Source: a virus. From it: a stretch of DNA of 64,000 nt. Below the pieces are notes generated by a model, which did not search any database, had not been told where the DNA came from, and worked only from the letters and a program-made list of their open reading frames with translations. Both the position numbers and the translations under genes were made by a program. The stretch lies in IMG/VR virus record IMGVR_UViG_3300003690_003155, positions 1 to 64,000 of that record, one strand, 5' to 3'. Every line of letters begins with the position of its first letter. Positions within the stretch are counted from its first letter, which is position 1. Below, one piece after another: positions 1 through 64,000 of the stretch.

Positions 1-8
1 ATGAAAGC

Positions 9-1679
9 TTGCTAGAAGATCCTAATTTTCCTGATTGGGCAAAAGATCTTCTTGCAAGAGGTATGGCCCACTCGGAAGCTGAGGATGAGGAACCTGGTTC
101 AGGTAAGATGAGTGATGAAGATTTTAAACGGTTTGAGACGCTAATGGATTCAAGTTATTTTGACGAGGATCCCGCTGGTGAGGTGTTCGATTATGAACAA
201 GAAGAGATGGAAGATATGTTGAAAGGTCGGACTGGAGCGCCCGATAATGTGAAATGGCTTGGTTCACTCGGTCCTACTCAAGGAGGCGATATACCAATGC
301 AAAGGAACTTGAATAAACATCAACCACCAACCGGCGATCTTCCGGGGTCAGCGCAGTGGCAATTCATGATACCTCCCGGTGGTGATGACAATGAATTAAT
401 TGGTAATGTTTTTGACTACATCATAAACCTCAAGCGTGAAGGAATTGGTTTTGATAAGTTACGCAAGATGAGTTTTGAAGGAGAGTTTTTACCTCAAGTC
501 GGAAATTATGTGAGAAAGATGGTTGTGGCTCATCAAGCTTTGGGTCACGCGCATGCACAGCAATCAGCCGCAGCAGATGCTCAAAAAGCTAAAGACGAGT
601 TACAAAAAGATCAGCTACCTAAAAGACCAGGCCAACCAGATGAATTCAGCGATGATGTAAATCCAAATGTTGAATGGTGGGCACCATCCGATTTTGAATG
701 GTGGGGGCGGCGGTTTGATGATGATGTTATTAATAGTGATAAGATTGAACAATATAAGAACATCGCTGATAAAATAATAGAGAATCCTTTTGACGACGGA
801 CTGCACCATTTTAATGGTCTAATGCTTCCCGACAAACACGACGGACTGCACCATTTTAATGGTCTAATGCTTCCCGACAAACGCGACGCGAAAATTAAAA
901 ACCTTAAACAAGAAGCACACGAATGGCTTGAGCATTATCATAGTACAAAGGATAGTAGAAAGCCCAATCAAGCACACATCAAACATCCATATGGAGTAGG
1001 TAGTCCTCAGAGTGCCTTACAAACTATGAGTTATCGACCAACGTTTAAACAGTTCTTTGCAGAGTCGCTTCAAGAAGGAATAACAGATAAAGCATTTATA
1101 CTATTGGCATATTCTGACAGAGGAATGAGTCAAATAAAGATTACATCTGTTCCGAAAGTAGATATGCCGACTGTGTTGTTAACTGGTCTTCGTGTAATGA
1201 ATGAAGATGGTGATGATGATAATCGCGAGGAAGGATTTGAAGTCATGGAACCAGAAGAGTTGTCTATACAAGAAGTAATAGCACAGTCTGGTGCGATCGA
1301 TGCCGATCTTACTCTTACGTATGATGATTTTCTTGCAATACGACAAGATCTCAATGGGATAAAAGCAGTTCTTGATGACGAAGCATTTGAGGATGAAGAT
1401 AGAGAAAATGTTACTAAGGTACTCACTAAGATAATTGACGATGGAGTAGCAGATTATTTTGAATTTCAAAAGGGTAATCATATGGAAGAAGAGCCTGATG
1501 TGATCTTCTTTCCAACAGATCCAAATAAATGGTGGGATATTAAGGCAACTGATCATGTTGACACTCTGATTAAGCAGCGCATTCGACAGAACTTTGGACA
1601 TGGATCGTCTGATCCATTAATTGATACAGATAACGAGAGTAAACATTCCACATTTAAGGAGTATTTTAATAAATATTAA
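9..1679 (+). CDS. large acidic hypothetical protein, probably 5'-truncated by the window edge; putative virion internal protein
   Basis: 556-aa ORF with internal TFKQFFAE and TFKEYF motifs resembling T4 capsid-targeting peptides. Confidence 0.6.
   Translation: MLEDPNFPDWAKDLLARGMAHSEAEDEEPGSGKMSDEDFKRFETLMDSSYFDEDPAGEVFDYEQEEMEDMLKGRTGAPDNVKWLGSLGPTQGGDIPMQRNLNKHQPPTGDLPGSAQWQFMIPPGGDDNELIGNVFDYIINLKREGIGFDKLRKMSFEGEFLPQVGNYVRKMVVAHQALGHAHAQQSAAADAQKAKDELQKDQLPKRPGQPDEFSDDVNPNVEWWAPSDFEWWGRRFDDDVINSDKIEQYKNIADKIIENPFDDGLHHFNGLMLPDKHDGLHHFNGLMLPDKRDAKIKNLKQEAHEWLEHYHSTKDSRKPNQAHIKHPYGVGSPQSALQTMSYRPTFKQFFAESLQEGITDKAFILLAYSDRGMSQIKITSVPKVDMPTVLLTGLRVMNEDGDDDNREEGFEVMEPEELSIQEVIAQSGAIDADLTLTYDDFLAIRQDLNGIKAVLDDEAFEDEDRENVTKVLTKIIDDGVADYFEFQKGNHMEEEPDVIFFPTDPNKWWDIKATDHVDTLIKQRIRQNFGHGSSDPLIDTDNESKHSTFKEYFNKY
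795..884 (+). repeat. 45-bp in-frame tandem duplication (DGLHHFNGLMLPDK x2)
   Basis: gacggactgcaccattttaatggtctaatgcttcccgacaaac at 795 and 840. Confidence 0.95.
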
Positions 1680-1680
1680 T

Positions 1681-2100
1681 ATGAGTGAACTTAACCATGC
1701 AGTGTCGCCGGCGTTTAATAATGCAATATTAGAGGTGATACCTTCTGTTGGGCTGCATCCTGGTCTTAGACCCGGTGAAGGAGCTGATGCGCTAGGGATA
1801 GCTAATAGCTATATGCAAAGACTAAACAAAGACACTAGTCGCCCTCAAGTGGTTGAACTTGATCCTTCTGCTGGTAGTGATTTAGTAGTATTGTATCCAG
1901 ACGCAGAGCATGGTGGGACGGTGGCTGTAATTGTTAAAGCTGGTACTGTAGTTTTCGCTGGTTTATCCTGGGAAAGCATTCAGCGACCTGCGCCAAAGAC
2001 ATCTTGGACTAATAAATTTAAATTTGGGAAACGTAAGCAAGAGCCTATAGATCCCGCAGCAACACCATGGACAGTTCCTCAACCCGGTACTGAAACTTAA
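1681..2100 (+). CDS. hypothetical protein
   Basis: start moved to ATG 1681, which lies 5 nt after TAAATA (1670-1675) and just after the upstream stop. Confidence 0.65.
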   Translation: MSELNHAVSPAFNNAILEVIPSVGLHPGLRPGEGADALGIANSYMQRLNKDTSRPQVVELDPSAGSDLVVLYPDAEHGGTVAVIVKAGTVVFAGLSWESIQRPAPKTSWTNKFKFGKRKQEPIDPAATPWTVPQPGTET

Positions 2101-2111
2101 AGGATAATAAA

Positions 2112-2684
2112 ATGACAGAAACAAATAAAGAAGAAGCAAAACTAATTTGGGAAGCCTTACAAGAAGGGAGCCCGTATATCGATTGGAGAAAGCATTCACC
2201 GCCGCCGGGCGAAGGGCCTACGCGTCGCGGTGACACGTTGACCGGCAAAGAGCGCGAAGGCGCTCTGTTTAACCCTGATAAATGGGTAGATTGTCCAGAG
2301 TGTAAAGATGGTAAGTTACCTGACGGTTCAACATGCGAGCATTGTGGTGGATCAGGAAGACATCCTAAACCAGAAAAAGCAAACGAGGGAGAAAGTCTCG
2401 ATGATTGGAATGATTACATGAATGCTGAAGGAGAGAATACAGCAGGATATATCCAAATTGATCTTTATACTGGCAGTGTTCAGACTGTAAGCCCTGATCA
2501 AGTACAACAGGCAGTTAGAGGTTTGGATAAAGTCGGACCAGATTCTGGTGATAGCGACTGGGATGCTTGGAGAGGTGAAGAGTATATGGTTGTTGCTATA
2601 CCAAGAACAGTGCACTGGCCAAAATCGGCTCGGAGCGAACCTGTTCCAGATCATAGTGACTTAATTCAACCTACAAAATATTAA
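2112..2684 (+). CDS. hypothetical protein with leader (KEEAKLIWEAL) and DnaJ-like Zn finger
   Basis: CPECKDG...CEHCGGSG; C-terminal WRGEEYMVV segment shared with the 9975 ORF. Confidence 0.7.
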   Translation: MTETNKEEAKLIWEALQEGSPYIDWRKHSPPPGEGPTRRGDTLTGKEREGALFNPDKWVDCPECKDGKLPDGSTCEHCGGSGRHPKPEKANEGESLDDWNDYMNAEGENTAGYIQIDLYTGSVQTVSPDQVQQAVRGLDKVGPDSGDSDWDAWRGEEYMVVAIPRTVHWPKSARSEPVPDHSDLIQPTKY

Positions 2685-2685
2685 T

Positions 2686-3195
2686 ATGAAAGATAAAGAC
2701 GCACAACTAATGATGGAAGCCTTACAGAAGTCTCATGAAGATAAAGAAATTACAACTGAGGGAGTTGGAACGGCCGCCGCGATGGTGGGTTTAGGTGCTG
2801 TTGGTGGCGCTCTTGCGAGTAAATTTTATGATCGCTTAGAAAAAAAGTGGAAAAGAAAGAAAGTATCTAAACATAAAGATGACTATCACGTTGAGCAAGG
2901 ACCAGTCGCCGATGTTGGTCGAGGCCTCGATGAGATAGTTCAGAATATTAAAAACTTTTTTAATAATGGTCAGGTTGATATTCCAAACACTGGAAATTGG
3001 GTTGAACTAACTGATGATCCTGGGATTAACCTCGCCGGTGAGTTAGAAGTTATTATGATTGGTATCGTTAAAGGCGCTCATGTCGAGCCACCCTTTGAAC
3101 CTGACAAATGGAGTGACGATGACTACAGAAAATGGCGAGATGATCCTAGATGGGGTAAACCTGGCGGACCTGGATCGCCGCCGCCTGGAAATTAA
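2686..3195 (+). CDS. hypothetical protein with MKDKDAQLMMEAL leader and one hydrophobic helix
   Basis: ORF; shared leader; GVGTAAAMVGLGAVGGALA segment. Confidence 0.7.
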   Translation: MKDKDAQLMMEALQKSHEDKEITTEGVGTAAAMVGLGAVGGALASKFYDRLEKKWKRKKVSKHKDDYHVEQGPVADVGRGLDEIVQNIKNFFNNGQVDIPNTGNWVELTDDPGINLAGELEVIMIGIVKGAHVEPPFEPDKWSDDDYRKWRDDPRWGKPGGPGSPPPGN

Positions 3196-3199
3196 AGCT

Positions 3200-3565
3200 A
3201 TGAGAGATAAAGACGCACAACTAATGATGGAAGCTTTGCGAGTGAAAGAAGCTGATTACGTACCACCTCATGATGAGGATAAGCTGAAGCGTGCTAGGCA
3301 ACGCGGATATGACGATGATAGCGGACCATTAGATAGAGTTGCTAATTTAGTCATAGATAAATTAGGAGATATAACGGATTATAGTTCATCGGCAGATTAT
3401 TCAGTTAGCGATCTTATTGATGTAACGATAGAAGATGTAGAGTCTGAAATGGGTGAACGGCAACATGATCTTAATGAACCTGACGCTAATGATAAAATTA
3501 AAGATTTAATTATTCGTAATCTTTCTGATGACCGGAGCCATTTAATGCAAGGATATGAACGGTGA
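3200..3565 (+). CDS. hypothetical protein with MRDKDAQLMMEAL leader
   Basis: start moved from 3059 to ATG 3200 to match the repeated leader. Confidence 0.7.
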   Translation: MRDKDAQLMMEALRVKEADYVPPHDEDKLKRARQRGYDDDSGPLDRVANLVIDKLGDITDYSSSADYSVSDLIDVTIEDVESEMGERQHDLNEPDANDKIKDLIIRNLSDDRSHLMQGYER

Positions 3566-3954
3566 GAGATATAGACGCACAACTAATGATGGAAGCCTTA
3601 AGGGAGGCCCGTCTAAGTTTTGAGTATAAAAATGTTGAGGATGACGGCTGGCCTCCGGAGGGCAGAGATTGGTTAGCACATGGAGATCAACCACCACCCT
3701 CAATTCCTGACGGGAGACTATTACCTGATACAGATATTCTCGCAAGGGTAGCCCGAGTGATGGATACTTACAAGCGCTCAGGATCGTCTCCTGCGTTTGT
3801 GAGCGCTATAATAGACGATTTAAACAGATTAATTGATGGCACAGGTGATGCAGATATTCTTCGACACTATGAAGGTTGGGGCATGGATGATATAGTTCAA
3901 CTTGTGGCGATACTCCAAAACAAATTCCGTAACATAGAGAACGATTTAGAATAA
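3562..3954 (+). CDS. hypothetical protein with MRDIDAQLMMEAL leader
   Basis: GTG start overlapping the upstream stop (GTGA); shared leader. Confidence 0.7.
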   Translation: MRDIDAQLMMEALREARLSFEYKNVEDDGWPPEGRDWLAHGDQPPPSIPDGRLLPDTDILARVARVMDTYKRSGSSPAFVSAIIDDLNRLIDGTGDADILRHYEGWGMDDIVQLVAILQNKFRNIENDLE

Positions 3955-5835
3955 ATGATAGATAAAGACGATAGACTGATTGCAGAGAGGTATTCCTCGC
4001 GAGGAAAACTAATCACAGAGGCTGAAGATCCTTACATCGCAGGTAAGGGTTGGCCAAAGTTCGGTCGTTTTCCTGGTGATGATCCTGGTGATGATACAGT
4101 CGCAGCTGGGCGCCCAGATAGTAATCAGTGGCCTTCTTATACTAATCGAGGTACTGAACTGCATATTGGTGCCTATACTCCTGAACGTTCGAAAGAGTTT
4201 GGTCAATACTTCTATGATGTTCTGAGAGCTAACAGTACTACTGTTAGTGATGAAGCAATTCACGCGCACGTAGATAACTGGATAGCTGATCAGCTAGCAC
4301 GCCGAAATCCACCAATAGATCCGACAAATCCACCACCTGAGTGGGCAACTACTATTGAATCTATCAAAGGGCTAGTACCCGCAGCTATGATGGATGCAAG
4401 AGAGGAAGATCCAACAACAGAGATGTATTCTGAAGCTATCCCTCCTCCAGCCCCTCACGCTGAGGCGATGATTCGGGAGGCAGAATACACACCGCCCGGT
4501 TGGCTGCCTGGTACTAATGTACCTCACCCAGATCGGCCAGCGCCGGTGCAGCGCGGGGCATGGGATGTACGTGGTAATGTGCAACCAGCTATTGGCAAGA
4601 CGATGGGAGACACAGTAGCTAAAAAAATAGATACTAACACACCAGAAGGAGCTTCTCAGTATATTGCAGCATGGATTTACGCCTCGACTGACGATGCTGC
4701 AAACACTGGTGAACCACCGCATAAGACTAGTACGGAAGGGTTGTTCGCGGCAGTAGAAGAGCTGTTTGATAGGTTTAATGCTGAACAAGTGAAGTGGATT
4801 AGAGATCAGTTAAGTAGCTTGAGATTTGCTTCAAAATTTGGAGATTCGACTCGAAATTTACTTGTAACTCGCATCGATGATATTACAAAAGAAAAATATC
4901 CACAAACATCAATGGTTGGAGATTTAAAGTCAGTTGAACTTGGAGACATCCCAAAGGATGTTGATTATTCCGGAATGGAACAAGATACGACAACGAATAA
5001 AAAATTTAAAGAGTTTTTCTTAGAGTACGAAGCTGATTTCGGTAAGGATCCTACTCCAGCTGCTGATTTTGGTAAGGCTCCTACTCCACAAGGAGCCCCT
5101 CCGCCAGTGGCCAGCGCACCTGGACCAGTAGGTAATCTGAAGAGTGCACTGATGGCTGCTAAGCCTGGCGATAGTTTTAGTATGATCGAAGTTGGTGATG
5201 CCTTATGGCCTGATGATACAATAACGAATAGACACGCGATTGAATTAAGATTGTATAGGCCTATGAAAATAGGAAGTATCTTTAAAGATATAGCGTTTAG
5301 AGCTAAGCATTTCGATTTTGATACCATGGGCGGGCGCACTGGTGCTCCACAGGGAGGTGGCGGCTGGGATGAATTTATAAAAGAGCTCGAAAGTCAAGTA
5401 GGTGGTACCTGGATGACCGATTATGGTATTGATCAAAAAAACCCAGAAGGTCTAGGTGGCCCAGGCCATAATTTTCAATTTGGTGATGATGTTCCAGGCA
5501 TCGTGAAACTAGGTTGGAATCCATTGAAATGGCCAGAGAATTATAGCAAAGAAATAGATAAAATGGGCATGACTCCTGAAATGAAATGGCTTCCACAAGT
5601 TAAAGTTTGGAAAGTTGACGATGATAATAGAACTCCAGGTACAGTCGGTATGATGGGCACATTTTCGCATGCAGATCCTATGGGGTATTGGAAGAAGAAG
5701 TCAACCACGGCAGGGGCGATTGGTTCTACTGATGCTGATCGTGCAGCAGATACTGCAGATCGACAGAAAAGTAGTGAATACATAGACGCTATAGCTAAAA
5801 AAATGGCCGCTGGTAAGAAAGAGTGGTGGACCTGA
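3955..5835 (+). CDS. large Pro/Gly/Asp-rich hypothetical protein with diverged leader (MIDKDDRLIAE)
   Basis: 626-aa ORF; internal KFKEFFLE motif; 30-bp tandem repeat ADFGKxPTP at about 5032-5088. Confidence 0.65.
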   Translation: MIDKDDRLIAERYSSRGKLITEAEDPYIAGKGWPKFGRFPGDDPGDDTVAAGRPDSNQWPSYTNRGTELHIGAYTPERSKEFGQYFYDVLRANSTTVSDEAIHAHVDNWIADQLARRNPPIDPTNPPPEWATTIESIKGLVPAAMMDAREEDPTTEMYSEAIPPPAPHAEAMIREAEYTPPGWLPGTNVPHPDRPAPVQRGAWDVRGNVQPAIGKTMGDTVAKKIDTNTPEGASQYIAAWIYASTDDAANTGEPPHKTSTEGLFAAVEELFDRFNAEQVKWIRDQLSSLRFASKFGDSTRNLLVTRIDDITKEKYPQTSMVGDLKSVELGDIPKDVDYSGMEQDTTTNKKFKEFFLEYEADFGKDPTPAADFGKAPTPQGAPPPVASAPGPVGNLKSALMAAKPGDSFSMIEVGDALWPDDTITNRHAIELRLYRPMKIGSIFKDIAFRAKHFDFDTMGGRTGAPQGGGGWDEFIKELESQVGGTWMTDYGIDQKNPEGLGGPGHNFQFGDDVPGIVKLGWNPLKWPENYSKEIDKMGMTPEMKWLPQVKVWKVDDDNRTPGTVGMMGTFSHADPMGYWKKKSTTAGAIGSTDADRAADTADRQKSSEYIDAIAKKMAAGKKEWWT

Positions 5836-5837
5836 TA

Positions 5838-6215
5838 ATGTTTAACGAGACAGTAAAGAAGATCCTTGAAAGAGATTATCAACCTTCTCCAACTTGGGAT
5901 GGTCGTGGCCGGCCACAGTCACAAGATCTATCTCAGGTATATTCTGACGAATTGAATGATCGACTTGCTAAAAACTGGGCGGATCTGTTGGTTTGGACGT
6001 GGAACTCCGCCGACTTGATGATGTCCAATGCCGACGCGAAAGAGGACGTACGGGAGCAGTGGCGAATCATACAGGGTGAACTGGGTTTTGAATCATTTAG
6101 GGGTCAGCTTTTTACGTATCTTGAAAATCACAAAGATCGAGACGCAGGGGCTGCAGTTCTTCGCATTATTAGACCTGACCATGGTGGTGCTGGTAAATTA
6201 GTGGGAGCTCCATGA
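5838..6215 (+). CDS. hypothetical protein
   Basis: ORF; likely start MFNETVKKILE just after the upstream stop. Confidence 0.6.
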   Translation: MFNETVKKILERDYQPSPTWDGRGRPQSQDLSQVYSDELNDRLAKNWADLLVWTWNSADLMMSNADAKEDVREQWRIIQGELGFESFRGQLFTYLENHKDRDAGAAVLRIIRPDHGGAGKLVGAP

Positions 6216-7132
6216 TGAATATAGTTACTTCAGTTGGTCACGATCCAGTAAAATTACATCATTTTATAGTATATTATAAATCTATAGGCGTTGATGACTT
6301 TCATGTTGTTGTGTGGGGCGATTCTGAGAAGGTACCATATGATGAGATCGTCGCTGTCTTAGACAGTCATGACTTATCAGTTTATAAAGATTATAGAGAT
6401 ACACAAATAAACGATATACGCTTCTTATCTAACATTTACAACGAGGCAGTAACAACTAAACCTGATGAATGGTGGATAGTGGCTGACTTAGATGAGTTTA
6501 ATATATTTCCAGATAGTCTCGAAGACTATATAACTAAGTTAGAAACATCCGGCCAAACTCATGCTAAGGGTATAATGCTAGATAGAATAGGTGTTGGTGG
6601 TGCGTTATCTGAACTACAAATGGATGATGTTATATGGGAAAAGTTTCCTAACGTTGGATATATCAGCAAAACTATACGTCAATGTGCCGCTATAACTGTA
6701 CCTCTATTTAAAAAAGGTGATACTAACCTCGAATTAGGTATCGGACAACATCGAGTCGATGAACTATTATTACAAAGACAGTATACCGGCATTGACGTCG
6801 TACGTGCTAGTACTATTGAGAAAGATAACCTCGAGAGAGGAAATAGCTTCTGGAAAGATAATACTATAGAAACTCATCACTTTAGATGGTCGAAACTAGA
6901 CTTCGATCTATTAAAAAATACAGAGAATTGGTGGGTATTGCAACCACCACAGGTAAACATGCATCGTGAATTGCAGAGAGAGGTTGACTATTTAGAAGCA
7001 AATCTAACAATTGATATATCTAATGCATTGTTCTTAGTAGACGGTAGCCCACATACAGATAAAGCGTACGGTGGGTATGAGCATTGGCAAACAGTTATCG
7101 ATGATCCAGCAATTGCGTGGCAGGCCCCTTGA
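6212..7132 (+). CDS. GT-A fold glycosyltransferase (GT2/GT92-like)
   Basis: FIVYYKSIGVDDFHV N-terminus, WWIVADLDEF DxD motif, IGQH and HHFRW motifs. Confidence 0.7.
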   Translation: MMNIVTSVGHDPVKLHHFIVYYKSIGVDDFHVVVWGDSEKVPYDEIVAVLDSHDLSVYKDYRDTQINDIRFLSNIYNEAVTTKPDEWWIVADLDEFNIFPDSLEDYITKLETSGQTHAKGIMLDRIGVGGALSELQMDDVIWEKFPNVGYISKTIRQCAAITVPLFKKGDTNLELGIGQHRVDELLLQRQYTGIDVVRASTIEKDNLERGNSFWKDNTIETHHFRWSKLDFDLLKNTENWWVLQPPQVNMHRELQREVDYLEANLTIDISNALFLVDGSPHTDKAYGGYEHWQTVIDDPAIAWQAP

Positions 7133-7139
7133 CGAGTGT

Positions 7140-7493
7140 ATGAATCTGCATAAACAAGGCAAGGTATGGGGCACTACACAGCCTCTCTTCAATAAGAATA
7201 ACGTCGAAATACATCGCATAGAGACTAATAAAGGTGGATACTGCAGCAAGCATAAACACCAACATAAGTATAATTGCTTCTACATAGAGAGAGGTAAGCT
7301 GAAGATAAGCGTATGGAAAAATGATTATGATCTAGTGGATACTACTATAATTTCTACCGGGGAAGCTACCACAGTTCCTCCTGGTGAATACCATGTATTC
7401 GAAGCACTGGAAGACTCTGTATGCTATGAGATATATTGGGTTGAGATATCTGATTCTGATATTGTAAGAGAAGACCACGGAGGTACTCGCTAA
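7140..7493 (+). CDS. cupin-domain protein (mannose-6-phosphate isomerase-like)
   Basis: KVWG...CSKHKHQHKYNCFYIERG...VPPGEYHVF cupin motifs; start moved to ATG 7140. Confidence 0.75.
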   Translation: MNLHKQGKVWGTTQPLFNKNNVEIHRIETNKGGYCSKHKHQHKYNCFYIERGKLKISVWKNDYDLVDTTIISTGEATTVPPGEYHVFEALEDSVCYEIYWVEISDSDIVREDHGGTR

Positions 7494-7725
7494 AAAACCT
7501 ATAGATAGATTAAAAAACATATGGTATTTCCAGAGAAGTACGTTTAACATTGTATATATTATATCTTCTCTACATATAAAAGCAAATAGAAAATACTATA
7601 TAACTTCTTAAACATGAACGAGATAGCACAAAGTTGTACGCGATATGTTAGAATTCTATACATATATACACGTCGATCCAGGATTTACTAACGGCCGCGC
7701 AGACAATTTCCCAGAAGTCTTTTAC

Positions 7726-7753
7726 TTGCAATCGCTGGAGGATAGGTTATAAT
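7726..7753 (+). promoter_or_regulatory. sigma70-type promoter
   Basis: TTGCAA-16 nt-TATAAT; ATG 7 nt downstream. Confidence 0.7.
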
Positions 7754-7760
7754 ATAGTCT

Positions 7761-8003
7761 ATGAACGCTAAGACATATGCACAATCCCAGTTGGATTTCG
7801 TAGGTGGTAACCGCGCTTCCTGGTTCAAGGATGGCGCTCGAGAACGTCGTGTGACGGTGGAGATGACCCGCCAGCCAAACGGCGAGTATTACATCAACTC
7901 AGCTAAGGCTAACTACAATGTAGGTGGCTCTGAAACTCAGGTTGGGGTGAACAATCGTTTACTTCGCAACGAGCTCCTCACTAGCAATATTACAACTGGC
8001 TAA
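7761..8003 (+). CDS. small early hypothetical protein
   Basis: ORF between a promoter and a terminator. Confidence 0.7.
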   Translation: MNAKTYAQSQLDFVGGNRASWFKDGARERRVTVEMTRQPNGEYYINSAKANYNVGGSETQVGVNNRLLRNELLTSNITTG

Positions 8004-8026
8004 TTATATAATAATTATATAACCGC

Positions 8027-8075
8027 AGGGGGGCGCGTACGCACCGGTAGCACGGTATATTCGCGCCCTCTTTTT
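8027..8075 (+). terminator. probable intrinsic terminator
   Basis: ggggggcgcg...cgcgccctc stem followed by a T run. Confidence 0.55.
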
Positions 8076-8112
8076 ATAATTTTCTTTACTTTACCGGGGG
8101 AAACCATGGGGG

Positions 8113-8171
8113 AAGTAAAGTGAAAGTAAAGTGAGATACCAGTTGCCGTATCCCCTAGAAGTTCATATCAT
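8113..8171 (+). promoter_or_regulatory. sigma70-type promoter with upstream AAAGTAAAGTG repeats (x2)
   Basis: aagtaaagtgaaagtaaagtg, then TTGCCG(8143)-17 nt-TATCAT. Confidence 0.55.
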
Positions 8172-8180
8172 ATTGGCGTT

Positions 8181-8624
8181 GTGAGTGAGATAGATAAGAC
8201 GATAAAGGCAGATTTGACAGGGATAGCTCAGCTCGAGCTGAACGTGCCAACTCTGGAGACGCGCGGAAATGATAGCTTAGATTTCCATGATTGTTCGGTG
8301 CGGAGTATCGAGCGAGCGCTCGAACGTGCATATGAGCTTGGCCGTGAGGCTAATCGCGAATGGGGCATTCAGCTCGGTATTGAGATGGGCTTGAAGCGCG
8401 CCATGGATATTACTTCTAGGGATTTGCATAATTTCAAATTCCCGGAGGGTCAGATTCCGATCGATATGCCGCTCGAGCAGTACGCGCCGAAGGATGATTC
8501 GACATTTGAATTCTCGTACAAGACGTACGAAGAGCGCACGCTGGAGAAGGATGTTGCTGCGCGCAATGTGAGGCGTCGCCGTGCTAATCGCATGGTATCA
8601 AAGAATCGCAGAAATCGGAAATAA
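8181..8624 (+). CDS. DUF6900-like domain protein with basic C-terminal tail
   Basis: TLETRGNDSLDFHDCSVRSIERALERAYELG motif. Confidence 0.65.
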   Translation: MSEIDKTIKADLTGIAQLELNVPTLETRGNDSLDFHDCSVRSIERALERAYELGREANREWGIQLGIEMGLKRAMDITSRDLHNFKFPEGQIPIDMPLEQYAPKDDSTFEFSYKTYEERTLEKDVAARNVRRRRANRMVSKNRRNRK

Positions 8625-8627
8625 AGC

Positions 8628-8655
8628 TTGCCGTTTCCAGAGAAGCATTTATAAT
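8628..8655 (+). promoter_or_regulatory. sigma70-type promoter
   Basis: TTGCCG-16 nt-TATAAT. Confidence 0.6.
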
Positions 8656-8674
8656 ATTGTTTGTTGTGAGAGAT

Positions 8675-8863
8675 ATGAATCATAAAGTTAAAGTGGCGAA
8701 GGGAATCTTCGGATTCGTCTTCGAGAATAGAGACAAGCTTGACACGAACGTTTATCGGACGTTGACGCACGATCTCGGGATCATCATTCGTGGTGACAAG
8801 TTGGCGATGCCATACACAGCTGGCAAAGAGACTGTGATGGAGAAGATCATAGCTGGAAATTAA
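8675..8863 (+). CDS. small early hypothetical protein
   Basis: ORF after a promoter; ATG 8675 preferred as start. Confidence 0.6.
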   Translation: MNHKVKVAKGIFGFVFENRDKLDTNVYRTLTHDLGIIIRGDKLAMPYTAGKETVMEKIIAGN

Positions 8864-8866
8864 AGC

Positions 8867-8894
8867 TTGACGAATTCGGAAAAGCATATATAAT
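8867..8894 (+). promoter_or_regulatory. sigma70-type promoter
   Basis: TTGACG-16 nt-TATAAT; ATG 6 nt downstream. Confidence 0.7.
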
Positions 8895-8900
8895 ATTGAT

Positions 8901-9050
8901 ATGAACGCTGATTGCGAACAGAAGATGACGGAGAAAGAAACTGATAATCTCAGAGCGTGGAAGCGTTGGGGGTTGCAGATGAAGCTATTGAAGAGTATTC
9001 ACAGAGAGATCGCGCCTAAGAAGCAATTTTTACACAATGCCCTTAACTAA
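8901..9050 (+). CDS. 49-aa hypothetical protein (not in ORF track)
   Basis: MNADCEQKMTEKETDNLRAWKRWGLQMKLLKSIHREIAPKKQFLHNALN*, directly after the promoter. Confidence 0.55.
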   Translation: MNADCEQKMTEKETDNLRAWKRWGLQMKLLKSIHREIAPKKQFLHNALN

Positions 9051-9108
9051 AGAAGAATTTATACCGCATGGTTTAAGCAGATTTGCTACCACCCCTAAAA
9101 AAAAGATT

Positions 9109-9576
9109 ATGAGTACGAATAGTAAGAAGAACCCCGCCCCAGTGCTGGCATGTGTCATTACTGGACAATCGCGGAAGACATCACACAACTACTTGAACGA
9201 TAAGGCCAAGCGCCTTGGAGTTGCGAGCGATTGGTTGCTTAACAATTATGTTAGCAAGTTTGTTTGTAGTCAGCTGCGCGCTGGTAAAGCGCTTAGTGAC
9301 CTGCAAACGACAGATCTTAAGATCACAGATCAGTTATTGACTGATATGGTTAGGAAGAACTCCAAGAGCCGCATAACAAATTTCTGGTTCAAGAATGGGG
9401 TTTATCAGACATCCAAGCCAACACCCAAGAAGGTTGCGAAGACGAATCCAAAAGTCAACGTTGACGATCTCACCGCAAAGGTGAAGGAAGAGCAAGCTGA
9501 GGCTGCAACGGTCCCGGCACCTGTGAAGGAAGCTACCTTTGATGAGGTGTTGGATGAGCTTACACAGCTAAGCTAA
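9109..9576 (+). CDS. hypothetical protein
   Basis: ORF; ATG 9109 after an A-rich leader preferred over 9037. Confidence 0.65.
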   Translation: MSTNSKKNPAPVLACVITGQSRKTSHNYLNDKAKRLGVASDWLLNNYVSKFVCSQLRAGKALSDLQTTDLKITDQLLTDMVRKNSKSRITNFWFKNGVYQTSKPTPKKVAKTNPKVNVDDLTAKVKEEQAEAATVPAPVKEATFDEVLDELTQLS

Positions 9577-9593
9577 CCCACGACACAACAACG

Positions 9594-9628
9594 AGAGGTG
9601 AGGATCCATGCGGTTCTCACCTCTTTGT
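9594..9628 (+). terminator. hairpin terminator
   Basis: agaggtgagga...ttctcacctct followed by ttgt. Confidence 0.6.
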
Positions 9629-9634
9629 ATGCGT

Positions 9635-9705
9635 AAAGTAAAGTGAAAGTAAAGTGAAAGTAAAGTGAAATAACTGTTGACTTTTTCCGTATCTGGAGCT
9701 ATAAT
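9635..9705 (+). promoter_or_regulatory. near-consensus sigma70 promoter with three upstream 11-bp repeats
   Basis: (AAAGTAAAGTG)x3 at 9635-9667; TTGACT(9677)-17 nt-TATAAT(9700). Confidence 0.8.
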
Positions 9706-9772
9706 ATATATTCTGTTTTAGTAAAAGACAGATTAAAAAGTGAAAAATAGTAATAATAATAAAAATAATAAT

Positions 9773-9961
9773 ATGATTAAGATATTAGATAAGAATGGAT
9801 TGGAGATTGAAGTTGGTCAAATTGTTAAGATTAAAGGTAATGATGTTGAAGATTGTGTAGTGTGTGGGTTTGATAATGGTAGAGTAGATGTTATAGAGTT
9901 AGGTGAAGGGTTTGTTATAGATGGTAAAGAGATAGAAGTTGTTAGTGAATTGAATGGTTAA
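9773..9961 (+). CDS. cytosine-depleted small protein, predicted SH3-like beta barrel
   Basis: ATG after taataaaaataataat; only one C in the gene; no Ala, Pro, Thr or His. Confidence 0.7.
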   Translation: MIKILDKNGLEIEVGQIVKIKGNDVEDCVVCGFDNGRVDVIELGEGFVIDGKEIEVVSELNG

Positions 9962-9974
9962 TAAAAATAATAAT

Positions 9975-10319
9975 ATGAAAAAGATAATTAAAGATAGTAT
10001 GAGAGATAGTAATAAGAATTATATATTAGTTTGGTTAGGTGTTGATAATGGTAAGAGTGAAGTTATAAAAGGTGATTTAGATTTATGGATTGGAGGTACT
10101 GAAGTTATAGAAGGGAGTAATAAAGTATGGATGGGTGAAGAGTATATGGTTGTAGAAGTAGAGGTGAGTATGTTAGGTAAAAAGGTAGAGGTGTTAGATG
10201 ATGAAGGTAAGGTTATAGAAGATGGTATATGTATAGGTGTTGATGAGGATGAAGTATTGTTATATGATAGAGGTGAAGGGTTTAGTTGTGATATAAAGAA
10301 TAGTAGAGTAGTTTGGTAG
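9975..10319 (+). CDS. cytosine-depleted two-domain small protein
   Basis: same taataaaaataataat leader; only one C in the gene; no Ala, Pro, His or Gln. Confidence 0.7.
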   Translation: MKKIIKDSMRDSNKNYILVWLGVDNGKSEVIKGDLDLWIGGTEVIEGSNKVWMGEEYMVVEVEVSMLGKKVEVLDDEGKVIEDGICIGVDEDEVLLYDRGEGFSCDIKNSRVVW

Positions 10320-10338
10320 TATAAAAGAAAGATATAAT

Positions 10339-10497
10339 ATGAATAAGAAATATAAAATAGTATATAAGAGTGAGTATACTTTTACTGAAGAGGAAGTAAA
10401 AGGATTAGATAATATAGATAATGTTATACAAGAATGTATTGATCAAGATAGTAGTGAACATTCTGATAAGTCTAATTGGGAGGTAGTAGAAGTATAG
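10339..10497 (+). CDS. 52-aa C-poor acidic protein (not in ORF track)
   Basis: MNKKYKIVYKSEYTFTEEEVKGLDNIDNVIQECIDQDSSEHSDKSNWEVVEV*. Confidence 0.6.
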   Translation: MNKKYKIVYKSEYTFTEEEVKGLDNIDNVIQECIDQDSSEHSDKSNWEVVEV

Positions 10498-10511
10498 TAT
10501 AACTTTTATAT

Positions 10512-10560
10512 AGAGTAGGTGAGGCTATATAGACATCCTATATAGTCTCTCTTCCTCTCT
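10512..10560 (+). terminator. long hairpin closing the C-less operon
   Basis: gaggctatatag-acatc-ctatatagtctc stem, extended by agagtagg/cctctct. Confidence 0.55.
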
Positions 10561-10680
10561 ATAGTACTTAAGTACGAGAATCCGGATTATATAGAGGTTT
10601 CATGGACCCCGGTTCTGAGGGCATGCAAAACTTTTTTTCGCGAATTTTTTTTCATTAGAATTATAAGATAAATATTGTAT

Positions 10681-11535
10681 ATGGATTGGACACCTGGAGA
10701 TTCGAATCACCCTTTAATGGAGAAAAGGAAATTACGAAAATTATTAGGATTTGAACATAAACATGGTCCTCATATTCCCGATGACGATATACAAGCAATC
10801 ATCAACAATCAGCATCACCAATCCCATCGTGCATTATTAACGCCGGATCCGGGAGGTGGATGGTCTATCCAAAAAGTATATTTTAATAAGCGTATTAATA
10901 CGATGGATAGGCGTAGATTCGAAAACGAAATAAGAATGTTAACTGAATTAGAGGAGAATTTTACAAATACACCTAAACTCGATTATTATCCATTTCCAAA
11001 GATATTATCAATTGATCATAAAAAATGTTTAACGACGATGACTTACTGTGGTCCTTGTTTAAATAAAACACATGGCTCAGAAGCAGCACACAATTGGGCA
11101 AAAGACAAGCCGAATACTATAGTTAACGAAGTAAATGATATAATAGAATGTATTATTAATAATTTAACAAATAATTTAATTATATATTCCGACATACATC
11201 CTGGAAATATATGTATTAATAATAATAATCTATTCTTAATTGATTTTGACAGTGCTTATTTCTTAAGAAAATCATCACCAGAAGCTACAAGAGAATTTTA
11301 TTCTGATTTTTACGACAAAAAACACATTATGTTAAATGATAGAAACCGTAAAATATCTGTAGAGTCCATGGCTATCTTAATTAATAAACTTGACAGTAAT
11401 GAAGATGTAAATAATGGAACCTGGAGACCGGTTAACTGTTCACATCATAAAGCTCCTAAGCCATTAAAAGCCGGAGCCAACATATGGCATATATTAACTA
11501 TGTTAGAATTGCCAATCTCTCCAGAGACATTATAA
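10681..11535 (+). CDS. protein kinase-like fold protein (RIO/Kdo/APH type)
   Basis: FENEIRML helix, catalytic DIHPGN, IDFD; ATG 10681 lies 6 nt after TAAATA. Confidence 0.7.
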   Translation: MDWTPGDSNHPLMEKRKLRKLLGFEHKHGPHIPDDDIQAIINNQHHQSHRALLTPDPGGGWSIQKVYFNKRINTMDRRRFENEIRMLTELEENFTNTPKLDYYPFPKILSIDHKKCLTTMTYCGPCLNKTHGSEAAHNWAKDKPNTIVNEVNDIIECIINNLTNNLIIYSDIHPGNICINNNNLFLIDFDSAYFLRKSSPEATREFYSDFYDKKHIMLNDRNRKISVESMAILINKLDSNEDVNNGTWRPVNCSHHKAPKPLKAGANIWHILTMLELPISPETL

Positions 11536-11536
11536 T
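11509..11536 (+). promoter_or_regulatory. sigma70-type promoter
   Basis: TTGCCA-16 nt-TATAAT. Confidence 0.6.
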
Positions 11537-11538
11537 AG

Positions 11539-11817
11539 GTGCATATGAAAGATCGATATTACACAGTCGAACATTTCTGTCAAGGTCATCGGACACCGCC
11601 ACGGTGTCGTGCTCTCACTGGGGTCGATTATCCAGTAATAACAAAGACTGAGACTAGATTTCATGCAAAAGAGTATGGTGATAAAACATTATCATTAGCG
11701 ATAGAGAAAGCTAAACAAAATCATACTAATGTATTTGATAACAATGGAAATGATATCTGGAACTGGGACGACTGGATAATTTCATTAGCTTGTAGCCCTA
11801 AACATAAATTGGCATAA
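11539..11817 (+). CDS. hypothetical protein
   Basis: ORF; ATG 11545 is an alternative start. Confidence 0.6.
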   Translation: MHMKDRYYTVEHFCQGHRTPPRCRALTGVDYPVITKTETRFHAKEYGDKTLSLAIEKAKQNHTNVFDNNGNDIWNWDDWIISLACSPKHKLA

Positions 11818-11825
11818 ATTATTAT

Positions 11826-12107
11826 ATGCTTCGAGGGATAATAAAGAATTACGATAAAAGTCCTGATACATTACCATTACAAGCTTTTCATATTAAGCTT
11901 ACACAAAGAGATCTAGATGAAATACATCATCTAGTTAAAAGAGGTTATGCAGGGTTAACATTAGCATGGAAGCCAGCAATGATTGCTGTAACTAAAATCT
12001 TAGATCAAATTAGTGAGCAAGATGAAGAATTCGCTAAATTAGATAATTATGATAGTGATGGAACAAGATACCCGGCTCATGCACCAGAACATGAAGAACT
12101 AGATTAA
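11826..12107 (+). CDS. hypothetical protein
   Basis: ORF within an operon. Confidence 0.6.
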   Translation: MLRGIIKNYDKSPDTLPLQAFHIKLTQRDLDEIHHLVKRGYAGLTLAWKPAMIAVTKILDQISEQDEEFAKLDNYDSDGTRYPAHAPEHEELD

Positions 12108-12454
12108 TGAAATCATATATAGTAGAATTCACACATAGAGTAAGTGGGAATACCTTTATTAAATTCGGACATACAAAGTATTCTGATGTAATGAAGAGGT
12201 TTGAGTTTAATCCAGAGCAATATCAAGACTATGTAATACAAGTGTTAGCTAGTATGAGACACATTACAATAGAGCAGGCAGCTACCGTAGAATCTGATTT
12301 CCTCAAAAAGTATCCTAAAAACCTGTCTCTCCCTAGATATTTCTCAGGTATTACAGAGATATACAAACCCGAGGACAAACAGGAGAGAGCTAAGATACTA
12401 CGTGAGTTTTATACATTAAAAGAAGAACATGAGTATGATTTTAATGCACGGTGA
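12107..12454 (+). CDS. hypothetical protein, GIY-YIG/T5orf172-like
   Basis: YIVEF...FIKFGHT...KRF...E...FSGITE pattern. Confidence 0.45.
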   Translation: MKSYIVEFTHRVSGNTFIKFGHTKYSDVMKRFEFNPEQYQDYVIQVLASMRHITIEQAATVESDFLKKYPKNLSLPRYFSGITEIYKPEDKQERAKILREFYTLKEEHEYDFNAR

Positions 12455-12521
12455 CCGAGCAAGCGAACGGCGTGGTCTGCAAAACCATCGTGGCAGGGAG
12501 CGTTACCCTGACCGTGCTCCA
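12446..12521 (+). tRNA. tRNA-Cys(GCA), atypical
   Basis: acceptor GCACGGT/ACCGTGC, U73 and encoded CCA; anticodon arm GTGGT-CTGCAAA-ACCAT; T stem CAGGG/CCCTG. Confidence 0.8.
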
Positions 12522-12529
12522 ATTTACAT

Positions 12530-12691
12530 ATGAAAGATAGAGATAAAGTAACATCAGATATAATAAACGATGCTACACAAACTCGATTTTTTCCGAGTGG
12601 ACCGGATCAGCCGGAAGTTCAAAAATTAAGCCGGAGGAACATTTTACCTTTTCTATGGAAAAAAATAAAGGACATGATAAAGAGATTATGA
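12530..12691 (+). CDS. 53-aa hypothetical protein (not in ORF track)
   Basis: MKDRDKVTSD...IKRL*; its stop overlaps ATG 12688 (ATGA coupling). Confidence 0.4.
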   Translation: MKDRDKVTSDIINDATQTRFFPSGPDQPEVQKLSRRNILPFLWKKIKDMIKRL

Positions 12692-13458
12692 CGACAAGTG
12701 AAGAACGTGGCGCACCATATAATGGACAGGCTGAACAAGATAAATTTGTTTTAAAATCTTTAAAGTTTAAGAAAAATGGAACCTTTGTTGAGATTGGTTC
12801 TAATCATCCACAAAAGATTAATAATACCTATCCGCTCGAAATACAGTATAATTGGACTGGTATTATGATAGAGTATCAAGAGAAATTTTTAGATCGTTAT
12901 AAAAGACTACGACCAAATAGTCATCATGTTATCGCAGATGCTAGAAACATAGAGTATCTTGAATTATTTGAGCAATGTAATATGCCATTTAATATAGACT
13001 ATTTGCAAATAGATATTGATGCAGAAAACTATTCTACTTTAAATACATTAGAGCAATTAGATAAAACAGTGTTAGATAAGTATAAATTTGCTACAGTAAC
13101 ATATGAACATGATATTTATAGGTCAATCAAGCGTGTCCGAAATAAAATATTGTCTCGAGACCGTGTAGAGGATAATCGTGAAGAGCTACGCGTTTCAACA
13201 ATTCTAACTCCAAATGCAGATGTTTTTAGAACCACAAGAAGAATATCAAGAGAGATATTTGAAAAAAGAGGATATAAACTAGTTTTTAGTGATGTTAAAA
13301 ATGGTAATTGTCCTTATGAGGATTGGTACGCTCATCCGGAGCTAGTTGATATAGAATATATCACTGGACTACAAGCGATGAATAAAAATACATATATATT
13401 AGATTTTTCATGTGACGAGGCAATACCTTGGAGACATATACAATATCCCAAAGATTAA
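12655..13458 (+). CDS. FkbM-family SAM methyltransferase
   Basis: QAEQDKFV...NGTFVEIGS...NWTGIMIE...IDYLQID...EDWY; start may be 12688. Confidence 0.8.
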   Translation: MEKNKGHDKEIMTTSEERGAPYNGQAEQDKFVLKSLKFKKNGTFVEIGSNHPQKINNTYPLEIQYNWTGIMIEYQEKFLDRYKRLRPNSHHVIADARNIEYLELFEQCNMPFNIDYLQIDIDAENYSTLNTLEQLDKTVLDKYKFATVTYEHDIYRSIKRVRNKILSRDRVEDNREELRVSTILTPNADVFRTTRRISREIFEKRGYKLVFSDVKNGNCPYEDWYAHPELVDIEYITGLQAMNKNTYILDFSCDEAIPWRHIQYPKD

Positions 13459-13462
13459 AGGC

Positions 13463-13490
13463 TTGACTGTCTGGAATAAATAACTATAAT
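13463..13490 (+). promoter_or_regulatory. sigma70-type promoter
   Basis: TTGACT-16 nt-TATAAT; ATG 6 nt downstream. Confidence 0.7.
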
Positions 13491-13496
13491 TAAGTC

Positions 13497-13628
13497 ATGA
13501 GAAGGCCAACAAAAATTCGGCGTCGAGTCAAGTTTAATACTGGGACTCGAGTTCATCGCCCGAAAAAAGGAGCTGGATCATATATCCGAAAAAAAAGAAG
13601 TTGCAATAGTAACAGGGACAGTCTATAA
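13497..13628 (+). CDS. ArfA-like (alternative ribosome rescue factor A) 43-aa protein (not in ORF track)
   Basis: MRRPTKIRRRVKFNTGTRVHRPKKGAGSYIRKKRSCNSNRDSL; matches the ArfA KKGKGSYxRK motif. Confidence 0.6.
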   Translation: MRRPTKIRRRVKFNTGTRVHRPKKGAGSYIRKKRSCNSNRDSL

Positions 13629-13629
13629 T
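13601..13629 (+). promoter_or_regulatory. sigma70-type promoter
   Basis: TTGCAA-17 nt-TATAAT. Confidence 0.6.
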
Positions 13630-13638
13630 AATGGTGTT

Positions 13639-14670
13639 ATGAGAATTAACGATAGGAACGTAGCCTTACAGGACATAAACGAACATTCGGCCATTGCGGT
13701 TGAGGGTGTTCAGAACATATCGAAGAAGTCTGATCTTTATGATAAATTGGGATTAGATTTTGAGGTAGAAGCGGTAAATCTCGGGTCACTGACCGGAGAT
13801 GATAGTTATGATAGGTTTTACGGATTGCGTAATAATAAATCCGGAAACGTATATACAGTTGTTGGTCGTAAGTACACACCAATTCAGAATCATGAGCTCA
13901 TTGATACATTCGATGAAGTTCGCGAAATGTACGGTGGTAAATACAAAGCGGCCGGCGTGATGCGCGGGGGTAGTCGTATTTGGGTTCAGGCAGAGCTTCC
14001 TAAGAAGTATTCGTTTGATATTCCTAATCGGAAAGGTGATACAATTAATTCTATAATCACTATGTTGATCGGTCATGATGGAATTATTTCCAATTGTATT
14101 TTCCCGACATCGAGCCGAGTTGCATGTAACAATCAGTTTGTTGCAATGACTCGTGAATCTACTCGGGAATATCGAATTCAGCATTATTCGAATTATTCGG
14201 ATAGGCTAGATATTGTTAAGTCTGTTTTTGCTAAGAACATTAATAGTCTTAAGGACATGTATAAAGGGTTTGCTAATCTTGATAGTCAGGCGATGTCTAA
14301 GACTGAGCTCTATAATTTCTTGAGCGAGGTGTATCCAATGAAGGATGAGGATGACGAGCGGACAGTTGGTCTGCACAATGATGTAGCTGCCTTGTTTAGC
14401 CGGGGTGCTGGTAACCTTGGGAAGTCCCGTTGGGATGCATTTAATGCAGTGACTGAGTTTGTTGATCATCATCAACATGCGACTCGGATGGCTAATGCCA
14501 TTGAGAATAAAAATTATACTTATATCCAGAATCGGATTGGTAGTTTGAGTACTCCAGGTGGTTCGATGGACCGGTTTAAGCGCCGGGCGTTGAATTTATT
14601 GGTTGAGGGAGATTTTAGAACCGTCTCTCCAGTCCGCGCCAAGAACACTGAAATTACACTTACCGTCTAA
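13639..14670 (+). CDS. DUF932/DUF945 phage-plasmid family protein
   Basis: VGRKYTPIQN, GGSRIWV, GHDG, RVACNN and WDAFNAVTEFVDH motifs. Confidence 0.85.
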   Translation: MRINDRNVALQDINEHSAIAVEGVQNISKKSDLYDKLGLDFEVEAVNLGSLTGDDSYDRFYGLRNNKSGNVYTVVGRKYTPIQNHELIDTFDEVREMYGGKYKAAGVMRGGSRIWVQAELPKKYSFDIPNRKGDTINSIITMLIGHDGIISNCIFPTSSRVACNNQFVAMTRESTREYRIQHYSNYSDRLDIVKSVFAKNINSLKDMYKGFANLDSQAMSKTELYNFLSEVYPMKDEDDERTVGLHNDVAALFSRGAGNLGKSRWDAFNAVTEFVDHHQHATRMANAIENKNYTYIQNRIGSLSTPGGSMDRFKRRALNLLVEGDFRTVSPVRAKNTEITLTV

Positions 14671-14687
14671 GTAAATCACAACAACAT

Positions 14688-14717
14688 TAGGGTCCCCGGG
14701 AAACCGGGGAATCCCTA
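14688..14717 (+). terminator. GC-rich hairpin after the DUF932 gene
   Basis: agggtccccgg-gaaa-ccggggaatccct. Confidence 0.5.
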
Positions 14718-14819
14718 TCACCAAATGTTGTATAGTTTATGTTTTTTAATAGGAGAGAGCCTTTGGGAAACGCCGGATTTAAGTGATTTGTATTATGACC
14801 GGGCCGACTAAATAATTAT

Positions 14820-15311
14820 ATGATTACGATTGATTTAAAGGCCAAACCACGAGTCAAACGTTGGTTAAAAGAAAACAAAATCAATTTTAAGACGCTACAA
14901 ACCACTGCCAACATCTTTTTTAATCAAATTCAAAAGCGTAGTAAGATTCACAAACATTATAATTTAGAAATTAAGATATGTGCACAGAGTAGCAGTGGAT
15001 ATTATTTCGGTTTTGACGAGCTTCACGTAACACAAAAGTTAGATCAGAATGGCTGGAGCTGTGATAAGAAGTTTGACACATTTGCTGCTCATTTTCTTCA
15101 TGAATTTAGACATTGGATACAAGACAATATGCTTCATGTTTCTGAGCATCGGTTAAATTATACTGATCAAGACTGTGAAAAAGAGAATGATAAATATTAT
15201 TACAACAAATGGGAGGTCGATGCTCGGAAATTTGAACGAAAATACAAGAGAGAATTTATACAATTATATTATCTCCTAGATGAGCTCTCCAGCAAAAAAC
15301 TTTTTTATTAA
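14820..15311 (+). CDS. HExxH zincin-like protein
   Basis: FLHEFRHWIQ...YYYNKWEVDAR; TAAATA 5 nt upstream. Confidence 0.6.
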   Translation: MITIDLKAKPRVKRWLKENKINFKTLQTTANIFFNQIQKRSKIHKHYNLEIKICAQSSSGYYFGFDELHVTQKLDQNGWSCDKKFDTFAAHFLHEFRHWIQDNMLHVSEHRLNYTDQDCEKENDKYYYNKWEVDARKFERKYKREFIQLYYLLDELSSKKLFY

Positions 15312-15315
15312 TATT

Positions 15316-15531
15316 ATGCAAAACATATCAGAGTTCGAACGTACAAAGCCAACACAAGCATATGCTGCTATCGATAGCGCAATTGCTAAGTACCGTCAAA
15401 TAGTTAATGAGCATACTTACGACGGTCGCCAATTACTCATGGAGAGTGGTGATGCGCAACGCGCTTCATTAGCACAGCAAATTGTTAGTGACCTTGAGAA
15501 TATAAAGAGAGTGTTTCTTACTGGAGTTTAA
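15316..15531 (+). CDS. hypothetical protein
   Basis: ORF; ATG 15316 follows the upstream stop. Confidence 0.55.
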   Translation: MQNISEFERTKPTQAYAAIDSAIAKYRQIVNEHTYDGRQLLMESGDAQRASLAQQIVSDLENIKRVFLTGV

Positions 15532-18500
15532 GTTATAACGACATTTTTAATTTCATCGTAGTAAGGAGTTATTTTCTCTATCTCCTTTTCTATTCTTGCT
15601 TTAAGTTTATCCTTGAGTTTAGGATCTTTAATTCCGACATTTTTGATTTCAACTTGATACTTATTGCTTAATTTTTCAGGATAATTAAACTTCATTAATT
15701 TATCTATAGTATCAATGTACGTACGTTGTCCTATGGGATAGGACCAAATAATACTTTTATCATTTAAATGATAATTATAATGAGCTAACATATCAAAATA
15801 GCTCATTGTTTTATTGTACAATTTAAATGCTTTTATTTTTGCATTCCTGACAAAATATTTTTTAGGTTGTAATAATCTATTTGCTAATGTTAGGTAATAT
15901 GGAGTGCTAACAGCTCCAATGTAACAACCTGTACCTAATACATTATCTAATGCATATTTACCAGCATTAAAGTAAGCTAGTTGAAATAATTTTCCATTTA
16001 CGTATAAACACATAAAACCTTTGCGTAAGGATACATTAATAAAGAAATGGTTATAACCAGGATGTAATTGAGTTACATCGAAACTTATTTCAGTCTTTTT
16101 TCGAGCAAAAGTTCCTGTAGATGAAAATTTAGGTTTAGTTTTTAATAGTACTTTTATTTTATTTTTACTAGCACCTATCTTCTTTAAATAAGAATAAGAT
16201 GTTAATGTTTTAGTTAAACGTAAATCTGCTACATCAACTCCTGGTAATTTTTTACTATGAATTATTTGGAGGTCAAAGTTTATCTTAGTTAATCTAACAC
16301 CGTCTGAATATTCTTGTAATAGAAGTATATATTTTTTATACACACCATCCTCAAAATCATATATTAAATCTATATATGATTGTTCAAAGTTTAAATTTTG
16401 TAAATGGCAAAATTGTCTGGCTCGGAGAAATTTACGATTATTATCTAAAATAGAAATAATATTATTATCTCCTAATACAATTAATTGATCTTCATCGTCA
16501 ATTACAATACCCTGTACTCTAGATTTTTTATCTAGTCCAGATTGGATTCTTTCATCCTGATCAGTTCTTAATCCTTTTTGAATAAAGTTTCTATTTACTC
16601 CAGGGTTAGATGGGTTAAATTGTTTCAAGATAAAGGGTACATCATTACCATCGAATGCAATCTCATTTCCAAATCCATTTATATTATCAGCACTTAATAT
16701 AGTAATATTATTATTTCTGTCAAATATTTTTCCTTTTACTCCTAATGTTGTAGCAGAAGGACTAGAGGTGGTGGTACTAGAGAAGTTAGTATCAGTATTA
16801 TATGTAAAATATTTTTTAGCAGTAACTGGATTAAATAATATATGTATTTTAGATTCACCAACTTCAAAATCATCTATTACAGAATTCTCTGGCGCTGTAT
16901 CTTTTAAATTTTCAATTTTTCCTATTAAATTATTATTGTTATTAAAAACATAGATTACATTATTATCACCTAATACAAAATAGTCTGAAAAAGTATCTCT
17001 TCGACCAATTCCCTTAATACCGATTTCATCTAGTCCATCTTTTAATATTACTTCATCATATATTTCAAAATCATTATTTAAAAATAATAATTTACTCTTA
17101 ACACCGGATTTAGAATTAGCTGTAGGTAATATAATATTTGGTGTTACTAGATCAGTATTAAATACACCAAAGCCATCATCAAAATAATTACCTATAATTT
17201 GATAGCAAAACGGTAGAGTGTAATCATTTGTATCTAACCAAAAATTAACACTAAAATCACCAGAAAAATTTGCATTAAATCTTCCTAAATTCTCTCCATT
17301 CAGTATTAATTCATCATCAATTTTAGATTTATTTGGTATTACAGGTACACCTTTATAATTTAAATATTCCATATCAGAAGCTTCATTATATGGTTCATAT
17401 GCTTCAAATAATTTTTCATAGTCTCTCTCACCTATGTGATAAAAAATATAATCATTGTTAGGTTCAAATGTTAAGCTAGATGAGACGTCAAATGTTTCTG
17501 TTGTTTGTGCACCTGCAGCAGTTACTACTTCATAATATGATGTACCAGATAGAGCAGAACTAAAATCAGATACTAATGGATTATAATATCTATCTACCCA
17601 TTTCTTATCACCATCACTATCACCGGATAACCAACTACATAAATAAATTGGATTTATACCATCACTAAAAGTATTATTTTTTATTACTTCGCGTCGTTTA
17701 AATACTTTATCGGACATCAAAGGATTATCACCAGGTACGGCTCCTAAGTTATCAATTTTTGAATCTGCAATATTAAGAATAGTATATGGTGATAGTGAGT
17801 TAGGGGTAGTAAAATATGTTAACTTACTCGGTTTAAATTCTATATCATATGTACCAATATTATATGATAGTCCTATGTTATCATACCCGCCTATTTGATG
17901 TGATCCTGAATGAATTTTCTCATACACCCTATTTAAATAGGAAGGCTCAGAATTAAAATGATTATTCTCAGTATAATATTCACTTAATGTTGCTTGATTT
18001 TTTAATGGAAAAATATCAGCATGAGATACAATTTTATTATCTAGTTTATTTTGAAAAAAGTTATAGTTATTATTATAAACAAAATAGTTATTACTGATAT
18101 GGTCTACGGTTGTTGAGGTGTTTAAGCTCACCGAATCAGTATTATATGTCGAACTATATTTACTATAACTATTTGGTATATATTTAAAATCTTTAGTTAA
18201 TATTTTTCTGTTAATATCGAAGAAACTATCACTTAAATCTGCTACAGTATTTTGCCATGTACCTGGCGCTTTCATCGTTAGCGTATTAGAATCGTTTATT
18301 AATATATTAGCAGATGGTCCTGCGGTTACAGTTCCTGCTGGCTGATGGATCGCAATTATATCATTATCTAAATAAAATCTAAAATATGATGGACCAGCCG
18401 AAGTCCATCGTGCAGGAGTATCTTGATTATTAGGAGCACTTAGATAATATGTTATACTATTATATTCTTGACTAATACTAATTGTATGTTCACCAGGGTC

Positions 18501-18920
18501 TGTATTATTACTAGTAATTGCCGATAGACTACTAACAGTAAATGTAAAGAAAAATTGACTACTTAAATTACTAAAATCTGTTGAAGCTACAAATGTAGAT
18601 GTTATCGAATCTACATCAGAGAAATCAGTTTTAAGGTACCTACCTCCATGTTGTATAGTAGTAGAAAAGGACTTAATTGATGTATCAGTATGTGGTATAT
18701 TAAGCTCGGTTATAGTGGATAGCGGGTATAAATTAGTTAATGTATATTGTGTGTTAAAATTAGTTTGTTTATCTTTAGGGTCTTTATTAAAATAATATTG
18801 GTTAACTGTTAATCCGAAGTCAAAATTTTCTCTATATTTAGTAAATACTATTTTTGAGTCATGTATATGACTGTACTCTATTGGTGTAATAGATTTACTC
18901 TCTATAGGAATAATCCTCAT
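15528..18920 (-). CDS. large virion structural protein (baseplate/tail-associated, LamG-like segments)
   Basis: 1130 aa in the baseplate operon; FSVNFWL and LYVNGKL motifs. Confidence 0.55.
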   Translation of the reverse strand: MRIIPIESKSITPIEYSHIHDSKIVFTKYRENFDFGLTVNQYYFNKDPKDKQTNFNTQYTLTNLYPLSTITELNIPHTDTSIKSFSTTIQHGGRYLKTDFSDVDSITSTFVASTDFSNLSSQFFFTFTVSSLSAITSNNTDPGEHTISISQEYNSITYYLSAPNNQDTPARWTSAGPSYFRFYLDNDIIAIHQPAGTVTAGPSANILINDSNTLTMKAPGTWQNTVADLSDSFFDINRKILTKDFKYIPNSYSKYSSTYNTDSVSLNTSTTVDHISNNYFVYNNNYNFFQNKLDNKIVSHADIFPLKNQATLSEYYTENNHFNSEPSYLNRVYEKIHSGSHQIGGYDNIGLSYNIGTYDIEFKPSKLTYFTTPNSLSPYTILNIADSKIDNLGAVPGDNPLMSDKVFKRREVIKNNTFSDGINPIYLCSWLSGDSDGDKKWVDRYYNPLVSDFSSALSGTSYYEVVTAAGAQTTETFDVSSSLTFEPNNDYIFYHIGERDYEKLFEAYEPYNEASDMEYLNYKGVPVIPNKSKIDDELILNGENLGRFNANFSGDFSVNFWLDTNDYTLPFCYQIIGNYFDDGFGVFNTDLVTPNIILPTANSKSGVKSKLLFLNNDFEIYDEVILKDGLDEIGIKGIGRRDTFSDYFVLGDNNVIYVFNNNNNLIGKIENLKDTAPENSVIDDFEVGESKIHILFNPVTAKKYFTYNTDTNFSSTTTSSPSATTLGVKGKIFDRNNNITILSADNINGFGNEIAFDGNDVPFILKQFNPSNPGVNRNFIQKGLRTDQDERIQSGLDKKSRVQGIVIDDEDQLIVLGDNNIISILDNNRKFLRARQFCHLQNLNFEQSYIDLIYDFEDGVYKKYILLLQEYSDGVRLTKINFDLQIIHSKKLPGVDVADLRLTKTLTSYSYLKKIGASKNKIKVLLKTKPKFSSTGTFARKKTEISFDVTQLHPGYNHFFINVSLRKGFMCLYVNGKLFQLAYFNAGKYALDNVLGTGCYIGAVSTPYYLTLANRLLQPKKYFVRNAKIKAFKLYNKTMSYFDMLAHYNYHLNDKSIIWSYPIGQRTYIDTIDKLMKFNYPEKLSNKYQVEIKNVGIKDPKLKDKLKARIEKEIEKITPYYDEIKNVVIT

Positions 18921-18924
18921 CTCG

Positions 18925-19806
18925 TTAGCTTGTTATTTTTGTTCCTCTTAAGTATGAGTCTTTGTACAAGGAGGCTCGGTTGCCGCTCGACGCTTTAGTA
19001 ATAATAAAGTATATTGTATCTCCTGGGCTTATTAAATCCATATAATTGAAATCAATGACTTGATTCTTAGTATCATTAGAGGACTTGAAGTCTCGTGTGG
19101 TCTTCACGTTATCATCAACATCTAGTATATTCATTCGTACATGTACGATTGGGGACTTGGCGAACCGGAAGTGACCTTGGAACAGTATTGTACTAGCAGC
19201 ATATACGGCTGTGGTTGGATATGTAATTTCAAATCCTCTAATCCCGTTCAATTGAAAATTTGTTAAGTCTGGATTGATTGTCGACCAGTCTGCACCTGAC
19301 GGTAATACTGAATGATCAAATCCAAGGTACCTCGAGACACCTCCATCCGGGACGTTCTTATTATTTTTAACGTTAAAATTAACTGATTTAAGAACTGCTG
19401 ATCCAGTGTTGAGTAGAATTGCATCGGCATTAGCGGTCACTTGAGTGTCGAGGTCGCCAATCTCGTCCACCCTGGCACTCAGTGACGTAATATCATCATA
19501 GTTCCTCTTCGCCATATCAATTACATGCTTTAAGTCTCCGTAAGTAAGATTCCTTCCATCTGTGGTGCCCGCCGTTGGAATAGTGTATTCATCAACACTT
19601 TGAGTTAAAACATTACTACCATCTAACGCGGCACTAGGATCATTTAATCTATCTTCAAAAGTTATATTGTCTGTACTAATAACGAAATCTTTAAATGATA
19701 ATAGCTTTGTACCATTATTTGTCTCTATGAGTATCTTATCAGTATTCAATATTTCCGTACCAGCATCTAAATCTGATATATTAATGATTTCGTCTTCTAT
19801 TGCCAT
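18925..19806 (-). CDS. putative tail fibre/appendage protein
   Basis: INISDL...DKILIE N-terminus, coiled segment, beta-rich C-terminus. Confidence 0.45.
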   Translation of the reverse strand: MAIEDEIINISDLDAGTEILNTDKILIETNNGTKLLSFKDFVISTDNITFEDRLNDPSAALDGSNVLTQSVDEYTIPTAGTTDGRNLTYGDLKHVIDMAKRNYDDITSLSARVDEIGDLDTQVTANADAILLNTGSAVLKSVNFNVKNNKNVPDGGVSRYLGFDHSVLPSGADWSTINPDLTNFQLNGIRGFEITYPTTAVYAASTILFQGHFRFAKSPIVHVRMNILDVDDNVKTTRDFKSSNDTKNQVIDFNYMDLISPGDTIYFIITKASSGNRASLYKDSYLRGTKITS

Positions 19807-19823
19807 ATAATTATTTAGTTATT

Positions 19824-20966
19824 TTAGTAATTTACAAACGCTGTTATTGTATTCGTTCTTGTAGTTATTGTATCACAAGCATTCACATCAAACAAGTCTA
19901 CATAGAAATAACCAGAAGAGAGAGGTGTTGATTCAGAAGCACCAATACCGACGGCTCCTCCAGCTTGAAAATAGTATTGTATAGTGTAATCAGCTAAACT
20001 TGTTCTTGTTCCTTTAATATCTACTAAAGGAATATTGATTGTTTGTGTTTTTAATTGTATATCTTTTAGTAAGTCATTGCAGTTCCAATTTAAGAATCCA
20101 CTTAAATGGACAAACCCTGTATTAGCAGTTAGCGGAACATAAAATAAGGTACCAGCTTCAATTGTATTAGGATAAGCAATTTCCTTTAAAGTAGTATCGT
20201 TTGGATCTGCTGCTCTAGTTCTATATCTTAAAGTAATTTTACTATTATTTTTAGGTTGACCAGTAGCTGTATATATATCATCAAGTGATATTTGTATAGA
20301 GTCACCGGAATTTGAATTTTTTGCATCAACCTGTACATACTCTGTTGTGAATCCTATATTAAAGACATTTGTTCCAGTGTATCTAGGTATAGGCAAAGCC
20401 GGGTCATGACCTTCTCCACCTTGTAAATTTAGATTTATTAAACTTAATCCTAACACTTCAGGATTTTTATTAATAAAGGTCAATAATATTTTTTCATTAT
20501 CTTCTTCATTATTAAAATAATCTGTTTTAATTAGATTTATATTTTCATATACATCTATTGAAGGCTTAGACATTACAAATTTTACGTCAATAATATCTAT
20601 CTCAAGGTCATCTCTATATAGAGAAAAATAAGCATGTCTTTCTATTTCATCAGTAAATTCTGTTTGTAGTGTTTGATTAAATGTTTGTGCAGATAATGAT
20701 GGTATAATTGTAGTAGATAATGGTCTATTAATTATTAAATTTGGAGCAGAAAACCCATCACGTCCTTTAATACCTTCATCATAATCTACTACTATTTTAT
20801 TTATTTTTTGAGAGGTACTATCATCATATGCAGATAAACCAGAAAGAGCAAATGTTACATCTGTGGTACCCGTTAATGCCTGAGTTTGATAGAACGTAGC
20901 CCCTGCACCAGAATTATGTTGCAATGATCCATCACTCAAACTAACTGTATATGTAAATGTATTCAT
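19824..20966 (-). CDS. virion structural protein
   Basis: Thr/Ser-rich ORF in the tail operon. Confidence 0.5.
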   Translation of the reverse strand: MNTFTYTVSLSDGSLQHNSGAGATFYQTQALTGTTDVTFALSGLSAYDDSTSQKINKIVVDYDEGIKGRDGFSAPNLIINRPLSTTIIPSLSAQTFNQTLQTEFTDEIERHAYFSLYRDDLEIDIIDVKFVMSKPSIDVYENINLIKTDYFNNEEDNEKILLTFINKNPEVLGLSLINLNLQGGEGHDPALPIPRYTGTNVFNIGFTTEYVQVDAKNSNSGDSIQISLDDIYTATGQPKNNSKITLRYRTRAADPNDTTLKEIAYPNTIEAGTLFYVPLTANTGFVHLSGFLNWNCNDLLKDIQLKTQTINIPLVDIKGTRTSLADYTIQYYFQAGGAVGIGASESTPLSSGYFYVDLFDVNACDTITTRTNTITAFVNY

Positions 20967-23939
20967 TTAATCAAACCCGGCCCCCGGTAACGTAGTGTCA
21001 TCTTCAATTTGCCACATGTTGAAATCTGGCCAAACTATGTCAGTTATTCCAGCAGCTGCTCTTAAATTATCTCCCGCCGTTCCTGGCAATCCTCTAATTA
21101 TTTCTCGCGCGTTGGTTTCGGCGAGCGGATCAATCATGATGTTACCAGGGACCTCTGTAATAAACGATCCCGTTTCGGCTCCAGGCGATCCGCCAACTAT
21201 TCCTGTTACTGTTTCTCCTGCTACATCTTGTGCTTTTGTTTTGACTTCATCAAGTAAGCATCTCTTTGTTTTTGCGTCTGGCGCGCCATAGCTATCTGAT
21301 TTAATTGACTTAAATGCACCGAAACTAATTTCATCGTTATCTGGCCATAAATGACCACTTGAATAAGGTGTCATTTGACCATTAGTTGATGTGCGTAATT
21401 GCCAGTGACGAATTCCAGGATTATCAGCTATTAATTCTACACTAGCATCATTAAACGCCCGAGTTATTTTTAGTGTATTAGGAAAGATAGAAGTACTATA
21501 TGTACCACCATGGTCAGGGAGTACATAATCAACTAAATCAGTAAATCCTAATTCTCCTGTACCAGTCCACCAACTTAAAGCATGTACCCAAACGGTATGT
21601 TTACCTATTCTTAGCAACCACCACTCAGTAGTATAATTATGTGTGGTTGATGTTATAGATAATATTCCGTCAGATCCTCGTCCTCCTTGCAGAGGATCAA
21701 TTTCAGGATCACCAACAGGATTATTGAATTCATAAATTCTATCATCACCGTAAGAACCATCTTGCATTGATGTCGTACATGCCACATCCCATCCATACCT
21801 CAACGGTTCTTCAGCTTCTGGTTCCTCGAAAACATCCGGTGGGTCTTCAGTTGGTATCTCACCTCCACATGCAATAAATTTATTAAGAACATCACCGTGT
21901 CCTAGCGCGGCATCTGATATGGCTTTGTCTATTTCTTCAGGAGTTAAGTTTTGATATTGTACACATATATCCTCTTCAATTATTTCTGGATCAGAGGGTG
22001 CACAAAGTGTAATTTTATCTCTTATATTTTTTTCATATTTTATATTTGCTAATCTTTGCTTTGCAGGTATTGTTATATCAATATCTAATTTATCATCAGT
22101 CATTATTCCCTCAGAACTAGCTTTCATTTTTACTAATCTCTCTCTAATGTTTTGCGATGCGAGTTGCAGATAATTAGTCATATCTACGGTATTAATTTCA
22201 TCAACAATTGGCTCTGTTGCATCACAAGGCTTGTTTATCTTAACACCTGTGACTTCAAATTTCTGAATTTCAAAAAAACTACAATAATTACTAGTTGTAA
22301 AAGTTAACCCTACATTAAGTGGAGCTAATTTACCTTCTTCACCCCAGGTAGTTTTTCCAGTATTGTTATCATAGGTATATTCACCAATATTTGACCATGG
22401 TTGATATGCTGCTCCAGTAGTGGAATTTGTTACGTTAGGAAGCTTAAATTCTGCAATAACATTATAGGCGTCAACACTAGAAAGTTTATTATAAATTGTA
22501 ACTTTTCGTCCTCTGTTAGATAAATCTATTCTATAATCAACAAAAGGAACATCTGAACCATCAGCTAGTGTAGTAGTTGTATGCATAGGTACCGCGCTCG
22601 CTGCTTGCATAGTATTCATAGGTATACAAGTTAATACTTGAGTATTGTGATATACACTACCTCGTATACCTACAGAACATGGAGTTTGTGTAAATGTACC
22701 TGCCCCGGCATTACCAAGGTGGCCTTCACCACCATCTTCAGCATACCAACCCGGTTTTTGTTCATCTTTCATACAAAAGTTACCTCTTACATCAAAACCA
22801 ACACCTAGAAAACTATTTGCGACTCTTCCTTTAGTCTCATCATTCCATTTAGTAATCGTACCGTCATCATTAACAATTTCGCCTCGTCCTTGTATAAATA
22901 ATCCTTCCGTTGCTTGAGATGTTCCAGCTACCTCAGTAGCAATAAATTCAGAAGGTGCATACCCTAATGTACTACCTATACCATTAGGGACAACTGTACC
23001 AGAGTCGGGACATACATTTTCATAAAAATAAGCACAAAATCCTTCCCCCGGTCCGTCAGGTAGATATTGTTGAAGCCACCTCGAGGCTGTTACTACAGGT
23101 GTTCCTGTACTTAGATCTGTTCCTACAACTGTAGAGCTGCCATACGCTGTCATTGATGGTACATTGAACGACCGGGCTCTAAAATCTACTCTAATAGTAT
23201 GTTCAGGATCAAATGCTGTATATTTAGGATTATAGGTTATATAACCACCGTGATGCATAAGCGGGAACGCAGCATTACCAGTTAGCGGTTCAATTGATCT
23301 ATCTAATTGATCTGACAATAAATTAAATCCTAAACTACTCATGCTTTCTACATGAGTCGGTTTTATAAGATATTCTGGTGATCTTTCTGTTTCCCCATAA
23401 AAAGATTCTTTATTATTTCTTACTGTATTACCGCCTAGAATTAAGTCAGAGTTTAAATAACCATCAATAAATGTATATGGATTAACAGTAAATTTATTTG
23501 TGGGTATGTAAACGTCAGCATTTAATAAGAAAAAATTAGTATTTATATCTTGAAAAATAAAATTAGATATTGCAAACCCTTCTGCGTCAGTAGCATATTT
23601 ACCTATAAACGTTACTGAATATCTATTGTTAGTCTTATTATAATTAATAAGTGGTTTTGTTATTGTTGAATAATTTGTACCTTCGGAGCACGTCGGTGTA
23701 AGAGCCCATATATCAGAATTTACATCTGTTGCTATTGTATCGATATTTCTTGGGTATATAGTAGATTTATAATTTGTGTCTTTATCTATTTTATATATAA
23801 TAGGTAATGCACCATATACTGTTTCTATCGAACTGCCGTTTTGACATCTATCAGCGGTAATAGAGCTAACAGTACAAACAAACATTTGACTTGTTTCTTC
23901 ATTGTAAAAAATATCTGATTGTTTTGTATCAAAGGGCAT
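20967..23939 (-). CDS. virion protein with L-type (legume) lectin-like domain
   Basis: GEGFCAYFY...GIGSTLGY...LGVGFDVRGNF...VGLTFTT pattern. Confidence 0.55.
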   Translation of the reverse strand: MPFDTKQSDIFYNEETSQMFVCTVSSITADRCQNGSSIETVYGALPIIYKIDKDTNYKSTIYPRNIDTIATDVNSDIWALTPTCSEGTNYSTITKPLINYNKTNNRYSVTFIGKYATDAEGFAISNFIFQDINTNFFLLNADVYIPTNKFTVNPYTFIDGYLNSDLILGGNTVRNNKESFYGETERSPEYLIKPTHVESMSSLGFNLLSDQLDRSIEPLTGNAAFPLMHHGGYITYNPKYTAFDPEHTIRVDFRARSFNVPSMTAYGSSTVVGTDLSTGTPVVTASRWLQQYLPDGPGEGFCAYFYENVCPDSGTVVPNGIGSTLGYAPSEFIATEVAGTSQATEGLFIQGRGEIVNDDGTITKWNDETKGRVANSFLGVGFDVRGNFCMKDEQKPGWYAEDGGEGHLGNAGAGTFTQTPCSVGIRGSVYHNTQVLTCIPMNTMQAASAVPMHTTTTLADGSDVPFVDYRIDLSNRGRKVTIYNKLSSVDAYNVIAEFKLPNVTNSTTGAAYQPWSNIGEYTYDNNTGKTTWGEEGKLAPLNVGLTFTTSNYCSFFEIQKFEVTGVKINKPCDATEPIVDEINTVDMTNYLQLASQNIRERLVKMKASSEGIMTDDKLDIDITIPAKQRLANIKYEKNIRDKITLCAPSDPEIIEEDICVQYQNLTPEEIDKAISDAALGHGDVLNKFIACGGEIPTEDPPDVFEEPEAEEPLRYGWDVACTTSMQDGSYGDDRIYEFNNPVGDPEIDPLQGGRGSDGILSITSTTHNYTTEWWLLRIGKHTVWVHALSWWTGTGELGFTDLVDYVLPDHGGTYSTSIFPNTLKITRAFNDASVELIADNPGIRHWQLRTSTNGQMTPYSSGHLWPDNDEISFGAFKSIKSDSYGAPDAKTKRCLLDEVKTKAQDVAGETVTGIVGGSPGAETGSFITEVPGNIMIDPLAETNAREIIRGLPGTAGDNLRAAAGITDIVWPDFNMWQIEDDTTLPGAGFD

Positions 23940-23949
23940 ATAAAAATAT

Positions 23950-26283
23950 TTACTGGGTTACTATGGCTTTCGAACTGGCTCCTACTTTAAACACTCCATC
24001 TTCAAATTTATATAATTCAGTTACTGTTTCCGCAGATGTTTGTATACATATAGTATTTTCAACTATATCAAAATTTAAAATATTACTGCTTGTTAAAATA
24101 TTAGTTTTAGTTGTGGAGCTGTGTTTATTAAAAATACTACTAAATGCTGTCGATAGCGGCTCAACCATTTGAGTATATACGTTTCTAACATAAATTTCAC
24201 CAGCGTCAATATATTGTTGATCAAATAAATGGACCGCGCTCGTGGTAGGGTTATTTGTCGTAGATAATTCATATGTAGTTGTTGAACTAGTATAAATGGC
24301 GGCTGTACTAATTGAATAATATGGCACCGTTGTATCAGTAAAAAAGGTTGCTATTAGATCGGTAGAGGTTCCTGGATGACCTTCGAAGCTACCACAATCT
24401 ATAGCTGATACCGCAGATACAGAACCACATGATAATGCGTCAGTAAGAACAGTTGCACACGAATAATCAGTTAACGGAGCCGCGAACCCCTCTGCACTAC
24501 CACTAGAACAAATAGTTGTATCACTTACAATAACAGTATCAAATACACTTGTATGTCCAGTGACGCCTATATCAGAGGTAGCTACAGCCATGTTATCTAT
24601 ACTATCATAGAGAGTACCGTTTGTTTCATAGAAAGCAGCACTAATTGTAGATAGTAAGGTATTGAAAAATAAACCATCATAATATTCTGCTACTGTCGTA
24701 CAGGTAGATGTGGCAACTTCCGCGGCTGGGATATATGACGTTCCTGCATATCGTTTAGGGTATACAGATTTAATAAAATAAAATTCGTTACCATAAATAT
24801 CACTTTTTAACTTTATTCCGGTTTTATTTGTAATTAATAAATCCTCGAGCCTTGCAGATTCAGGATAAATGTTTAATACACTTATTGGATATGTGTCTGT
24901 ATTTTTCCATGTTATTTGATCTGATGTATTATCCCAAAAACTGATTGAATCTTCTCTTTTATTAATACCCGTATATGAATAATCTAGACTATTTTCTTTG
25001 CTTTGATATCCATAATTACGTAATAATTTATTATTATAAAAACTAACTGAATCACTTAGTTCAGTATTTTTATATGGAGCATTTTTTGATTTAAATAGTA
25101 AGGGTGTTACTTGCTTGGCTTTTACGTTTCGTAAAATTTCACCAGTTCTACTATTTCTGATATGACCTACGTTTTTAACTCCTGGTTCATACTTAGATGG
25201 ATCTGGAATAATATATTCTCTTCCTTTAAAGGCTGATAAGTTAATTGTAAATGAAAGGTTAGCTGAATGAAAATTAGTAACCCCTGTATTATTAAATGAT
25301 AATTGTCTTGGATAAATTTGCTTGTTTTTTAGTTCAGTAAGATCTAAGGATAAATTAGGGTTATATCTTTGAGATAAATTATTTGTTGTATTTACATGAT
25401 CAAATAATTTATATACAGTTGCATAATTTTTATTTCCGATTGCGTGATATAAATCATTAGCTAGATATTTTTTTATTATTTCCTTTTCATAAATAAATTT
25501 TAAATTATTTAAAGTCTTATTTTCTCCTCTAAAATATCTATCAGGCAATCTTTCAAAATTAACAAAGTTTTGATTAATACCTAAAATACTATCAGGAGAA
25601 GATATACTATTAGTTTTTAATTTTAATTTTTTACCATCTTTATTTATGGATACCACTTGTAATATATTTGGTACTTGCTTTAATACCATTCTCTCCATAT
25701 CTAAAATTAAATCTTTATCTGTATTATGTATTTTTTGAACAAAATGATCAGAAGCATATGAATTTAAATTTATTTGTATATTATTAGATATTTTTTGTAC
25801 ATTAATACTTGTTAACTCTGTATCAGTATTTTCTTTAATAAATTCATTATTGCTGAGTAAACGTATAATAAAGTTTTTAAGGTATTTTTGTATGCCTAAT
25901 TTAGATGATTTTAATTTATTTTTAGTTGGTGAAAATTTTACTTCTTCTCTTAAATTACTAACATCTTTTAATTGAGTTTTTATTAATTGTACAAAATAAA
26001 CTACTGCTAGTTCTAATTCGTAAATATCATCAACATCAATTTTTGATAAAAATCTCGAAACATCACTATGTAAGCTACTTAAATTTATATTTTTTAAAAA
26101 TTGAGTATAAATACCTTTTACATAATCTGTGTTAGTAGTAGTGTTAACTACTTTCTGATCTTTCCATTCTATAAGATATTTGTTATATGATAATGATAGT
26201 TCTGAGGCTTCGCGAATATCTGCATAATAGGTTTTCCATTGCAAAAACGATAATGGGTTAGTTGTATTTAAATCTACCGTCAT
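23950..26283 (-). CDS. virion structural protein
   Basis: 777-aa ORF in the baseplate operon. Confidence 0.5.
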   Translation of the reverse strand: MTVDLNTTNPLSFLQWKTYYADIREASELSLSYNKYLIEWKDQKVVNTTTNTDYVKGIYTQFLKNINLSSLHSDVSRFLSKIDVDDIYELELAVVYFVQLIKTQLKDVSNLREEVKFSPTKNKLKSSKLGIQKYLKNFIIRLLSNNEFIKENTDTELTSINVQKISNNIQINLNSYASDHFVQKIHNTDKDLILDMERMVLKQVPNILQVVSINKDGKKLKLKTNSISSPDSILGINQNFVNFERLPDRYFRGENKTLNNLKFIYEKEIIKKYLANDLYHAIGNKNYATVYKLFDHVNTTNNLSQRYNPNLSLDLTELKNKQIYPRQLSFNNTGVTNFHSANLSFTINLSAFKGREYIIPDPSKYEPGVKNVGHIRNSRTGEILRNVKAKQVTPLLFKSKNAPYKNTELSDSVSFYNNKLLRNYGYQSKENSLDYSYTGINKREDSISFWDNTSDQITWKNTDTYPISVLNIYPESARLEDLLITNKTGIKLKSDIYGNEFYFIKSVYPKRYAGTSYIPAAEVATSTCTTVAEYYDGLFFNTLLSTISAAFYETNGTLYDSIDNMAVATSDIGVTGHTSVFDTVIVSDTTICSSGSAEGFAAPLTDYSCATVLTDALSCGSVSAVSAIDCGSFEGHPGTSTDLIATFFTDTTVPYYSISTAAIYTSSTTTYELSTTNNPTTSAVHLFDQQYIDAGEIYVRNVYTQMVEPLSTAFSSIFNKHSSTTKTNILTSSNILNFDIVENTICIQTSAETVTELYKFEDGVFKVGASSKAIVTQ

Positions 26284-29132
26284 AAGCTAAGTCCTTTCCT
26301 AAGTTGATAATCTAGATTATTAAAAATTATACCACCATCATTTTCCCAGCTTGCACTAAGAGAAGATGTTGATCTTGAGATTGTTGTATAAGGATTATTA
26401 TAATCTATGATACTGTTTTCAATATTTTCAGCCGATAAGGTTGTATCATATGCTGTATATGGATAAAATTCATACAATAAATCTAAACCACTAGCACCAG
26501 ATACTGTTGTATCTAATTCCCAGCCCCAGTTACTATATACATTATACGTAGACAGTGGATATGTAGCTGACACACCAGCTGTTGAACCATCTACACTTTT
26601 TGCAGGTACTTGTTGAGGTTTAATTAAAATATATTCACTATTAAATTTTTGTAATGCTACAAATTTTGTATCTGCTGTCACTTCATAAGTTAATGAAGTG
26701 ATGGGAGATGTAAAATCTATATTTCTACCAGCAGCAGAGCTTGTATAATATTGTGTGTCGAAATTATCATTAACTCTATGGTAGTCACCTAAAAGTTTAG
26801 AAATTTTAATACTAAATAAGTTATATAATCTTTTTAATTCAGGCGGTGGATTAGGTGATACAAAATCAATATCTTCATTAAAAAAGTCATAGAATGCTTG
26901 TATATTTTCTATTTTACAAAAATCAATATCAGTATTATTTGAAACAAAATTAGCTGTTTTCTCAAATATAGTTTTACCGAATACAGTAGGGCTTGAACTT
27001 GCTTGACCTACAAACGATGTAAAAACACCATCAAATAAATTATCATATTCATGTAAGAAGGATTGAAATCTATAACTTTTTAATACTTGAGAATAATCTA
27101 TATCTTCGTTTATTTTATATATTTCAACGTCATTAGTCGACGGGCTTATTGTAAAGGTATATGAACCTGTTATTATATTAGTGCCTTTTACTCCCAGAGA
27201 CACAGAACCATATGGTCCTGTAGAATCATAATCTATAGTTTGTCCATATGCAGAAAGTGAAGATAGAGAGGAAAAATTGTTTTGACGGCCAGTTACATTT
27301 AATGTCCATGTACCAGAGTCAACTGGATCAATATTAAGATATAAAAAGCTACTTAATTCTGTTTTTTCTGTTGTTAGATTATACGGTAAACTGGTAGTAC
27401 TTAAACTACTTATATTACTTGTTGATGTTGTAGCCCCACTAACCCACTCAACAAAAAATTGATTACAATCAATTGAAACATCACTTACTATACCGTCAAA
27501 ATCCTCAGTGGCTTGTATGTACAATCTTTGAGGTTGAGTATTATCTGCATCAACAAGTATAATGTGAGTCTTATTTTCTGTTAATCCATCTTGACTGTAT
27601 GGTGGTGATGGGTCAGTAGTACCTAAAAATAACCTTACCCACCCTGTGGAGCGACTAGATATGGTTAAAGAAACTTCATATTCTTTTCCTAGAACTGTAT
27701 TTACATCTTGATATAAATTGTTAACACCACCGGTGTGTGCAAAGTGAGCAGCTCCAATACCGGCTGATAAATGCCATCCTGTAAGCGGAGTTCCATCTGC
27801 AGAGATTGTAGCGGTCCAGGCGCTTAATGTGCTAGTGTGATCATCAGCAAAATTTCCATTAGAGAGAGATATGAAATTACTAGTAGGTTCATGGAAAAAT
27901 TGTGAAAAATATTTACCTATGTTTAATTCTTCATCTGCTAAGCCGATAAATAATTGAAATTTATCACCTTGTCTTTTATATTGTATAGCAGACATTTCCT
28001 TCATTCCGGTAGATGTAAAAGATAATCTTGTCGGCGCCGACGGTATTATTTTTATTGGGATTCCGGCAATAGCATTAACGTTATCAGTGCTTACTCCTGC
28101 AAAGTTTGTTTCTAAGTGATTTCTTTCGCTTAAGTTTATATCTGTAACTAAATTATCTATATAAAAGTTTTTTAATTTATGTGTACTTGTATCTAATCTA
28201 ATTAATAAATTTACACGATCACTTCCAATATAATTAATTATATCATCATAATAATAAAACTTTTCTCCAGTGTCACTAGCAGTATGTATTCTAGCCCTAT
28301 AGGTTGCTAGATCTAAACCATAAGAATCATTGAGTGATCGCCTCGTACTTGAATAAAGTAAGAATTTATCCGCCTTCGGTTGATCTTCGGATGTTATAGG
28401 AGAAACTTGACTATTAGTATCTATAAAAAAATATTGTGGATTTAATTGATATTGTACTCCGTCAATACTATTTATAAGATTTATATTTTTATCATAAAAT
28501 GCGCTATATGGTATTAAATGAGCATATTTATTATTAATATCATATGGTTTTGCCTTACTACCACTAGCCGTGAAATATACTGTATGAGGTTCGTCTGGGT
28601 CGGGAACATCTTGCCAGCTTGCTGTGAGACCAACACCTAAAGATCTATCCCCTTGTACTGGTTTTTTACCGGCGGTAATAGATATTGGATTATCTGTATC
28701 TACATCTTTTACGCTTATGCTTATTCTAGTACTTGCATAATTATATACACTTAATTGTTCTGTTAATGTATTAATATGAGAATTACCGTCTTTATCATAA
28801 AAGAAAACTGTTACAGTATATACACCCGGTACATTATATGTATGTGTTGATGAAAATACATTATCACCACTTAATGTATGTCCATCTCCAAAATCCCATA
28901 CAGCTGTTGAGATTGATAGATCTATCAAGGAGTCTTGTATAGACAGTCCAGTGGTGCCAACGGGACCGAGTAGAGGGTTAAAAGTAAATTTTGATATACG
29001 AGTAAATCCACTATGTGAACTTGCTAAAGAATGTCCAGCTATTGGAGTGGGAGCGTCCGCAGATGTATTAACAGTAATCGATATAGGTACTGGTAAAGAG
29101 AGAGGACAATTAGAATCATTTGGATCACTCAT
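26280..29132 (-). CDS. PKD-domain baseplate wedge protein (gp7-like position)
   Basis: WDFGDG...HTYNVPGVYTV PKD motif; adjacent to gp6. Confidence 0.6.
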   Translation of the reverse strand: MSDPNDSNCPLSLPVPISITVNTSADAPTPIAGHSLASSHSGFTRISKFTFNPLLGPVGTTGLSIQDSLIDLSISTAVWDFGDGHTLSGDNVFSSTHTYNVPGVYTVTVFFYDKDGNSHINTLTEQLSVYNYASTRISISVKDVDTDNPISITAGKKPVQGDRSLGVGLTASWQDVPDPDEPHTVYFTASGSKAKPYDINNKYAHLIPYSAFYDKNINLINSIDGVQYQLNPQYFFIDTNSQVSPITSEDQPKADKFLLYSSTRRSLNDSYGLDLATYRARIHTASDTGEKFYYYDDIINYIGSDRVNLLIRLDTSTHKLKNFYIDNLVTDINLSERNHLETNFAGVSTDNVNAIAGIPIKIIPSAPTRLSFTSTGMKEMSAIQYKRQGDKFQLFIGLADEELNIGKYFSQFFHEPTSNFISLSNGNFADDHTSTLSAWTATISADGTPLTGWHLSAGIGAAHFAHTGGVNNLYQDVNTVLGKEYEVSLTISSRSTGWVRLFLGTTDPSPPYSQDGLTENKTHIILVDADNTQPQRLYIQATEDFDGIVSDVSIDCNQFFVEWVSGATTSTSNISSLSTTSLPYNLTTEKTELSSFLYLNIDPVDSGTWTLNVTGRQNNFSSLSSLSAYGQTIDYDSTGPYGSVSLGVKGTNIITGSYTFTISPSTNDVEIYKINEDIDYSQVLKSYRFQSFLHEYDNLFDGVFTSFVGQASSSPTVFGKTIFEKTANFVSNNTDIDFCKIENIQAFYDFFNEDIDFVSPNPPPELKRLYNLFSIKISKLLGDYHRVNDNFDTQYYTSSAAGRNIDFTSPITSLTYEVTADTKFVALQKFNSEYILIKPQQVPAKSVDGSTAGVSATYPLSTYNVYSNWGWELDTTVSGASGLDLLYEFYPYTAYDTTLSAENIENSIIDYNNPYTTISRSTSSLSASWENDGGIIFNNLDYQLRKGLSL

Positions 29133-30967
29133 TAATATTCAACTATACTTTTGGTTGTTACAGTACTTGTTACTTTTATTTTATTTTTAAACGATTGCTC
29201 GTTTTCTATATATGGTATTTGAAACGGTTTTAATGTTAATCTTGTATCAATAAATTTTATATCCCTACCATTATAAATAGGATTAAATACAGCAAAAGAC
29301 AATCCAGGAACTCCTTTATTTACGTCCGTTCTCCATGTTTTAAATTCTAATATACCATCTATTTTTTCGATCTCATTATTTAAATAACGGACATCTATAG
29401 TATCACCTAATTTTAATCCTTTTATATAAGTCGTAATTATATTAAACACTTTAGATTTTAATTCTTCTTCATTTATTAATGTTCTAGCACTTCTAACTAA
29501 ATGCAATTCTGTATAATCCTTATAACGTACCTTGGTTGATTCACTAGTAAATTTAAGACATAGATCGAAAGTAAGGTATATTGGATCTATAAATGTTATT
29601 TCACTATTAAGTAGCTTATAATTTGTAAGTTCGTTTTGTATTTTCTCCTTTAATGATGGCGATAGATAATTCGACCGCGTTACAACGGATTTATTTTTTC
29701 TTAAATTAGGTACTATGGTTAAATATATATTATTTGCATCAGAACTATCGGCGTAATAATACTGATTAAATAATGCGTTTGTTTCTAAAGAGTAATCCGT
29801 TAATCCTAATTCATCATTTAGGTATTTTAAATATCTATTGGTATAATCACTATTATTATATACTGTTACATCATAAATTAAATTTTTATAATTACGTTGA
29901 ATAAATGACTTATAATCACCCTTTGTAGTTAGTTTATATTCTGAACTAAAGAATCGAGGTGAATTTTGTTTAATCTCTGCTGTAGTTTCCTCTACACCGA
30001 AATCAGTACTATCCTCATTGTTGCTTACTGTTATATTAACAGATTCTGCCACGGTTATATAATTAAGAGAAGTATCTTTTATATCTGTAAATATTGTATC
30101 AAATTGTGTAGTATTATATACATTTGTTGAGCTACCAGAAAAGGCATTTTTTGTCATTTTACCAACCGGGCCGTTTGATTTTAAATAATAGATAGCAACT
30201 GTATCGTTTAAATTTAATTTCTTACCATTAACATTATTACCAAGTTTTAATTCGTAATTTTTATTTTCATTATACCGAACTTCAAAATGTCTACTATTAG
30301 GGTCAGATAAGAATAAACTAGGTACTCGGCTCCATTCATACCATTTATTTTCCTCGTTAACTTCTTTCACGAAAACAAAAATATTAAAGTGATCTATTAT
30401 AGTGTTTGATCCGGGTAATAAGTTTATTGTTTCAAACTGTTCACCTAATGGTTTAATTAACGGATGTTCTACTATTGTACCTTCATATAATAGCGGAGAA
30501 TCAGTAGTAGAAGAAATAGATTCAGTATCAGAGGTTATTTTTTCAAAAGTTAAGTCTTTTACGAATGTATACGTTTTACCTTGACTGGAGGAGAATGTAA
30601 ATCTTGGAATTGTATAATACCCGGCTGATAGATCGGATGTACCTTTAATTTCTATTGGTAACACGCACGATTGTTTACCAACTGGTTTATAGTCTATGAG
30701 TTTAACTATACGGTTTATATTTTCATATAATTCGGCGTCATTAAAATTACTTTCTGAACTAGTTTGATTTAAGTAAAATAATAGAGTATGGTAAGAGTAT
30801 GCAATGATATCAATCAGCGCAGAAATATTACTGCCTTCGAAGTTTTGATCAGTAAAATTTATTGTGTCGTCATTATTGAGACGTTCAATAATTAGGTCGC
30901 GCATGCTTTGTGCATCAAAGCCCGTGTATGCATTTGTCGGTAATTTGAAATTTGTAAAATTAGCCAT
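29132..30967 (-). CDS. gp6: baseplate wedge subunit, T4 gp6-like
   Basis: FTDQNFEGSNISALIDIIAY...LIDYKP; LGNNVNGKKL; TTKGDY. Confidence 0.85.
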   Translation of the reverse strand: MANFTNFKLPTNAYTGFDAQSMRDLIIERLNNDDTINFTDQNFEGSNISALIDIIAYSYHTLLFYLNQTSSESNFNDAELYENINRIVKLIDYKPVGKQSCVLPIEIKGTSDLSAGYYTIPRFTFSSSQGKTYTFVKDLTFEKITSDTESISSTTDSPLLYEGTIVEHPLIKPLGEQFETINLLPGSNTIIDHFNIFVFVKEVNEENKWYEWSRVPSLFLSDPNSRHFEVRYNENKNYELKLGNNVNGKKLNLNDTVAIYYLKSNGPVGKMTKNAFSGSSTNVYNTTQFDTIFTDIKDTSLNYITVAESVNITVSNNEDSTDFGVEETTAEIKQNSPRFFSSEYKLTTKGDYKSFIQRNYKNLIYDVTVYNNSDYTNRYLKYLNDELGLTDYSLETNALFNQYYYADSSDANNIYLTIVPNLRKNKSVVTRSNYLSPSLKEKIQNELTNYKLLNSEITFIDPIYLTFDLCLKFTSESTKVRYKDYTELHLVRSARTLINEEELKSKVFNIITTYIKGLKLGDTIDVRYLNNEIEKIDGILEFKTWRTDVNKGVPGLSFAVFNPIYNGRDIKFIDTRLTLKPFQIPYIENEQSFKNKIKVTSTVTTKSIVEY

Positions 30968-30969
30968 GA

Positions 30970-31449
30970 TTAGTATTGAAATCCTTTCGTTGTAAGCGTA
31001 CCATTAACACTCTCTACTTGATTATTTAATGAAGGTATTGTAATAGATATATCTATTACGTATTCATTCCAATCTGGTCTAGCTAAAACATCAACACCGG
31101 TTACCTTTATACGTGGTTCATACAATGGTAACTCTTCAAAAATAGTAGTACCAATTAGGTCTCCGTTTTCTTTACTAATATTATCGAACAGGTATTGCTC
31201 TAGATCTAAACCAAAATTAGGATTAAGAATTTTTTGGCCTTTTTTTGTATTAAAAGCATTATGTATGGAGTTATAAATTGCTTCAGTATCGTAATCTACT
31301 TTAAAATCTTGAGCATTTTTTGAGATCCCGGTTGGTTTACTTCCCAGCCGGGTATTAAATTGTATATCTAGGTGAATATCTGCATAAGTAAAATTACGAT
31401 AATTATCCGTATTCTTTCTCTTTTTAAATATATCAAGTTTAATGGCCAT
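30970..31449 (-). CDS. gp25: baseplate wedge subunit, T4 gp25-like
   Basis: AIYNSIHNAFNTKKGQKILNPNFG...YEPRI. Confidence 0.85.
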   Translation of the reverse strand: MAIKLDIFKKRKNTDNYRNFTYADIHLDIQFNTRLGSKPTGISKNAQDFKVDYDTEAIYNSIHNAFNTKKGQKILNPNFGLDLEQYLFDNISKENGDLIGTTIFEELPLYEPRIKVTGVDVLARPDWNEYVIDISITIPSLNNQVESVNGTLTTKGFQY

Positions 31450-31495
31450 GTATAATTATTTAATTTATAAGTGCTTAATACCATAAATAATTGAA

Positions 31496-31993
31496 ATGAG
31501 TACGTTCGATACATTATTTGAAGCCCAGATCGGTCGGTTTGTAAAATCAGGTCCTATTGCTGGTGATTATGTTAAATTAAAGAGTAATTTTAAATCATCT
31601 GATTGGTATAAAGATTTAGACGAGTCTCGTAAGAAATATGTACAAGAAGTCTTAACTTTATCTGAGCAGGGTAAATCTCTTATGCTGTCTACTATTAAAA
31701 AGGGAGTTTATGAGACCGCTGCTACAGATTCTCAAGCCTGGAATGTAGCTGATATAGTTGTAGAGTATGCTCCTGGTTTTTATCATCAGTCTTTAACACT
31801 TCCTTTAGAACTTCTTGAATTTTCTGAGACATGGGATGAGCATAGAGCTACTGCAAAAGATCCAACTAACGATCAAGAAGATCATACTACATTAAAGCCG
31901 AAGGAAGTTGAAGATAAGGCTATTGATGTTGGACAGCAAACTCGCATACCTGATGGTGACTATAAGTTAGGTACGGCGAATTACATGCCTTAA
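31496..31993 (+). CDS. hypothetical late protein
   Basis: TAAATA 6 nt upstream; MSTFDTLFE leader. Confidence 0.65.
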   Translation: MSTFDTLFEAQIGRFVKSGPIAGDYVKLKSNFKSSDWYKDLDESRKKYVQEVLTLSEQGKSLMLSTIKKGVYETAATDSQAWNVADIVVEYAPGFYHQSLTLPLELLEFSETWDEHRATAKDPTNDQEDHTTLKPKEVEDKAIDVGQQTRIPDGDYKLGTANYMP

Positions 31994-32898
31994 GGGTGTA
32001 AGTCGAGTATGCAAGAATAGAAGTTGATCTCTTGATCAATACACTGACTATTCTGATAAAAGTATTTAGAGATTGTAATTAGACAGTCTCTCTTTTTTTC
32101 TTCATCCATAGGATTTGCATACATATAATTAAATAAGCGTCTAAATAATTCATCATAATCACTGTTAAACGATGCTTCGTTCTCAATGATTGCTTTACGA
32201 ATTAAAAAATATTTTCTCTGAGATAATAGGTCGATTAACCCGCCGAGAAATTCTGTTGTAATATTACTGGTAGTGTTTTCTCCATCAGATAAATAATATT
32301 TTTGTAAAGCGTTAATACCTTTTCTAAAATCCGGATAACAACTATTAACAATATTTGTAAAGTTTTCTTTGTTAATTTTTATCTCTTCAGCTTTAACAAT
32401 AGATATTAATTTAGTTAAGTATTCATTTTTATCATAAGTAATATCAAATATTTGACATCTACTTTGTAGAGCTGGAATAATCTTATGCTTATAATTTGCT
32501 GTAAGTATGAATCTTGTTAAGTCGTGATATTCTTCTATCGAGTTGCGTAGCGCTTTTTGTGCGTCAATAGATAATCCATCACACTCGTCAAGTACTATAA
32601 CCTTAATTTGCCCAAAGAGACTCTTTGTCTGCGCGAAGTTTAAAACTTTTGTACGGATTGTATCTATCCCGTTTTCATCAGATGCATTGATATAGAGATA
32701 TTGACACTTAAGAATATCCTTAACAATAATTTTAGCTAGAGAAGTTTTCCCAATACCAGGCTTTCCTACAAATAAAACATTAGGTATATTGTTATCTTCT
32801 TGTACTTTATTAAAATAATTTTTAGTACTTTTGTCTAGAACTATTTCATCTAAAGTACTCGGTCGATACTTTTCACACCAAATATCAGAAATTGTCAT
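31990..32898 (-). CDS. gp44: clamp loader AAA+ subunit (T4 gp44 / RFC small subunit)
   Basis: WCEKYRP, GKPGIGKT, NASDENG, LDECD, SRC. Confidence 0.92.
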   Translation of the reverse strand: MTISDIWCEKYRPSTLDEIVLDKSTKNYFNKVQEDNNIPNVLFVGKPGIGKTSLAKIIVKDILKCQYLYINASDENGIDTIRTKVLNFAQTKSLFGQIKVIVLDECDGLSIDAQKALRNSIEEYHDLTRFILTANYKHKIIPALQSRCQIFDITYDKNEYLTKLISIVKAEEIKINKENFTNIVNSCYPDFRKGINALQKYYLSDGENTTSNITTEFLGGLIDLLSQRKYFLIRKAIIENEASFNSDYDELFRRLFNYMYANPMDEEKKRDCLITISKYFYQNSQCIDQEINFYSCILDLHP

Positions 32899-33086
32899 TG
32901 TAGGGAATGTACTATCTGATGTACTTCTGCATTTTTAATCCACTCACTATTAATACTCTTATCTATTTTTAATTGTTTAAATGCCTTTTCTTCAGCTTCA
33001 AGGACATTTTGAGCTTTGACTGTATACTCTCGGCGCATAATTTTGCCTTTCCAATCGGGAGATTTAAATTCTACTTCGTAAATCAT
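32895..33086 (-). CDS. hypothetical protein
   Basis: ORF coupled between dut and gp44. Confidence 0.55.
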   Translation of the reverse strand: MIYEVEFKSPDWKGKIMRREYTVKAQNVLEAEEKAFKQLKIDKSINSEWIKNAEVHQIVHSLQ

Positions 33087-33091
33087 AATAA

Positions 33092-33622
33092 TTATCCAGT
33101 CGATCCAAATCCATCTTCACCTCGCTCAGTGTCATCAATTTTATCTGCTTCAGAAATTGTTGCTGTAATATGAGGGTATAATACTAATTGAGCAATTCTG
33201 CTGCCTTTGTTTAAGGTTATATTTACATCGCTAAAATTATATAATTTAACACCCAGGTCGCCTCTGTATCCATTATCGATAATACCTAAATGGGGTTGAA
33301 TGTTATGCTTAAATCCTAAGCCGCTTCTAGGTTCTACTCGAAACCAATATCCTGGTGTAATATATGCTAATGTTAGGCCTACAGGTACAACTACAGAGCC
33401 TCGTCCCGGTACTATAACCTCCTCTACGCTATATACATCATATCCGGAATCACTGTCATGAGCTCTATGTGGTAATTTGGCATCCGGATGAGTTTTCATT
33501 ACTTTGAGTTCAATCTCTTTATTACAAAATGTTACATTCGCGCTACCATCATCATTTTCACCGATTGCGAATGAGCGAAGAGAAGATAATGATTGATATT
33601 GTAACGGCTGAAAATCGTCCAT
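33092..33622 (-). CDS. dut: trimeric dUTPase
   Basis: SGYDV, PRSGLG, GIIDNGYRG, RIAQL, RGEDGFGSTG. Confidence 0.95.
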   Translation of the reverse strand: MDDFQPLQYQSLSSLRSFAIGENDDGSANVTFCNKEIELKVMKTHPDAKLPHRAHDSDSGYDVYSVEEVIVPGRGSVVVPVGLTLAYITPGYWFRVEPRSGLGFKHNIQPHLGIIDNGYRGDLGVKLYNFSDVNITLNKGSRIAQLVLYPHITATISEADKIDDTERGEDGFGSTG

Positions 33623-33668
33623 ACAATGAATATAGTATATAATTTAGATTTTTCAAGTAAATACTTTT

Positions 33669-34148
33669 ATGGATGACATTGATCCTGCTGATTTAATATC
33701 GCAATTAAAAACCGTACCGAGAGCTAGTAGACAATTAGCACAACAGTCAGAGAGATTTAATATTTCTAAAGATGAAGTTGAAGATTTTATTATACAAAAA
33801 TCATCTAAATTAATTCAAGATTCTTTAGAGTTAATAGATAATATGAAGGAAGTGGTTCATCATATGCCTGAAGCAGAAAATGTCTCTTCTCTCGCTGAAC
33901 TTATTAAGGCTTCAACTGGTGCTATTGAAACATTAAATAAATTAGTCGTTCAAGATAAAAAATCTAATACTACTATAAAAGCAAAACAGTTAGATATAGA
34001 TTCTAGAAAAGAACTTCAAAGCGCTGATCAACAGCATTCATTAATGTTAAGTAGAGATGAGGTTCTTGATCGTTTATTGAAAGATTCAAAAATAATTAAT
34101 GTAGAGTCAGATGTAAAGGAACCCGATAAGCTAGACCCCCCTACCTAA
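33669..34148 (+). CDS. helical late protein, possible terminase small subunit
   Basis: TAAATA upstream; size and helical pattern only. Confidence 0.35.
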   Translation: MDDIDPADLISQLKTVPRASRQLAQQSERFNISKDEVEDFIIQKSSKLIQDSLELIDNMKEVVHHMPEAENVSSLAELIKASTGAIETLNKLVVQDKKSNTTIKAKQLDIDSRKELQSADQQHSLMLSRDEVLDRLLKDSKIINVESDVKEPDKLDPPT

Positions 34149-35220
34149 GAATACCCATATCAAATGGTCTTTGAAGAGTTTGTATTTTGTTTAATAAGAT
34201 ATCTACTTCTTCTTTAGAGTTTTCTATTACTACTTCATGGACCCCGGGTACTATTTTTTGAATATTATTTAATTTATTCATTGTAAGCCATGATAAAACG
34301 GTATAGGTTCCACCTAATGCAGTAGCAATATTTTCATTAATCTCAGGCTGATTTTTCTTTAATCTTTCATAATGGTAATGATCAGTAACTAAATTTTCTT
34401 TATGAGCATCTGCGGCAACTTCTCCTGTGTTGATTATTTGCTGCATGTTTCGTTTAAATAAAGATTCAACTCGATTGCTTAATTGAACAATATTTGTTCG
34501 GGTTTCCATTTCTAATTTATCATCAATGATACTATTATAAGGTAAAGGAGTTGTATCTTGCATAAATTCATCTGCATAATGCGTGTATCTACTTTGAGGG
34601 TATTGCCATTGATAAAATAAAAAACCTACACTTTCAGATATTTCTTGTAAAATAGTATCTTCTACAGACAGTCTTTCTGATAATATTTCTTTTACTTTTA
34701 AGTGACATTTACGGTACTTATCTAACCACCACGCGATGAATTCACCATTTTTATCTTCATTTGCTATATCAAAGCTATTTGAAATTTTGCTTATTTTTTC
34801 ATTTACATTTGTAGAGTCATTTTCAGTCAAAGGAATTTTTTTCCCTTTTACAGTTAATGCAACTAAGCCTAATTCTTTATCCTGAAATATAATCGGGTTT
34901 CCAGCGTCATCCTTTCGTAAGGAATCTCCATCGTCAACGTCCATTTCTTTTCTTTTAAGGTATTTTGTTGCTTTAGGAGATTTAGCAAATTTTTGTAAGT
35001 CTAAGTTTGCATTTGCTATACCTTCCCAAAAGTCTGCTTCCGCAGTAATAGGATCTGATTCATATTTTAAACTATCATAATATTTTGATAATGCTACAAA
35101 ATTAATATATTTTTCAATTATAGAATTAAAATTTGTAGATGCGATATGAAAATCTACTGAATTAGTTAATCGAGTATTTACTATATCAGGTATTCCAGTT
35201 TTTGATGGTATTGCGCTCAT
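34141..35220 (-). CDS. hypothetical tail-region protein
   Basis: ORF; synteny. Confidence 0.5.
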   Translation of the reverse strand: MSAIPSKTGIPDIVNTRLTNSVDFHIASTNFNSIIEKYINFVALSKYYDSLKYESDPITAEADFWEGIANANLDLQKFAKSPKATKYLKRKEMDVDDGDSLRKDDAGNPIIFQDKELGLVALTVKGKKIPLTENDSTNVNEKISKISNSFDIANEDKNGEFIAWWLDKYRKCHLKVKEILSERLSVEDTILQEISESVGFLFYQWQYPQSRYTHYADEFMQDTTPLPYNSIIDDKLEMETRTNIVQLSNRVESLFKRNMQQIINTGEVAADAHKENLVTDHYHYERLKKNQPEINENIATALGGTYTVLSWLTMNKLNNIQKIVPGVHEVVIENSKEEVDILLNKIQTLQRPFDMGILR

Positions 35221-35221
35221 A

Positions 35222-36868
35222 TTAACTAGCTCCTGCAGCTCGGGTTCCTATTCCTCTTTCAAATTTATCTATTTTACTACATACTAGTTTTGTATTAAAT
35301 TGGCCTTCTTGTAAAGTTGTTATGTTTCGAAGGATAAACCAAAACCCAGGGACATTTTCCATAAATTTATCTAGCTTCTCACCTGCAACTTCTATACCTA
35401 TAAATTTACCTCCGGTCATCATCCAATTATTCTTACTACCAACTCCGGTGAGATTTATTGTTACTTTATCAGAGTTATCTAATATTTTTTGTTGTAGCAT
35501 AATTTTTCCATAGCTACTATCTTGATCTGATGCAGTATGTAAGTTAAAAAATCTTTCTTTATTAGGCTTAGTGAGATCAGTTTTATTAACATTTGGAGCG
35601 AGTTCACCATCGTTTGAATTTGCATCTGGAAATGCCGTCATATAAATTGAAAAATTTTCATTAAAATCTTGAACACTACCTTTCTTATTGTTTAATTTAA
35701 ATAATTTTCGGCCGACATCATATGAAGTTATAGTATGATCTACTATTTTATCTGTAGCAGCGGTTGGTTGTTTTTTATGAAAAGTAACATTCTGTATATT
35801 TACTGGAATTAGGAGATTTTGGATATCAGGATCTGCAAATATAGAATGAGATTGTCTTTTACTATAATGCATTCTTATATCGTCTGTTTCTATTTTTATA
35901 ACACCAGCAAATTTTCTTTTAAAGTTTGTATCCGACCAGCTTTCTGCCATAGTATTAAGATCAATAGCATCATTAATTATATTAGTAAGAGATCTTAAAC
36001 TAAACATTCCATTATAATATAATAAAATACCCATATCGCCATGTATTTTAGAGACATACTTTGACATTAAATCAAACAATCCTACCATAGGAGCTGTATT
36101 TTGAGGTAAAGTATACATTATTTTTGAAGAACTTTCATCCCATTCTTGTTCATTAATTATAGGACTCCAATCTAAATTTTCTTCTGTGGTAGCTTCCATC
36201 CCACCGGTTCGACTGCAAAATCTTCGCAATAGATGTTTTATGGCGTCACTAACTTTTATACCGCATTGCTCTCGACTAAATTGAGAGACACCTTCTGATA
36301 TTGCAACATCGAGTGCTTCGTATGGGTTGTTCTCATCTGCACCCCATTCTGAATGATCCGGGCCCCAACTAACATAATCATTAGTACTCCATGGAAATTT
36401 CTGATACATTAAAGCACCGTATTCAACATCTGCAAAATAATATGTTATTGTTTTTTCATTGTTTACTAAACCTTCGACCATATTTTTAGTTATATATATT
36501 CTATCAACTAAAGTTTCTCTCTCACATCTTGTCGCAGTAGATTGTTGTTCGATTTTTATATGTAGAAACTCTCCACCTGTAGCAATATTTTCATATTGAC
36601 TATTCTCATTTTCTCCCTTTATTTCGGCGGTGTCCATTCCCATTAGTATTTTATCAGAAAGCAATTGTAAGCTTCCAATTACAAATGGAGATTTATACGT
36701 AGAGTCAAATGTTATTTTTTTGAATTCTACTTTTCTTACATTTCTTTGTTGCGCCTTTTCATTTATAAACCTTATAGATATAAAAAAATCTGTAGCGTTA
36801 GAACTAATTTGAAACGTGCCTTGTTCCGTTGATTGTTCTTGTATATCTTGTAAAGCTGGTTTTGCCAT
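35222..36868 (-). CDS. putative baseplate hub protein (gp27-like)
   Basis: next to gp53; C-terminal GFWFILRNITT beta pattern. Confidence 0.4.
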   Translation of the reverse strand: MAKPALQDIQEQSTEQGTFQISSNATDFFISIRFINEKAQQRNVRKVEFKKITFDSTYKSPFVIGSLQLLSDKILMGMDTAEIKGENENSQYENIATGGEFLHIKIEQQSTATRCERETLVDRIYITKNMVEGLVNNEKTITYYFADVEYGALMYQKFPWSTNDYVSWGPDHSEWGADENNPYEALDVAISEGVSQFSREQCGIKVSDAIKHLLRRFCSRTGGMEATTEENLDWSPIINEQEWDESSSKIMYTLPQNTAPMVGLFDLMSKYVSKIHGDMGILLYYNGMFSLRSLTNIINDAIDLNTMAESWSDTNFKRKFAGVIKIETDDIRMHYSKRQSHSIFADPDIQNLLIPVNIQNVTFHKKQPTAATDKIVDHTITSYDVGRKLFKLNNKKGSVQDFNENFSIYMTAFPDANSNDGELAPNVNKTDLTKPNKERFFNLHTASDQDSSYGKIMLQQKILDNSDKVTINLTGVGSKNNWMMTGGKFIGIEVAGEKLDKFMENVPGFWFILRNITTLQEGQFNTKLVCSKIDKFERGIGTRAAGAS

Positions 36869-36870
36869 TA

Positions 36871-37226
36871 TTATACTTGCTTGTTAATTTCAGATAATAT
36901 TCTACTTACATATGTTGGTTTTATAACTGTATATTTGTCACCAGTAATAGGATTATTAATCGGATTTTGTATATTATTAGCAAGACATATCAACCACCAT
37001 AAATTCTGATTTCCGTATACTTGATCTGAAAATGATGTCCATGGCATATTAGCTGTAACTCTTACTTCGAAAAATACTTGTGGATTAAGATCATCAGGAA
37101 ATGATATTTTTTTAATTATATTATAAAAAAAATACTTATCTGATTAAAGATGTTCTCATATCTAGTATCATCTAGAGATTTTAACTCTGCTATATTATTT
37201 CGAGTGAGTTGTAAATCTGTAATCAT
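36871..37226 (-). pseudogene. gp53: baseplate wedge gp53-like gene split by a frameshift
   Basis: frame A MITDLQ...RYENIFNQISIFFII*; frame B ...YFFYNIIKKISFP...VYGNQNLWWLICLANNIQNP...*. Confidence 0.75.
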
Positions 37227-37229
37227 ATT

Positions 37230-38549
37230 TTAATCTCCATCGTTACCGCCTCTTCCCGTTGGCCAACCACCCGGGCCAGTGTTCATTCCTCCAGGTCTCG
37301 CTCCTACTGCTCCTGTTTGAGCCGCTTCATATGCTTTACCGTCATCTCCTTCATCCCAATTCCTATCACCATATACATCTGGATATGGTTCAGATTCTTC
37401 ATGACTTCGAACTGGGTTATTAATACTATCAAACATTAAATTCTTTGTCTCTGGTGTAAGACTTGTGAGAGTTAGTTGTATTTCATAACCTTCAGGAACA
37501 ATTACTTCTGTTGCCGATGTGTTTTTTGTAACTTTAAATGGAGGCATTTTTCTTCTGACTCCAATAAAGTTTATCTTGATATTACTTAAAAAACTCCATC
37601 TATAACTAAAGACACCCGGTAAGGAGGATTGATATATTACAGGCGGTGTTATTGCAGTTTTATTTACTCTATTAGGTAAATTTTGATATGTTAATAAAAA
37701 TATAAATCTATAGTTTTTCATCCATTCAGACACGTCATCATATCTTGTGTTATCTAAATAAAACGTAATATTATAACTCGGACCAGAGTCGGAATATTGA
37801 AATGTCTTTGCAAAATCAATACCAACACCAGGAGAAACTGCCGATGTTAATGCAGCCATGAATTCTATGGGCGTTTGAAGTATGGACCCTTCTTGAGACC
37901 AATTATTAGATATTGTTTTATATGAATCTTCTAAATAAGGCAAACGGTATATAAACTTAGTTTTTTTGACACCATATATGTTTTCATATGATTTTAAATA
38001 TTCTGGCATCTCGAATTTAGTTGTACCAAATGCGCTATCAGCGCCACTAGTAATAGATTCAGATAATCCTTGAAATCCGCTCATTGTGTTGTTGAGCGCT
38101 TTGCCAAATGCACTTGGTAATTTATCAGCAATATTTTTTATACTTTTAGCATAACTTTCTGGATCATCGCCCCATTTTTTACCTGGACCGTAAATTTGTT
38201 CAGTAAAAAGTTTAAGGTTTTGAAAAAAGGCTGGGACAGTTACTATATACTCTCTTAATGTAACAGTTGGTATGGTTTTTACTGCTACTGAATCTTTAGC
38301 TGATTTTGTCCATCGAAATTGTTTTGTTATATTTATATCCATATGATCTGCACCGTCAGGTGGTACAGGTACATCTGCTACAGTATCTGATATAACGTTA
38401 CTTTTTGCTCTTGATATTATTTTTCCGGCGGTCGCCTTTATTGTGTCATTAGTAGTAAGCTCCACACCATTTTTAGAATCTCCCTCCATATTTGTACATG
38501 TCGGCTTTGAAAACTCAAATAAATATCTATCGTTTATATTAGTAGGCAT
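37230..38549 (-). CDS. putative baseplate tail-tube cap (gp48-like)
   Basis: synteny; tube-like fold pattern (NITFYLDNT...PPVIY...LTLTSL). Confidence 0.4.
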   Translation of the reverse strand: MPTNINDRYLFEFSKPTCTNMEGDSKNGVELTTNDTIKATAGKIISRAKSNVISDTVADVPVPPDGADHMDINITKQFRWTKSAKDSVAVKTIPTVTLREYIVTVPAFFQNLKLFTEQIYGPGKKWGDDPESYAKSIKNIADKLPSAFGKALNNTMSGFQGLSESITSGADSAFGTTKFEMPEYLKSYENIYGVKKTKFIYRLPYLEDSYKTISNNWSQEGSILQTPIEFMAALTSAVSPGVGIDFAKTFQYSDSGPSYNITFYLDNTRYDDVSEWMKNYRFIFLLTYQNLPNRVNKTAITPPVIYQSSLPGVFSYRWSFLSNIKINFIGVRRKMPPFKVTKNTSATEVIVPEGYEIQLTLTSLTPETKNLMFDSINNPVRSHEESEPYPDVYGDRNWDEGDDGKAYEAAQTGAVGARPGGMNTGPGGWPTGRGGNDGD

Positions 38550-38564
38550 AATTATTAATTAGTA

Positions 38565-40322
38565 TCAATTTAACCATTGTTTTAAGGTAGGACCTTCACT
38601 AAACATATCAACTGGCGGAGGTTCAGGTGTATTAAGAAAGTTATTTGTTGTACTGTTTACATTTATTCCTTGTTGTACTGGATCCACTCCAGTACCCTCG
38701 TTCTTTTTTTCTCTCTTCATTTTTTGTTGAATTTCGATCCGACGTTGTTCCTCGTCGAACTTTTCGACTTCATGAAGTTTATCTTGCACCGTACCGAATT
38801 CCGTAATGTTTTCGCGAATAAGCTCTTCAGCCGCGTTATATCTTAAGTCTTCTTCTTTAGTTCTTACAGGATCTTTTAGACCAGATAATTTTCTCATTAA
38901 CCATAATGCAGGTTCTCCTGTCCAAGCAGATCGTTCCGTTGTTGGGTCACCTAAACCACCTAACCTATGTCTAGTTTGCTGCGCTTCGACAAAACGTTTA
39001 TACAGCGCATACTGATCATCAGTAAGTCTTTTTTTTGCCCATTTTAGTTTCTTCTTAGTACCTCCTGGATCATTACTACTTATATCAAGAGATTGTTCGG
39101 CCATTGAGTCAAAAATGCCAATACCAGAAGATAGAACATCATGAGTCATTACACCTTGGCCTATAAAAGGAATAGCTCTTACTCCGACTCTGGAACCAAC
39201 GCTGAGCGCACCTTGACCGGTTTTACCGACCAGTCCCCATGTTTTGAAGGGACCGAGCTGCATCAGCTCCTTCCATTTTATTCCTCCTGTGAGAAAAGCC
39301 GATTTTTCCATCGCTTTTTCTATAGATTTCGCGAGTGGCTGCATTGCTTTTTGCCACATCGTCGAGCTTGTCTGCTGGAGGGCAACACTGGCAGCGTCAC
39401 CAGCAGCATCTAGTTGGCCTTGCGATATAATAGACCTACGTGGACTTGGGTCATTGAAGCCGGGTTCGCCGTGGTGCCGCTCAGGATTTTCTGTAGATGC
39501 CTGAGCTACTTGAGGCTGGTTATTGCCGTTGGTGCGGCGATATCCGACCCAATGCTCCTCCGTGGTTCTATTAGCAGCTTCGTCCCGTTCTCTTTGTTCT
39601 TGTGCTTTTTGCCACCATCGCTTTATACCTTCGCCCCATTTGGAGGTGTTAGGTTTTAAAGCATCATAAAGCCGCTGGAATGTTTCAATGGCCTTGGCTT
39701 TATTTTCTGGAGTATTAACTTTGTTGTTATAAAAATCTTTGGCAAGATCCTCACCCTTGTTGCCCAAGTCCTCGACGGTTTCGGTTACCGAGTCGATGAT
39801 CGACTCGGCGAGGGCGGATTCGGTAGCACGCAACTTGTCAAGTTGCCGTCTTTCGTCATACCATGAAGCTTCAGGGGCAGTATCTCTACCCATGATCATA
39901 TCTGTGGCAGCTTTTAAATAATCATCCATTTTATTCAATACTGCATCTTTCATTTTCCCAGCGCGGGATGAAATTCGTTTCCCTATATCTTGTAACATTG
40001 CATCTGGGTTAAGTAAATCTCCAAACAATGCTAAAAATCCTAAACCAGCCCCTGCTCCTAAAACTTTCTTTCCGGTGAGTGCTTTAAAGAAATCTCTCAT
40101 TTCTTTTTTTGCTACTCGAGCAGAGTGACCGGCGGTGACACTCGGTGGTATTGGTCGATCGGCATCACGAGTTGAACCAGATAATCTTCTGGCGCCGCCC
40201 GCTTGGTTTCTTATTGTTCTATGAAGAGATTTAATTTCAGAAACAAAATCAGATTGATTCCGTTCTAAGTTAATAGTTCTAGCATGTATATCTGCTAACA
40301 GTCGATCTCCAGCCGCTGACAT
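38565..40322 (-). CDS. putative tape-measure/hub protein (gp29-like)
   Basis: 585 aa, helical, with a RAIPFIG motif; position among hub genes. Confidence 0.4.
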   Translation of the reverse strand: MSAAGDRLLADIHARTINLERNQSDFVSEIKSLHRTIRNQAGGARRLSGSTRDADRPIPPSVTAGHSARVAKKEMRDFFKALTGKKVLGAGAGLGFLALFGDLLNPDAMLQDIGKRISSRAGKMKDAVLNKMDDYLKAATDMIMGRDTAPEASWYDERRQLDKLRATESALAESIIDSVTETVEDLGNKGEDLAKDFYNNKVNTPENKAKAIETFQRLYDALKPNTSKWGEGIKRWWQKAQEQRERDEAANRTTEEHWVGYRRTNGNNQPQVAQASTENPERHHGEPGFNDPSPRRSIISQGQLDAAGDAASVALQQTSSTMWQKAMQPLAKSIEKAMEKSAFLTGGIKWKELMQLGPFKTWGLVGKTGQGALSVGSRVGVRAIPFIGQGVMTHDVLSSGIGIFDSMAEQSLDISSNDPGGTKKKLKWAKKRLTDDQYALYKRFVEAQQTRHRLGGLGDPTTERSAWTGEPALWLMRKLSGLKDPVRTKEEDLRYNAAEELIRENITEFGTVQDKLHEVEKFDEEQRRIEIQQKMKREKKNEGTGVDPVQQGINVNSTTNNFLNTPEPPPVDMFSEGPTLKQWLN

Positions 40323-40336
40323 ATGTAATTATTTAA

Positions 40337-40981
40337 TTACAAATCTACGAAAAAAGAAAAATCTGCTTCAATGACTCTGAGTTTATTTAATTCCCCTAAA
40401 ATAGAATTAGTATGATTTGCTAAGGAATTTAAGATTTTAATATCAAATAATAAGAACAAACTGTATATTTCATCTAACTCCATATCTTTTATAGTATATT
40501 CTTCAGTATCTAATGTAATAGTATCTATAAATCTAAATGTATCAAAAAACATTATATCAGATTCAACTATTTCTTTTTTATTTAAAATATACTTGAGGAT
40601 AATATTTTCATCTGTTAATAGTGGAAGTTTAAATTTAAATGTTAAATCTGCGTCTTTTAATTTTGTTATTAAAGGTTCATTTACAACTGTATTGAAATCT
40701 AGGTTTATACTTTCATCGCTTACCTCGTTTTTCCAATGTTGAATTAAATATAATTTATCTCGATATGTAACGGTATCTATTTTACAAATACTGAGAATAT
40801 AATCATTTAAATACTGTAAATAAGATAAAGTAACTATATGATCATCTCGTATATTTCTAATTATAGCATATAGCTTATTTTGAAATTGAACATTTAGTTG
40901 TGGAGTAGAAATTGTGCCGCTATCCGGTAATTCTATATCCTTAGTACAAAGGTCTTTAAATTTATCGAGAAGGTTGCTCAT
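40337..40981 (-). CDS. putative baseplate hub assembly protein (gp26-like)
   Basis: synteny; IELPDSG...FKLP pattern. Confidence 0.35.
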   Translation of the reverse strand: MSNLLDKFKDLCTKDIELPDSGTISTPQLNVQFQNKLYAIIRNIRDDHIVTLSYLQYLNDYILSICKIDTVTYRDKLYLIQHWKNEVSDESINLDFNTVVNEPLITKLKDADLTFKFKLPLLTDENIILKYILNKKEIVESDIMFFDTFRFIDTITLDTEEYTIKDMELDEIYSLFLLFDIKILNSLANHTNSILGELNKLRVIEADFSFFVDL

Positions 40982-41642
40982 TTTTAAGTCTTTTTATTAA
41001 AAGTGTTATATATTGTCTAAATTGATCATATGTTATATAGTCAAAATCTTGATATGTAAAATTACCTCGTCGCATAAGAAATAGTTGCTCATCTAATAAA
41101 TTTTCATATGAATATATCGTACATAAGTACAATATGTAATTAATTATATCTAAGTTATATGAAAATCTACTATTAAATTCATCGTTTATATAATAGATAT
41201 AAGAGTTATTTAATTTTTCTTTATATTCATTTATATATGGAGAACATTTTTTAATTAATGGTAAGGGAACATCTTCATAATTGTCCTTAGTTATAAAAGC
41301 TATAGTTCCGTTTTTTTCAATTTTTTTAATAAACGAGGCGTTTGAGAAAAAGTCTATTGATGGATAGCCAATAGTTATAAAATAGTCATCTATAATATGA
41401 TTACTTTCTGAATAGGTAGGTAGATCTTTAAGAAAATTTTCTTTATAAATTAGTAGGTCACCTTTATTAGTGTTTAATTTTATTGCAGAATTTTTATTAA
41501 TAAATTTTTCAGCTTTTAATTTTGTTACAAATTCAATAATATTTTTACTACAGAGTCTCTTAGCAAAAAATTCAATTAATTCTTTATATTTTTTCTCACT
41601 ATGAAGGTTCGAAGCTTCAATTAAGTCATTATAACTTATCAT
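40962..41642 (-). CDS. putative baseplate hub assembly protein (gp26/gp51-like)
   Basis: C-terminal LFLMRRGNFTYQDFDYITYDQFRQYITLL resembles gp51. Confidence 0.45.
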   Translation of the reverse strand: MISYNDLIEASNLHSEKKYKELIEFFAKRLCSKNIIEFVTKLKAEKFINKNSAIKLNTNKGDLLIYKENFLKDLPTYSESNHIIDDYFITIGYPSIDFFSNASFIKKIEKNGTIAFITKDNYEDVPLPLIKKCSPYINEYKEKLNNSYIYYINDEFNSRFSYNLDIINYILYLCTIYSYENLLDEQLFLMRRGNFTYQDFDYITYDQFRQYITLLIKRLKNEQPSR

Positions 41643-42880
41643 GGTCCAGGAGGCTTAGTACCTCGAGTTTCACCAAACGACGGGTCGTTTGGATCTTCTA
41701 AGGGATTCTTCCGGGCTTCCTGATCCCGTAGGGCTTGTACATATGCTCGTTTCTGTTGTTTCGGGCTTTGATCTTTCAAAGGTGGTGTAACCGCCGGTCG
41801 AGTTGGTTTCTTCGGCTCCCATGCCTGGCCAGCTTTAAAGAAACTAGGGTTGTCACCTGGTCCCATAAATGCTCCTTCAGATTTACCAGTTCTTTCAACT
41901 AAATCACCAGTTTGAATGCCTATTTTTGACTTTTGTTCCGGAGTCATTACATCACCAGGTCCTATGAGCGTGGATTTACCGTTAACCTTGTATACACCTT
42001 TACTCTTAGCATCCGGTTTTTTTGCACTCGGACTTGGCGGAACTTCGGCAGTCCATATATCATCAGACCAATCTCCTTTTGTTTTATCTAAAGCTGGATT
42101 ATATTTTCCAGGCTCTGGTGCTGGTGCTGGTGCAGGCGGCGGAGGAGGAGCTGCTTCTATATGTGGAGTGAGTACCTCATAACGCGAAAATCTCCATTTA
42201 ACAGAAATAGAACCAGTATCCATTTCACCAGTATATTCGTTTACACCTGCATCATTTATTTGATAAGGTATACAATCTTTATACTTATAAATTTTACGTA
42301 CAACTGGACTGCTAGAACCTGGTGATCCAAATAACATAGACATAAAACTTGTTTTACGAGATGTAACCATTTGTTTTGATAAGAAAAATATATCTATATT
42401 TGCTGTAAGAACAGGCTTATCTATATTTCCATATACTCCATATAATTGAGCCCATGGTCTAAATATACCATCAATAACACTAACATTAGTTTCGTAAAAT
42501 TGAACATCAAGATCATTATCAGGATAATCATGACTCTCCATAAAAGGACCTGTAGGTAAAATACCATTAATAGTTTTTCCTCTATTTTGTACAGTATTGT
42601 GTTCAGTCGTTGTATCAACACCTGTAGCTAAGAACATATATCCTCCTCCCTTACCAAAAAACTTTTCATGAACTTTTCTATTTGTATCAATACCTGGTTT
42701 AGTATTAAATGGACGTAAACCTAATTTTTTAATTGCTTTATCATTTATAGATGCAGGGAGGTTATCAATAGACACTAAGAAGAAGTTTTGTGCAGCGGGA
42801 AATGTAGAAAAATCCTGTAATAGTTCAAAGAAAGTTTCTCTTAGATTTCTTGCATCTGATGGAGGTAATTTAACGTCCAT
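41639..42880 (-). CDS. tail-tube-like baseplate protein (gp54-like) with Pro-rich extension
   Basis: FYETN...FRPW...YKYKDCIPYQI...SVKWRFSRY. Confidence 0.55.
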   Translation of the reverse strand: MDVKLPPSDARNLRETFFELLQDFSTFPAAQNFFLVSIDNLPASINDKAIKKLGLRPFNTKPGIDTNRKVHEKFFGKGGGYMFLATGVDTTTEHNTVQNRGKTINGILPTGPFMESHDYPDNDLDVQFYETNVSVIDGIFRPWAQLYGVYGNIDKPVLTANIDIFFLSKQMVTSRKTSFMSMLFGSPGSSSPVVRKIYKYKDCIPYQINDAGVNEYTGEMDTGSISVKWRFSRYEVLTPHIEAAPPPPPAPAPAPEPGKYNPALDKTKGDWSDDIWTAEVPPSPSAKKPDAKSKGVYKVNGKSTLIGPGDVMTPEQKSKIGIQTGDLVERTGKSEGAFMGPGDNPSFFKAGQAWEPKKPTRPAVTPPLKDQSPKQQKRAYVQALRDQEARKNPLEDPNDPSFGETRGTKPPGP

Positions 42881-42897
42881 ACAAATATTTAAGGCTA

Positions 42898-43488
42898 TTA
42901 ACCTAATACTGCACCAGCTAATTTACCAATAGCGTTAACTGCAGTGTTAAGTTCATTATCTCTCCTGAAGAATTGATACGCTACAGTTATGGTAACAGTC
43001 GCGACTTCACCATCACCAGTAATGTTATAACCTATATCACCACAGTCTGTAGGGAACACACCGTATAGCTTATATGTACGTAATGGTTCAAATTGAGTAT
43101 CTAATTGAACTAAAGTAACTGTACTGTTATTATGAAGTACTCCATCACCAGAGGTTGTTTCATCGTTATAAGTTTCAGTTATCCAATTTTCCATTGCAAT
43201 ACGAGCTTGAGTTGTTGCATCACAATAAAAGTCAATAGTAAAGGCATCGCTTGAATTATATGACACAGTGCCAGGAATTCGGAAGTTAAATCCATTATAA
43301 GGAACATCTTTTGTTGCAATTGTTTTACCGGGTAATGTAGCTGCCGTGGCATACACTAAATCGTCTTCTGTAAATACAGGTGTACCTTTATTAGAAACGT
43401 CTAATACACGAAACTGAAAGTCACGCGCAAAGTCTCTCGTTTGCGCTACTTTGTAAAAATCTTGAATTGTTTGTTTGATATCAGCCAT
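42898..43488 (-). CDS. gp19: tail tube protein
   Basis: ATLPG...IPG...YKLYGVFPT...VAYQFF; directly downstream of the sheath gene. Confidence 0.85.
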   Translation of the reverse strand: MADIKQTIQDFYKVAQTRDFARDFQFRVLDVSNKGTPVFTEDDLVYATAATLPGKTIATKDVPYNGFNFRIPGTVSYNSSDAFTIDFYCDATTQARIAMENWITETYNDETTSGDGVLHNNSTVTLVQLDTQFEPLRTYKLYGVFPTDCGDIGYNITGDGEVATVTITVAYQFFRRDNELNTAVNAIGKLAGAVLG

Positions 43489-43519
43489 GATGTTATAATT
43501 ATTTAGTTTTTACTTTAAT

Positions 43520-46180
43520 TTATTGTCCAACTATCTCCTCAAAATTAACCTCTGTGTTAACAGCATAAAAGTTAACCAATATAAACTCTGCCGCGCGAAC
43601 AGGCTTCAAATAGATATCTACTCTCAACTCGTTTTGATCAATAACAGAAGGTGGGTTATTCCTTTCGTCACAAACAATAAGGTAATCATAAACACCTTCT
43701 GTTTGTTTGCAGTTCTCAAAAATCGGTGTTAATGTATTAACGACCTTAGTCCTTGTTAGGAACGTATTAGGTTCAAAGACAAAGAATTTCAAGGTCTGCC
43801 GGGTTCTTTTCTCTAAATCAAGAAACAGTCTACGAACATTAACTCTATCAAATGCCGTGGGTTTCCGTTGTAATGTCTTTTGACCAAATACAATAATACC
43901 TTCAGCGGGGAATTGTGTAACAGGATTAATAGCAATCCTATATAATTGATCTCTTTGACGTTGTGTCGGGCTAACCGCAATATCATTTACACCTGTGACA
44001 ACGCCGCGATTGAAACCAGCCGGTGCATACCATGGTGCAAAGTTTGAATCATTATTAGCATAAATTTTAGCTGCAACACCAGAGAACGGAATCCAGATTT
44101 GCTTACCACTTGTACCGTCCCAGACTTTTGCCCAGTTACCGTAAGTTGTAGCGAAGTTACTATTAGCAATACCAAATTGATGTCTTAATGGCCAGTATAC
44201 ATGCTTACTAAAGTTTTTAGTTTTATCATCAAGAACTTTACCAGCTTCACCTTGTACAACTAATGGCCTAAGCGCATCAGCAATAAAGATATGATCTTTT
44301 CTCGTCTGTCGAGCAAATGTCTCAAATCTATTAAAGATAGTTCTATAATTATCTCTTTGAGTTATGTAGGTTGATCCTATCATATTTTGATCTGGTGTAA
44401 AGAACCCTGTACTTGTTCCACCAACATCTTGAAAATCAGTATCAATAAAGGACTCGCTATTATTTGCCGCAAATGCATGTATTGTACCTAACCCAGCTTC
44501 AATAGAAACATCAATAGTAAATACATCAACATTCTGAGCAATTTCAAATATTCTATCTAATTTATCAGGAATACTGCCAACAAATTTAGTTGTATTATTA
44601 GTTGTATGATATACACCTAATGGAAATAATCCTTGTATTACTTCATAGTTTGGCGAATCGGTGCCATCTAAAGGCCCGCCAGAACCAACTACACTGTTTA
44701 AAATTGCAGCGTTACTATTACTAGCATGAGCAACTCTAACTGTCTTTGTAGGAACGTCTCCAACTGTTGAAGTCCAATCTCCACTGTATTCACTAATATT
44801 TGGATTTATTAAAATTTTTATATTTGGCGACGCATTATCTTGATCTTCAAGGAAAAATGATCTTTGTTGACCTCCGTTCTCGTTTTGGACTTTTCGTCTA
44901 GAGTTAAGAGATCCAGTATATCCTTCTGCTAAGAAATTAGTTAATTCTAATTCAGAATTAGCAAACGGTGTATTTCGAATTTTGAAAACACCTAAACTTA
45001 TGGTGTCGAGAAATTCTGGACCGTCAATATCAAATTTAGAAAATGTTTCTAAAGTTTTACTTGTACTACTCTTTTCTTCTGTGGCCAGGCTAGTTAAATT
45101 AAATCCTATTCTAGATCCTGGGACTGTTGCATATCCTGTTCCGGAAATTTCAGTTGCTGTACTAGTAGTAGTATATACTGCATTTACTGTATCAAAGTTA
45201 GTTGCAGGATTACTATTAGAACCATCAGCTGTTCCAACATAATAACCTTCGAAATTATTATTAGTTATTGTAGCTCCTTTATTTAGTACAATAATACCTG
45301 CTCCAGCCGTGCTTGTAAAATCACCAGTAAATGGAGCACCTTCAGGTGAACCTCCGATGTTTCCGTCATTACTCCAAGTTATGTTACCTTTGCTTGCCGA
45401 ATTAAATTGAGCTTCAGTTAACTCAACAAGAGTAGGAGATCCGATAACATAATAATCTGCAGCACTTAAAGAGCTGTTTGAATCATCAAGAGCGCCAACG
45501 TCATTACTTTGTACTTGACCGGTAACAAGAGTTTTACCTATTATACTAGCAGCAAAATTAGCATCTGAATAAGAACTGACTCCAGTGGTTGTTAAATCTT
45601 TACCCATTGCACCGGTGTTGGCCGCTGATAATCGAAATACTGCCGTTGAATCTGGTGAGGAGGCGAGCATGCCACTAAGACCGGTCATCGAAGTATTAAC
45701 AAAAGATAAAGTGTCATTAGAATCCTTCATCACTAATTCAATATTAATAGTATCAGTTGAAAGGGTGTCTGTGACTGTTATTTCCGTGCCCGCAGTAGTA
45801 GAGAGATCGATCCAGCTGCCATTGGTAGTATCAACGGCTGTTATAGTTGCTGTTGTTGGAGATGCGACAGGATAAACTAGAGCAGAATATTTTCGATCGC
45901 CGGTCGAGGAACCATAAGGTAACCGAGAGACAAAAACATTTGCGTCGCTATTAAAGACTTGTCGCGTAGAATGATAAAAATATCTCTCAGCTGCGTTTGT
46001 AGGTTTGCCGTAAATTTCTTCAAATTCCGCGAATGTGCCTACATTAAAAACCTCGTCTGTAGGTCCTTGATTGGAAAATCCAGCGACAAATACACCAGTA
46101 CCTACTGGCGCTGCAGGCCGTTGCGTCAAATCAATTTCTCTTATTTCTACTCCAGGTGATTGGATTGTTCTTCTACTCAT
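43520..46180 (-). CDS. gp18: tail sheath protein
   Basis: SPGVEIREIDL; PWYAPAGFNRG; GQKTL...DRVNVRRL; FEPN; KPVRAAEFI. Confidence 0.95.
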   Translation of the reverse strand: MSRRTIQSPGVEIREIDLTQRPAAPVGTGVFVAGFSNQGPTDEVFNVGTFAEFEEIYGKPTNAAERYFYHSTRQVFNSDANVFVSRLPYGSSTGDRKYSALVYPVASPTTATITAVDTTNGSWIDLSTTAGTEITVTDTLSTDTINIELVMKDSNDTLSFVNTSMTGLSGMLASSPDSTAVFRLSAANTGAMGKDLTTTGVSSYSDANFAASIIGKTLVTGQVQSNDVGALDDSNSSLSAADYYVIGSPTLVELTEAQFNSASKGNITWSNDGNIGGSPEGAPFTGDFTSTAGAGIIVLNKGATITNNNFEGYYVGTADGSNSNPATNFDTVNAVYTTTSTATEISGTGYATVPGSRIGFNLTSLATEEKSSTSKTLETFSKFDIDGPEFLDTISLGVFKIRNTPFANSELELTNFLAEGYTGSLNSRRKVQNENGGQQRSFFLEDQDNASPNIKILINPNISEYSGDWTSTVGDVPTKTVRVAHASNSNAAILNSVVGSGGPLDGTDSPNYEVIQGLFPLGVYHTTNNTTKFVGSIPDKLDRIFEIAQNVDVFTIDVSIEAGLGTIHAFAANNSESFIDTDFQDVGGTSTGFFTPDQNMIGSTYITQRDNYRTIFNRFETFARQTRKDHIFIADALRPLVVQGEAGKVLDDKTKNFSKHVYWPLRHQFGIANSNFATTYGNWAKVWDGTSGKQIWIPFSGVAAKIYANNDSNFAPWYAPAGFNRGVVTGVNDIAVSPTQRQRDQLYRIAINPVTQFPAEGIIVFGQKTLQRKPTAFDRVNVRRLFLDLEKRTRQTLKFFVFEPNTFLTRTKVVNTLTPIFENCKQTEGVYDYLIVCDERNNPPSVIDQNELRVDIYLKPVRAAEFILVNFYAVNTEVNFEEIVGQ

Positions 46181-46261
46181 AGTAAACCTTTACAAATATT
46201 TATTGTTTTCCGCTGACATATTTTAGTTGATTTGGCGAAATAAGCATTATAATATAAATAT

Positions 46262-47140
46262 ATGAAGGGCATCATCTTAGCTGGAGGTACTGGATCAAGA
46301 GTTTATCCTAGTACAAAAACAGTTTCAAAGCAACTTTTGCCTATTTATGACAAGCCTACAATTTATTATCCCCTATCGACTTTAATAAAATTAGGTATTA
46401 AAGATATAATGATTATAACAAATGCTCAAGCATATCCTCATTTGTTACATTTGTTTAATCAAGCAGATAAGACAGTCGATCCATGGACGAATCGTCGACC
46501 GTATTTAGGGATTAATTTTACTTTTAAAGTACAACTGTATCCAGCTGGTATAGCTGAGGCGTTAATTATTGCTGAACAATGGCAAGGAAGTGAGGATGTT
46601 TGTTTGATTTTAGGTGATAATATTTTTACGGGTATTACATTACCGGAATTCAGAGGGGCAAGTATTGTTGGTTATAAGGTAAAGAACCCGTCATTATATG
46701 GTGTTGTTGCTTTTAGCGATGATAAAGAAATTCTTTCTTTAGAAGAAAAACCAGAATGTCCAAAAAGTAATTATGCAATAACAGGTATTTATTTTTATGA
46801 TTTAACTGCGGGGGAAAGAGCCCGGCAATTAAAACCTTCTGATCGTGGAGAATTAGAAATAACTGATTTAAATAAAAATTATTTAAATGATAGCTTATTG
46901 CAATTAAATTTATTAGATAGTAATGATGCATGGTTTGATACCGGGGATCCTGATGAAATGTTTGCGGCATCGATGTATGTAAAATCTATACAAGATAGAA
47001 CTAATACAATGATTGGTTGTATTGAAGGTGAATCATGGAAGCAGGGAAATATTACCGAACAGCAATTTAAAAAGATTGTTGAAAAAATGCCTAGTTGTTC
47101 TTATAAGACTAATGCTGCTATGAGCTATTTTTGGGGATAA
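46262..47140 (+). CDS. rmlA: glucose-1-phosphate thymidylyltransferase
   Basis: GIILAGGTGSR, SKQLLPIYDKP, LGDNIF, SDRGELEITD, WFDTG. Confidence 0.92.
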   Translation: MKGIILAGGTGSRVYPSTKTVSKQLLPIYDKPTIYYPLSTLIKLGIKDIMIITNAQAYPHLLHLFNQADKTVDPWTNRRPYLGINFTFKVQLYPAGIAEALIIAEQWQGSEDVCLILGDNIFTGITLPEFRGASIVGYKVKNPSLYGVVAFSDDKEILSLEEKPECPKSNYAITGIYFYDLTAGERARQLKPSDRGELEITDLNKNYLNDSLLQLNLLDSNDAWFDTGDPDEMFAASMYVKSIQDRTNTMIGCIEGESWKQGNITEQQFKKIVEKMPSCSYKTNAAMSYFWG

Positions 47141-47149
47141 ATATTAATA

Positions 47150-47488
47150 ATGAAAATCGTTACATATATGAAACCATCATGTGGCTGGAGTAATGGAGTT
47201 CGATCTATAATGCGCAAGTACGATTTGCCATTTGAAGATCGCGACATTATAAATGACTCTGAATACCGTCAGGAAATGATTCAGAAAACTGGTCAAATGT
47301 TGCAACCTTGTGTTGAGGTAGACGGTAAAATGTTGGTGGATGTTAGCGGTGAGGAGGTTGAAGCTTATTTATTAGCTAACGATTTTGTAACTGCTAGCAG
47401 TGGTGAGGCTGATGCCCCTACAAATAAAGCGTGTGCAAAGCATGAACCGGATGAAGCATCGATTGATTTTGGCCAGCCTCGAATGTAG
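47150..47488 (+). CDS. monothiol glutaredoxin-family protein
   Basis: CGWS active site, QPCV cis-Pro motif, DG. Confidence 0.8.
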   Translation: MKIVTYMKPSCGWSNGVRSIMRKYDLPFEDRDIINDSEYRQEMIQKTGQMLQPCVEVDGKMLVDVSGEEVEAYLLANDFVTASSGEADAPTNKACAKHEPDEASIDFGQPRM

Positions 47489-47494
47489 TTAATT

Positions 47495-48064
47495 ATGGCT
47501 GGTGATCTTTTTAATCTTTCACGAGACGTGGAAGCTTCTATTATTCCAGCAGGTGATAAAGTCACTTTAGCAGAAGGAGTTCCTGCTTATATGACTCAAT
47601 CATTAGGAGGGTCATATACTGTTGTAGTTAATGGCAATATGTATCGCGTTGAGGGTAAAGACGCAGATGCATTGGGTGTTGAACCAGAAGCGACGCCAGC
47701 TGATGGAGCGGCTCGAGCCACAACTGAAGGAGAATTAGATGATCAGATTTGGGAGCAATTAAAAACGGTTTATGATCCAGAAATTCCAGTAAACTTAGCT
47801 GATTTAGGGTTGATTTATAGCCGCAAAGCTTCTCCTCTTTATGATGAAGTAACGTTTAAGCCTACTGGGGCGTGGCGAGTTGATATAAAAATGACTTTAA
47901 CGGCACCTGGTTGTGGTATGGGACCAATGCTTCAAGATGATGTTAAAAATAAAGTATTATGTATTAAGGGTGTCGATGAGGTAGATGTTCAATTAGTTTG
48001 GGACCCACCTTGGGGTAATGACATGATGTCAGATGAGGCTAAATTAGAGCTTGGAATGTTATGA
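47495..48064 (+). CDS. sufT: Fe-S cluster assembly protein SufT (DUF59)
   Basis: TQSLGGSYTV N-domain; VYDPEIPVNLADLGLIY; MTLTAPGCGMG; VWDPPW. Confidence 0.9.
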   Translation: MAGDLFNLSRDVEASIIPAGDKVTLAEGVPAYMTQSLGGSYTVVVNGNMYRVEGKDADALGVEPEATPADGAARATTEGELDDQIWEQLKTVYDPEIPVNLADLGLIYSRKASPLYDEVTFKPTGAWRVDIKMTLTAPGCGMGPMLQDDVKNKVLCIKGVDEVDVQLVWDPPWGNDMMSDEAKLELGML

Positions 48065-48066
48065 TC

Positions 48067-48282
48067 TTAAATTTGAGTTCCGACTGTTCCTTTAATATTA
48101 TAATATTGTAAGTATTTTCTTACTTCATTAATATCTACAAAATATTCCGGTAACAATTCTCCGTCTTTACGTACCTCTGAACTTGATACAATAAACTGTC
48201 CAGTGCTTTCTATAATAACTGTTTTATTTTTAGTATTATATATAAAGTCAGGGTATGATTCCATTAGTGTCTTCATATCCAT
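48067..48282 (-). CDS. hypothetical protein
   Basis: ORF. Confidence 0.55.
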   Translation of the reverse strand: MDMKTLMESYPDFIYNTKNKTVIIESTGQFIVSSSEVRKDGELLPEYFVDINEVRKYLQYYNIKGTVGTQI

Positions 48283-48284
48283 AA

Positions 48285-48854
48285 TTAAATTAATTTTGCT
48301 TCTATTTTTGTAAACTCAAAAGTTGCAGAAGAAACAATTTCAGCTTCGTTAGTATAGTCCCAATTTATTTCAGCGAGTCTAGTTGGAAATGCCCCGATAT
48401 AATCCCATTGTATTTTTCTATTTTCATATTCATCTAAACCGTATACTGTTAAGTTAGATGCATAAATTGGTAGTTGCTGGTTAGGTTTGGTGTATTTTAT
48501 AATCTTGTCTTCGTTAAAGTGCCCGGTCTTTACATCATTAATAATATCAAGCCATTTATATATTGCCCAATAATTTTTAAACTCATTATCTACTTTAAAA
48601 TCTATATTTAAAGGATCATATGACGGTCGCGCATGTGAGCTTACTTTTATAGTTTGTGCACCATATGGAAGAGTTTTTTCAGGTACACTTATGACTGGAG
48701 TCACAGCACCAGCAATACTTATCTCTAAACTATTTGCGTCAATTTTATTTGTATTTCTAGTTATATTATCTACAATTTCTTTTATACCTTCAGGTAGATT
48801 TAAAACTAATATAAATTTATCTTGTCTATTTTTATTGAGTGGGGCTTGATTCAT
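48285..48854 (-). CDS. tail completion / sheath stabiliser (gp3-like)
   Basis: YDPLNIDFKVDNEFKNYWAIYKWL...AFPTRL...ATFEF. Confidence 0.7.
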   Translation of the reverse strand: MNQAPLNKNRQDKFILVLNLPEGIKEIVDNITRNTNKIDANSLEISIAGAVTPVISVPEKTLPYGAQTIKVSSHARPSYDPLNIDFKVDNEFKNYWAIYKWLDIINDVKTGHFNEDKIIKYTKPNQQLPIYASNLTVYGLDEYENRKIQWDYIGAFPTRLAEINWDYTNEAEIVSSATFEFTKIEAKLI

Positions 48855-50569
48855 ACTCTAACATATCCTCTTTCTTCTAAGTCTGCCATATCTGTATTAT
48901 AATTAGGTCCTTGATCCTGTTCTAAAATATTTATGTTCTTAAAGTAAACTGGAGGAGGTTTCCATGTATCATCAATATTTTGCATTTTATAATCTTGTAG
49001 AAAATTGCTAAACTTTTGATCAATGTATGGTCCTAGTTCTATTTTTGCAGGACGTTGATTGTCATCAATTTCTATAACATTATAATATTTTTGTATAACA
49101 CTATTTTCTAAAATTAATAACGCCCAGACCATAGCCATTACTCGGTCGTCGAAATCAAATCCAGGTTGCGCTGCCCAAGACCCATTAGGGTATCGTACGA
49201 AATTTTTAAGTTCTATTACTGCTGGTTTTGATCTTATGTCAACACATTTGAGCTCATTAATCCAATATCTCATATTAGTTATACCTTTATATTTGGTATT
49301 AGTATGAGCATAAACTCCTAGTCTGTCGAATTTAACTTGCCCTACTTTAGGAGACCAATTAACTATACTTCTATAATTATATTGATGATATAGGTTATCT
49401 ACGACTTGGCTGCCACAATTATTTCTCTCTATTAATACTGGGGGCGTACCCCAATGGTAACATATATCACGAACTTTAGTAGTAAACTCAAACGGGTTAA
49501 TTTCATTACTTACATATTCTGCAACTTGTTTTATATCCTGTAAATCAGTTATATCTAAAACTTGTATAACGCTATAATTTTGTCCGATGCCTTCTGCTAC
49601 GTCGACACCTATAGTATATAAATGATCTTTATCTGGTTCATCCCATACACAGTAACATCCATCATCAAACATATATGTAGGTTCTTTTGTCCTAGCGGTA
49701 AGCTGCTCGTAAAAGAGTTCATCGATAAAGGAGTCACCAGTATCAAGAAACTTACAATCAAACTCTTGCGCAAAGGCTTCTTCACTGCCTATAGATTTTA
49801 TAGTATCTTTTTTCCATTGTTCATCTCTACCAGGAACTTCATGCCATAATATTTTTTCTGAATGCCAATTATTTGTTCCTTTTTCTGCTTCTGTATATAA
49901 TGTAAAAAATAAATTACCGCTTCCGTTAGGAGTAGATGCTACGAATATTTTAGATTTTGTTGATGAAGAAATAATAGGATATACTGAGCTCCAAAACTGC
50001 TCAACGAGATTATTTGGAATAAACGCTAACTCATCTAGAATTAATACGTTAACAGATTCTCCTCGACCAGCATCTGAGCTCGTTGTACTAATACCAATAC
50101 TGCTACCGTTTGCTAATTTCATAGAAGTCTTACCATACTCTACAACTCCTGGTTTTAGATAATTTGGTAAATTTTCGTATGCGAGCCTAACTCTTCCAAA
50201 AATACTAATAGCTGTTTGTTCTTTATTAGCGACAATTAATATGCGTTGATCGTCTTGAAAGCAAGCAATCCATAAGGCATAAATTGTCATCATAGTAGTT
50301 TTCCCAGTTTGTCTGCTAGCTAAACAAGCTACAAATCTATGATCTCTTAAACTACGTAATATTCTTCTCTGAAAAGGATATAACTGTATTTTCATCTTAC
50401 CTTGATCGAGATTTACAATGTGAAAAAACCCTTCTGCAAAGTGAATAATATTCTGTCTTGCCTTTTTGAGTGACTTGACCATCTCTGGAGTCCATTCAAA
50501 CTCCATATCAGGGTTAGGTAAGTTTATGTTACCTAAATAAAATTTATCGTCTTTTTTTAGCCTCGGCAC
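48851..50569 (-). CDS. gp17: terminase large subunit
   Basis: LYPFQ, SRQTGKTT, LDELAF, STPNG, QEFDC, GVDVAEG, DDRVMA; GTG start. Confidence 0.95.
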   Translation of the reverse strand: MPRLKKDDKFYLGNINLPNPDMEFEWTPEMVKSLKKARQNIIHFAEGFFHIVNLDQGKMKIQLYPFQRRILRSLRDHRFVACLASRQTGKTTMMTIYALWIACFQDDQRILIVANKEQTAISIFGRVRLAYENLPNYLKPGVVEYGKTSMKLANGSSIGISTTSSDAGRGESVNVLILDELAFIPNNLVEQFWSSVYPIISSSTKSKIFVASTPNGSGNLFFTLYTEAEKGTNNWHSEKILWHEVPGRDEQWKKDTIKSIGSEEAFAQEFDCKFLDTGDSFIDELFYEQLTARTKEPTYMFDDGCYCVWDEPDKDHLYTIGVDVAEGIGQNYSVIQVLDITDLQDIKQVAEYVSNEINPFEFTTKVRDICYHWGTPPVLIERNNCGSQVVDNLYHQYNYRSIVNWSPKVGQVKFDRLGVYAHTNTKYKGITNMRYWINELKCVDIRSKPAVIELKNFVRYPNGSWAAQPGFDFDDRVMAMVWALLILENSVIQKYYNVIEIDDNQRPAKIELGPYIDQKFSNFLQDYKMQNIDDTWKPPPVYFKNINILEQDQGPNYNTDMADLEERGYVRV

Positions 50570-50571
50570 TA

Positions 50572-50581
50572 TAAATATTTA
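50572..50581. promoter_or_regulatory. palindromic bidirectional late-promoter motif TAAATATTTA
   Basis: TAAATA on both strands, 5-6 nt from the divergent starts at 50569 and 50583. Confidence 0.6.
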
Positions 50582-50582
50582 C

Positions 50583-51851
50583 ATGACCGACAGAGATTTA
50601 AACTCTATTAATGAAGCTTTTATGAAAGCTACGAGTTCGAATACCGCTAAAGAGGGTGAAGAGCCGAAAAAACTTGTTACTGAAGATGTGGAGGATAGTC
50701 TTGACGAAACTGATTTCGGTGATCCTAGTCGTTATAGTGGTGATCGTTTAGATGGAGATTGGGACCCAGCACCTGGTGATATAGTAGAAGTAGAAGGTGA
50801 AGAGGAGGATTTTGTAGTTCTCGATATTGATGGAGACTATGTACATTTAGCTGCTGTGGGTGATGGAATAGAGGTTAAGAAAGATTCTATCGTGAAAAAG
50901 GAATATCCAGAAGCTACGGAATCACAGTATAGTGATCGTATACCAGTTAGAGTAAAGAGAGAGTCAATAACATTAAAGGAGAGAAAAATGGATTATTTAA
51001 AAAATATTATGAGCGAATATGAGGACACATTGTGTTCTAGTAAATATAAAGTTCGCGAGAAAAACGAGGTTGGTAAAGATCCGGTGAAGCCAGATGAATC
51101 TGTTGGAAAGAAGAAGATAAATGCGAAGACTCAACGACCAGAGGGTGAGGTTACGGAGGACGGCGCGCAACCTAAAAAGCAAAAAACGGTAGAAGATTTA
51201 CAGGTGCCCGTCGAAGCAGGAAACGAAGTTGTCGACAAAAAGGTAAAAAAAGAGAAGAAAGTTGCTAAGGAGAGTATAAATACTTGTAACAAAGGTAATA
51301 TTATGTCGGAAGATAAAACAGACGATAAGTCAATATTTGATAAGCTCTATGAGCAGGTAATGGGTGAAGACGATGATTTTGAACTCGGTCTAACTCCCGG
51401 TGATGATCTCGGTTTTGATGGCGAGGTTGATGACGCGCTCGGAGATGAAGGTGGCGAAGATGTCACAGTAACGTTAACCCCAGTACAAGCCGATGCTATT
51501 CGAGCGGTCGCTGATCAGCTCGCTCCTCCAGATGACGAGGAAGAGGATGAGTTTGGTGGCGACGAAGAGCCTGTTGGAGATGAAAACTTCGAGGGTGTTG
51601 AAGAGGATGTAACACCATCAACTGGTGTGCCTACATCTGATGGTAAGACACCTGGTACAGATCCTTCTGATGGTGGAGGTAAAGCCACTGATGTAGCTGC
51701 TGATAGTTTAGGCGGTAAGTCGACAGGTACAGGCGATGCCAAGGTTACTGACGATGAGACTACTGGTAAAGAAACTGGTGAAGGTAAAAAGCCAGGAGTT
51801 CACAAAGCCAGTGGTAAGCCCGGGCCGTTAAAGGCTAAGTCGAAGACCTAA
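50583..51851 (+). CDS. highly acidic late protein (scaffold/internal protein-like)
   Basis: MTDRDLNSINEAF leader; SH3-like insert; internal TATAAATA. Confidence 0.6.
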   Translation: MTDRDLNSINEAFMKATSSNTAKEGEEPKKLVTEDVEDSLDETDFGDPSRYSGDRLDGDWDPAPGDIVEVEGEEEDFVVLDIDGDYVHLAAVGDGIEVKKDSIVKKEYPEATESQYSDRIPVRVKRESITLKERKMDYLKNIMSEYEDTLCSSKYKVREKNEVGKDPVKPDESVGKKKINAKTQRPEGEVTEDGAQPKKQKTVEDLQVPVEAGNEVVDKKVKKEKKVAKESINTCNKGNIMSEDKTDDKSIFDKLYEQVMGEDDDFELGLTPGDDLGFDGEVDDALGDEGGEDVTVTLTPVQADAIRAVADQLAPPDDEEEDEFGGDEEPVGDENFEGVEEDVTPSTGVPTSDGKTPGTDPSDGGGKATDVAADSLGGKSTGTGDAKVTDDETTGKETGEGKKPGVHKASGKPGPLKAKSKT

Positions 51852-51875
51852 TACAATTAAAACATAATACCTTTG

Positions 51876-51906
51876 AAAGCCCCTTACAAATGTAAGGGGC
51901 TTTTTT
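51876..51906 (+). terminator. intrinsic terminator
   Basis: aaagccccttaca-aa-tgtaaggggc followed by a T run. Confidence 0.9.
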
Positions 51907-51920
51907 ATTAAATAATTAAA

Positions 51921-52232
51921 ATGTTATTTACGCGGAAATTTTTTGAAGCTTTAGGACTCCCGGATTTATATAAATTGAGAGGTAGTACAGGATCAGGAAG
52001 ATTGCATCAAAATTTATTACCAGCTAGTCATAGAACAAAACCTAATTCTTGTCATAAGCTAAAAAGATTAAAAGATGAGCAAAATGGAGTATTTCTTTTA
52101 AACGCTCAAGAAGTGCAAAGTATAAAAGAGTTATTTAAGATTACAGATTTAGAAAAGACAGGTTCTCGAAATTTAGGTAATACTGGAATAACAATGTATA
52201 TAACAGATAACAAATATTATATTAAAAAATAA
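51921..52232 (+). CDS. hypothetical late protein
   Basis: TAAATA 6 nt upstream. Confidence 0.6.
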   Translation: MLFTRKFFEALGLPDLYKLRGSTGSGRLHQNLLPASHRTKPNSCHKLKRLKDEQNGVFLLNAQEVQSIKELFKITDLEKTGSRNLGNTGITMYITDNKYYIKK

Positions 52233-52966
52233 TGGCATCAGCATGGAGTACAGATACAGCTACCGCGGTAAATTATCATAGCGATGCTGAGGATATTATA
52301 CGATTTAATAATAAATCGCTAGGTACAAACGAGCGTAATCAAACATATAAAAAATGGTGGAAAGAGCAAGTAAGATTATATGGAACTAGTGTTAGTTATT
52401 ATGTTCGAAAATTTGATCTAGATTTAACTGATAAAGTGTATGGTGAGAACCCATATGAAGGATATCAAACTCCGCAGACACTTACTATGTTAATGGATTT
52501 AACGGACGGTGCTATAACGTACTCTCAATATGGTTTAGTATCTGATGATGAATTAGCGGCTGTGATAGATATTGAAACTTATCAAAAAACTCTTTCTTCT
52601 TATTATGCTAGTTCGACAATTACGGAGCCAAATGCTGGAGATGTATTTCAATTAATTGAATATGGGGATGATCGGCCCGCTGGCCGTAACGGTAAGATAT
52701 TTGAGATTACTGAGCGATTAGATGAGAGTGTCAGAGAAATAAATCAATTACAAGGACATTATGTATTTAAACTCCGGGCACGGAGGAACGATCATACATT
52801 CTTACCAGGATTAACTGCAGAGGCTAAATCTACACAAGTAGTTGATGTATCAGGTGTTGGGCCGTTATCTGCTATTGAAACTGATTACATACATGATATA
52901 GATACAGAACAAACAACGTATTTTGACTATGGTACTAACGACGATGTGTATGGTGATTATTACTAA
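52232..52966 (+). CDS. neck/head-completion protein (gp14-like)
   Basis: EQVRLYGTSVSYY...DKVYGE...SQYGLVSDDE...PNAGD...FEIT. Confidence 0.65.
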   Translation: MASAWSTDTATAVNYHSDAEDIIRFNNKSLGTNERNQTYKKWWKEQVRLYGTSVSYYVRKFDLDLTDKVYGENPYEGYQTPQTLTMLMDLTDGAITYSQYGLVSDDELAAVIDIETYQKTLSSYYASSTITEPNAGDVFQLIEYGDDRPAGRNGKIFEITERLDESVREINQLQGHYVFKLRARRNDHTFLPGLTAEAKSTQVVDVSGVGPLSAIETDYIHDIDTEQTTYFDYGTNDDVYGDYY

Positions 52967-53156
52967 ACTCGTATTCTACATCTTTTAATACTGAGTGAAA
53001 TCTTTCGTTGATATATTTATTAATAGGTATTGGCTTAAGACAATCTGGGCTATGACCCAGTTTTTCTGCTTTATCAGAAATGATATTCACAGCTTCGAAT
53101 AAACATAACCATCGAGCTAAATGTGAATAATCTCTTGTTGGTGACTTATTTATCAT
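52935..53156 (-). CDS. hypothetical protein
   Basis: ORF coupled to the upstream gene. Confidence 0.5.
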   Translation of the reverse strand: MINKSPTRDYSHLARWLCLFEAVNIISDKAEKLGHSPDCLKPIPINKYINERFHSVLKDVEYEFSNNHHTHRR

Positions 53157-53535
53157 AAATTATTGTTGTAAGTAAAACGGTATTAATATCAATTACAATT
53201 TTATTAGCCGCTTTACATTCATCGCATTCAAATTCATTTTCTTCTGTTAGAGCAACATAGACATTATTCATTTTTTTACATTTTTGACATTCAGCTAGGA
53301 CTCGATTTTGTTCAGCTAATTGAGATAATACTAATGCTTCTTTTTCGAGATTTAATCGTGCTATATATCTAAGAATATTATTATAGAGAAGAAAAAAAAG
53401 TATTTGAAACCCTGTTGTACCTATTAATACCTGTATAAAAGTAGTAAGTGAAGGGTAAAATAAAAATGTAATACCGCTTATTGAACTCGAAATTAAAAAT
53501 ACAATTAATAAACTCTTAACTATCTGACTCATCAT
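53146..53535 (-). CDS. two-TM membrane protein with C-terminal Zn ribbon
   Basis: two hydrophobic helices; CQKC...CDEC. Confidence 0.6.
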   Translation of the reverse strand: MMSQIVKSLLIVFLISSSISGITFLFYPSLTTFIQVLIGTTGFQILFFLLYNNILRYIARLNLEKEALVLSQLAEQNRVLAECQKCKKMNNVYVALTEENEFECDECKAANKIVIDINTVLLTTIIYDK

Positions 53536-53881
53536 GATCTAAATCTTCTGACACTGATTTTATAAGATCCTGAATTTTTTGCAACTTAAAAGTTGCGGAT
53601 TTAACAATTTTTTTATTTAAGTGTACGGCGGGATTATCGGCAAGCTGATTTATTAAATACGTAGCATCTGATATGTTTTTAAAGGCACTACCAAGCTGTT
53701 CGATTAAGTGATCTCCTGGAAATGGTATTAAGTCAGCTTTAACTCGATTATAAGTTTTGGGACTTGCTTTTGCAATATCAGCTAATGTTTTTGTCGTAGG
53801 TCGAACATGTCTAGCCTTTACGTCTTTCCAATACTTGTTAGTATACTTATATAAATCTTCGAAAAGTATGCCTTTCATCAT
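53516..53881 (-). CDS. hypothetical late protein
   Basis: ORF; TAAATA upstream. Confidence 0.55.
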   Translation of the reverse strand: MMKGILFEDLYKYTNKYWKDVKARHVRPTTKTLADIAKASPKTYNRVKADLIPFPGDHLIEQLGSAFKNISDATYLINQLADNPAVHLNKKIVKSATFKLQKIQDLIKSVSEDLDHDESDS

Positions 53882-53901
53882 AAGTATTTAATAAATACTT
53901 A
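53881..53901. promoter_or_regulatory. back-to-back late-promoter motifs (perfect inverted repeat)
   Basis: TAAGTATTTA-A-TAAATACTTA between divergent genes. Confidence 0.6.
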
Positions 53902-53902
53902 C

Positions 53903-54307
53903 ATGGGAAAGTTTGAAAATAAATTTTTATCTTTACTTAAAGAAGATGAATTTGATGATCCGGTAAGCGCTATCGCCGCTGGTCCAGAAGATGATGCACA
54001 ATCTTTTGCTAATACTTTAGATGATCCTAGTAATGCATCTGAGTTCGAAGATGTAATCGATCAGCATCCTAATGAACTTAAGGAGCTTGAAGATTTACAA
54101 GAATGGATTGGTAATATTGATGAAGTAATAGAGTATCTTAATGGCGGAATTGGGAGTGTCTTAGGTCAATTGAGATCTGATAATAAAATTGGTACTATTT
54201 TTTCTGATGTTTCTGATGCTACAAAAAGCGAAGTACTTGATGTAGTTGAAAGATTAGCTAGTTTAAATCAAATTTTCAAAAACCTCTATCTAGAAAAACA
54301 TAAATAA
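53903..54307 (+). CDS. acidic hypothetical late protein
   Basis: MGKFENKFLSLLKE leader. Confidence 0.6.
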   Translation: MGKFENKFLSLLKEDEFDDPVSAIAAGPEDDAQSFANTLDDPSNASEFEDVIDQHPNELKELEDLQEWIGNIDEVIEYLNGGIGSVLGQLRSDNKIGTIFSDVSDATKSEVLDVVERLASLNQIFKNLYLEKHK

Positions 54308-54314
54308 TTATATC

Positions 54315-54668
54315 ATGGCTTACAGTACAGATCATATAAATCATTTAAAGCGGGTTGTCCAGGAAACAGCAGATGTGACAAGCTCGGCTAAACTCCATTG
54401 GAAGCACGCTAGCCCAGACGAGAGTGAGGCACTTGAAGCGGCATTTCATGCGGCTAAGAAGGCCCGGAAGTTTGCCACGCTGGAATTAGAAGCTGCTGAG
54501 GCTGAGAATGCACTTGCAGAGCCAATTGCTCCTGCTCCTGCACCACAACCCGAGCCGGTTGGTGACCTCACGATCGCTGAAGAGAAACATTTAAATCAGA
54601 AGTGGGGTTCATATTGTCGCCGTCAAGGTCGTAATCTGACTGCTAGACCAGAAGGGTGGGGAGAATAA
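54315..54668 (+). CDS. hypothetical protein
   Basis: ORF; TAAATA upstream. Confidence 0.6.
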   Translation: MAYSTDHINHLKRVVQETADVTSSAKLHWKHASPDESEALEAAFHAAKKARKFATLELEAAEAENALAEPIAPAPAPQPEPVGDLTIAEEKHLNQKWGSYCRRQGRNLTARPEGWGE

Positions 54669-54679
54669 TTTAAAATATT

Positions 54680-54985
54680 ATGTATTCAAGAGGTTCATAT
54701 ACAGTAGCTAAGCCAGTTTCGGCGTTTGGTACTACTAATAATACGACATATGGTTTAGGTGAAACGTGGGATGGTTTTATTGTTACTAAAGCTTGTACAG
54801 GGACTGTTACCATTACTCTTATTGATGGCTATAACGCACAAACGATCGACACAATCACGAGTCCTGCAGGGAAGGCGACGATGGTTCCGTTTGTGAATCC
54901 GCAACCAGGAACATACAACGTATCACTTTGTAAAGTTACAAATTCAGTCGGGTCTGAAAATGCTAATATTATCGTTTTTCAGTAA
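54680..54985 (+). CDS. small beta-rich protein, possible head decoration
   Basis: Thr/Gly/Val-rich ORF. Confidence 0.45.
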   Translation: MYSRGSYTVAKPVSAFGTTNNTTYGLGETWDGFIVTKACTGTVTITLIDGYNAQTIDTITSPAGKATMVPFVNPQPGTYNVSLCKVTNSVGSENANIIVFQ

Positions 54986-56012
54986 TTCTTGATAATAGTA
55001 ATTTACCTTTTAATTCACTATAACTATTTTTAATTATAAACCGTGATGAGATTTCGTCGCGGTTTATTTTTATGCATAAGTCATTAAAGTCTTTATATTG
55101 TAATAATTCTTCAGGCCATATAAAACATTCTTCACCCTGACTAAGTAATGAGCGAGTTTTCTCTTTTGCAGTTTGATCGCAATATTGATTGTCAAGTACC
55201 CAAATACGCTTATGAAATGGTTTCTGTCTTATTTGGTGTTCTTGCTTTTTAGTAAAACAAGATCTTCCTTTACTAATACCACCAACAGCAACTCCGTTCT
55301 TAACAAAGAAACTATCTATTGGTCCTTCAAATATAAAAATATAATCTAAATTATTGTCTACTTTATCAATATTAAATATTGTTTTATCAGCGCCTATCTT
55401 TGATAAGTATTTTGGTTTTGTATCTTTTTTATTTTGTTTTAATTTTCTTGATTGATAGAAGACGATATTTTTATCATCATAAAAAGGAATGATTATTCTA
55501 TTTTTGTGTACGAAATCATTTCTACAAAACCAAAGTGTCTTAGGCTTATTAATTGCTGTAAACAGTTTTCTCTCTTTACATGTAATAATTGCATGAGTTA
55601 TCATTGGTTCATGATTATAAAAATTACATTGAATGTTATCATATAAGTTAATACAATCATCTGGTAATGATGGTGGTGGTTTTTCAGGGGTAAGTGTATC
55701 TTGTTTAGTATCGATAGGTATATTAAATGTATCTATTTCCTTACATTCATTAATTATATCAATATAAGATTTACCTGTTACTTCTTGAACCCACTTAATC
55801 GGCGATCCAGTCCAGCCGCAATTGTGGCAAAAAATATGATCTTCCTTTACTATATAATAAAGACGTCTTTTTTTATTCCAAGATTTACCTTCCCTGCATA
55901 TAGGACATCCACCTTCATATACATTGGTTAATTTTTTGTACTTAGGGTATCCTGCGTACTGATAAAATTTTTCAACAATATACTCTTGTGGAATTACTTC
56001 ACTTAGATTCAT
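54969..56012 (-). CDS. gp61: DNA primase (T4 gp61-like)
   Basis: CPIC...CHNCG Zn finger; RIIIPF; KYL; FEGPIDSFF TOPRIM; KDFND. Confidence 0.9.
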   Translation of the reverse strand: MNLSEVIPQEYIVEKFYQYAGYPKYKKLTNVYEGGCPICREGKSWNKKRRLYYIVKEDHIFCHNCGWTGSPIKWVQEVTGKSYIDIINECKEIDTFNIPIDTKQDTLTPEKPPPSLPDDCINLYDNIQCNFYNHEPMITHAIITCKERKLFTAINKPKTLWFCRNDFVHKNRIIIPFYDDKNIVFYQSRKLKQNKKDTKPKYLSKIGADKTIFNIDKVDNNLDYIFIFEGPIDSFFVKNGVAVGGISKGRSCFTKKQEHQIRQKPFHKRIWVLDNQYCDQTAKEKTRSLLSQGEECFIWPEELLQYKDFNDLCIKINRDEISSRFIIKNSYSELKGKLLLSRITEKR

Positions 56013-56193
56013 CTACCGGGCGAGTACTAACTAGTACCTTTGAAATAAATTGACCGGTCATTGGATCAGTATAATGCGCTTCAGTACGAATTTCATTACC
56101 CATACGAATCTCTCTTATTACAGGAGCTACAGTAGCTCCTGATGGAGCAGTAATGGTGTGTGGATTTGGAACGTATTTAATTTTGTGTGGCAT
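55999..56193 (-). CDS. hypothetical protein
   Basis: ORF between rnh and primase. Confidence 0.55.
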   Translation of the reverse strand: MPHKIKYVPNPHTITAPSGATVAPVIREIRMGNEIRTEAHYTDPMTGQFISKVLVSTRPVDESK

Positions 56194-57088
56194 TTTTAAT
56201 TGCTTTGTTAATAATATTTATTATATTTTCATTATTATTAAAGGATTCTCGCCATGAAGTATAGTTTCTGACAATAGACCATAAATTTAATTTTTTAGCT
56301 TCTTCAAGAAATTTATTATAATTACTTTTAGTATTTTTGCTATCTTTTAATTGTTTTTCATATACAGGTACTTCATCTGGATAATAATCATATCCAACTG
56401 ATAGATCCATTAGTTGTAAATTTCTCTCATAAATAACCTGTTGTTGTTCTGTTAATTTAGTTAAATCTAATTTTTTAAATCGTGCTAGACCATATCTAGG
56501 AATCCCTGGTATATTATCAGATCTATCACCTGTAACTGCTCTATAATTTAAATATTGCTCTTTAGGTACTCCTGTATATTCTTCAAAATTTTGTAGTGTA
56601 ATTTCTTTCTTTTTAATAGGGCTATAAACTTTTGTATCTTGAGATATTGTTTGTAGTAAGTCCTTATCTGTAGTTACTATAACTTTTTTTCCTTTTAGGA
56701 TAGTTGAGAGCCATGCCATTAAATCATCAGCTTCCATTCTAAGCGGATACATATTATGTACTCCTAATAAAGCAATAACTTCTTGTATTTTTTCAGCGAA
56801 CTCAAGTACGTCTTTAAATTTGTCATTATCTCTGTTCGCTTTATATTGTACAGTTATCGCCTCACTTCTAAAATTAGTAGAAGGCCATTCTAATTTTTTA
56901 TCCCAGGTACAATAAATGTTTTCTGGTCTAAACTTATCAACATAAGATTTTAAAGATCGTAGAAATAAGAATATTTGGCCTGGACTATTATCTTCGTCTA
57001 ATTTAAAATTATTAGTCCAGAATATACGATATAAAAGATTGTTACCATCAATTATAAGATTATTTGTTCCACCAGTTCGCATTTTCAA
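56177..57088 (-). CDS. rnh: 5'-3' exonuclease / T4 RNase H (FEN family)
   Basis: IIDGNN, YKANR, EADD, DKDLLQ, GDRSDNIPG. Confidence 0.9.
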   Translation of the reverse strand: MKMRTGGTNNLIIDGNNLLYRIFWTNNFKLDEDNSPGQIFLFLRSLKSYVDKFRPENIYCTWDKKLEWPSTNFRSEAITVQYKANRDNDKFKDVLEFAEKIQEVIALLGVHNMYPLRMEADDLMAWLSTILKGKKVIVTTDKDLLQTISQDTKVYSPIKKKEITLQNFEEYTGVPKEQYLNYRAVTGDRSDNIPGIPRYGLARFKKLDLTKLTEQQQVIYERNLQLMDLSVGYDYYPDEVPVYEKQLKDSKNTKSNYNKFLEEAKKLNLWSIVRNYTSWRESFNNNENIINIINKAIKNATQN

Positions 57089-58058
57089 TATACCACATTA
57101 TAGTATGCTTTAAATCATTTTCAAATGTGTTTTCAGTTACAGAAAATTCTAATTGGGATCCTGATTTAATCATCATTGATCGATACATTGAGTCTCTTAA
57201 GCTATATCTAATATCATGACCTTTTCTATCCTCAACAAAACTAATAAAACTTGTTGATGTGTTTAATATTTTTAGTACAAGATATACAACATCAATATTA
57301 GGTATTTCTGAATGGTATTCTGAGTCAGGAGCAAGATTATATATTTGTCCTGCGGTGCCGCGTGTTAATACGTTATAGAGTTTTTCGCAATGATCTTTGA
57401 CGTACATCCATTGACGGACATTAACACCCTTCCCATATACTGGAATTGGTTCATTATTATTAACTTTTTGTATAACAACCGGTATAAACTTTTCAGTGTA
57501 TTGTCTTGGACCAAAGTTATTTGTACATCTTGTTATAACAATATCTTTTTTGTATGTTTTATGAAATGATAGGGCTAATAAATCTGCGCCAGCTTTTGTT
57601 GCTGAATATATTGACGATGGTTCTAATAAACTATATTCTTCGCTTGGTTCAGAATTAAGTTGTAAACTGCCGTATACTTCATCTGTACCTACTTGAAGAA
57701 ATCTTGTATTGTCGGGTAATTGTTTTAATAATTCATATACACCTACATAATTACTATCTATAAAGACATCACCAGCTTCGATACTATTATCTACATGAGA
57801 CTCTGCAGCGAAATTTACAATATAATCATATTCTTTATCTAATTTAAAATCCGAGATACTTACATATATTATATCTAATTTATTACTAGACTTTTTATAC
57901 ATGTCCCATAGATAGTCTTCTGTTTTTTCAGATACACAATATGCATAACTATCTATTATTGTTATTTTGCAATTTTTACATTTTTTATACAGTAATTCGA
58001 CGAAGTGACTTCCAATAAATCCTAAGCCGCCTGTTACTAAAATATTTTTATCTTTCAT
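57060..58058 (-). CDS. rmlB: dTDP-glucose 4,6-dehydratase
   Basis: GGLGFIG, AAESHVDNSI, TDEVYG, YSATK, DRKGHD. Confidence 0.92.
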   Translation of the reverse strand: MKDKNILVTGGLGFIGSHFVELLYKKCKNCKITIIDSYAYCVSEKTEDYLWDMYKKSSNKLDIIYVSISDFKLDKEYDYIVNFAAESHVDNSIEAGDVFIDSNYVGVYELLKQLPDNTRFLQVGTDEVYGSLQLNSEPSEEYSLLEPSSIYSATKAGADLLALSFHKTYKKDIVITRCTNNFGPRQYTEKFIPVVIQKVNNNEPIPVYGKGVNVRQWMYVKDHCEKLYNVLTRGTAGQIYNLAPDSEYHSEIPNIDVVYLVLKILNTSTSFISFVEDRKGHDIRYSLRDSMYRSMMIKSGSQLEFSVTENTFENDLKHTIMWYIENANWWNK

Positions 58059-58726
58059 GTTTTTAATGTGTTAAGTACTTTATCAATATTTTCTTTTGTT
58101 CTATGATCCCACCAATAATGATGAGCAAAACTATCGCGAATATTTGATTCTGAAGAGTGTACATTAGATACTACTCCTTCATTTAATTCCCCGTCAATAT
58201 TTTGTCTTATATGTGGATATTCAAAATATAAATGTTTTATCATTTCTTGATCATCAGCATTTGTTTGAGACCGGGGAAGTTCAGATATTGTTGTTGGTTT
58301 TAGAAAAGTGCATGTGTTAAAAAATACTCTACTAAATATTGTATTTTTTATAATCATAAACCCAGTACATAGTCCGTGAGTATCTGATGATATAGTTATA
58401 TCTTTATGTATTAAGTTTTTAGATTCATCGAATATATTATAAGTAGGGTCTTTGATAAGAATATCAATATCGGAATATATAATATAATCGTACTGGGGAC
58501 CGAGTTTTTGGCCGTGATCATATTGTAGTTGGTTTGTGATAAGACTTAGTTTTCGAAGACGGCATATACTTTTATCTATATCATCGATTAAAATATGTTT
58601 ATATTCGTAGTTATTAGCTATAGCATACTTTTTAAAATACGGCTCAGTACATTCATATAAATCATTATATATTGATTCTTTTGGTGAATTATGATAGGTA
58701 AGAAGTAAAATACTTTTATCTTTCAT
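58055..58726 (-). CDS. glycosyltransferase (GT34/Mnn10-like)
   Basis: KKYAIANNYEY, YIIYSDID DxD, LCTGFMIIKN, DQ, FAHH. Confidence 0.7.
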   Translation of the reverse strand: MKDKSILLLTYHNSPKESIYNDLYECTEPYFKKYAIANNYEYKHILIDDIDKSICRLRKLSLITNQLQYDHGQKLGPQYDYIIYSDIDILIKDPTYNIFDESKNLIHKDITISSDTHGLCTGFMIIKNTIFSRVFFNTCTFLKPTTISELPRSQTNADDQEMIKHLYFEYPHIRQNIDGELNEGVVSNVHSSESNIRDSFAHHYWWDHRTKENIDKVLNTLKT

Positions 58727-59639
58727 CTGCTAGCTCTTTCGTGAGGTAGGTTTCCTTTTCACTCAATATTCTCATTAACGCATCTCGCTCCTGTGGCATA
58801 TCTAATCCGTATACTTTTAATTTATCTGTTGATAGAATACAATTAGATCTGTTAGATCTGTTAGCAACAATATGTTGTTTTAATTCATCGTAATTAATAA
58901 ATTTCCAATTTGGATTCCATAGTCCATGTTTATCTAAGATTTCACAAACTTGTTTTGTTGAAAGAGGTGCAGGATTAACACAGTTATATACACCTCCTGG
59001 CAGGTCATGAATATTAATAATTTTATTAATTACAAGAAGTAGATCCTCAATAACAGTTTTAGAGTTTACTTCATCAAGAATATTATTATATTTTAAAATT
59101 TTACTTAAGTAATTTTTTTGTGAATTAAAGTCATTGCAAACTGGCATTCTTATTCTCAATGTATAAACATTATCAAAGTTGTGTAAGCATAATTCTGCTG
59201 CATGCTTTGTTTTACTATACCAACTACTATCAGGATTAGTTAGTCCGAAATTTGGTTCATCTTCTTCTGTGTAATGTTTTTCTCCATCGTATATACATCC
59301 AGAGCTTACATTAATAATTTTTATATTATGTTGCGCGCAAAATTGAGCTAAAATAATAGGAAACGTTACATTTAAATCCCAGCAAATCTGTTTATTTTCC
59401 TCACAGGCATCTACATTTGGACTTCCAGTATATCCGACACAATTAATTATCCATTTAGCGTCACATCCTCGAATTTCATTTAATATATTATTAAATAACG
59501 TTTCTTTTAATTTTCCGGGAGTCGTATACGGGTAATGACATAAATGAACTACGTCATGTATATCTCCTGAGGTATCCAAAAAGTATTTGTATGCCTTTTT
59601 GCCTATATAACCGTTCCCTAAAACAATTATCTTATTCAT
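58716..59639 (-). CDS. NDP-4-keto-6-deoxyglucose reductase (RmlD / UER1-like)
   Basis: GNGYIG, GYTGSPNVDACE, SSGCIY, YSKTK, LRIRMP. Confidence 0.8.
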   Translation of the reverse strand: MNKIIVLGNGYIGKKAYKYFLDTSGDIHDVVHLCHYPYTTPGKLKETLFNNILNEIRGCDAKWIINCVGYTGSPNVDACEENKQICWDLNVTFPIILAQFCAQHNIKIINVSSGCIYDGEKHYTEEDEPNFGLTNPDSSWYSKTKHAAELCLHNFDNVYTLRIRMPVCNDFNSQKNYLSKILKYNNILDEVNSKTVIEDLLLVINKIINIHDLPGGVYNCVNPAPLSTKQVCEILDKHGLWNPNWKFINYDELKQHIVANRSNRSNCILSTDKLKVYGLDMPQERDALMRILSEKETYLTKELADER

Positions 59640-59946
59640 TTCTAGTATTTGTTTGCTCTTGTATTTCTTTAAAAAAATCTAAACTAGACACTCTTCTTAG
59701 TAAAGTTTCTATAGCATCATAATCTTGAGGTGTTTTACCTGAAATAAGTAATACACTATCTCCTCTAATATCATATCCTACTAATATAAATGATTTTAAA
59801 TGTTCAATTAAATAATCATTAATAAATGACATGTCTTGTTCATTAATGTCATTTGATTCAATTGCATTAATATTTGATTTTAATAAATTATCGAAATTTT
59901 TACGTTTAGGTGTTGTTTTCTTCATTAGATGTAATTTGTTTTTCAA
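59632..59946 (-). CDS. hypothetical protein
   Basis: ORF within an operon. Confidence 0.55.
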   Translation of the reverse strand: MKNKLHLMKKTTPKRKNFDNLLKSNINAIESNDINEQDMSFINDYLIEHLKSFILVGYDIRGDSVLLISGKTPQDYDAIETLLRRVSSLDFFKEIQEQTNTRNE

Positions 59947-60214
59947 TTAATTTAGTTATAATTACCTCCATGCTATCTGTTTTTAATTGAAAGTTCTTAA
60001 AATGATTTCCGTCGTGCAATTCAAATTTAAAATCACCACTCCAATCATAATTAACATAACAAGTTATATATAGAGCTGCCGTTTTAGGGTTAACCATTAG
60101 TGTCCACCTACGTGAATCCTGGTGCGAATAATCAGAAAAAATTCTGTTGACAGTATATCCATTGTCTCTTAAGCGCTTAATAAAATAACCACATGTAGTA
60201 ACTTTATTTTTCAT
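59906..60214 (-). CDS. hypothetical protein
   Basis: ORF within an operon. Confidence 0.6.
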   Translation of the reverse strand: MKNKVTTCGYFIKRLRDNGYTVNRIFSDYSHQDSRRWTLMVNPKTAALYITCYVNYDWSGDFKFELHDGNHFKNFQLKTDSMEVIITKLIEKQITSNEENNT

Positions 60215-60945
60215 TAATTTTTATAACTAGTACTAATGAATGTAAGTTTACTATTTTCAAGCTCCAGTTTCATCATAAGCATTTTATATTCATGATTTAT
60301 ATGTATAATAGCTTCAGTAAAACTCAATGTAGATATAAGTCTAAATAATTCTATATCTAAAATTAATTCATAATCCAAGTCGTCTCCGCTATATTTATCT
60401 GCTAATAAGGTTGTATAACTATCTACGTTTTGTAGTTTTTTATCTGATAGCTCGGCATATACATTTGTATTTTCAGTTTTAATATATACCTTACTTGATT
60501 CAGTTACAAAAGGCAGTGCTTTTAATATTGAATTATTTTTTTCTCTTGTTAATTTAAAATTAGTACCGAATGTGATATTGTCTATTTTATTAAAATCAAA
60601 TGCACTGGTATTAGTTAGACTATCATCAAATAAATGATATGTAAATCTGTTAATATTACTATTATATTTTATGCAATTTTCTTTTATTTCAAGACGTATA
60701 TCATCTTCATCTAAGCAGGATAGGATTTTAGTTAATTTTATTGTATCTGGTAGACATATTGTACCCTCTTCAGGGTGATCATCCCACCTGACTTTATATT
60801 CTGCTTTAAGAAAAATATTAGAATTATTATGTACTATAGTAGATATAGTATCACGTATATCTAATGTCGCAGATGAGTTTAATCTCGATATTGGATTAAG
60901 AAAATTTTGAATAAAATTATCTTTATTCTTTATTGGTAGAATCAT
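60214..60945 (-). CDS. putative sliding clamp (gp45-like)
   Basis: 243 aa, two-domain clamp-like pattern, replication operon; weak similarity only. Confidence 0.5.
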   Translation of the reverse strand: MILPIKNKDNFIQNFLNPISRLNSSATLDIRDTISTIVHNNSNIFLKAEYKVRWDDHPEEGTICLPDTIKLTKILSCLDEDDIRLEIKENCIKYNSNINRFTYHLFDDSLTNTSAFDFNKIDNITFGTNFKLTREKNNSILKALPFVTESSKVYIKTENTNVYAELSDKKLQNVDSYTTLLADKYSGDDLDYELILDIELFRLISTLSFTEAIIHINHEYKMLMMKLELENSKLTFISTSYKN

Positions 60946-61300
60946 TGTTTAATTTGATCCGGATATTAATTTCTTTTGCGTTTCTCGCAACTTGTCTTTC
61001 AATTAAGTTTACAAATTTAGTGATTTGCTTTTCAACAGAAGATACCCGCTCTATTAAGGTATTTAATAGAGCAGGATCTGTGTTAATTTGAGGCTGTGGT
61101 ACAGCTCGTACGACGTTGGTCTGTGGCGGTGGCGCAGCTTGTAGTCGCGGGTCAGGTTGTGGTCTTTCCTGTCCATAAATATCCTTAGATAAAGGTATAT
61201 CTTGCATAGTAGCGCTTTTTTGTACAATACCTTTATTTAGTTTAAAGGCTTGCGAATTTAATCCATGCACAAACGATTTTATCTCATCATCTGGGTTCAT
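60923..61300 (-). CDS. hypothetical protein
   Basis: ORF. Confidence 0.55.
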   Translation of the reverse strand: MNPDDEIKSFVHGLNSQAFKLNKGIVQKSATMQDIPLSKDIYGQERPQPDPRLQAAPPPQTNVVRAVPQPQINTDPALLNTLIERVSSVEKQITKFVNLIERQVARNAKEINIRIKLNNDSTNKE

Positions 61301-61303
61301 TTA

Positions 61304-62161
61304 TTAGTCCAAACTATCAAGTAATTCCTTTACTTTATTATCATCAACCACGGTTTCGGAATCTTTTTTATCTGATGTGTCCAAATCATCAAAATTTAAA
61401 TCATCTTCTTCCTCATCGGAGGAAGCAGTTGTTGATTCTTTTGTCATATCTCCTGTTACAGATTCTTCAGTCTGACCATGAAAATGTTCATTGAGCATTG
61501 TTTGCAATTCATCGTAACTTTTGACAGGAAATACATTTTCAAGATCAATTGTATTGTCGTAAATATCTTTAATATTATCAGTTTCCACGCCTGTGATTTT
61601 CGAAGGAGTTTGAAACCGAGAGCTAACATATGTTGGATATCCGCCCTGTTCTTCTACTTTGACTCTAAAATTACATCCATCTTTCGAAAGATCAAAAATA
61701 CGTTCACCAAATTCATCAGCGTCATCTCCCTCCATTGCCTCCATTACAATTTTATGTAATTGACGACCAAATCGAAGAATTTTTACCTTACCTTCATTTT
61801 CAGGATTATCAGGATCCTTTACTACATAAACGTTAACGAGCCAATTTTCCTTACGGTTTAAAGCTTTTGACTTTTCTTTTTCTTCTTCAGAACCAGTACG
61901 AGAGAGTCTATACCGAGCCTCTGCAATAGGATCTCTTTCTCCCCATGTCTGTGGACTAATCGCACTTTGATATTGCCCGGTCATTTCACTAACCCATCCA
62001 TGTGAGTAATAATGAAAAAACGTCTTACTAGGGTCTTTTACAAAAGGCACTAAACGTAGTGTATATGTATTACCCGGTTTTAGCCGCATAATATTACTTG
62101 TATTCTGTTGTGCGGTTTGCGCCATCGCACCCTTAATTGATTCAAACATATTCGTTGTCAT
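61304..62161 (-). CDS. gp32: single-stranded DNA-binding protein (gp32-like)
   Basis: NVYVVKDPDNPENEGKVKILRFG...GCNFRVK...YVSSRF; acidic tail. Confidence 0.88.
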   Translation of the reverse strand: MTTNMFESIKGAMAQTAQQNTSNIMRLKPGNTYTLRLVPFVKDPSKTFFHYYSHGWVSEMTGQYQSAISPQTWGERDPIAEARYRLSRTGSEEEKEKSKALNRKENWLVNVYVVKDPDNPENEGKVKILRFGRQLHKIVMEAMEGDDADEFGERIFDLSKDGCNFRVKVEEQGGYPTYVSSRFQTPSKITGVETDNIKDIYDNTIDLENVFPVKSYDELQTMLNEHFHGQTEESVTGDMTKESTTASSDEEEDDLNFDDLDTSDKKDSETVVDDNKVKELLDSLD

Positions 62162-62799
62162 TTTCTTTTTAATATTTTATTTATAGTTTTAGTTAATTTT
62201 ATTCCCAATGGTTTGAGTTTCTCCGAAAATGTATATCGCGATCTCAAACTACTTAACGTATTATAAAAGCTATCACATACAAATTCAACTATATTTTTTT
62301 CGAGATTAATATTTTTTTCTGATACATCTAGAACCAACAAACAATAATAACTAATATCATCTTTTTTTAGATCTAAAATAAAATCAGGATATATGCCTTT
62401 TTGGATATTTAAATATTCTCTACAATTTGTTAGTTTATGCTCTACACACTTATCATAGATGAATTTAAAGCTGTTTCTTAGTCTAGTAATATTAAATTGA
62501 TCATCAGGCATAGTTAGTTCTATTTCTTTTATATATTTTTTATATATAGAAATAGCTCGAAATGTATTATAAAATTCAAACGGTACGTATTTCTCTGAAT
62601 GTAATTTATAAGGCGCACTAAAAAATAAATTCGGATCTATTTTTTTATTTTTTAATGTTATTGATATTTTTTTAAGTAATACGTATTTTTCATCGTCTAA
62701 ATTGTCGAATTTTTTTCGTGGTGTAAATCCTTTCTTATTTCTCGAAGTCTTAAGATATGTGTTGTATATATCCTGTTCAAACATTGACAATTTGATCAT
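62158..62799 (-). CDS. hypothetical protein (gp59 helicase-loader position)
   Basis: basic 213-aa protein just upstream of gp32; synteny only. Confidence 0.35.
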   Translation of the reverse strand: MIKLSMFEQDIYNTYLKTSRNKKGFTPRKKFDNLDDEKYVLLKKISITLKNKKIDPNLFFSAPYKLHSEKYVPFEFYNTFRAISIYKKYIKEIELTMPDDQFNITRLRNSFKFIYDKCVEHKLTNCREYLNIQKGIYPDFILDLKKDDISYYCLLVLDVSEKNINLEKNIVEFVCDSFYNTLSSLRSRYTFSEKLKPLGIKLTKTINKILKRK

Positions 62800-63074
62800 A
62801 GGTTTATAGAATTTTTCTTGAGGTACTTAGTGATGTATTTACTTTTATATAAATACGGGTCATGTTGTAAGAAAGTTCTTACTAATTGAAAATTACAATC
62901 TAACAATAATAATTCTTTAAATAATTGTCTATATTTTTTTTCTTTTAATACTAATAAAAATACATTTGCGAGATTAATTTTTCTATTTTCGCATATAGAG
63001 ACAAAACTACATAACATTAGAAAAGTATGTACAATATCTTTTTTTTCTAAAATTGTATACGGGGTTTCCATCAT
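62796..63074 (-). CDS. hypothetical protein
   Basis: ORF. Confidence 0.55.
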   Translation of the reverse strand: MMETPYTILEKKDIVHTFLMLCSFVSICENRKINLANVFLLVLKEKKYRQLFKELLLLDCNFQLVRTFLQHDPYLYKSKYITKYLKKNSINL

Positions 63075-63967
63075 TTTATATTTAACGGTTCAAACTGTTT
63101 ACTTAAAGTGAGTACATTATCATTTAATATTCCGCCGGCCGCATATTCATGACCTCCTCCATTACATATTTTTTTAGCGAATGTGCTTAGATTGAAATCT
63201 ATATTTCTTTTTCTCCGTAAATATACTCTATTATTTTTTAAATTAATCATCATGCAAACATCACATTTATATTCATCAACTATATATTGCCCTAAATCAT
63301 TGATATATTCATTTGCAAATGTACTGATAAAATTATAATCTTTACCTGATATGGAAAGTTTTGCTTGAAATAGCTTTATATTTTCTCTCATTTTTTTAAA
63401 CTTATAAAAATGATAACTAATTATTTTATTTTGTTCATTAGTAAATCCGAAAAAACCATTTTCAAAGTCATTAATAAAATTGTGTAATTTATCGCCATTC
63501 TTATACCAAAGTAAAAAATTTAACTTATTGCTTTCTGGGTATTTTAATTCATAGCAATCATAATCATCTGCAAAGGTGATTAGCTTTTTTTGTTCATTTG
63601 TTAGATTTATATTCGGATAAGCTTTATTAAGCATTTGATAAAGATGCTTACTACATGAAGTTTGATCTGTATTAATAAATGTCTTTGCATATGAATAATT
63701 ATTTTCATGAGATTTATGATGATCAAAAATTACTACATTTTTCTTATCTATTAAATCTTTAATCTCTGTAGTATCTAAATCAAAGAAATATACTTTTTTA
63801 TAATCTTCGATTTTGTTATAATTCAGCCAACCAAGTATTTTTTCACGTATATTAGAAACCTTTAATGTTACAGCTTTTGGCTTGGTTTGCTTAAACCAGG
63901 TATAAATTAAATAACTACAGCAACCATCAAGATCTAAATCTGTGAAAATTATTTCTTTATTAGACAT
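63071..63967 (-). CDS. DHH/DHHA1 phosphoesterase
   Basis: DLDLDG, FDL, FDHH, GGGHEYAAG. Confidence 0.88.
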   Translation of the reverse strand: MSNKEIIFTDLDLDGCCSYLIYTWFKQTKPKAVTLKVSNIREKILGWLNYNKIEDYKKVYFFDLDTTEIKDLIDKKNVVIFDHHKSHENNYSYAKTFINTDQTSCSKHLYQMLNKAYPNINLTNEQKKLITFADDYDCYELKYPESNKLNFLLWYKNGDKLHNFINDFENGFFGFTNEQNKIISYHFYKFKKMRENIKLFQAKLSISGKDYNFISTFANEYINDLGQYIVDEYKCDVCMMINLKNNRVYLRRKRNIDFNLSTFAKKICNGGGHEYAAGGILNDNVLTLSKQFEPLNIK

Positions 63968-64000
63968 TGTATATATTTACATTACTCTTCCGAATTGTAC

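What the first reader, a model, noticed from the sequence alone, without database searches (positions are those of the whole stretch)
2440..10160. C-less protein 9975 shares a domain with leader-tagged late protein 2112
Seen: ORF 9975 YILVWLGVDNGKSEVI...KVWMGEEYMVVEV aligns by eye with ORF 2112 YIQIDLYTGSVQTV...DAWRGEEYMVVAI. An identical 20-mer GGTGAAGAGTATATGGTTGT occurs at 2574-2593 and 10134-10153. Inference: one effector domain is supplied twice, once packaged in the virion and once from an immediately expressed C-free gene.
Basis: partly seen in the sequence, partly recalled or inferred. Interest (0 to 1): 0.72.

Follow-up and report, generated by a model that had tools for sequence, protein, structure and literature searches.

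The report
Small phage domain supplied twice
A T4-like marine phage carries the same previously undescribed 50-residue protein domain in a head-targeted late protein and, rewritten without cytosine, in an early gene, so it is probably delivered at the very start of infection by two routes.

Summary
The 20-mer is exact at 2574-2593 and 10134-10153. The two proteins do share a domain, but this only shows through intermediate relatives. Direct BLASTP and profiles built from close ORF2112 relatives see only the 9-residue motif. A profile of 18 stand-alone relatives from other phages scores ORF2112 at 55.3 bits and ORF9954 at 40.8 bits, with the next ORF at 7.8. With the motif masked, ORF9954 still ranks second (E 0.0022), and 0 of 2000 shuffles reach its score.

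The family is new: no Pfam, PHROG, PDB or isolate-phage match. It has two architectures. Stand-alone genes of 51-58 aa sit behind sigma70-like promoters (15 of 18). Longer proteins carry a T4 capsid-targeting-like leader.

ORF9954 is a common 68-aa cytosine-free protein plus a 159-nt in-frame insert of this domain with one C. The insert is nearest the stand-alone form and is not a copy of ORF2112.

The 20-mer identity comes from a conserved peptide plus the family's preferred codons (16-20 of 20 identical in 26 sites). Packaging, early timing and effector function are inferred, not shown.

The parts
2112..2684 (+). ORF2112, 190 aa: leader-tagged protein with the domain at its C-terminus
   Evidence: ORF list. 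Nine relatives at E<=0.01. Stand-alone-family HMM scores it 55.3 bits, E 3e-16.
2112..2153 (+). N-terminal leader (residues 1-14, ending LIWE), like a T4 capsid-targeting sequence
   Evidence: Direct repeat family D2 links it to the leaders of the ORFs starting at 2686, 3200 and 3562. A regex scan finds such leaders on long ORFs only in this cluster (ORFs starting at 2112, 2686, 3200, 3955) of the 122-kb record; the GTG-start ORF3562 is linked by D1/D2. CTS role in T4: passages of PMC7697877 and PMC3012670. The cleavage rule (L/I)-x-E is recalled.
2292..2357 (+). Two CxxC motifs (CPECKDGK ... CEHCGGSG), a likely zinc ribbon. This part varies among relatives.
   Evidence: Sequence and alignment A2. 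The likeness to the DnaJ CxxCxGxG motif is recalled and was not tested (no Pfam hit).
2442..2621 (+). The shared domain in ORF2112 (residues 111-170)
   Evidence: Conserved block in A2. HMM envelopes. Ordinary C content of 16.7%.
2574..2593 (+). 20-mer encoding GEEYMV(V), first copy
2686..5835 (+). Four further leader-tagged ORFs (2686-3195, 3200-3565, 3562-3954, 3955-5835) in one tightly packed gene string with ORF2112
   Evidence: D1, D2, D12. No Pfam or PHROG match.
9593..9630 (+). GC-rich hairpin followed by a T-run after ORF9037: a likely terminator that isolates the C-free unit
   Evidence: Read from the sequence. Conserved in L042. The terminator scan did not list it.
9677..9705 (+). 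Sigma70-like promoter TTGACT-17-TATAAT of the C-free unit, preceded by three AAGTAAAGTGA repeats (9636-9673)
   Evidence: 11 of 12 consensus matches. Repeats (D3). The same arrangement occurs in L042.
9714..10378 (+). Cytosine-depleted stretch of 665 nt with three C (9729, 9818, 10099)
   Evidence: It is the only such region on either strand of the 122-kb record.
9740..9961 (+). ORF9740 (73 aa; a likely ATG at 9773), a paralogue of the C-terminal domain of ORF9954
   Evidence: Alignment A3. 85% identical homologue in L042.
9954..10319 (+). ORF9954 (121 aa; likely start ATG 9975): the widespread 68-aa C-free protein plus the inserted domain
   Evidence: Of 35 homologues, 34 cover only 41-43% of the query at 79-98% identity. 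Only P0010 also has the insert.
10008..10166 (+). 159-nt in-frame insert (residues 19-71, boundaries good to a few nt): the shared domain rewritten with one C
   Evidence: Gap against L042. HMM match to residues 20-70. 1 C in 159 nt at 10011-10169. Contigs of X1, X3 and X5 span the insert; X15 covers 9868-10296 with six base differences and five small insertions.
10134..10153 (+). 20-mer encoding GEEYMV(V), second copy
10339..10497 (+). Third small ORF of the unit (52 aa). C-free up to 10378.

Best explanation
ORF2112 and ORF9954 both contain a member of an undescribed family of about 50 residues. Its signature is Y-I-x-[IL]-D-L-Y-T-G ... A-[IV]-x-G-L ... [WY]-x-G-E-E-Y-M-V, and the confident model has strand-strand-helix-strand-strand-strand order. 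The family was found only in uncultured aquatic phage contigs (the window's own phage is T4-like).

Shown:
- The family has two gene architectures. One is stand-alone genes of 51-58 aa directly behind host-type sigma70 promoters. The other is longer proteins that start with a T4 capsid-targeting-like leader, in several cases preceded by a T4-late-type NATAAATA motif.
- This phage has one of each kind. ORF2112 is the leader-tagged form. It sits in a string of five leader-tagged genes in a genome that encodes a T4-type prohead protease.
- The ORF9954 copy is a 159-nt in-frame insert into a widespread 68-aa cytosine-free early protein. It is nearest in sequence to the stand-alone early form. It conforms to the cassette's no-cytosine rule, at the cost of family-invariant Thr, Ala and Leu and of the family's usual Pro.
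- The shared 20-mer is a by-product of the invariant GEEYMV peptide and the family's preferred codons.

Inferred:
- The leader takes ORF2112 into the prohead, and the prohead protease removes the leader. It may also free the domain at the NAE|G site ten residues before it.
- The domain enters the cell with the DNA. The C-free unit is transcribed by host polymerase in the first minutes and makes more of it.
- The domain acts in the host cytoplasm at the onset of infection. It is most likely a small binding module that blocks a host defence or takes over a host factor, since it is too small for an enzyme and shows no obvious catalytic residues.
For: Homology:
- HMM of 18 stand-alone members gives ORF2112 55.3 bits and ORF9954 40.8 bits, with the next ORF at 7.8 among 1481.
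- The motif-masked HMM gives 30.3 and 13.8 bits, with the next at 7.4.
- 0 of 2000 shuffles reach the real scores. Composition controls score 0.9 bits or less.
- tblastn: ORF9954 residues 20-69 match the stand-alone genes of L019-L022 at 51% over 51 aa (E 1e-5). The same genes match ORF2112 residues 113-163 at 43% (E 1e-7).

Architectures: the 35 loci comprise 19 stand-alone, 11 leader-tagged, 2 others and 3 partial.

Expression class: a sigma70-like promoter in 15 of 18 stand-alone loci against 1 of 11 leader-tagged (background 4.1%). NATAAATA in 0 of 18 against 5 of 11 (background 0.9%). Window promoter at 9677-9705, 11 of 12.

Synteny: the stand-alone gene lies beside ORF9037 homologues in L017, L025, L026, L028 and L029. 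The C-free unit lies beside ORF9037 here.

Insert: close relative L042 has the 68-aa gene without it. The insert has 1 C in 159 nt, while 21 other family members' domain DNA has 4.6-23% C.

Packaging logic: PF03420 prohead protease at 101.8 bits. CTS and its removal by the head protease in T4 (PMC7697877 passage). T4 internal proteins described as diverse defence proteins that share only a CTS (PMC3012670 passage).

Precedent for double supply: T4 Alt is injected, and ModA and ModB are early products (PMC2988021 passages).

20-mer: 26 motif sites in other loci are 16-20 of 20 identical to it, and L023 is 20 of 20.

Fold: P0055 model pLDDT 90.9, pTM 0.72.
Against: No experiment or expression data supports packaging, timing or function.

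- The one laid run labelled RNA is only a guess at RNA.
- ORF2112 has no recognisable promoter within 70 nt. The window has no exact TATAAATA before 13113. 'Late' therefore rests on the leader and on relatives.
- The ORF9954 copy departs from otherwise invariant positions: D9 to W, Y11 and T12 changed, A26 to W, L30 to T. Its AlphaFold model is weak (pLDDT 47-63 over the insert) and shows no helix. It may not do what the other copies do.
- Only this phage and P0010 carry the insert. Relatives L042 and L043 do without an early copy in the stretch seen, so double supply is not a general need.
- An xxAE site within 30 residues upstream of the domain occurs in only 13 of 27 long proteins.
- Fold searches give no functional lead: Foldseek PDB best E 0.12, VIA best Z 4.2, BFVD best hit an uncharacterised protein at E 8.9e-4.
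Confidence: 0.6

Rival explanations
1. The domain is a structural or assembly module, for example one that binds the scaffolding core or the packaged DNA, and not a host-directed effector. The stand-alone and ORF9954 copies would then serve phage DNA or particle metabolism.
For: Leader-tagged members sit in strings of head-targeted genes. No similarity to any known anti-defence protein. The domain is acidic and small.
Against: Nineteen stand-alone copies have no leader, and 15 of 18 lie behind sigma70-like promoters. That is hard to square with a role inside the prohead. T4 internal proteins that share only a CTS are described as defence proteins (PMC3012670 passage).
Confidence: 0.2
2. The ORF9954 insert is a decaying passenger. 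It is homologous by descent but no longer functional as this domain, and is kept only because it lies inside a cassette that is under selection for other reasons.
For: Family-invariant residues are replaced. The model of the insert is of low confidence. Only 2 of 35 homologues of the 68-aa protein carry it. A minor contig in X1 joins 9961 to 10345, so it lacks ORF9954 altogether.
Against: The reading frame is intact. The GEEYMVV strand and the Y-I-L and G-K-S-E-V-I segments are kept. P0010 differs by three conservative changes and one residue indel over the insert. Contigs of X1, X3 and X5 span the insert, and X15 covers 9868-10296 with six base differences and five small insertions.
Confidence: 0.15
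3. The 20-mer reflects recent duplication or short-patch gene conversion between ORF2112 and ORF9954 within this genome.
For: 20 of 20 identical bases, with five synonymous sites matching. The expected number of chance 20-mers is near zero.
Against: The same codons (GGT 10 of 15, GAA 14 of 15, GAG 10 of 15, TAT 13 of 15 distinct sites) recur in unrelated metagenome loci, and L023 is also 20 of 20. Outside the motif, ORF2112 is among the family members least like the insert (321 of 2000 shuffles reach its score, against 0-3 of 2000 for P0059, P0060, P0055, P0053, P0056 and P0058). The flanking DNA does not align.
Confidence: 0.05
4. There is no common ancestry: W-x-GEEYMVV is a short motif that arose twice.
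For: W-x-GEEYM[VI] occurs in 14 IMG/VR loci, none of which encodes a relative of either protein (13 in open frames of other proteins, 1 in a frame with stops). The direct pairwise and close-family profile tests see only the motif.
Against: The motif-masked profile and shuffle tests are significant and collinear. Intermediates are 51% and 43% identical to the two proteins.
Confidence: 0.02

Closest known systems
T4 internal proteins with a capsid-targeting sequence (IPI, IPII, IPIII, Alt)
   Same: A short N-terminal leader shared by otherwise unrelated neighbouring genes. A T4-type prohead protease in the same genome. In T4 the leader loads the cargo into the prohead and the head protease then removes it. 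The cargoes are described as diverse defence proteins (PMC7697877 and PMC3012670 passages).
   Different: No sequence similarity of leader or cargo to T4 proteins was tested or found. No Pfam or PHROG family matches. Packaging and cleavage are not shown here.
T4 Alt versus ModA/ModB (one enzyme type injected and also made early)
   Same: The same logic as proposed here. Alt is an internal head protein injected with the DNA. ModA and ModB are further ADP-ribosylating enzymes made as early products (PMC2988021 passages).
   Different: Those are ADP-ribosyltransferases of several hundred residues with known targets. This is a domain of about 50 residues with no enzymatic signature and an unknown target. 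In this phage the early copy is fused into another protein and recoded without cytosine.
Polyvalent proteins of phages and conjugative elements (Iyer et al. 2017, PMC5512222; only the search listing and the start of the abstract were seen)
   Same: Multi-module proteins of mobile elements deployed in conflicts with the host. Family members combine leader, zinc ribbons, acidic linkers, this domain and further C-terminal parts.
   Different: Those proteins have 2 to 15 domains, often enzymatic. The members here have 1 to 3 small modules. Membership was not tested.
Small early phage anti-defence proteins (Acr, Ocr and the like)
   Same: Size, early promoter, and restriction to phage genomes.
   Different: No detectable relation. 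AcrIE2 appears only at a chance-level Z of 3.2. No PADLOC or anti-defence library was searched.

Membership tests
New YI-x-IDLYTG ... GEEYMV domain family (unnamed; defined here) | Significant full-length match to the family profile | tested here: met
   ORF2112 55.3 bits (E 3e-16). ORF9954 40.8 bits (E 1e-11), covering model positions 1-50 and residues 20-70. 0 of 2000 shuffles reach the real score.
New YI-x-IDLYTG ... GEEYMV domain family (unnamed; defined here) | Similarity outside the GEEYMV motif | tested here: met
   Motif-masked HMM: ORF2112 30.3 bits, ORF9954 13.8 bits (E 0.0022, rank 2 of 1481). Upstream part 17.2 bits against a shuffle maximum of 10.0.
New YI-x-IDLYTG ... GEEYMV domain family (unnamed; defined here) | Family-invariant residues (D9, L10, Y11, G13, A26, G29, L30, G42, E44, Y45, M46 in P0055 numbering) | tested here: inconclusive
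   ORF2112 keeps them all. The ORF9954 insert keeps L10, G13, G29, G42, E44, Y45 and M46 but has W for D9, W for A26 and T for L30, with changes at Y11 and T12. Ala and Thr cannot be encoded without C.
New YI-x-IDLYTG ... GEEYMV domain family (unnamed; defined here) | Fold: strand-strand-helix-strand-strand-strand | tested here: inconclusive
   P0055 model pLDDT 90.9. The ORF9954 model has five strands in the matching order over residues 22-69, but at pLDDT 47-63 and without the helix.
T4-type capsid-targeted internal proteins | Short N-terminal leader ending in a prohead-protease site and shared by neighbouring genes with unrelated cargo | tested here: met
   The ORFs starting at 2112, 2686, 3200, 3562 and 3955 share the leader. 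The site rule (L/I)-x-E is recalled. The leaders end in IWE, MME and IAE.
T4-type capsid-targeted internal proteins | T4-type prohead protease (gp21, Peptidase_S77) in the genome | tested here: met
   PF03420 at 101.8 bits, at G000 118564-119019.
T4-type capsid-targeted internal proteins | Presence in the virion, cleavage of the leader, and ejection with the DNA | not testable with these tools
   Needs virion mass spectrometry and N-terminal mapping.
Any curated protein family (Pfam-A, PHROGs) | Match at or above the curated or usual threshold | tested here: not met
   ORF2112: 0 families in both libraries. ORF9954: 0 in Pfam and one PHROG at E 0.02.

The most novel reading that the evidence does not exclude
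The early cassette is under a rule that its sense strand (or its mRNA) must contain no cytosine. The rule is strong enough that a conserved protein domain brought into the cassette was rewritten with only the 15 amino acids encodable without C, at the cost of family-invariant Ala, Thr and Leu and of the usual Pro. Cytosine-depleted small genes also lie beside this domain's stand-alone gene in eleven other fetched phage loci, so the rule would be a general early-expression or defence-evasion device of these phages. Possible readings are transcripts immune to a C-dependent nuclease or deaminase, transcripts that can be made without CTP, or transcripts kept unstructured. The domain would be one of the cargoes that has to be made under it.
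Probability: 0.45. Interest if true: 0.85.

Novelty: new variant of a known kind. Interest (0 to 1): 0.6.

Why it matters
The finding defines a new, compact and confidently foldable phage domain that uncultured aquatic phages deliver by two routes aimed at the first minutes of infection. Known anti-defence and host-takeover proteins are delivered the same way. This gives a short list of natural variants (stand-alone, head-targeted, fused) for finding the host target.

It also offers a rare natural experiment. A conserved domain has been forced through a 15-letter amino-acid alphabet by a nucleotide-level constraint. This shows which positions the fold or function can give up, and it shows that the no-cytosine rule of the early cassette outranks protein conservation.

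Tried and rejected
- Direct BLASTP of the two ORFs: nothing significant.
- MAFFT of the DNA around the 20-mer: no alignable flanks.
- HMM and hhalign with only the nine close ORF2112 relatives: the whole score comes from the motif. On that basis I provisionally favoured chance. Searches overturned this.
- hmmalign of the insert to the mixed-family HMM left its first nine residues unaligned. The stand-alone-only HMM aligns them.
- Recent duplication or gene conversion as the source of the 20-mer: rejected.
- The insert as an internal duplicate of the cassette's own 48-aa domain: hhalign probability 2%.
- Megablast of window 1-12000 against 50,697 phage records: no match. tblastn of P0055 and ORF2112 against the same records: no match.
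- IMG/VR scans with the single proteins: no relatives.
- The pattern scan for W-x-GEEYM[VI] found 14 loci, all unrelated.
- Alignment A4 was too diverse for a scan. A5 gave one locus.
- Scan of 185,579 species genomes with A6: 26 pattern matches, none a relative.
- Pfam and PHROGs: nothing for either ORF or the neighbouring leader-tagged ORFs.
- Fold searches with the P0055 model gave no clear match: Foldseek PDB best E 0.12; VIA-align wide best Z 4.2, below the level common for unrelated chains; BFVD only uncharacterised proteins. The ESM Atlas gave no named neighbour at 0.9 or above.
- Exact TATAAATA near ORF2112: none.
- ENAE/EDAE-type sites as protease sites before the domain: 13 of 27 proteins, AE 1.7 against 0.8 per 100 aa. 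Too weak to claim.
- Expression evidence from public runs: the only laid 'RNA' run is a guess and holds contigs, so no claim is made. Parts without cover in X3 and X15 say nothing.
- Literature search for 'cytosine-free' with 'bacteriophage' and 'early genes': none of the 8 papers listed (of 734 that held at least two of the three terms) contains the term 'cytosine-free'. No other wording was searched, so this does not show that the phenomenon is unpublished.
- Earlier findings of this scan were not open.
- No complex prediction was run, because no specific binding partner is claimed.
Full report
**Setting.** The window is the first 64 kb of a 122,091-base IMG/VR virus record, estimated 61% complete. 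It is a T4-like myovirus: PHROG matches to the baseplate wedge (29132-30964), tail sheath (43520-46177) and large terminase (48851-50566), and a T4-type prohead protease (PF03420, 101.8 bits) at 118564-119019 of the record. No isolate phage matches at the DNA level.

**The observation.** The 20-mer is exact at 2574-2593 and 10134-10153. It extends to 24 of 26 nt, and none of 100 shuffles gave two copies. It is one of eight exact repeats of 20 nt or more in the window. The other seven are plainly homologous leaders, a tandem duplication and promoter-associated repeats.

The sense strand between 9714 and 10378 has three C (9729, 9818, 10099), where about 16% would be usual. This is the only such stretch on either strand of the 122-kb record. 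ORF9954 is therefore nearly C-less, not strictly so.

**First tests were negative.**
- BLASTP of the two ORFs finds nothing significant (E 33 for the motif).
- The flanking DNA does not align.
- Neither ORF has a Pfam or PHROG family.
- ORF2112 has nine relatives of similar length. Their alignment shows a conserved 60-residue C-terminal block behind variable N-terminal parts.
- An HMM of that block ranks ORF9954 second among the 1481 six-frame ORFs of the record, but with 11.2 bits (E 0.02) and only 13 aligned residues. The part upstream of the motif ranks 71st.
- hhalign gives 88.8% probability and a score of 31.4. Controls that keep the nine motif residues and shuffle the 38 residues upstream give 32.4 +/- 1.9, and 191 of 200 reach the real score.
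- W-x-GEEYM[VI] also occurs in 14 IMG/VR loci that encode no relative of either protein.

At this point the evidence showed a shared nonapeptide and nothing more.

**What ORF9954 is.** Of its 35 homologues, 34 are proteins of about 66-71 aa that cover only the C-terminal 41-43% of the query, at 79-98% identity. Only P0010 (115 aa) also has the N-terminal part.

Alignment with L042, a close relative of this phage, shows the same terminator, promoter and C-free genes, but a 68-aa gene without a 159-nt in-frame block. That block corresponds to window 10008-10166, residues 19-71. ORF9954 is therefore a common C-free protein with an inserted domain.

**The bridge.** A profile search of 1.84 billion representative proteins with the ORF2112 family alignment found 22 proteins at E<=1e-3. 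They include distant members with a shorter loop and four stand-alone proteins of 47-57 aa.

A scan of metagenome contigs gave 34 confirmed loci out of 118 pattern matches, and IMG/VR gave one more. Translated, the 35 loci hold:
- 19 stand-alone genes of 51-58 aa;
- 11 proteins with an N-terminal leader;
- 2 other forms without a leader (82 and 101 aa);
- 3 partial genes.

The evidence for homology:
- An HMM built only from 18 distinct stand-alone members, none from this genome, scores ORF2112 at 55.3 bits (E 3e-16) and ORF9954 at 40.8 bits (E 1e-11), aligning residues 20-70 to the whole model. The next ORF scores 7.8 bits.
- With the motif columns removed, the scores are 30.3 and 13.8 bits (E 0.0022, rank 2), with the next at 7.4.
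- Shuffles of the insert never reach the real score: 43.6 bits against a maximum of 11.9 for the whole insert, and 17.2 against 10.0 for the upstream part (0 of 2000 each).
- The three other C-free proteins of the cassette score 0.9 bits or less, so the restricted alphabet is not the cause.
- By tblastn the insert is 51% identical over 51 aa to the stand-alone genes of L019-L022. These genes are 43% identical to ORF2112 residues 113-163.

**Where the insert came from.** Outside the motif, the insert resembles the short-loop and stand-alone members. Between 0 and 3 of 2000 shuffles reach the real Smith-Waterman score for P0059, P0060, P0055, P0053, P0056 and P0058. It does not resemble its own genome's ORF2112 (321 of 2000).

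In L017, L025, L026, L028 and L029 the stand-alone gene lies beside homologues of ORF9037, the gene that precedes the C-free unit here. The simplest history is that a stand-alone early gene of this family was fused into the neighbouring C-free gene.

**The 20-mer explained.** In 26 motif sites of the other loci, the bases matching the 20-mer are 16-20 of 20 identical, and L023 is 20 of 20. Among 15 distinct sites the codons are GGT 10, GAA 14, GAG 10 and TAT 13. Two members with the peptide GEEYMVV therefore often share the DNA. No recent exchange between ORF2112 and ORF9954 is needed.

**Recoding.** The domain-coding DNA of 21 other members has 4.6-23% C (all but L051 have 11% or more). The ORF2112 domain has 16.7%, and the insert has 1 C in 159 nt. 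Without C, the amino acids A, P, T, H and Q cannot be encoded.

Compared with the stand-alone members:
- the invariant Ala is Trp in the insert;
- the Thr of DLYTG is replaced;
- the Pro that usually follows the second strand is Lys;
- the invariant Leu of G-L is Thr, written with the ORF's only C.

In contigs of four public runs from four studies, the insert-bearing gene recurs with few changes. All 12 substitutions seen inside 9714-10378 are to A, G or T. If the three alternative bases were equally likely, that outcome has a probability of about 0.008 (my arithmetic). Selection against C appears to be continuing.

**Two expression classes.**

| Feature | Stand-alone genes | Leader-tagged genes | Background |
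|---|---|---|---|
| TTGNNN-16..18-NATAMT within 70 nt upstream | 15 of 18 | 1 of 11 | 4.1% of random positions |
| NATAAATA within 40 nt upstream | 0 of 18 | 5 of 11 | 0.9% |

In 13 of the stand-alone loci the -10 element ends 5 nt before GTGATG, which suggests nearly leaderless mRNAs. The 18 and 11 loci include close copies: there are 15 and 9 distinct upstream sequences.

In the window, the C-free unit follows a hairpin with a T-run (9593-9630) and an 11-of-12 promoter match at 9677-9705. ORF2112 has no promoter match of its own. It lies in a tightly packed string with four further ORFs that share its leader. Exact TATAAATA occurs directly before other late-looking genes (46253, 50570) but not in this string.

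**Leader.** In T4, an N-terminal capsid-targeting sequence of about ten residues loads internal proteins into the prohead and is then removed by the head protease (PMC7697877, passage read). The internal proteins are described as diverse defence proteins that share only that sequence (PMC3012670, passage read).

The leaders here end in IWE, MME and IAE. This fits the (L/I)-x-E rule as I recall it. Many distant family members have similar leaders. That ORF2112 is packaged and processed is therefore a reasoned inference, not a result.

**Fold and function.**
- The stand-alone member P0055 folds confidently (pLDDT 90.9, pTM 0.72) as strand-strand-helix-strand-strand-strand.
- In the ORF9954 model, the insert has five strands in the matching order, but at pLDDT 47-63 and with no helix. 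The C-terminal domain is modelled better, at 70-85.
- No solved structure matches clearly: Foldseek best E 0.12, VIA-align best Z 4.2.
- The family was not found in 50,697 phage records or in one genome each of 185,579 prokaryote species.

Function therefore has to be argued from context. A 50-residue domain without evident catalytic residues is made from early promoters in many phages and attached to head-targeting leaders in others. It is most likely wanted in the host cytoplasm at time zero, as a binder of a host factor or a defence protein.

T4 offers the precedent. [quoted passage not shown]

**Limits.**
- Double supply is not universal. L042 has the leader-tagged gene and the C-free genes but no insert. 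L043 lacks the C-free cassette altogether in the stretch seen.
- All records reached are partial, so co-occurrence could not be tallied.
- The proposed internal protease site before the domain is weakly supported (13 of 27 proteins).
- Nothing here shows expression, packaging or activity.

**Verdict.** The two-route reading is plausible and fits the family-wide pattern, but it remains inference. The early copy is a recoded, divergent insert, not a twin of ORF2112.

Noticed in passing
window 9714-10378; L042 13630-14576: The early unit is almost free of cytosine on the sense strand: 3 C in 665 nt here, and 0 C over 947 nt and three ORFs in L042. All synonymous sites avoid C, so the constraint acts on the nucleotides. 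Its proteins lack A, P, T, H and Q.
   Followed up: partly
L017 6236-6469; L019 2983-3215; L021 8580-8812; L025 1566-1905 and 3925-4074; L027 598-747; L036 5763-6029; L047 1079-1311; L048 11606-11803 and 12133-12604; L050 11612-11799; L052 8893-9047, 10863-11840, 11984-12133 and 13573-13813: C-poor sense-strand segments (4 C or fewer per 150 nt), holding small ORFs with 0-7% C, lie about 0.3-3.5 kb from the family gene in ten further fetched loci (L042, an eleventh, is in the entry above). No G-poor segment was found in any fetched locus. C-depleted small genes look like a wider habit of these phages.
   Followed up: partly
window 9757-9776 and 9959-9978; run X1: Each C-free gene is preceded by the A-rich junction TAATAAAAATAATAATATGA. 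A minor contig in X1 joins 9961 to 10345, dropping ORF9954. A loose end at 9979 reads like the start of L042's extra C-free ORF. The cassette's genes therefore seem to be shuffled as modules at this junction.
   Followed up: partly
window 8113-8134 and 9636-9673; promoters at 7726, 8628, 8867, 9677 and 11509: Repeats of AAGTAAAGTGA stand just upstream of sigma70-like promoters (10-11 of 12 matches) across the 7.7-11.6 kb region, which looks like an early-gene block.
   Followed up: no
window 793-882: A perfect 45-nt tandem duplication inside the large ORF 9-1679. It encodes the 15-residue repeat DGLHHFNGLMLPDKx twice (H, then R, at the last position).
   Followed up: no
window 9037-9576; L017 7277-7954: ORF9037 has homologues next to the stand-alone domain gene in five loci, in tandem pairs in four of them (a single copy in L029). 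They share a motif around C-x-[IV]-T-x(3)-R ... Y-L-x(2)-K-A ... N-N-Y-[IV]-S-K. ORF9037 had no PHROG match at E<=1e-5 and was not scanned against Pfam.
   Followed up: no
L019-L031 and L017, upstream of the stand-alone genes: In 13 loci the -10 element ends 5 nt before GTGATG, so these early mRNAs are probably leaderless or nearly so.
   Followed up: no
window 46253-46260 and 50570-50577: Exact TATAAATA lies only 1-5 nt before the ATG of the + strand genes at 46262 and 50583. This is closer than a T4 late promoter would normally be to a start codon.
   Followed up: no

Follow-up and report, generated by a model that had tools for sequence, protein, structure and literature searches.

A cytosine-free gene cassette in an uncultivated deep-sea T4-type myovirus: layout, distribution and possible causes of its base composition

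The layout, distribution and base composition of a gene cassette were analyzed in a window of 64,000 nucleotides, which is the whole stretch of DNA studied here and part of a 122,091-bp viral record. From 5′ to 3′ the unit has an A-tract repeat and a strong sigma-70-like promoter, then a 5′ hairpin followed by small acidic genes, two to five in number, and lastly a 17-bp hairpin; the coordinates are collected in Table 1. The genes are labelled A to E; B, C and E (ORF1, ORF2 and ORF3) are present in the window and all three reading frames are intact, as first annotated. The near-consensus promoter of the initial annotation was recovered, and both of its hexamers are unchanged across 8 aligned loci. 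The A-tract repeat adjoins the 5′ side of the -35 box, is kept in 8 loci with varying copy number, and is probably an UP-like or curved element. The promoter type is the one feature which suggests an early timing for the cassette.

Table 1. Features of the cassette and its borders, with positions in the window
Feature	Position	Strand	Details
Stem-loop closing the upstream gene (9037-9576)	9593..9625	+	directly 5′ of the cassette promoter
11-bp A-tract repeat AAAGTAAAGTG, 3.3 copies	9633..9670	+	Tandem Repeats Finder, 100% matches
Sigma-70-like promoter TTGACT-17-TATAAT	9677..9705	+	11/12 consensus matches
5′-terminal hairpin of the message	9712..9732	+	read from the sequence
Gene B (ORF1)	9773..9961	+	62 aa, acidic, pI 4.2, 1 C in 189 nt
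Gene C (ORF2)	9975..10319	+	114 aa, acidic, pI 4.4, 1 C in 345 nt
Gene E (ORF3)	10339..10497	+	52 aa, acidic, 7 C in 159 nt
Closing stem-loop	10513..10560	+	RNAalifold, 8 loci: 17 predicted pairs in the main stem
Conserved non-coding module	10561..10640	+	alignment A5

The hairpin at the start of the message holds the sole two C near its 5′ end (9713 and 9729). At the same place a different hairpin is found in loci L003 and L005 (TTTGCAA..TTGCAAA) and in L001 (TTGAAAT..ATTTCAA), each with 1-2 C, and L004, L007 and L011 have a short leader without a 5′ hairpin. The identical leaders noticed earlier on the first two genes are confirmed as a 19-mer before the ATG, which occurs in two copies (9757 and 9959) and nowhere else in the genome. 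These leaders, TAATAAAAATAATAATATG, are A/U-rich, with no GGAGG-like element and no Shine-Dalgarno sequence. The closing hairpin, also part of the first description, is conserved in 8 loci, and in it a C-poor 5′ arm pairs with a pyrimidine-rich 3′ arm; three compensatory pairs were counted in alignment A6 (8 loci), two in the closing stem and the third in a downstream hairpin. The stem before the promoter varies on both arms among the loci, GAGAGGTGAGG/CTCACCTCT against GAGGGGCGAGG/CTCGCCCCT (alignment A4). Both border stem-loops are candidate terminators or attenuators. The non-coding module which follows contains the GTACTTAAGTAC palindrome, a second hairpin, and GGGCATGCAAAA followed by a T-run; it is more conserved than the genes on either side, and an Rfam search gave no family at E below 0.28 for it.

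The products of the cassette were compared with sequence and structure collections. Only sub-threshold matches were obtained in Pfam and PHROGs, profile searches of PDB sequences gave none below E 0.2, and the ESM Atlas gave no usable match. The proposal that these are anti-defence proteins found no support; the products are small acidic proteins (pI 4.2-4.4) with no family match. Gene B is found in every cassette seen and has 11 homologues among 1.84 billion representatives. Its model (pLDDT 87.8) had no match among solved structures; the best Foldseek entry in PDB, a CsrA protein at E 0.48, is not credible. Matches to ORF1 in genome contigs (9 loci) are all short and are taken as chance: seven cover 20-43 residues, and the two others (L019 and L021) reflect a VICGFDNGRV motif in a 393-428-aa beta-propeller-like protein of a Gammaproteobacteria MAG, which appears BamB-like on reading of the sequences. 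They give no host clue. ORF1 was also suggested to be a paralogue of ORF 50583, which the comparison did not bear out (BLASTP E 1.2).

Residues 64-114 of ORF2 are predicted to form a small SH3/KOW/Tudor-like barrel, and this C-terminal half is also found alone as proteins of 64-71 aa. Model pLDDT is about 90 for this half, against 67.9 for the protein as a whole. By VIA-align the best Z was 7.5 for an Spt5 KOW domain (rmsd 2.5, 49 residues), which lies in the generic range, and NusG KOW domains gave Z 6.0-6.1; small barrels without any relation often score below 8. Neither Pfam nor the PDB sequences gave a match to the barrel. The relation of ORF2 to ORF 2112 amounts to a short shared segment (E 5e-4, 35 residues, with an exact 20-mer).

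The coding strand of the cassette is nearly without cytosine. In the 649 nt from 9730 to 10378 on the plus strand there are A 261, C 2, G 179 and T 207; our recount is identical to the original one and places the two C at 9818 and 10099. The binomial probability of at most 2 C in 649 nt is 2.5e-45 for a genome C content of 15.8%. The C-free runs are 280, 279 and 88 nt long; the next longest measures 54 nt within the window and 58 nt genome-wide, and the genome has no second stretch of this kind. Only at 9689-10462 in the record does the count of any base drop to 5 or below per 200 nt, and coding-strand C is 0.3% in the cassette against 10.1% in the next-lowest case among 134 ORFs of at least 100 aa. 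The neighbouring genes use C normally, as was first stated: adjoining units with equally good promoters (8867 and 11509) have 13-21% C. The depletion is confined to one transcription unit. Purines make up 65-68% of the cassette coding strand, and G reaches 31% against 16-30% in the neighbours.

The avoidance extends to the amino-acid level in the first two ORFs, and codon and residue counts agree here with the earlier reading. Ala, Pro and His are absent from ORF1 and ORF2, and Gln and Thr occur once each; the sole codons are AGT for Ser, AGA for Arg, and TTA or TTG for Leu. At the codon sites of these two ORFs which may end in either pyrimidine, T stands at 82/82 (P about 10^-8.4 under the genome's own codon usage). 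In gene E the constraint is relaxed, with TCT used for Ser, and its homologues in L001, L002, L007, L008 and L010 contain 7-17 C. Along the cassette the C content rises from 5′ to 3′: in L001 the genes A to E have 0, 0, 0, 3 and 10 C, the three genes of the window have 1, 1 and 7, and two-gene cassettes have 0-1 and 0. This gradient is confounded with gene identity, as D and E are always last.

Public data from 16 studies (20 runs) contain all or part of the cassette. In run X1 an independent contig spans 9486-11535 with one letter different, and the C-poor block is carried by all 11 related metagenome contigs that were fetched. Sequences outside the record thus support the C-poor stretch, which does not stem from faulty assembly; with homologous loci that stay C-less and no second such stretch in the genome, the first reading was not refuted on any of these points. 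Across the window and 10 loci, the gene sets A-B-C-D-E, B-C-D-E, A-B-C-D, B-C-E and B-C occur, and one contig joins 9961 to 10345 and so is without ORF2 (side 30). Joints which skip the whole cassette were also seen, from 9587 to 10555 (side 41) and from 9515 and 9581 to 10566 (sides 26-29); they hint that cassette-less relatives may exist, at 85% likeness and possibly from other organisms. No close relative was found by blastn and tblastn against 50,697 phage records, nor by IMG/VR scans with ORF2, the kinase-like gene, P0015 and P0065. Among the public runs with the cassette no RNA run is listed; run X20, guessed to be RNA but possibly DNA, gave a single 444-nt contig on 9868-10296 and is for that reason not taken as a sign of expression.

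These loci allow the action of selection on nucleotides to be read from substitutions. Among variable alignment columns, C occurs in 2/45 for genes B and C against 162/329 for the flanking genes of the same loci (Fisher p = 8e-10). Inside the block T/A, T/G and A/G columns are present and C/T columns are absent, and CT is the second commonest type in the flanks. Gene A has 0 C in 390 nt in both L001 and L006, where the C-free runs reach 946 and 947 nt, and among the matches listed 114/120 of its homologues at 70% identity or more have no Ala, Pro, His, Gln or Thr. The same five residues are absent from ORF1 homologues at about 50% identity (P0065 of 215 aa, P0066 and P0071). Ala, Pro, Thr and Gln appear without restriction in the more distant homologues P0067, P0068 and P0070, and the narrow alphabet is therefore not imposed by the fold. 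The leaders and spacers are also without C, which places the constraint on nucleotides and not on codons, and unrelated genes of the cassette share the avoidance. Selection on the nucleic acid itself, as originally proposed, is thus upheld by the substitutions, the spacers, the unrelated genes, 11/11 loci and the distant homologues.

The same data bear on the view that the composition has no function and is a mutational footprint left by strand-specific deamination of C or by hypermutation, that it came with a recent transfer, or that it arose in assembly. Highly transcribed non-template strands do lose C through deamination. Such an origin is very improbable here: the ORFs are intact, the share of C went to G and A as well as to T, no C/T column occurs among the variable columns inside the block, the restricted alphabet persists to about 50% protein identity, and the block is carried by 11 independent contigs and 16 studies. 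We hold with high confidence that the locus represents an exchangeable cassette of early genes, carried by a deep-sea T4-type myovirus not yet in culture, and that purifying selection keeps this cassette C-free and its copied strand G-free.

Cytosine is the only base which a translatable gene can dispense with, because starts need G, and ATG and all stops need A and T. Giving up five amino acids points to unusually strong selection on the message rather than on the proteins. The cause which we favour, tentatively, is a hazard that acts site by site when the transcript is elongated across a C. Every such position would put completion of the transcript at risk on its own: RNA polymerase inserting C may stall or stop when CTP is scarce, or may be halted by a chain-terminating CTP analogue such as ddhCTP, the product of prokaryotic viperins. 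A C-free message would be completed regardless, and its products would be made while ordinary genes fail. Such a hazard would multiply along the transcript, which would explain the loss of even the C-requiring amino acids, the strictest constraint in the promoter-proximal genes and the relaxed last gene. Against it, CTP is required by all other genes of the phage, and it would fall to the cassette products to remedy the problem; two C are also kept in the 5′ hairpin, where their cost would be highest. Viperins are uncommon in prokaryotes, and their strongest reported effect is on polymerases encoded by phages; the cassette promoter is read by the host polymerase. A G-directed hazard on the template strand fits the same data equally well. 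It is conceivable, although we would not count on it, that three-letter messages are a general viral strategy in which small first-wave proteins are made from a transcript that requires no CTP and a G-free template. Were this true, their synthesis would be immune to ddhCTP, to pyrimidine withdrawal and to G-directed DNA damage, the cassette proteins would be the matching inhibitors, and anti-defence genes could be found by composition alone.

The hazard may also lie in the DNA, if guanine in the phage is replaced by a 7-deazaguanine derivative and the G-free copied strand is free of the modified base, or of any target for a host enzyme which attacks G or modified G. The first genes would then stay readable for a naive host polymerase. 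Template-strand lesions block the polymerase and lesions of the other strand do not. The record encodes QueC (E 1.4e-59, 197 bits) and GTP cyclohydrolase I (FolE; E 7.5e-49, 162 bits). In Flavobacterium phage immuto_2-6A, whose dG is fully replaced by fdPreQ1 (PMC10516641), exactly one C-poor window exists in 160,410 bp; it is gp143, an acidic protein of 118 aa with 5 C in 357 nt (1.4% C). Six other phages scanned besides immuto_2-6A had no C-poor unit. C-poor units occur in 2/5 genomes with deazaguanine genes and in 0/3 without them, a difference among 8 genomes which is not significant. Of the three phages reported as fully G-replaced, immuto has such a unit and phiST and CP220 have none, and KVP40 with its QueC has none either. 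In addition, the flanking early units (13-21% C, and so with template G) must be read from the same DNA, and the promoter and 5′ hairpin of the cassette keep template G. The DpdA-family DNA transglycosylase is given as the signature protein (PMC10516641) of 7-deazaguanine DNA modification, and no DpdA/TGT match was found in the record, which is 61% complete by CheckV, with the Pfam TGT family, phiST DpdA3 and immuto DpdA as queries; tblastn with phiST DpdA3 did not reach the immuto and Campylobacter phages. We consider this explanation rather doubtful.

Evasion of Rho is a further candidate, by which a C-free, strongly transcribed and poorly ribosome-covered message escapes premature termination; Rho loads on unstructured, C-rich and G-poor RNA, for which the G-free antisense would be an ideal target. 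On the non-template strand no 78-nt window has C above G at 9646-10490, and a C>G bubble lies directly past the last gene (10490-10625), the first such stretch after the cassette. The cassette has 0-0.5 YC dinucleotides in every 100 nt, and the neighbour genes have 4.7-8.4. The leaders without Shine-Dalgarno sequences are in agreement, and the predicted ORF2 barrel resembles Spt5 and NusG KOW domains at a generic level only (Z 6.0-7.5). Rho avoidance under runaway transcription has been published as a driver of purine bias (Dierksheide et al. 2026, PMC13323073), and regions free of C>G were refractory to Rho in 28/32 templates with G exceeding C (Nadiras et al. 2018, PMC6144790). On the latter account G above C is already enough against Rho, and zero C at the price of five amino acids is not explained by it. 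C>G bubbles abound in the early genes nearby, and NusG of E. coli enables Rho to work where C is scarce (PMC7819879). The five abandoned amino acids fit a per-site hazard better than threshold effects such as Rho loading, and we think Rho evasion unlikely.

Three consequences of the composition which the initial annotation offered as causes hold as properties of the sequence and are no more than candidate causes. The cassette has no G/C-containing palindrome of 6 bp and one of 4 bp (GTAC), against 20 and 39 in 1,395 nt of flank; it has no ACA, the MazF site, against 36 in the flank; and its predicted minimum free energy (MFE) is about -10 against -31 kcal/mol per 150 nt in the flanks. The second property belongs to the idea that toxin RNases leave a C-free message intact, through which an antidote might be supplied. 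The motifs recognised by most toxin RNases with sequence specificity (MazF/PemK/ChpB/MqsR types) contain C, and ACA/TAC/GCT occur 0/1/0 times in the 649 nt of the cassette against 36/17/17 in the 1,395-nt flank. Such generic evasion would suit a phage which faces many different toxins. It predicts no 5′-to-3′ gradient, however, motif avoidance needs no removal of every C, and A- or U-specific RNases are not evaded (AAAT occurs six times in the cassette); this makes it a decidedly unlikely cause.

The third property belongs to the idea of a structure-free message, an open RNA on which starts without Shine-Dalgarno sequences are found efficiently, possibly in the cold deep sea. The mean MFE per 150 nt is -10.1 kcal/mol in the cassette against -30.6 in flanking plus-strand genes, and the A/U-rich leaders fit this reading. 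The cassette does not, however, have less structure than dinucleotide shuffles of itself (mean z +0.2), a value of -8.9 is reached elsewhere in the genome by windows which contain C, the G content is increased (31%) and not lowered, and the neighbour genes manage with ordinary structure. We therefore regard it as improbable. For an R-loop or origin role, the cassette offers only 5 GGG runs and no G4 motif, and its gene content is variable.

In the literature searched, supplementary files aside, no description of natural C-free phage genes was found. The nearest architecture is that of the PeSL (promoter-early/stem-loop) cassettes of the T4-type phages RB49 and phi1 (Arbiol et al. 2010, PMC2839356). 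Common to both systems are a strong early promoter of sigma-70-like type, AT-rich sequence on the 5′ side of its -35 box, a closing stem-loop, small genes of unknown function and a content which varies between close relatives by modular exchange. As described there, with no mention of a missing base, PeSL genes have Shine-Dalgarno sequences and an ordinary base composition, unlike this cassette, and PeSL stem-loops lie inside the promoter whereas those described here lie at the unit ends. With the Rho-avoiding bias and C>G-free regions (PMC13323073 and PMC6144790), the cassette shares its purine richness, C never above G and a pyrimidine-rich stretch after the unit. The published bias is graded and genome-wide, and the cassette has 0.3% C, five lost amino acids and a single unit. 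A third comparison can be made with designed messages. ACA-less MazF-resistant messages and synthetic C-less or G-less transcription cassettes exist, and they resemble this unit in that a missing motif or base gives RNase escape or synthesis without one NTP. They concern a single motif or are laboratory-made, whereas the present unit is natural and multi-gene, and selection keeps it without one whole base.

If the cause is a nucleotide-level defence or a modified DNA, the cassette would represent a new layer of the phage-host arms race, and base composition by itself could be used to search uncultivated viruses for genes of first-wave host takeover or anti-defence. The question of C-poor genes is open to direct test in phage immuto_2-6A, which is in culture. 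No published comment on its gp143 was found. Like the present genes, gp143 is small, encodes an acidic product and lies in the early region of an aquatic phage of T4 type which has deazaguanine genes; it differs in being less strict (1.4% C), a single gene, unrelated as a protein and set in a Bacteroidetes-type promoter context.

Cytosine is almost absent from the + strand between 9730 and 10378, where two C occur in 649 nt (A 261, C 2, G 179, T 207; the two C at 9818 and 10099), and the binomial probability of two or fewer is 2.5e-45 at the genome C content of 15.8%. The uninterrupted C-free runs measure 280, 279 and 88 nt; the longest elsewhere reaches 54 nt within the window and 58 nt within the whole genome. 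The segment 9689-10462 is the sole place in the 122,091-bp record with any base at five or fewer per 200 nt, and across the 134 ORFs that reach 100 aa, coding-strand C is otherwise no lower than 10.1%. The three ORFs of the stretch (ORF1, ORF2 and ORF3, or genes B, C and E) are intact. As the initial annotation had read, the first two together lack Ala, Pro and His, contain a single Gln and a single Thr, and use Ser only as AGT, Arg only as AGA and Leu only as TTR; T stands at 82 of their 82 synonymous T-or-C codon sites, where genome C use is 16-25% (P ~10^-8.4).

The C-less feature is real and is kept by selection. The stretch or part of it is present in 20 runs from 16 studies, labelled as marine and hydrothermal-vent metagenomes, and an independent contig of 2,211 nt agrees with 9486-11535 except for one letter; an assembly artefact, for which a check had been proposed, is therefore excluded. 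In the alignment of related loci, C was involved in 2 of 45 variable columns of gene B and the C-terminal part of gene C, against 162 of 329 in the two genes that flank the cassette at these loci (Fisher p = 8e-10), and C/T columns, which rank second in frequency in the flanks, numbered 0 inside the cassette genes. The share lost by C was taken up by G, T and A alike. This spread, the column pattern and the intact ORFs exclude plain deamination or hypermutation. Leaders and spacers are also under constraint, and the constraint therefore acts on the nucleic acid itself, as had been supposed.

Features of the C-poor unit and its surroundings (window coordinates; parts from 9593 to 10640 on the + strand)
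Feature	Position	Remarks
DUF6900 protein, flanking region	8181-8624	E 3.4e-19
Stem-loop at end of upstream gene	9593-9625	
A-tract repeat	9633-9670	11 bp
Near-consensus promoter	9677-9705	TTGACT-17-TATAAT
5' hairpin	9712-9732	both C found near the 5' end lie here
ORF1 (gene B)	9773-9961	
ORF2 (gene C)	9975-10319	
ORF3 (gene E)	10339-10497	
Closing hairpin	10513-10560	17 pairs, conserved
Non-coding module	10561-10640	perfect 12-bp palindrome GTACTTAAGTAC, second hairpin, GGGCATGCAAAA then T-run
ABC1/protein-kinase-like protein	10675-11535	Pfam ABC1 E 1.3e-6
DUF932 protein, flanking region	13639-14670	E 1.4e-32

The promoter, the closing hairpin and the identical leaders of the first two genes were all found as first described, the leaders being 19 nt of A/U without a Shine-Dalgarno sequence. 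The cassette hairpins show covariation between loci, and the module 3' of the closing hairpin, which has no match in Rfam, exceeds the surrounding genes in conservation. Adjoining units have equally good promoters (8867 and 11509), yet their C is ordinary (13-21%). The unit resembles the PeSL cassettes of T4-type phages (PMC2839356) in its promoter, in the AT-rich region that precedes it, in the stem-loop and in the modular exchange of genes, but it lacks the PeSL Shine-Dalgarno element.

Homologous loci have stayed C-less, a C-poor stretch (176-1,087 nt with 3-7 C, the shortest being truncated at contig ends) being present in 11 of 11 metagenome loci. On the 5' side they share the upstream gene, the stem-loop, the repeat and the promoter, and on the 3' side the closing hairpin and the kinase-like gene; the cargo in between varies (A-B-C-D-E, B-C-D-E, A-B-C-D, B-C-E or B-C), with up to 946 and 947 consecutive C-free nt in two loci, L001 and L006 respectively. 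Public-run contigs in which gene B is joined directly to gene E (9961/10345 in run X1, 9963 in run X3) indicate that ORF2-less variants circulate; exchange of cassette genes may take place at the repeated A/U leader. Gene A (129 aa, 0 C in 390 nt), absent from the window, has 349 homologues. None of the five C-dependent amino acids (Ala, Pro, His, Gln, Thr) occurs in 114 of the 120 listed, which have 70% identity or more, and the 120 hold 22 such residues in 15,794, 16 of them in two chimeric-looking rows. The 46 ORF2 homologues, marine metagenome proteins, are mostly 64-71-aa forms of its C-terminal half, and those examined all lack the five. Among 1.84 billion representatives, 11 are homologous to ORF1: three use the five residues freely (P0067, P0068, P0070), and in P0065, P0066 and P0071 (~50% identity) they are still missing. 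In P0065 (215 aa) the ORF1 domain is fused to an unrelated N-terminal part, and all five are missing throughout, so the three-letter rule reaches other cargo at this identity.

From 5' to 3' the genes carry 0, 0, 0, 3 and 10 C in L001 and 1, 1 and 7 in the window; almost no C is tolerated in the first genes, and the constraint loosens toward the 3' end, where D and E always stand last, so that position is inseparable from gene identity. Each single C may be a hazard to transcript elongation, through a shortage of CTP or an analogue of CTP that terminates the chain, and its cost would accumulate along the transcript. We favour this reading tentatively, because five amino acids were given up, as a cost at every C would demand, and because the gradient suits an accumulating cost. 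Evasion of C-dependent RNases fits the near or complete absence of ACA, TAC and GCT, and the predicted loss of MazF-type ACA sites thus stands, but such evasion predicts no polarity. The message is also predicted to be weakly structured, as foreseen (-10.1 versus -30.6 kcal/mol per 150 nt). Shuffles of equal composition, however, fold no more strongly (z +0.2), and C-containing windows elsewhere in the genome reach -8.9, which makes structure avoidance alone a poor driver. Avoidance of Rho matches published rules (PMC13323073, PMC6144790), there being no stretch with C > G in the unit, nearly no YC dinucleotides and a pyrimidine-rich stretch directly 3' of it; under those rules G > C would already suffice (PMC6144790), and C>G bubbles are numerous in the neighbouring genes, which tolerate them.

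Close behind the per-site elongation hazard ranks a G-directed hazard to the template, attractive because the record encodes the deazaguanine genes QueC and GTP cyclohydrolase I (DpdA was not detected in this record, an IMG/VR contig of 61% estimated completeness). Eight genomes were scanned for windows with at most 5 C per 200 nt: this phage and Flavobacterium phage immuto_2-6A (NC_055915.1) have them, and phiST, CP220, KVP40, Mosig, Melnitz and S-T4 have none. Full replacement of G has been reported for three phages (PMC10516641), of which only one carries a C-poor unit; a deazaguanine link is possible but not required. In immuto_2-6A the single C-poor window in 160 kb lies at 68218-68725 (18218-18725 of its extracted locus) and holds gp143 (118 aa, acidic, 5 C in 357 nt). 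A TATCTTTAG-type motif stands on one side of this gene and a GC hairpin on the other, and the adjoining small genes have 8-33% C. This cultured phage now allows the cause of C-lessness to be tested.

The composition is extreme beyond the published purine bias (PMC13323073), and our literature searches found no published description of the feature, nor any account of natural genes lacking one base. The record encodes a T4-type tail sheath with nearest cultured matches in Pelagibacter phage Mosig, Flavobacterium phage immuto, cyanophages and KVP40 (35-38% identity over about one-third of the protein).

The products of ORF1, ORF2 and ORF3 are acidic (pI 4.2-4.4), and family, atlas and PDB-sequence searches gave no function-giving match for the cassette proteins. 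The ORF1 model is confident (pLDDT 87.8), with no match among solved structures. The C-terminal half of ORF2 is predicted to form a small SH3/KOW/Tudor-like barrel, with best Z 7.5 to an Spt5 KOW domain and 6.0-6.1 to NusG KOW, all in the generic range. Two ORF2-like proteins of 66-69 aa (P0013, P0017) are named 'glycine cleavage system aminomethyltransferase T' by one source, which looks like over-annotation of the small barrel (Pfam GCV_T only E 0.1). An exact 20-nt identity (2574-2593 and 10134-10153, encoding GEEYMVV) links ORF2 with ORF 2112, otherwise of ordinary composition and similar in protein over a short span (E 5e-4, 35 residues); the identity could reflect past recombination or a motif that the two share. 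The kinase-like gene downstream is conserved in 7 loci and has TAAATA a few bases 5' of its start codon, and a DUF932 protein is also present in phage immuto (gp159).
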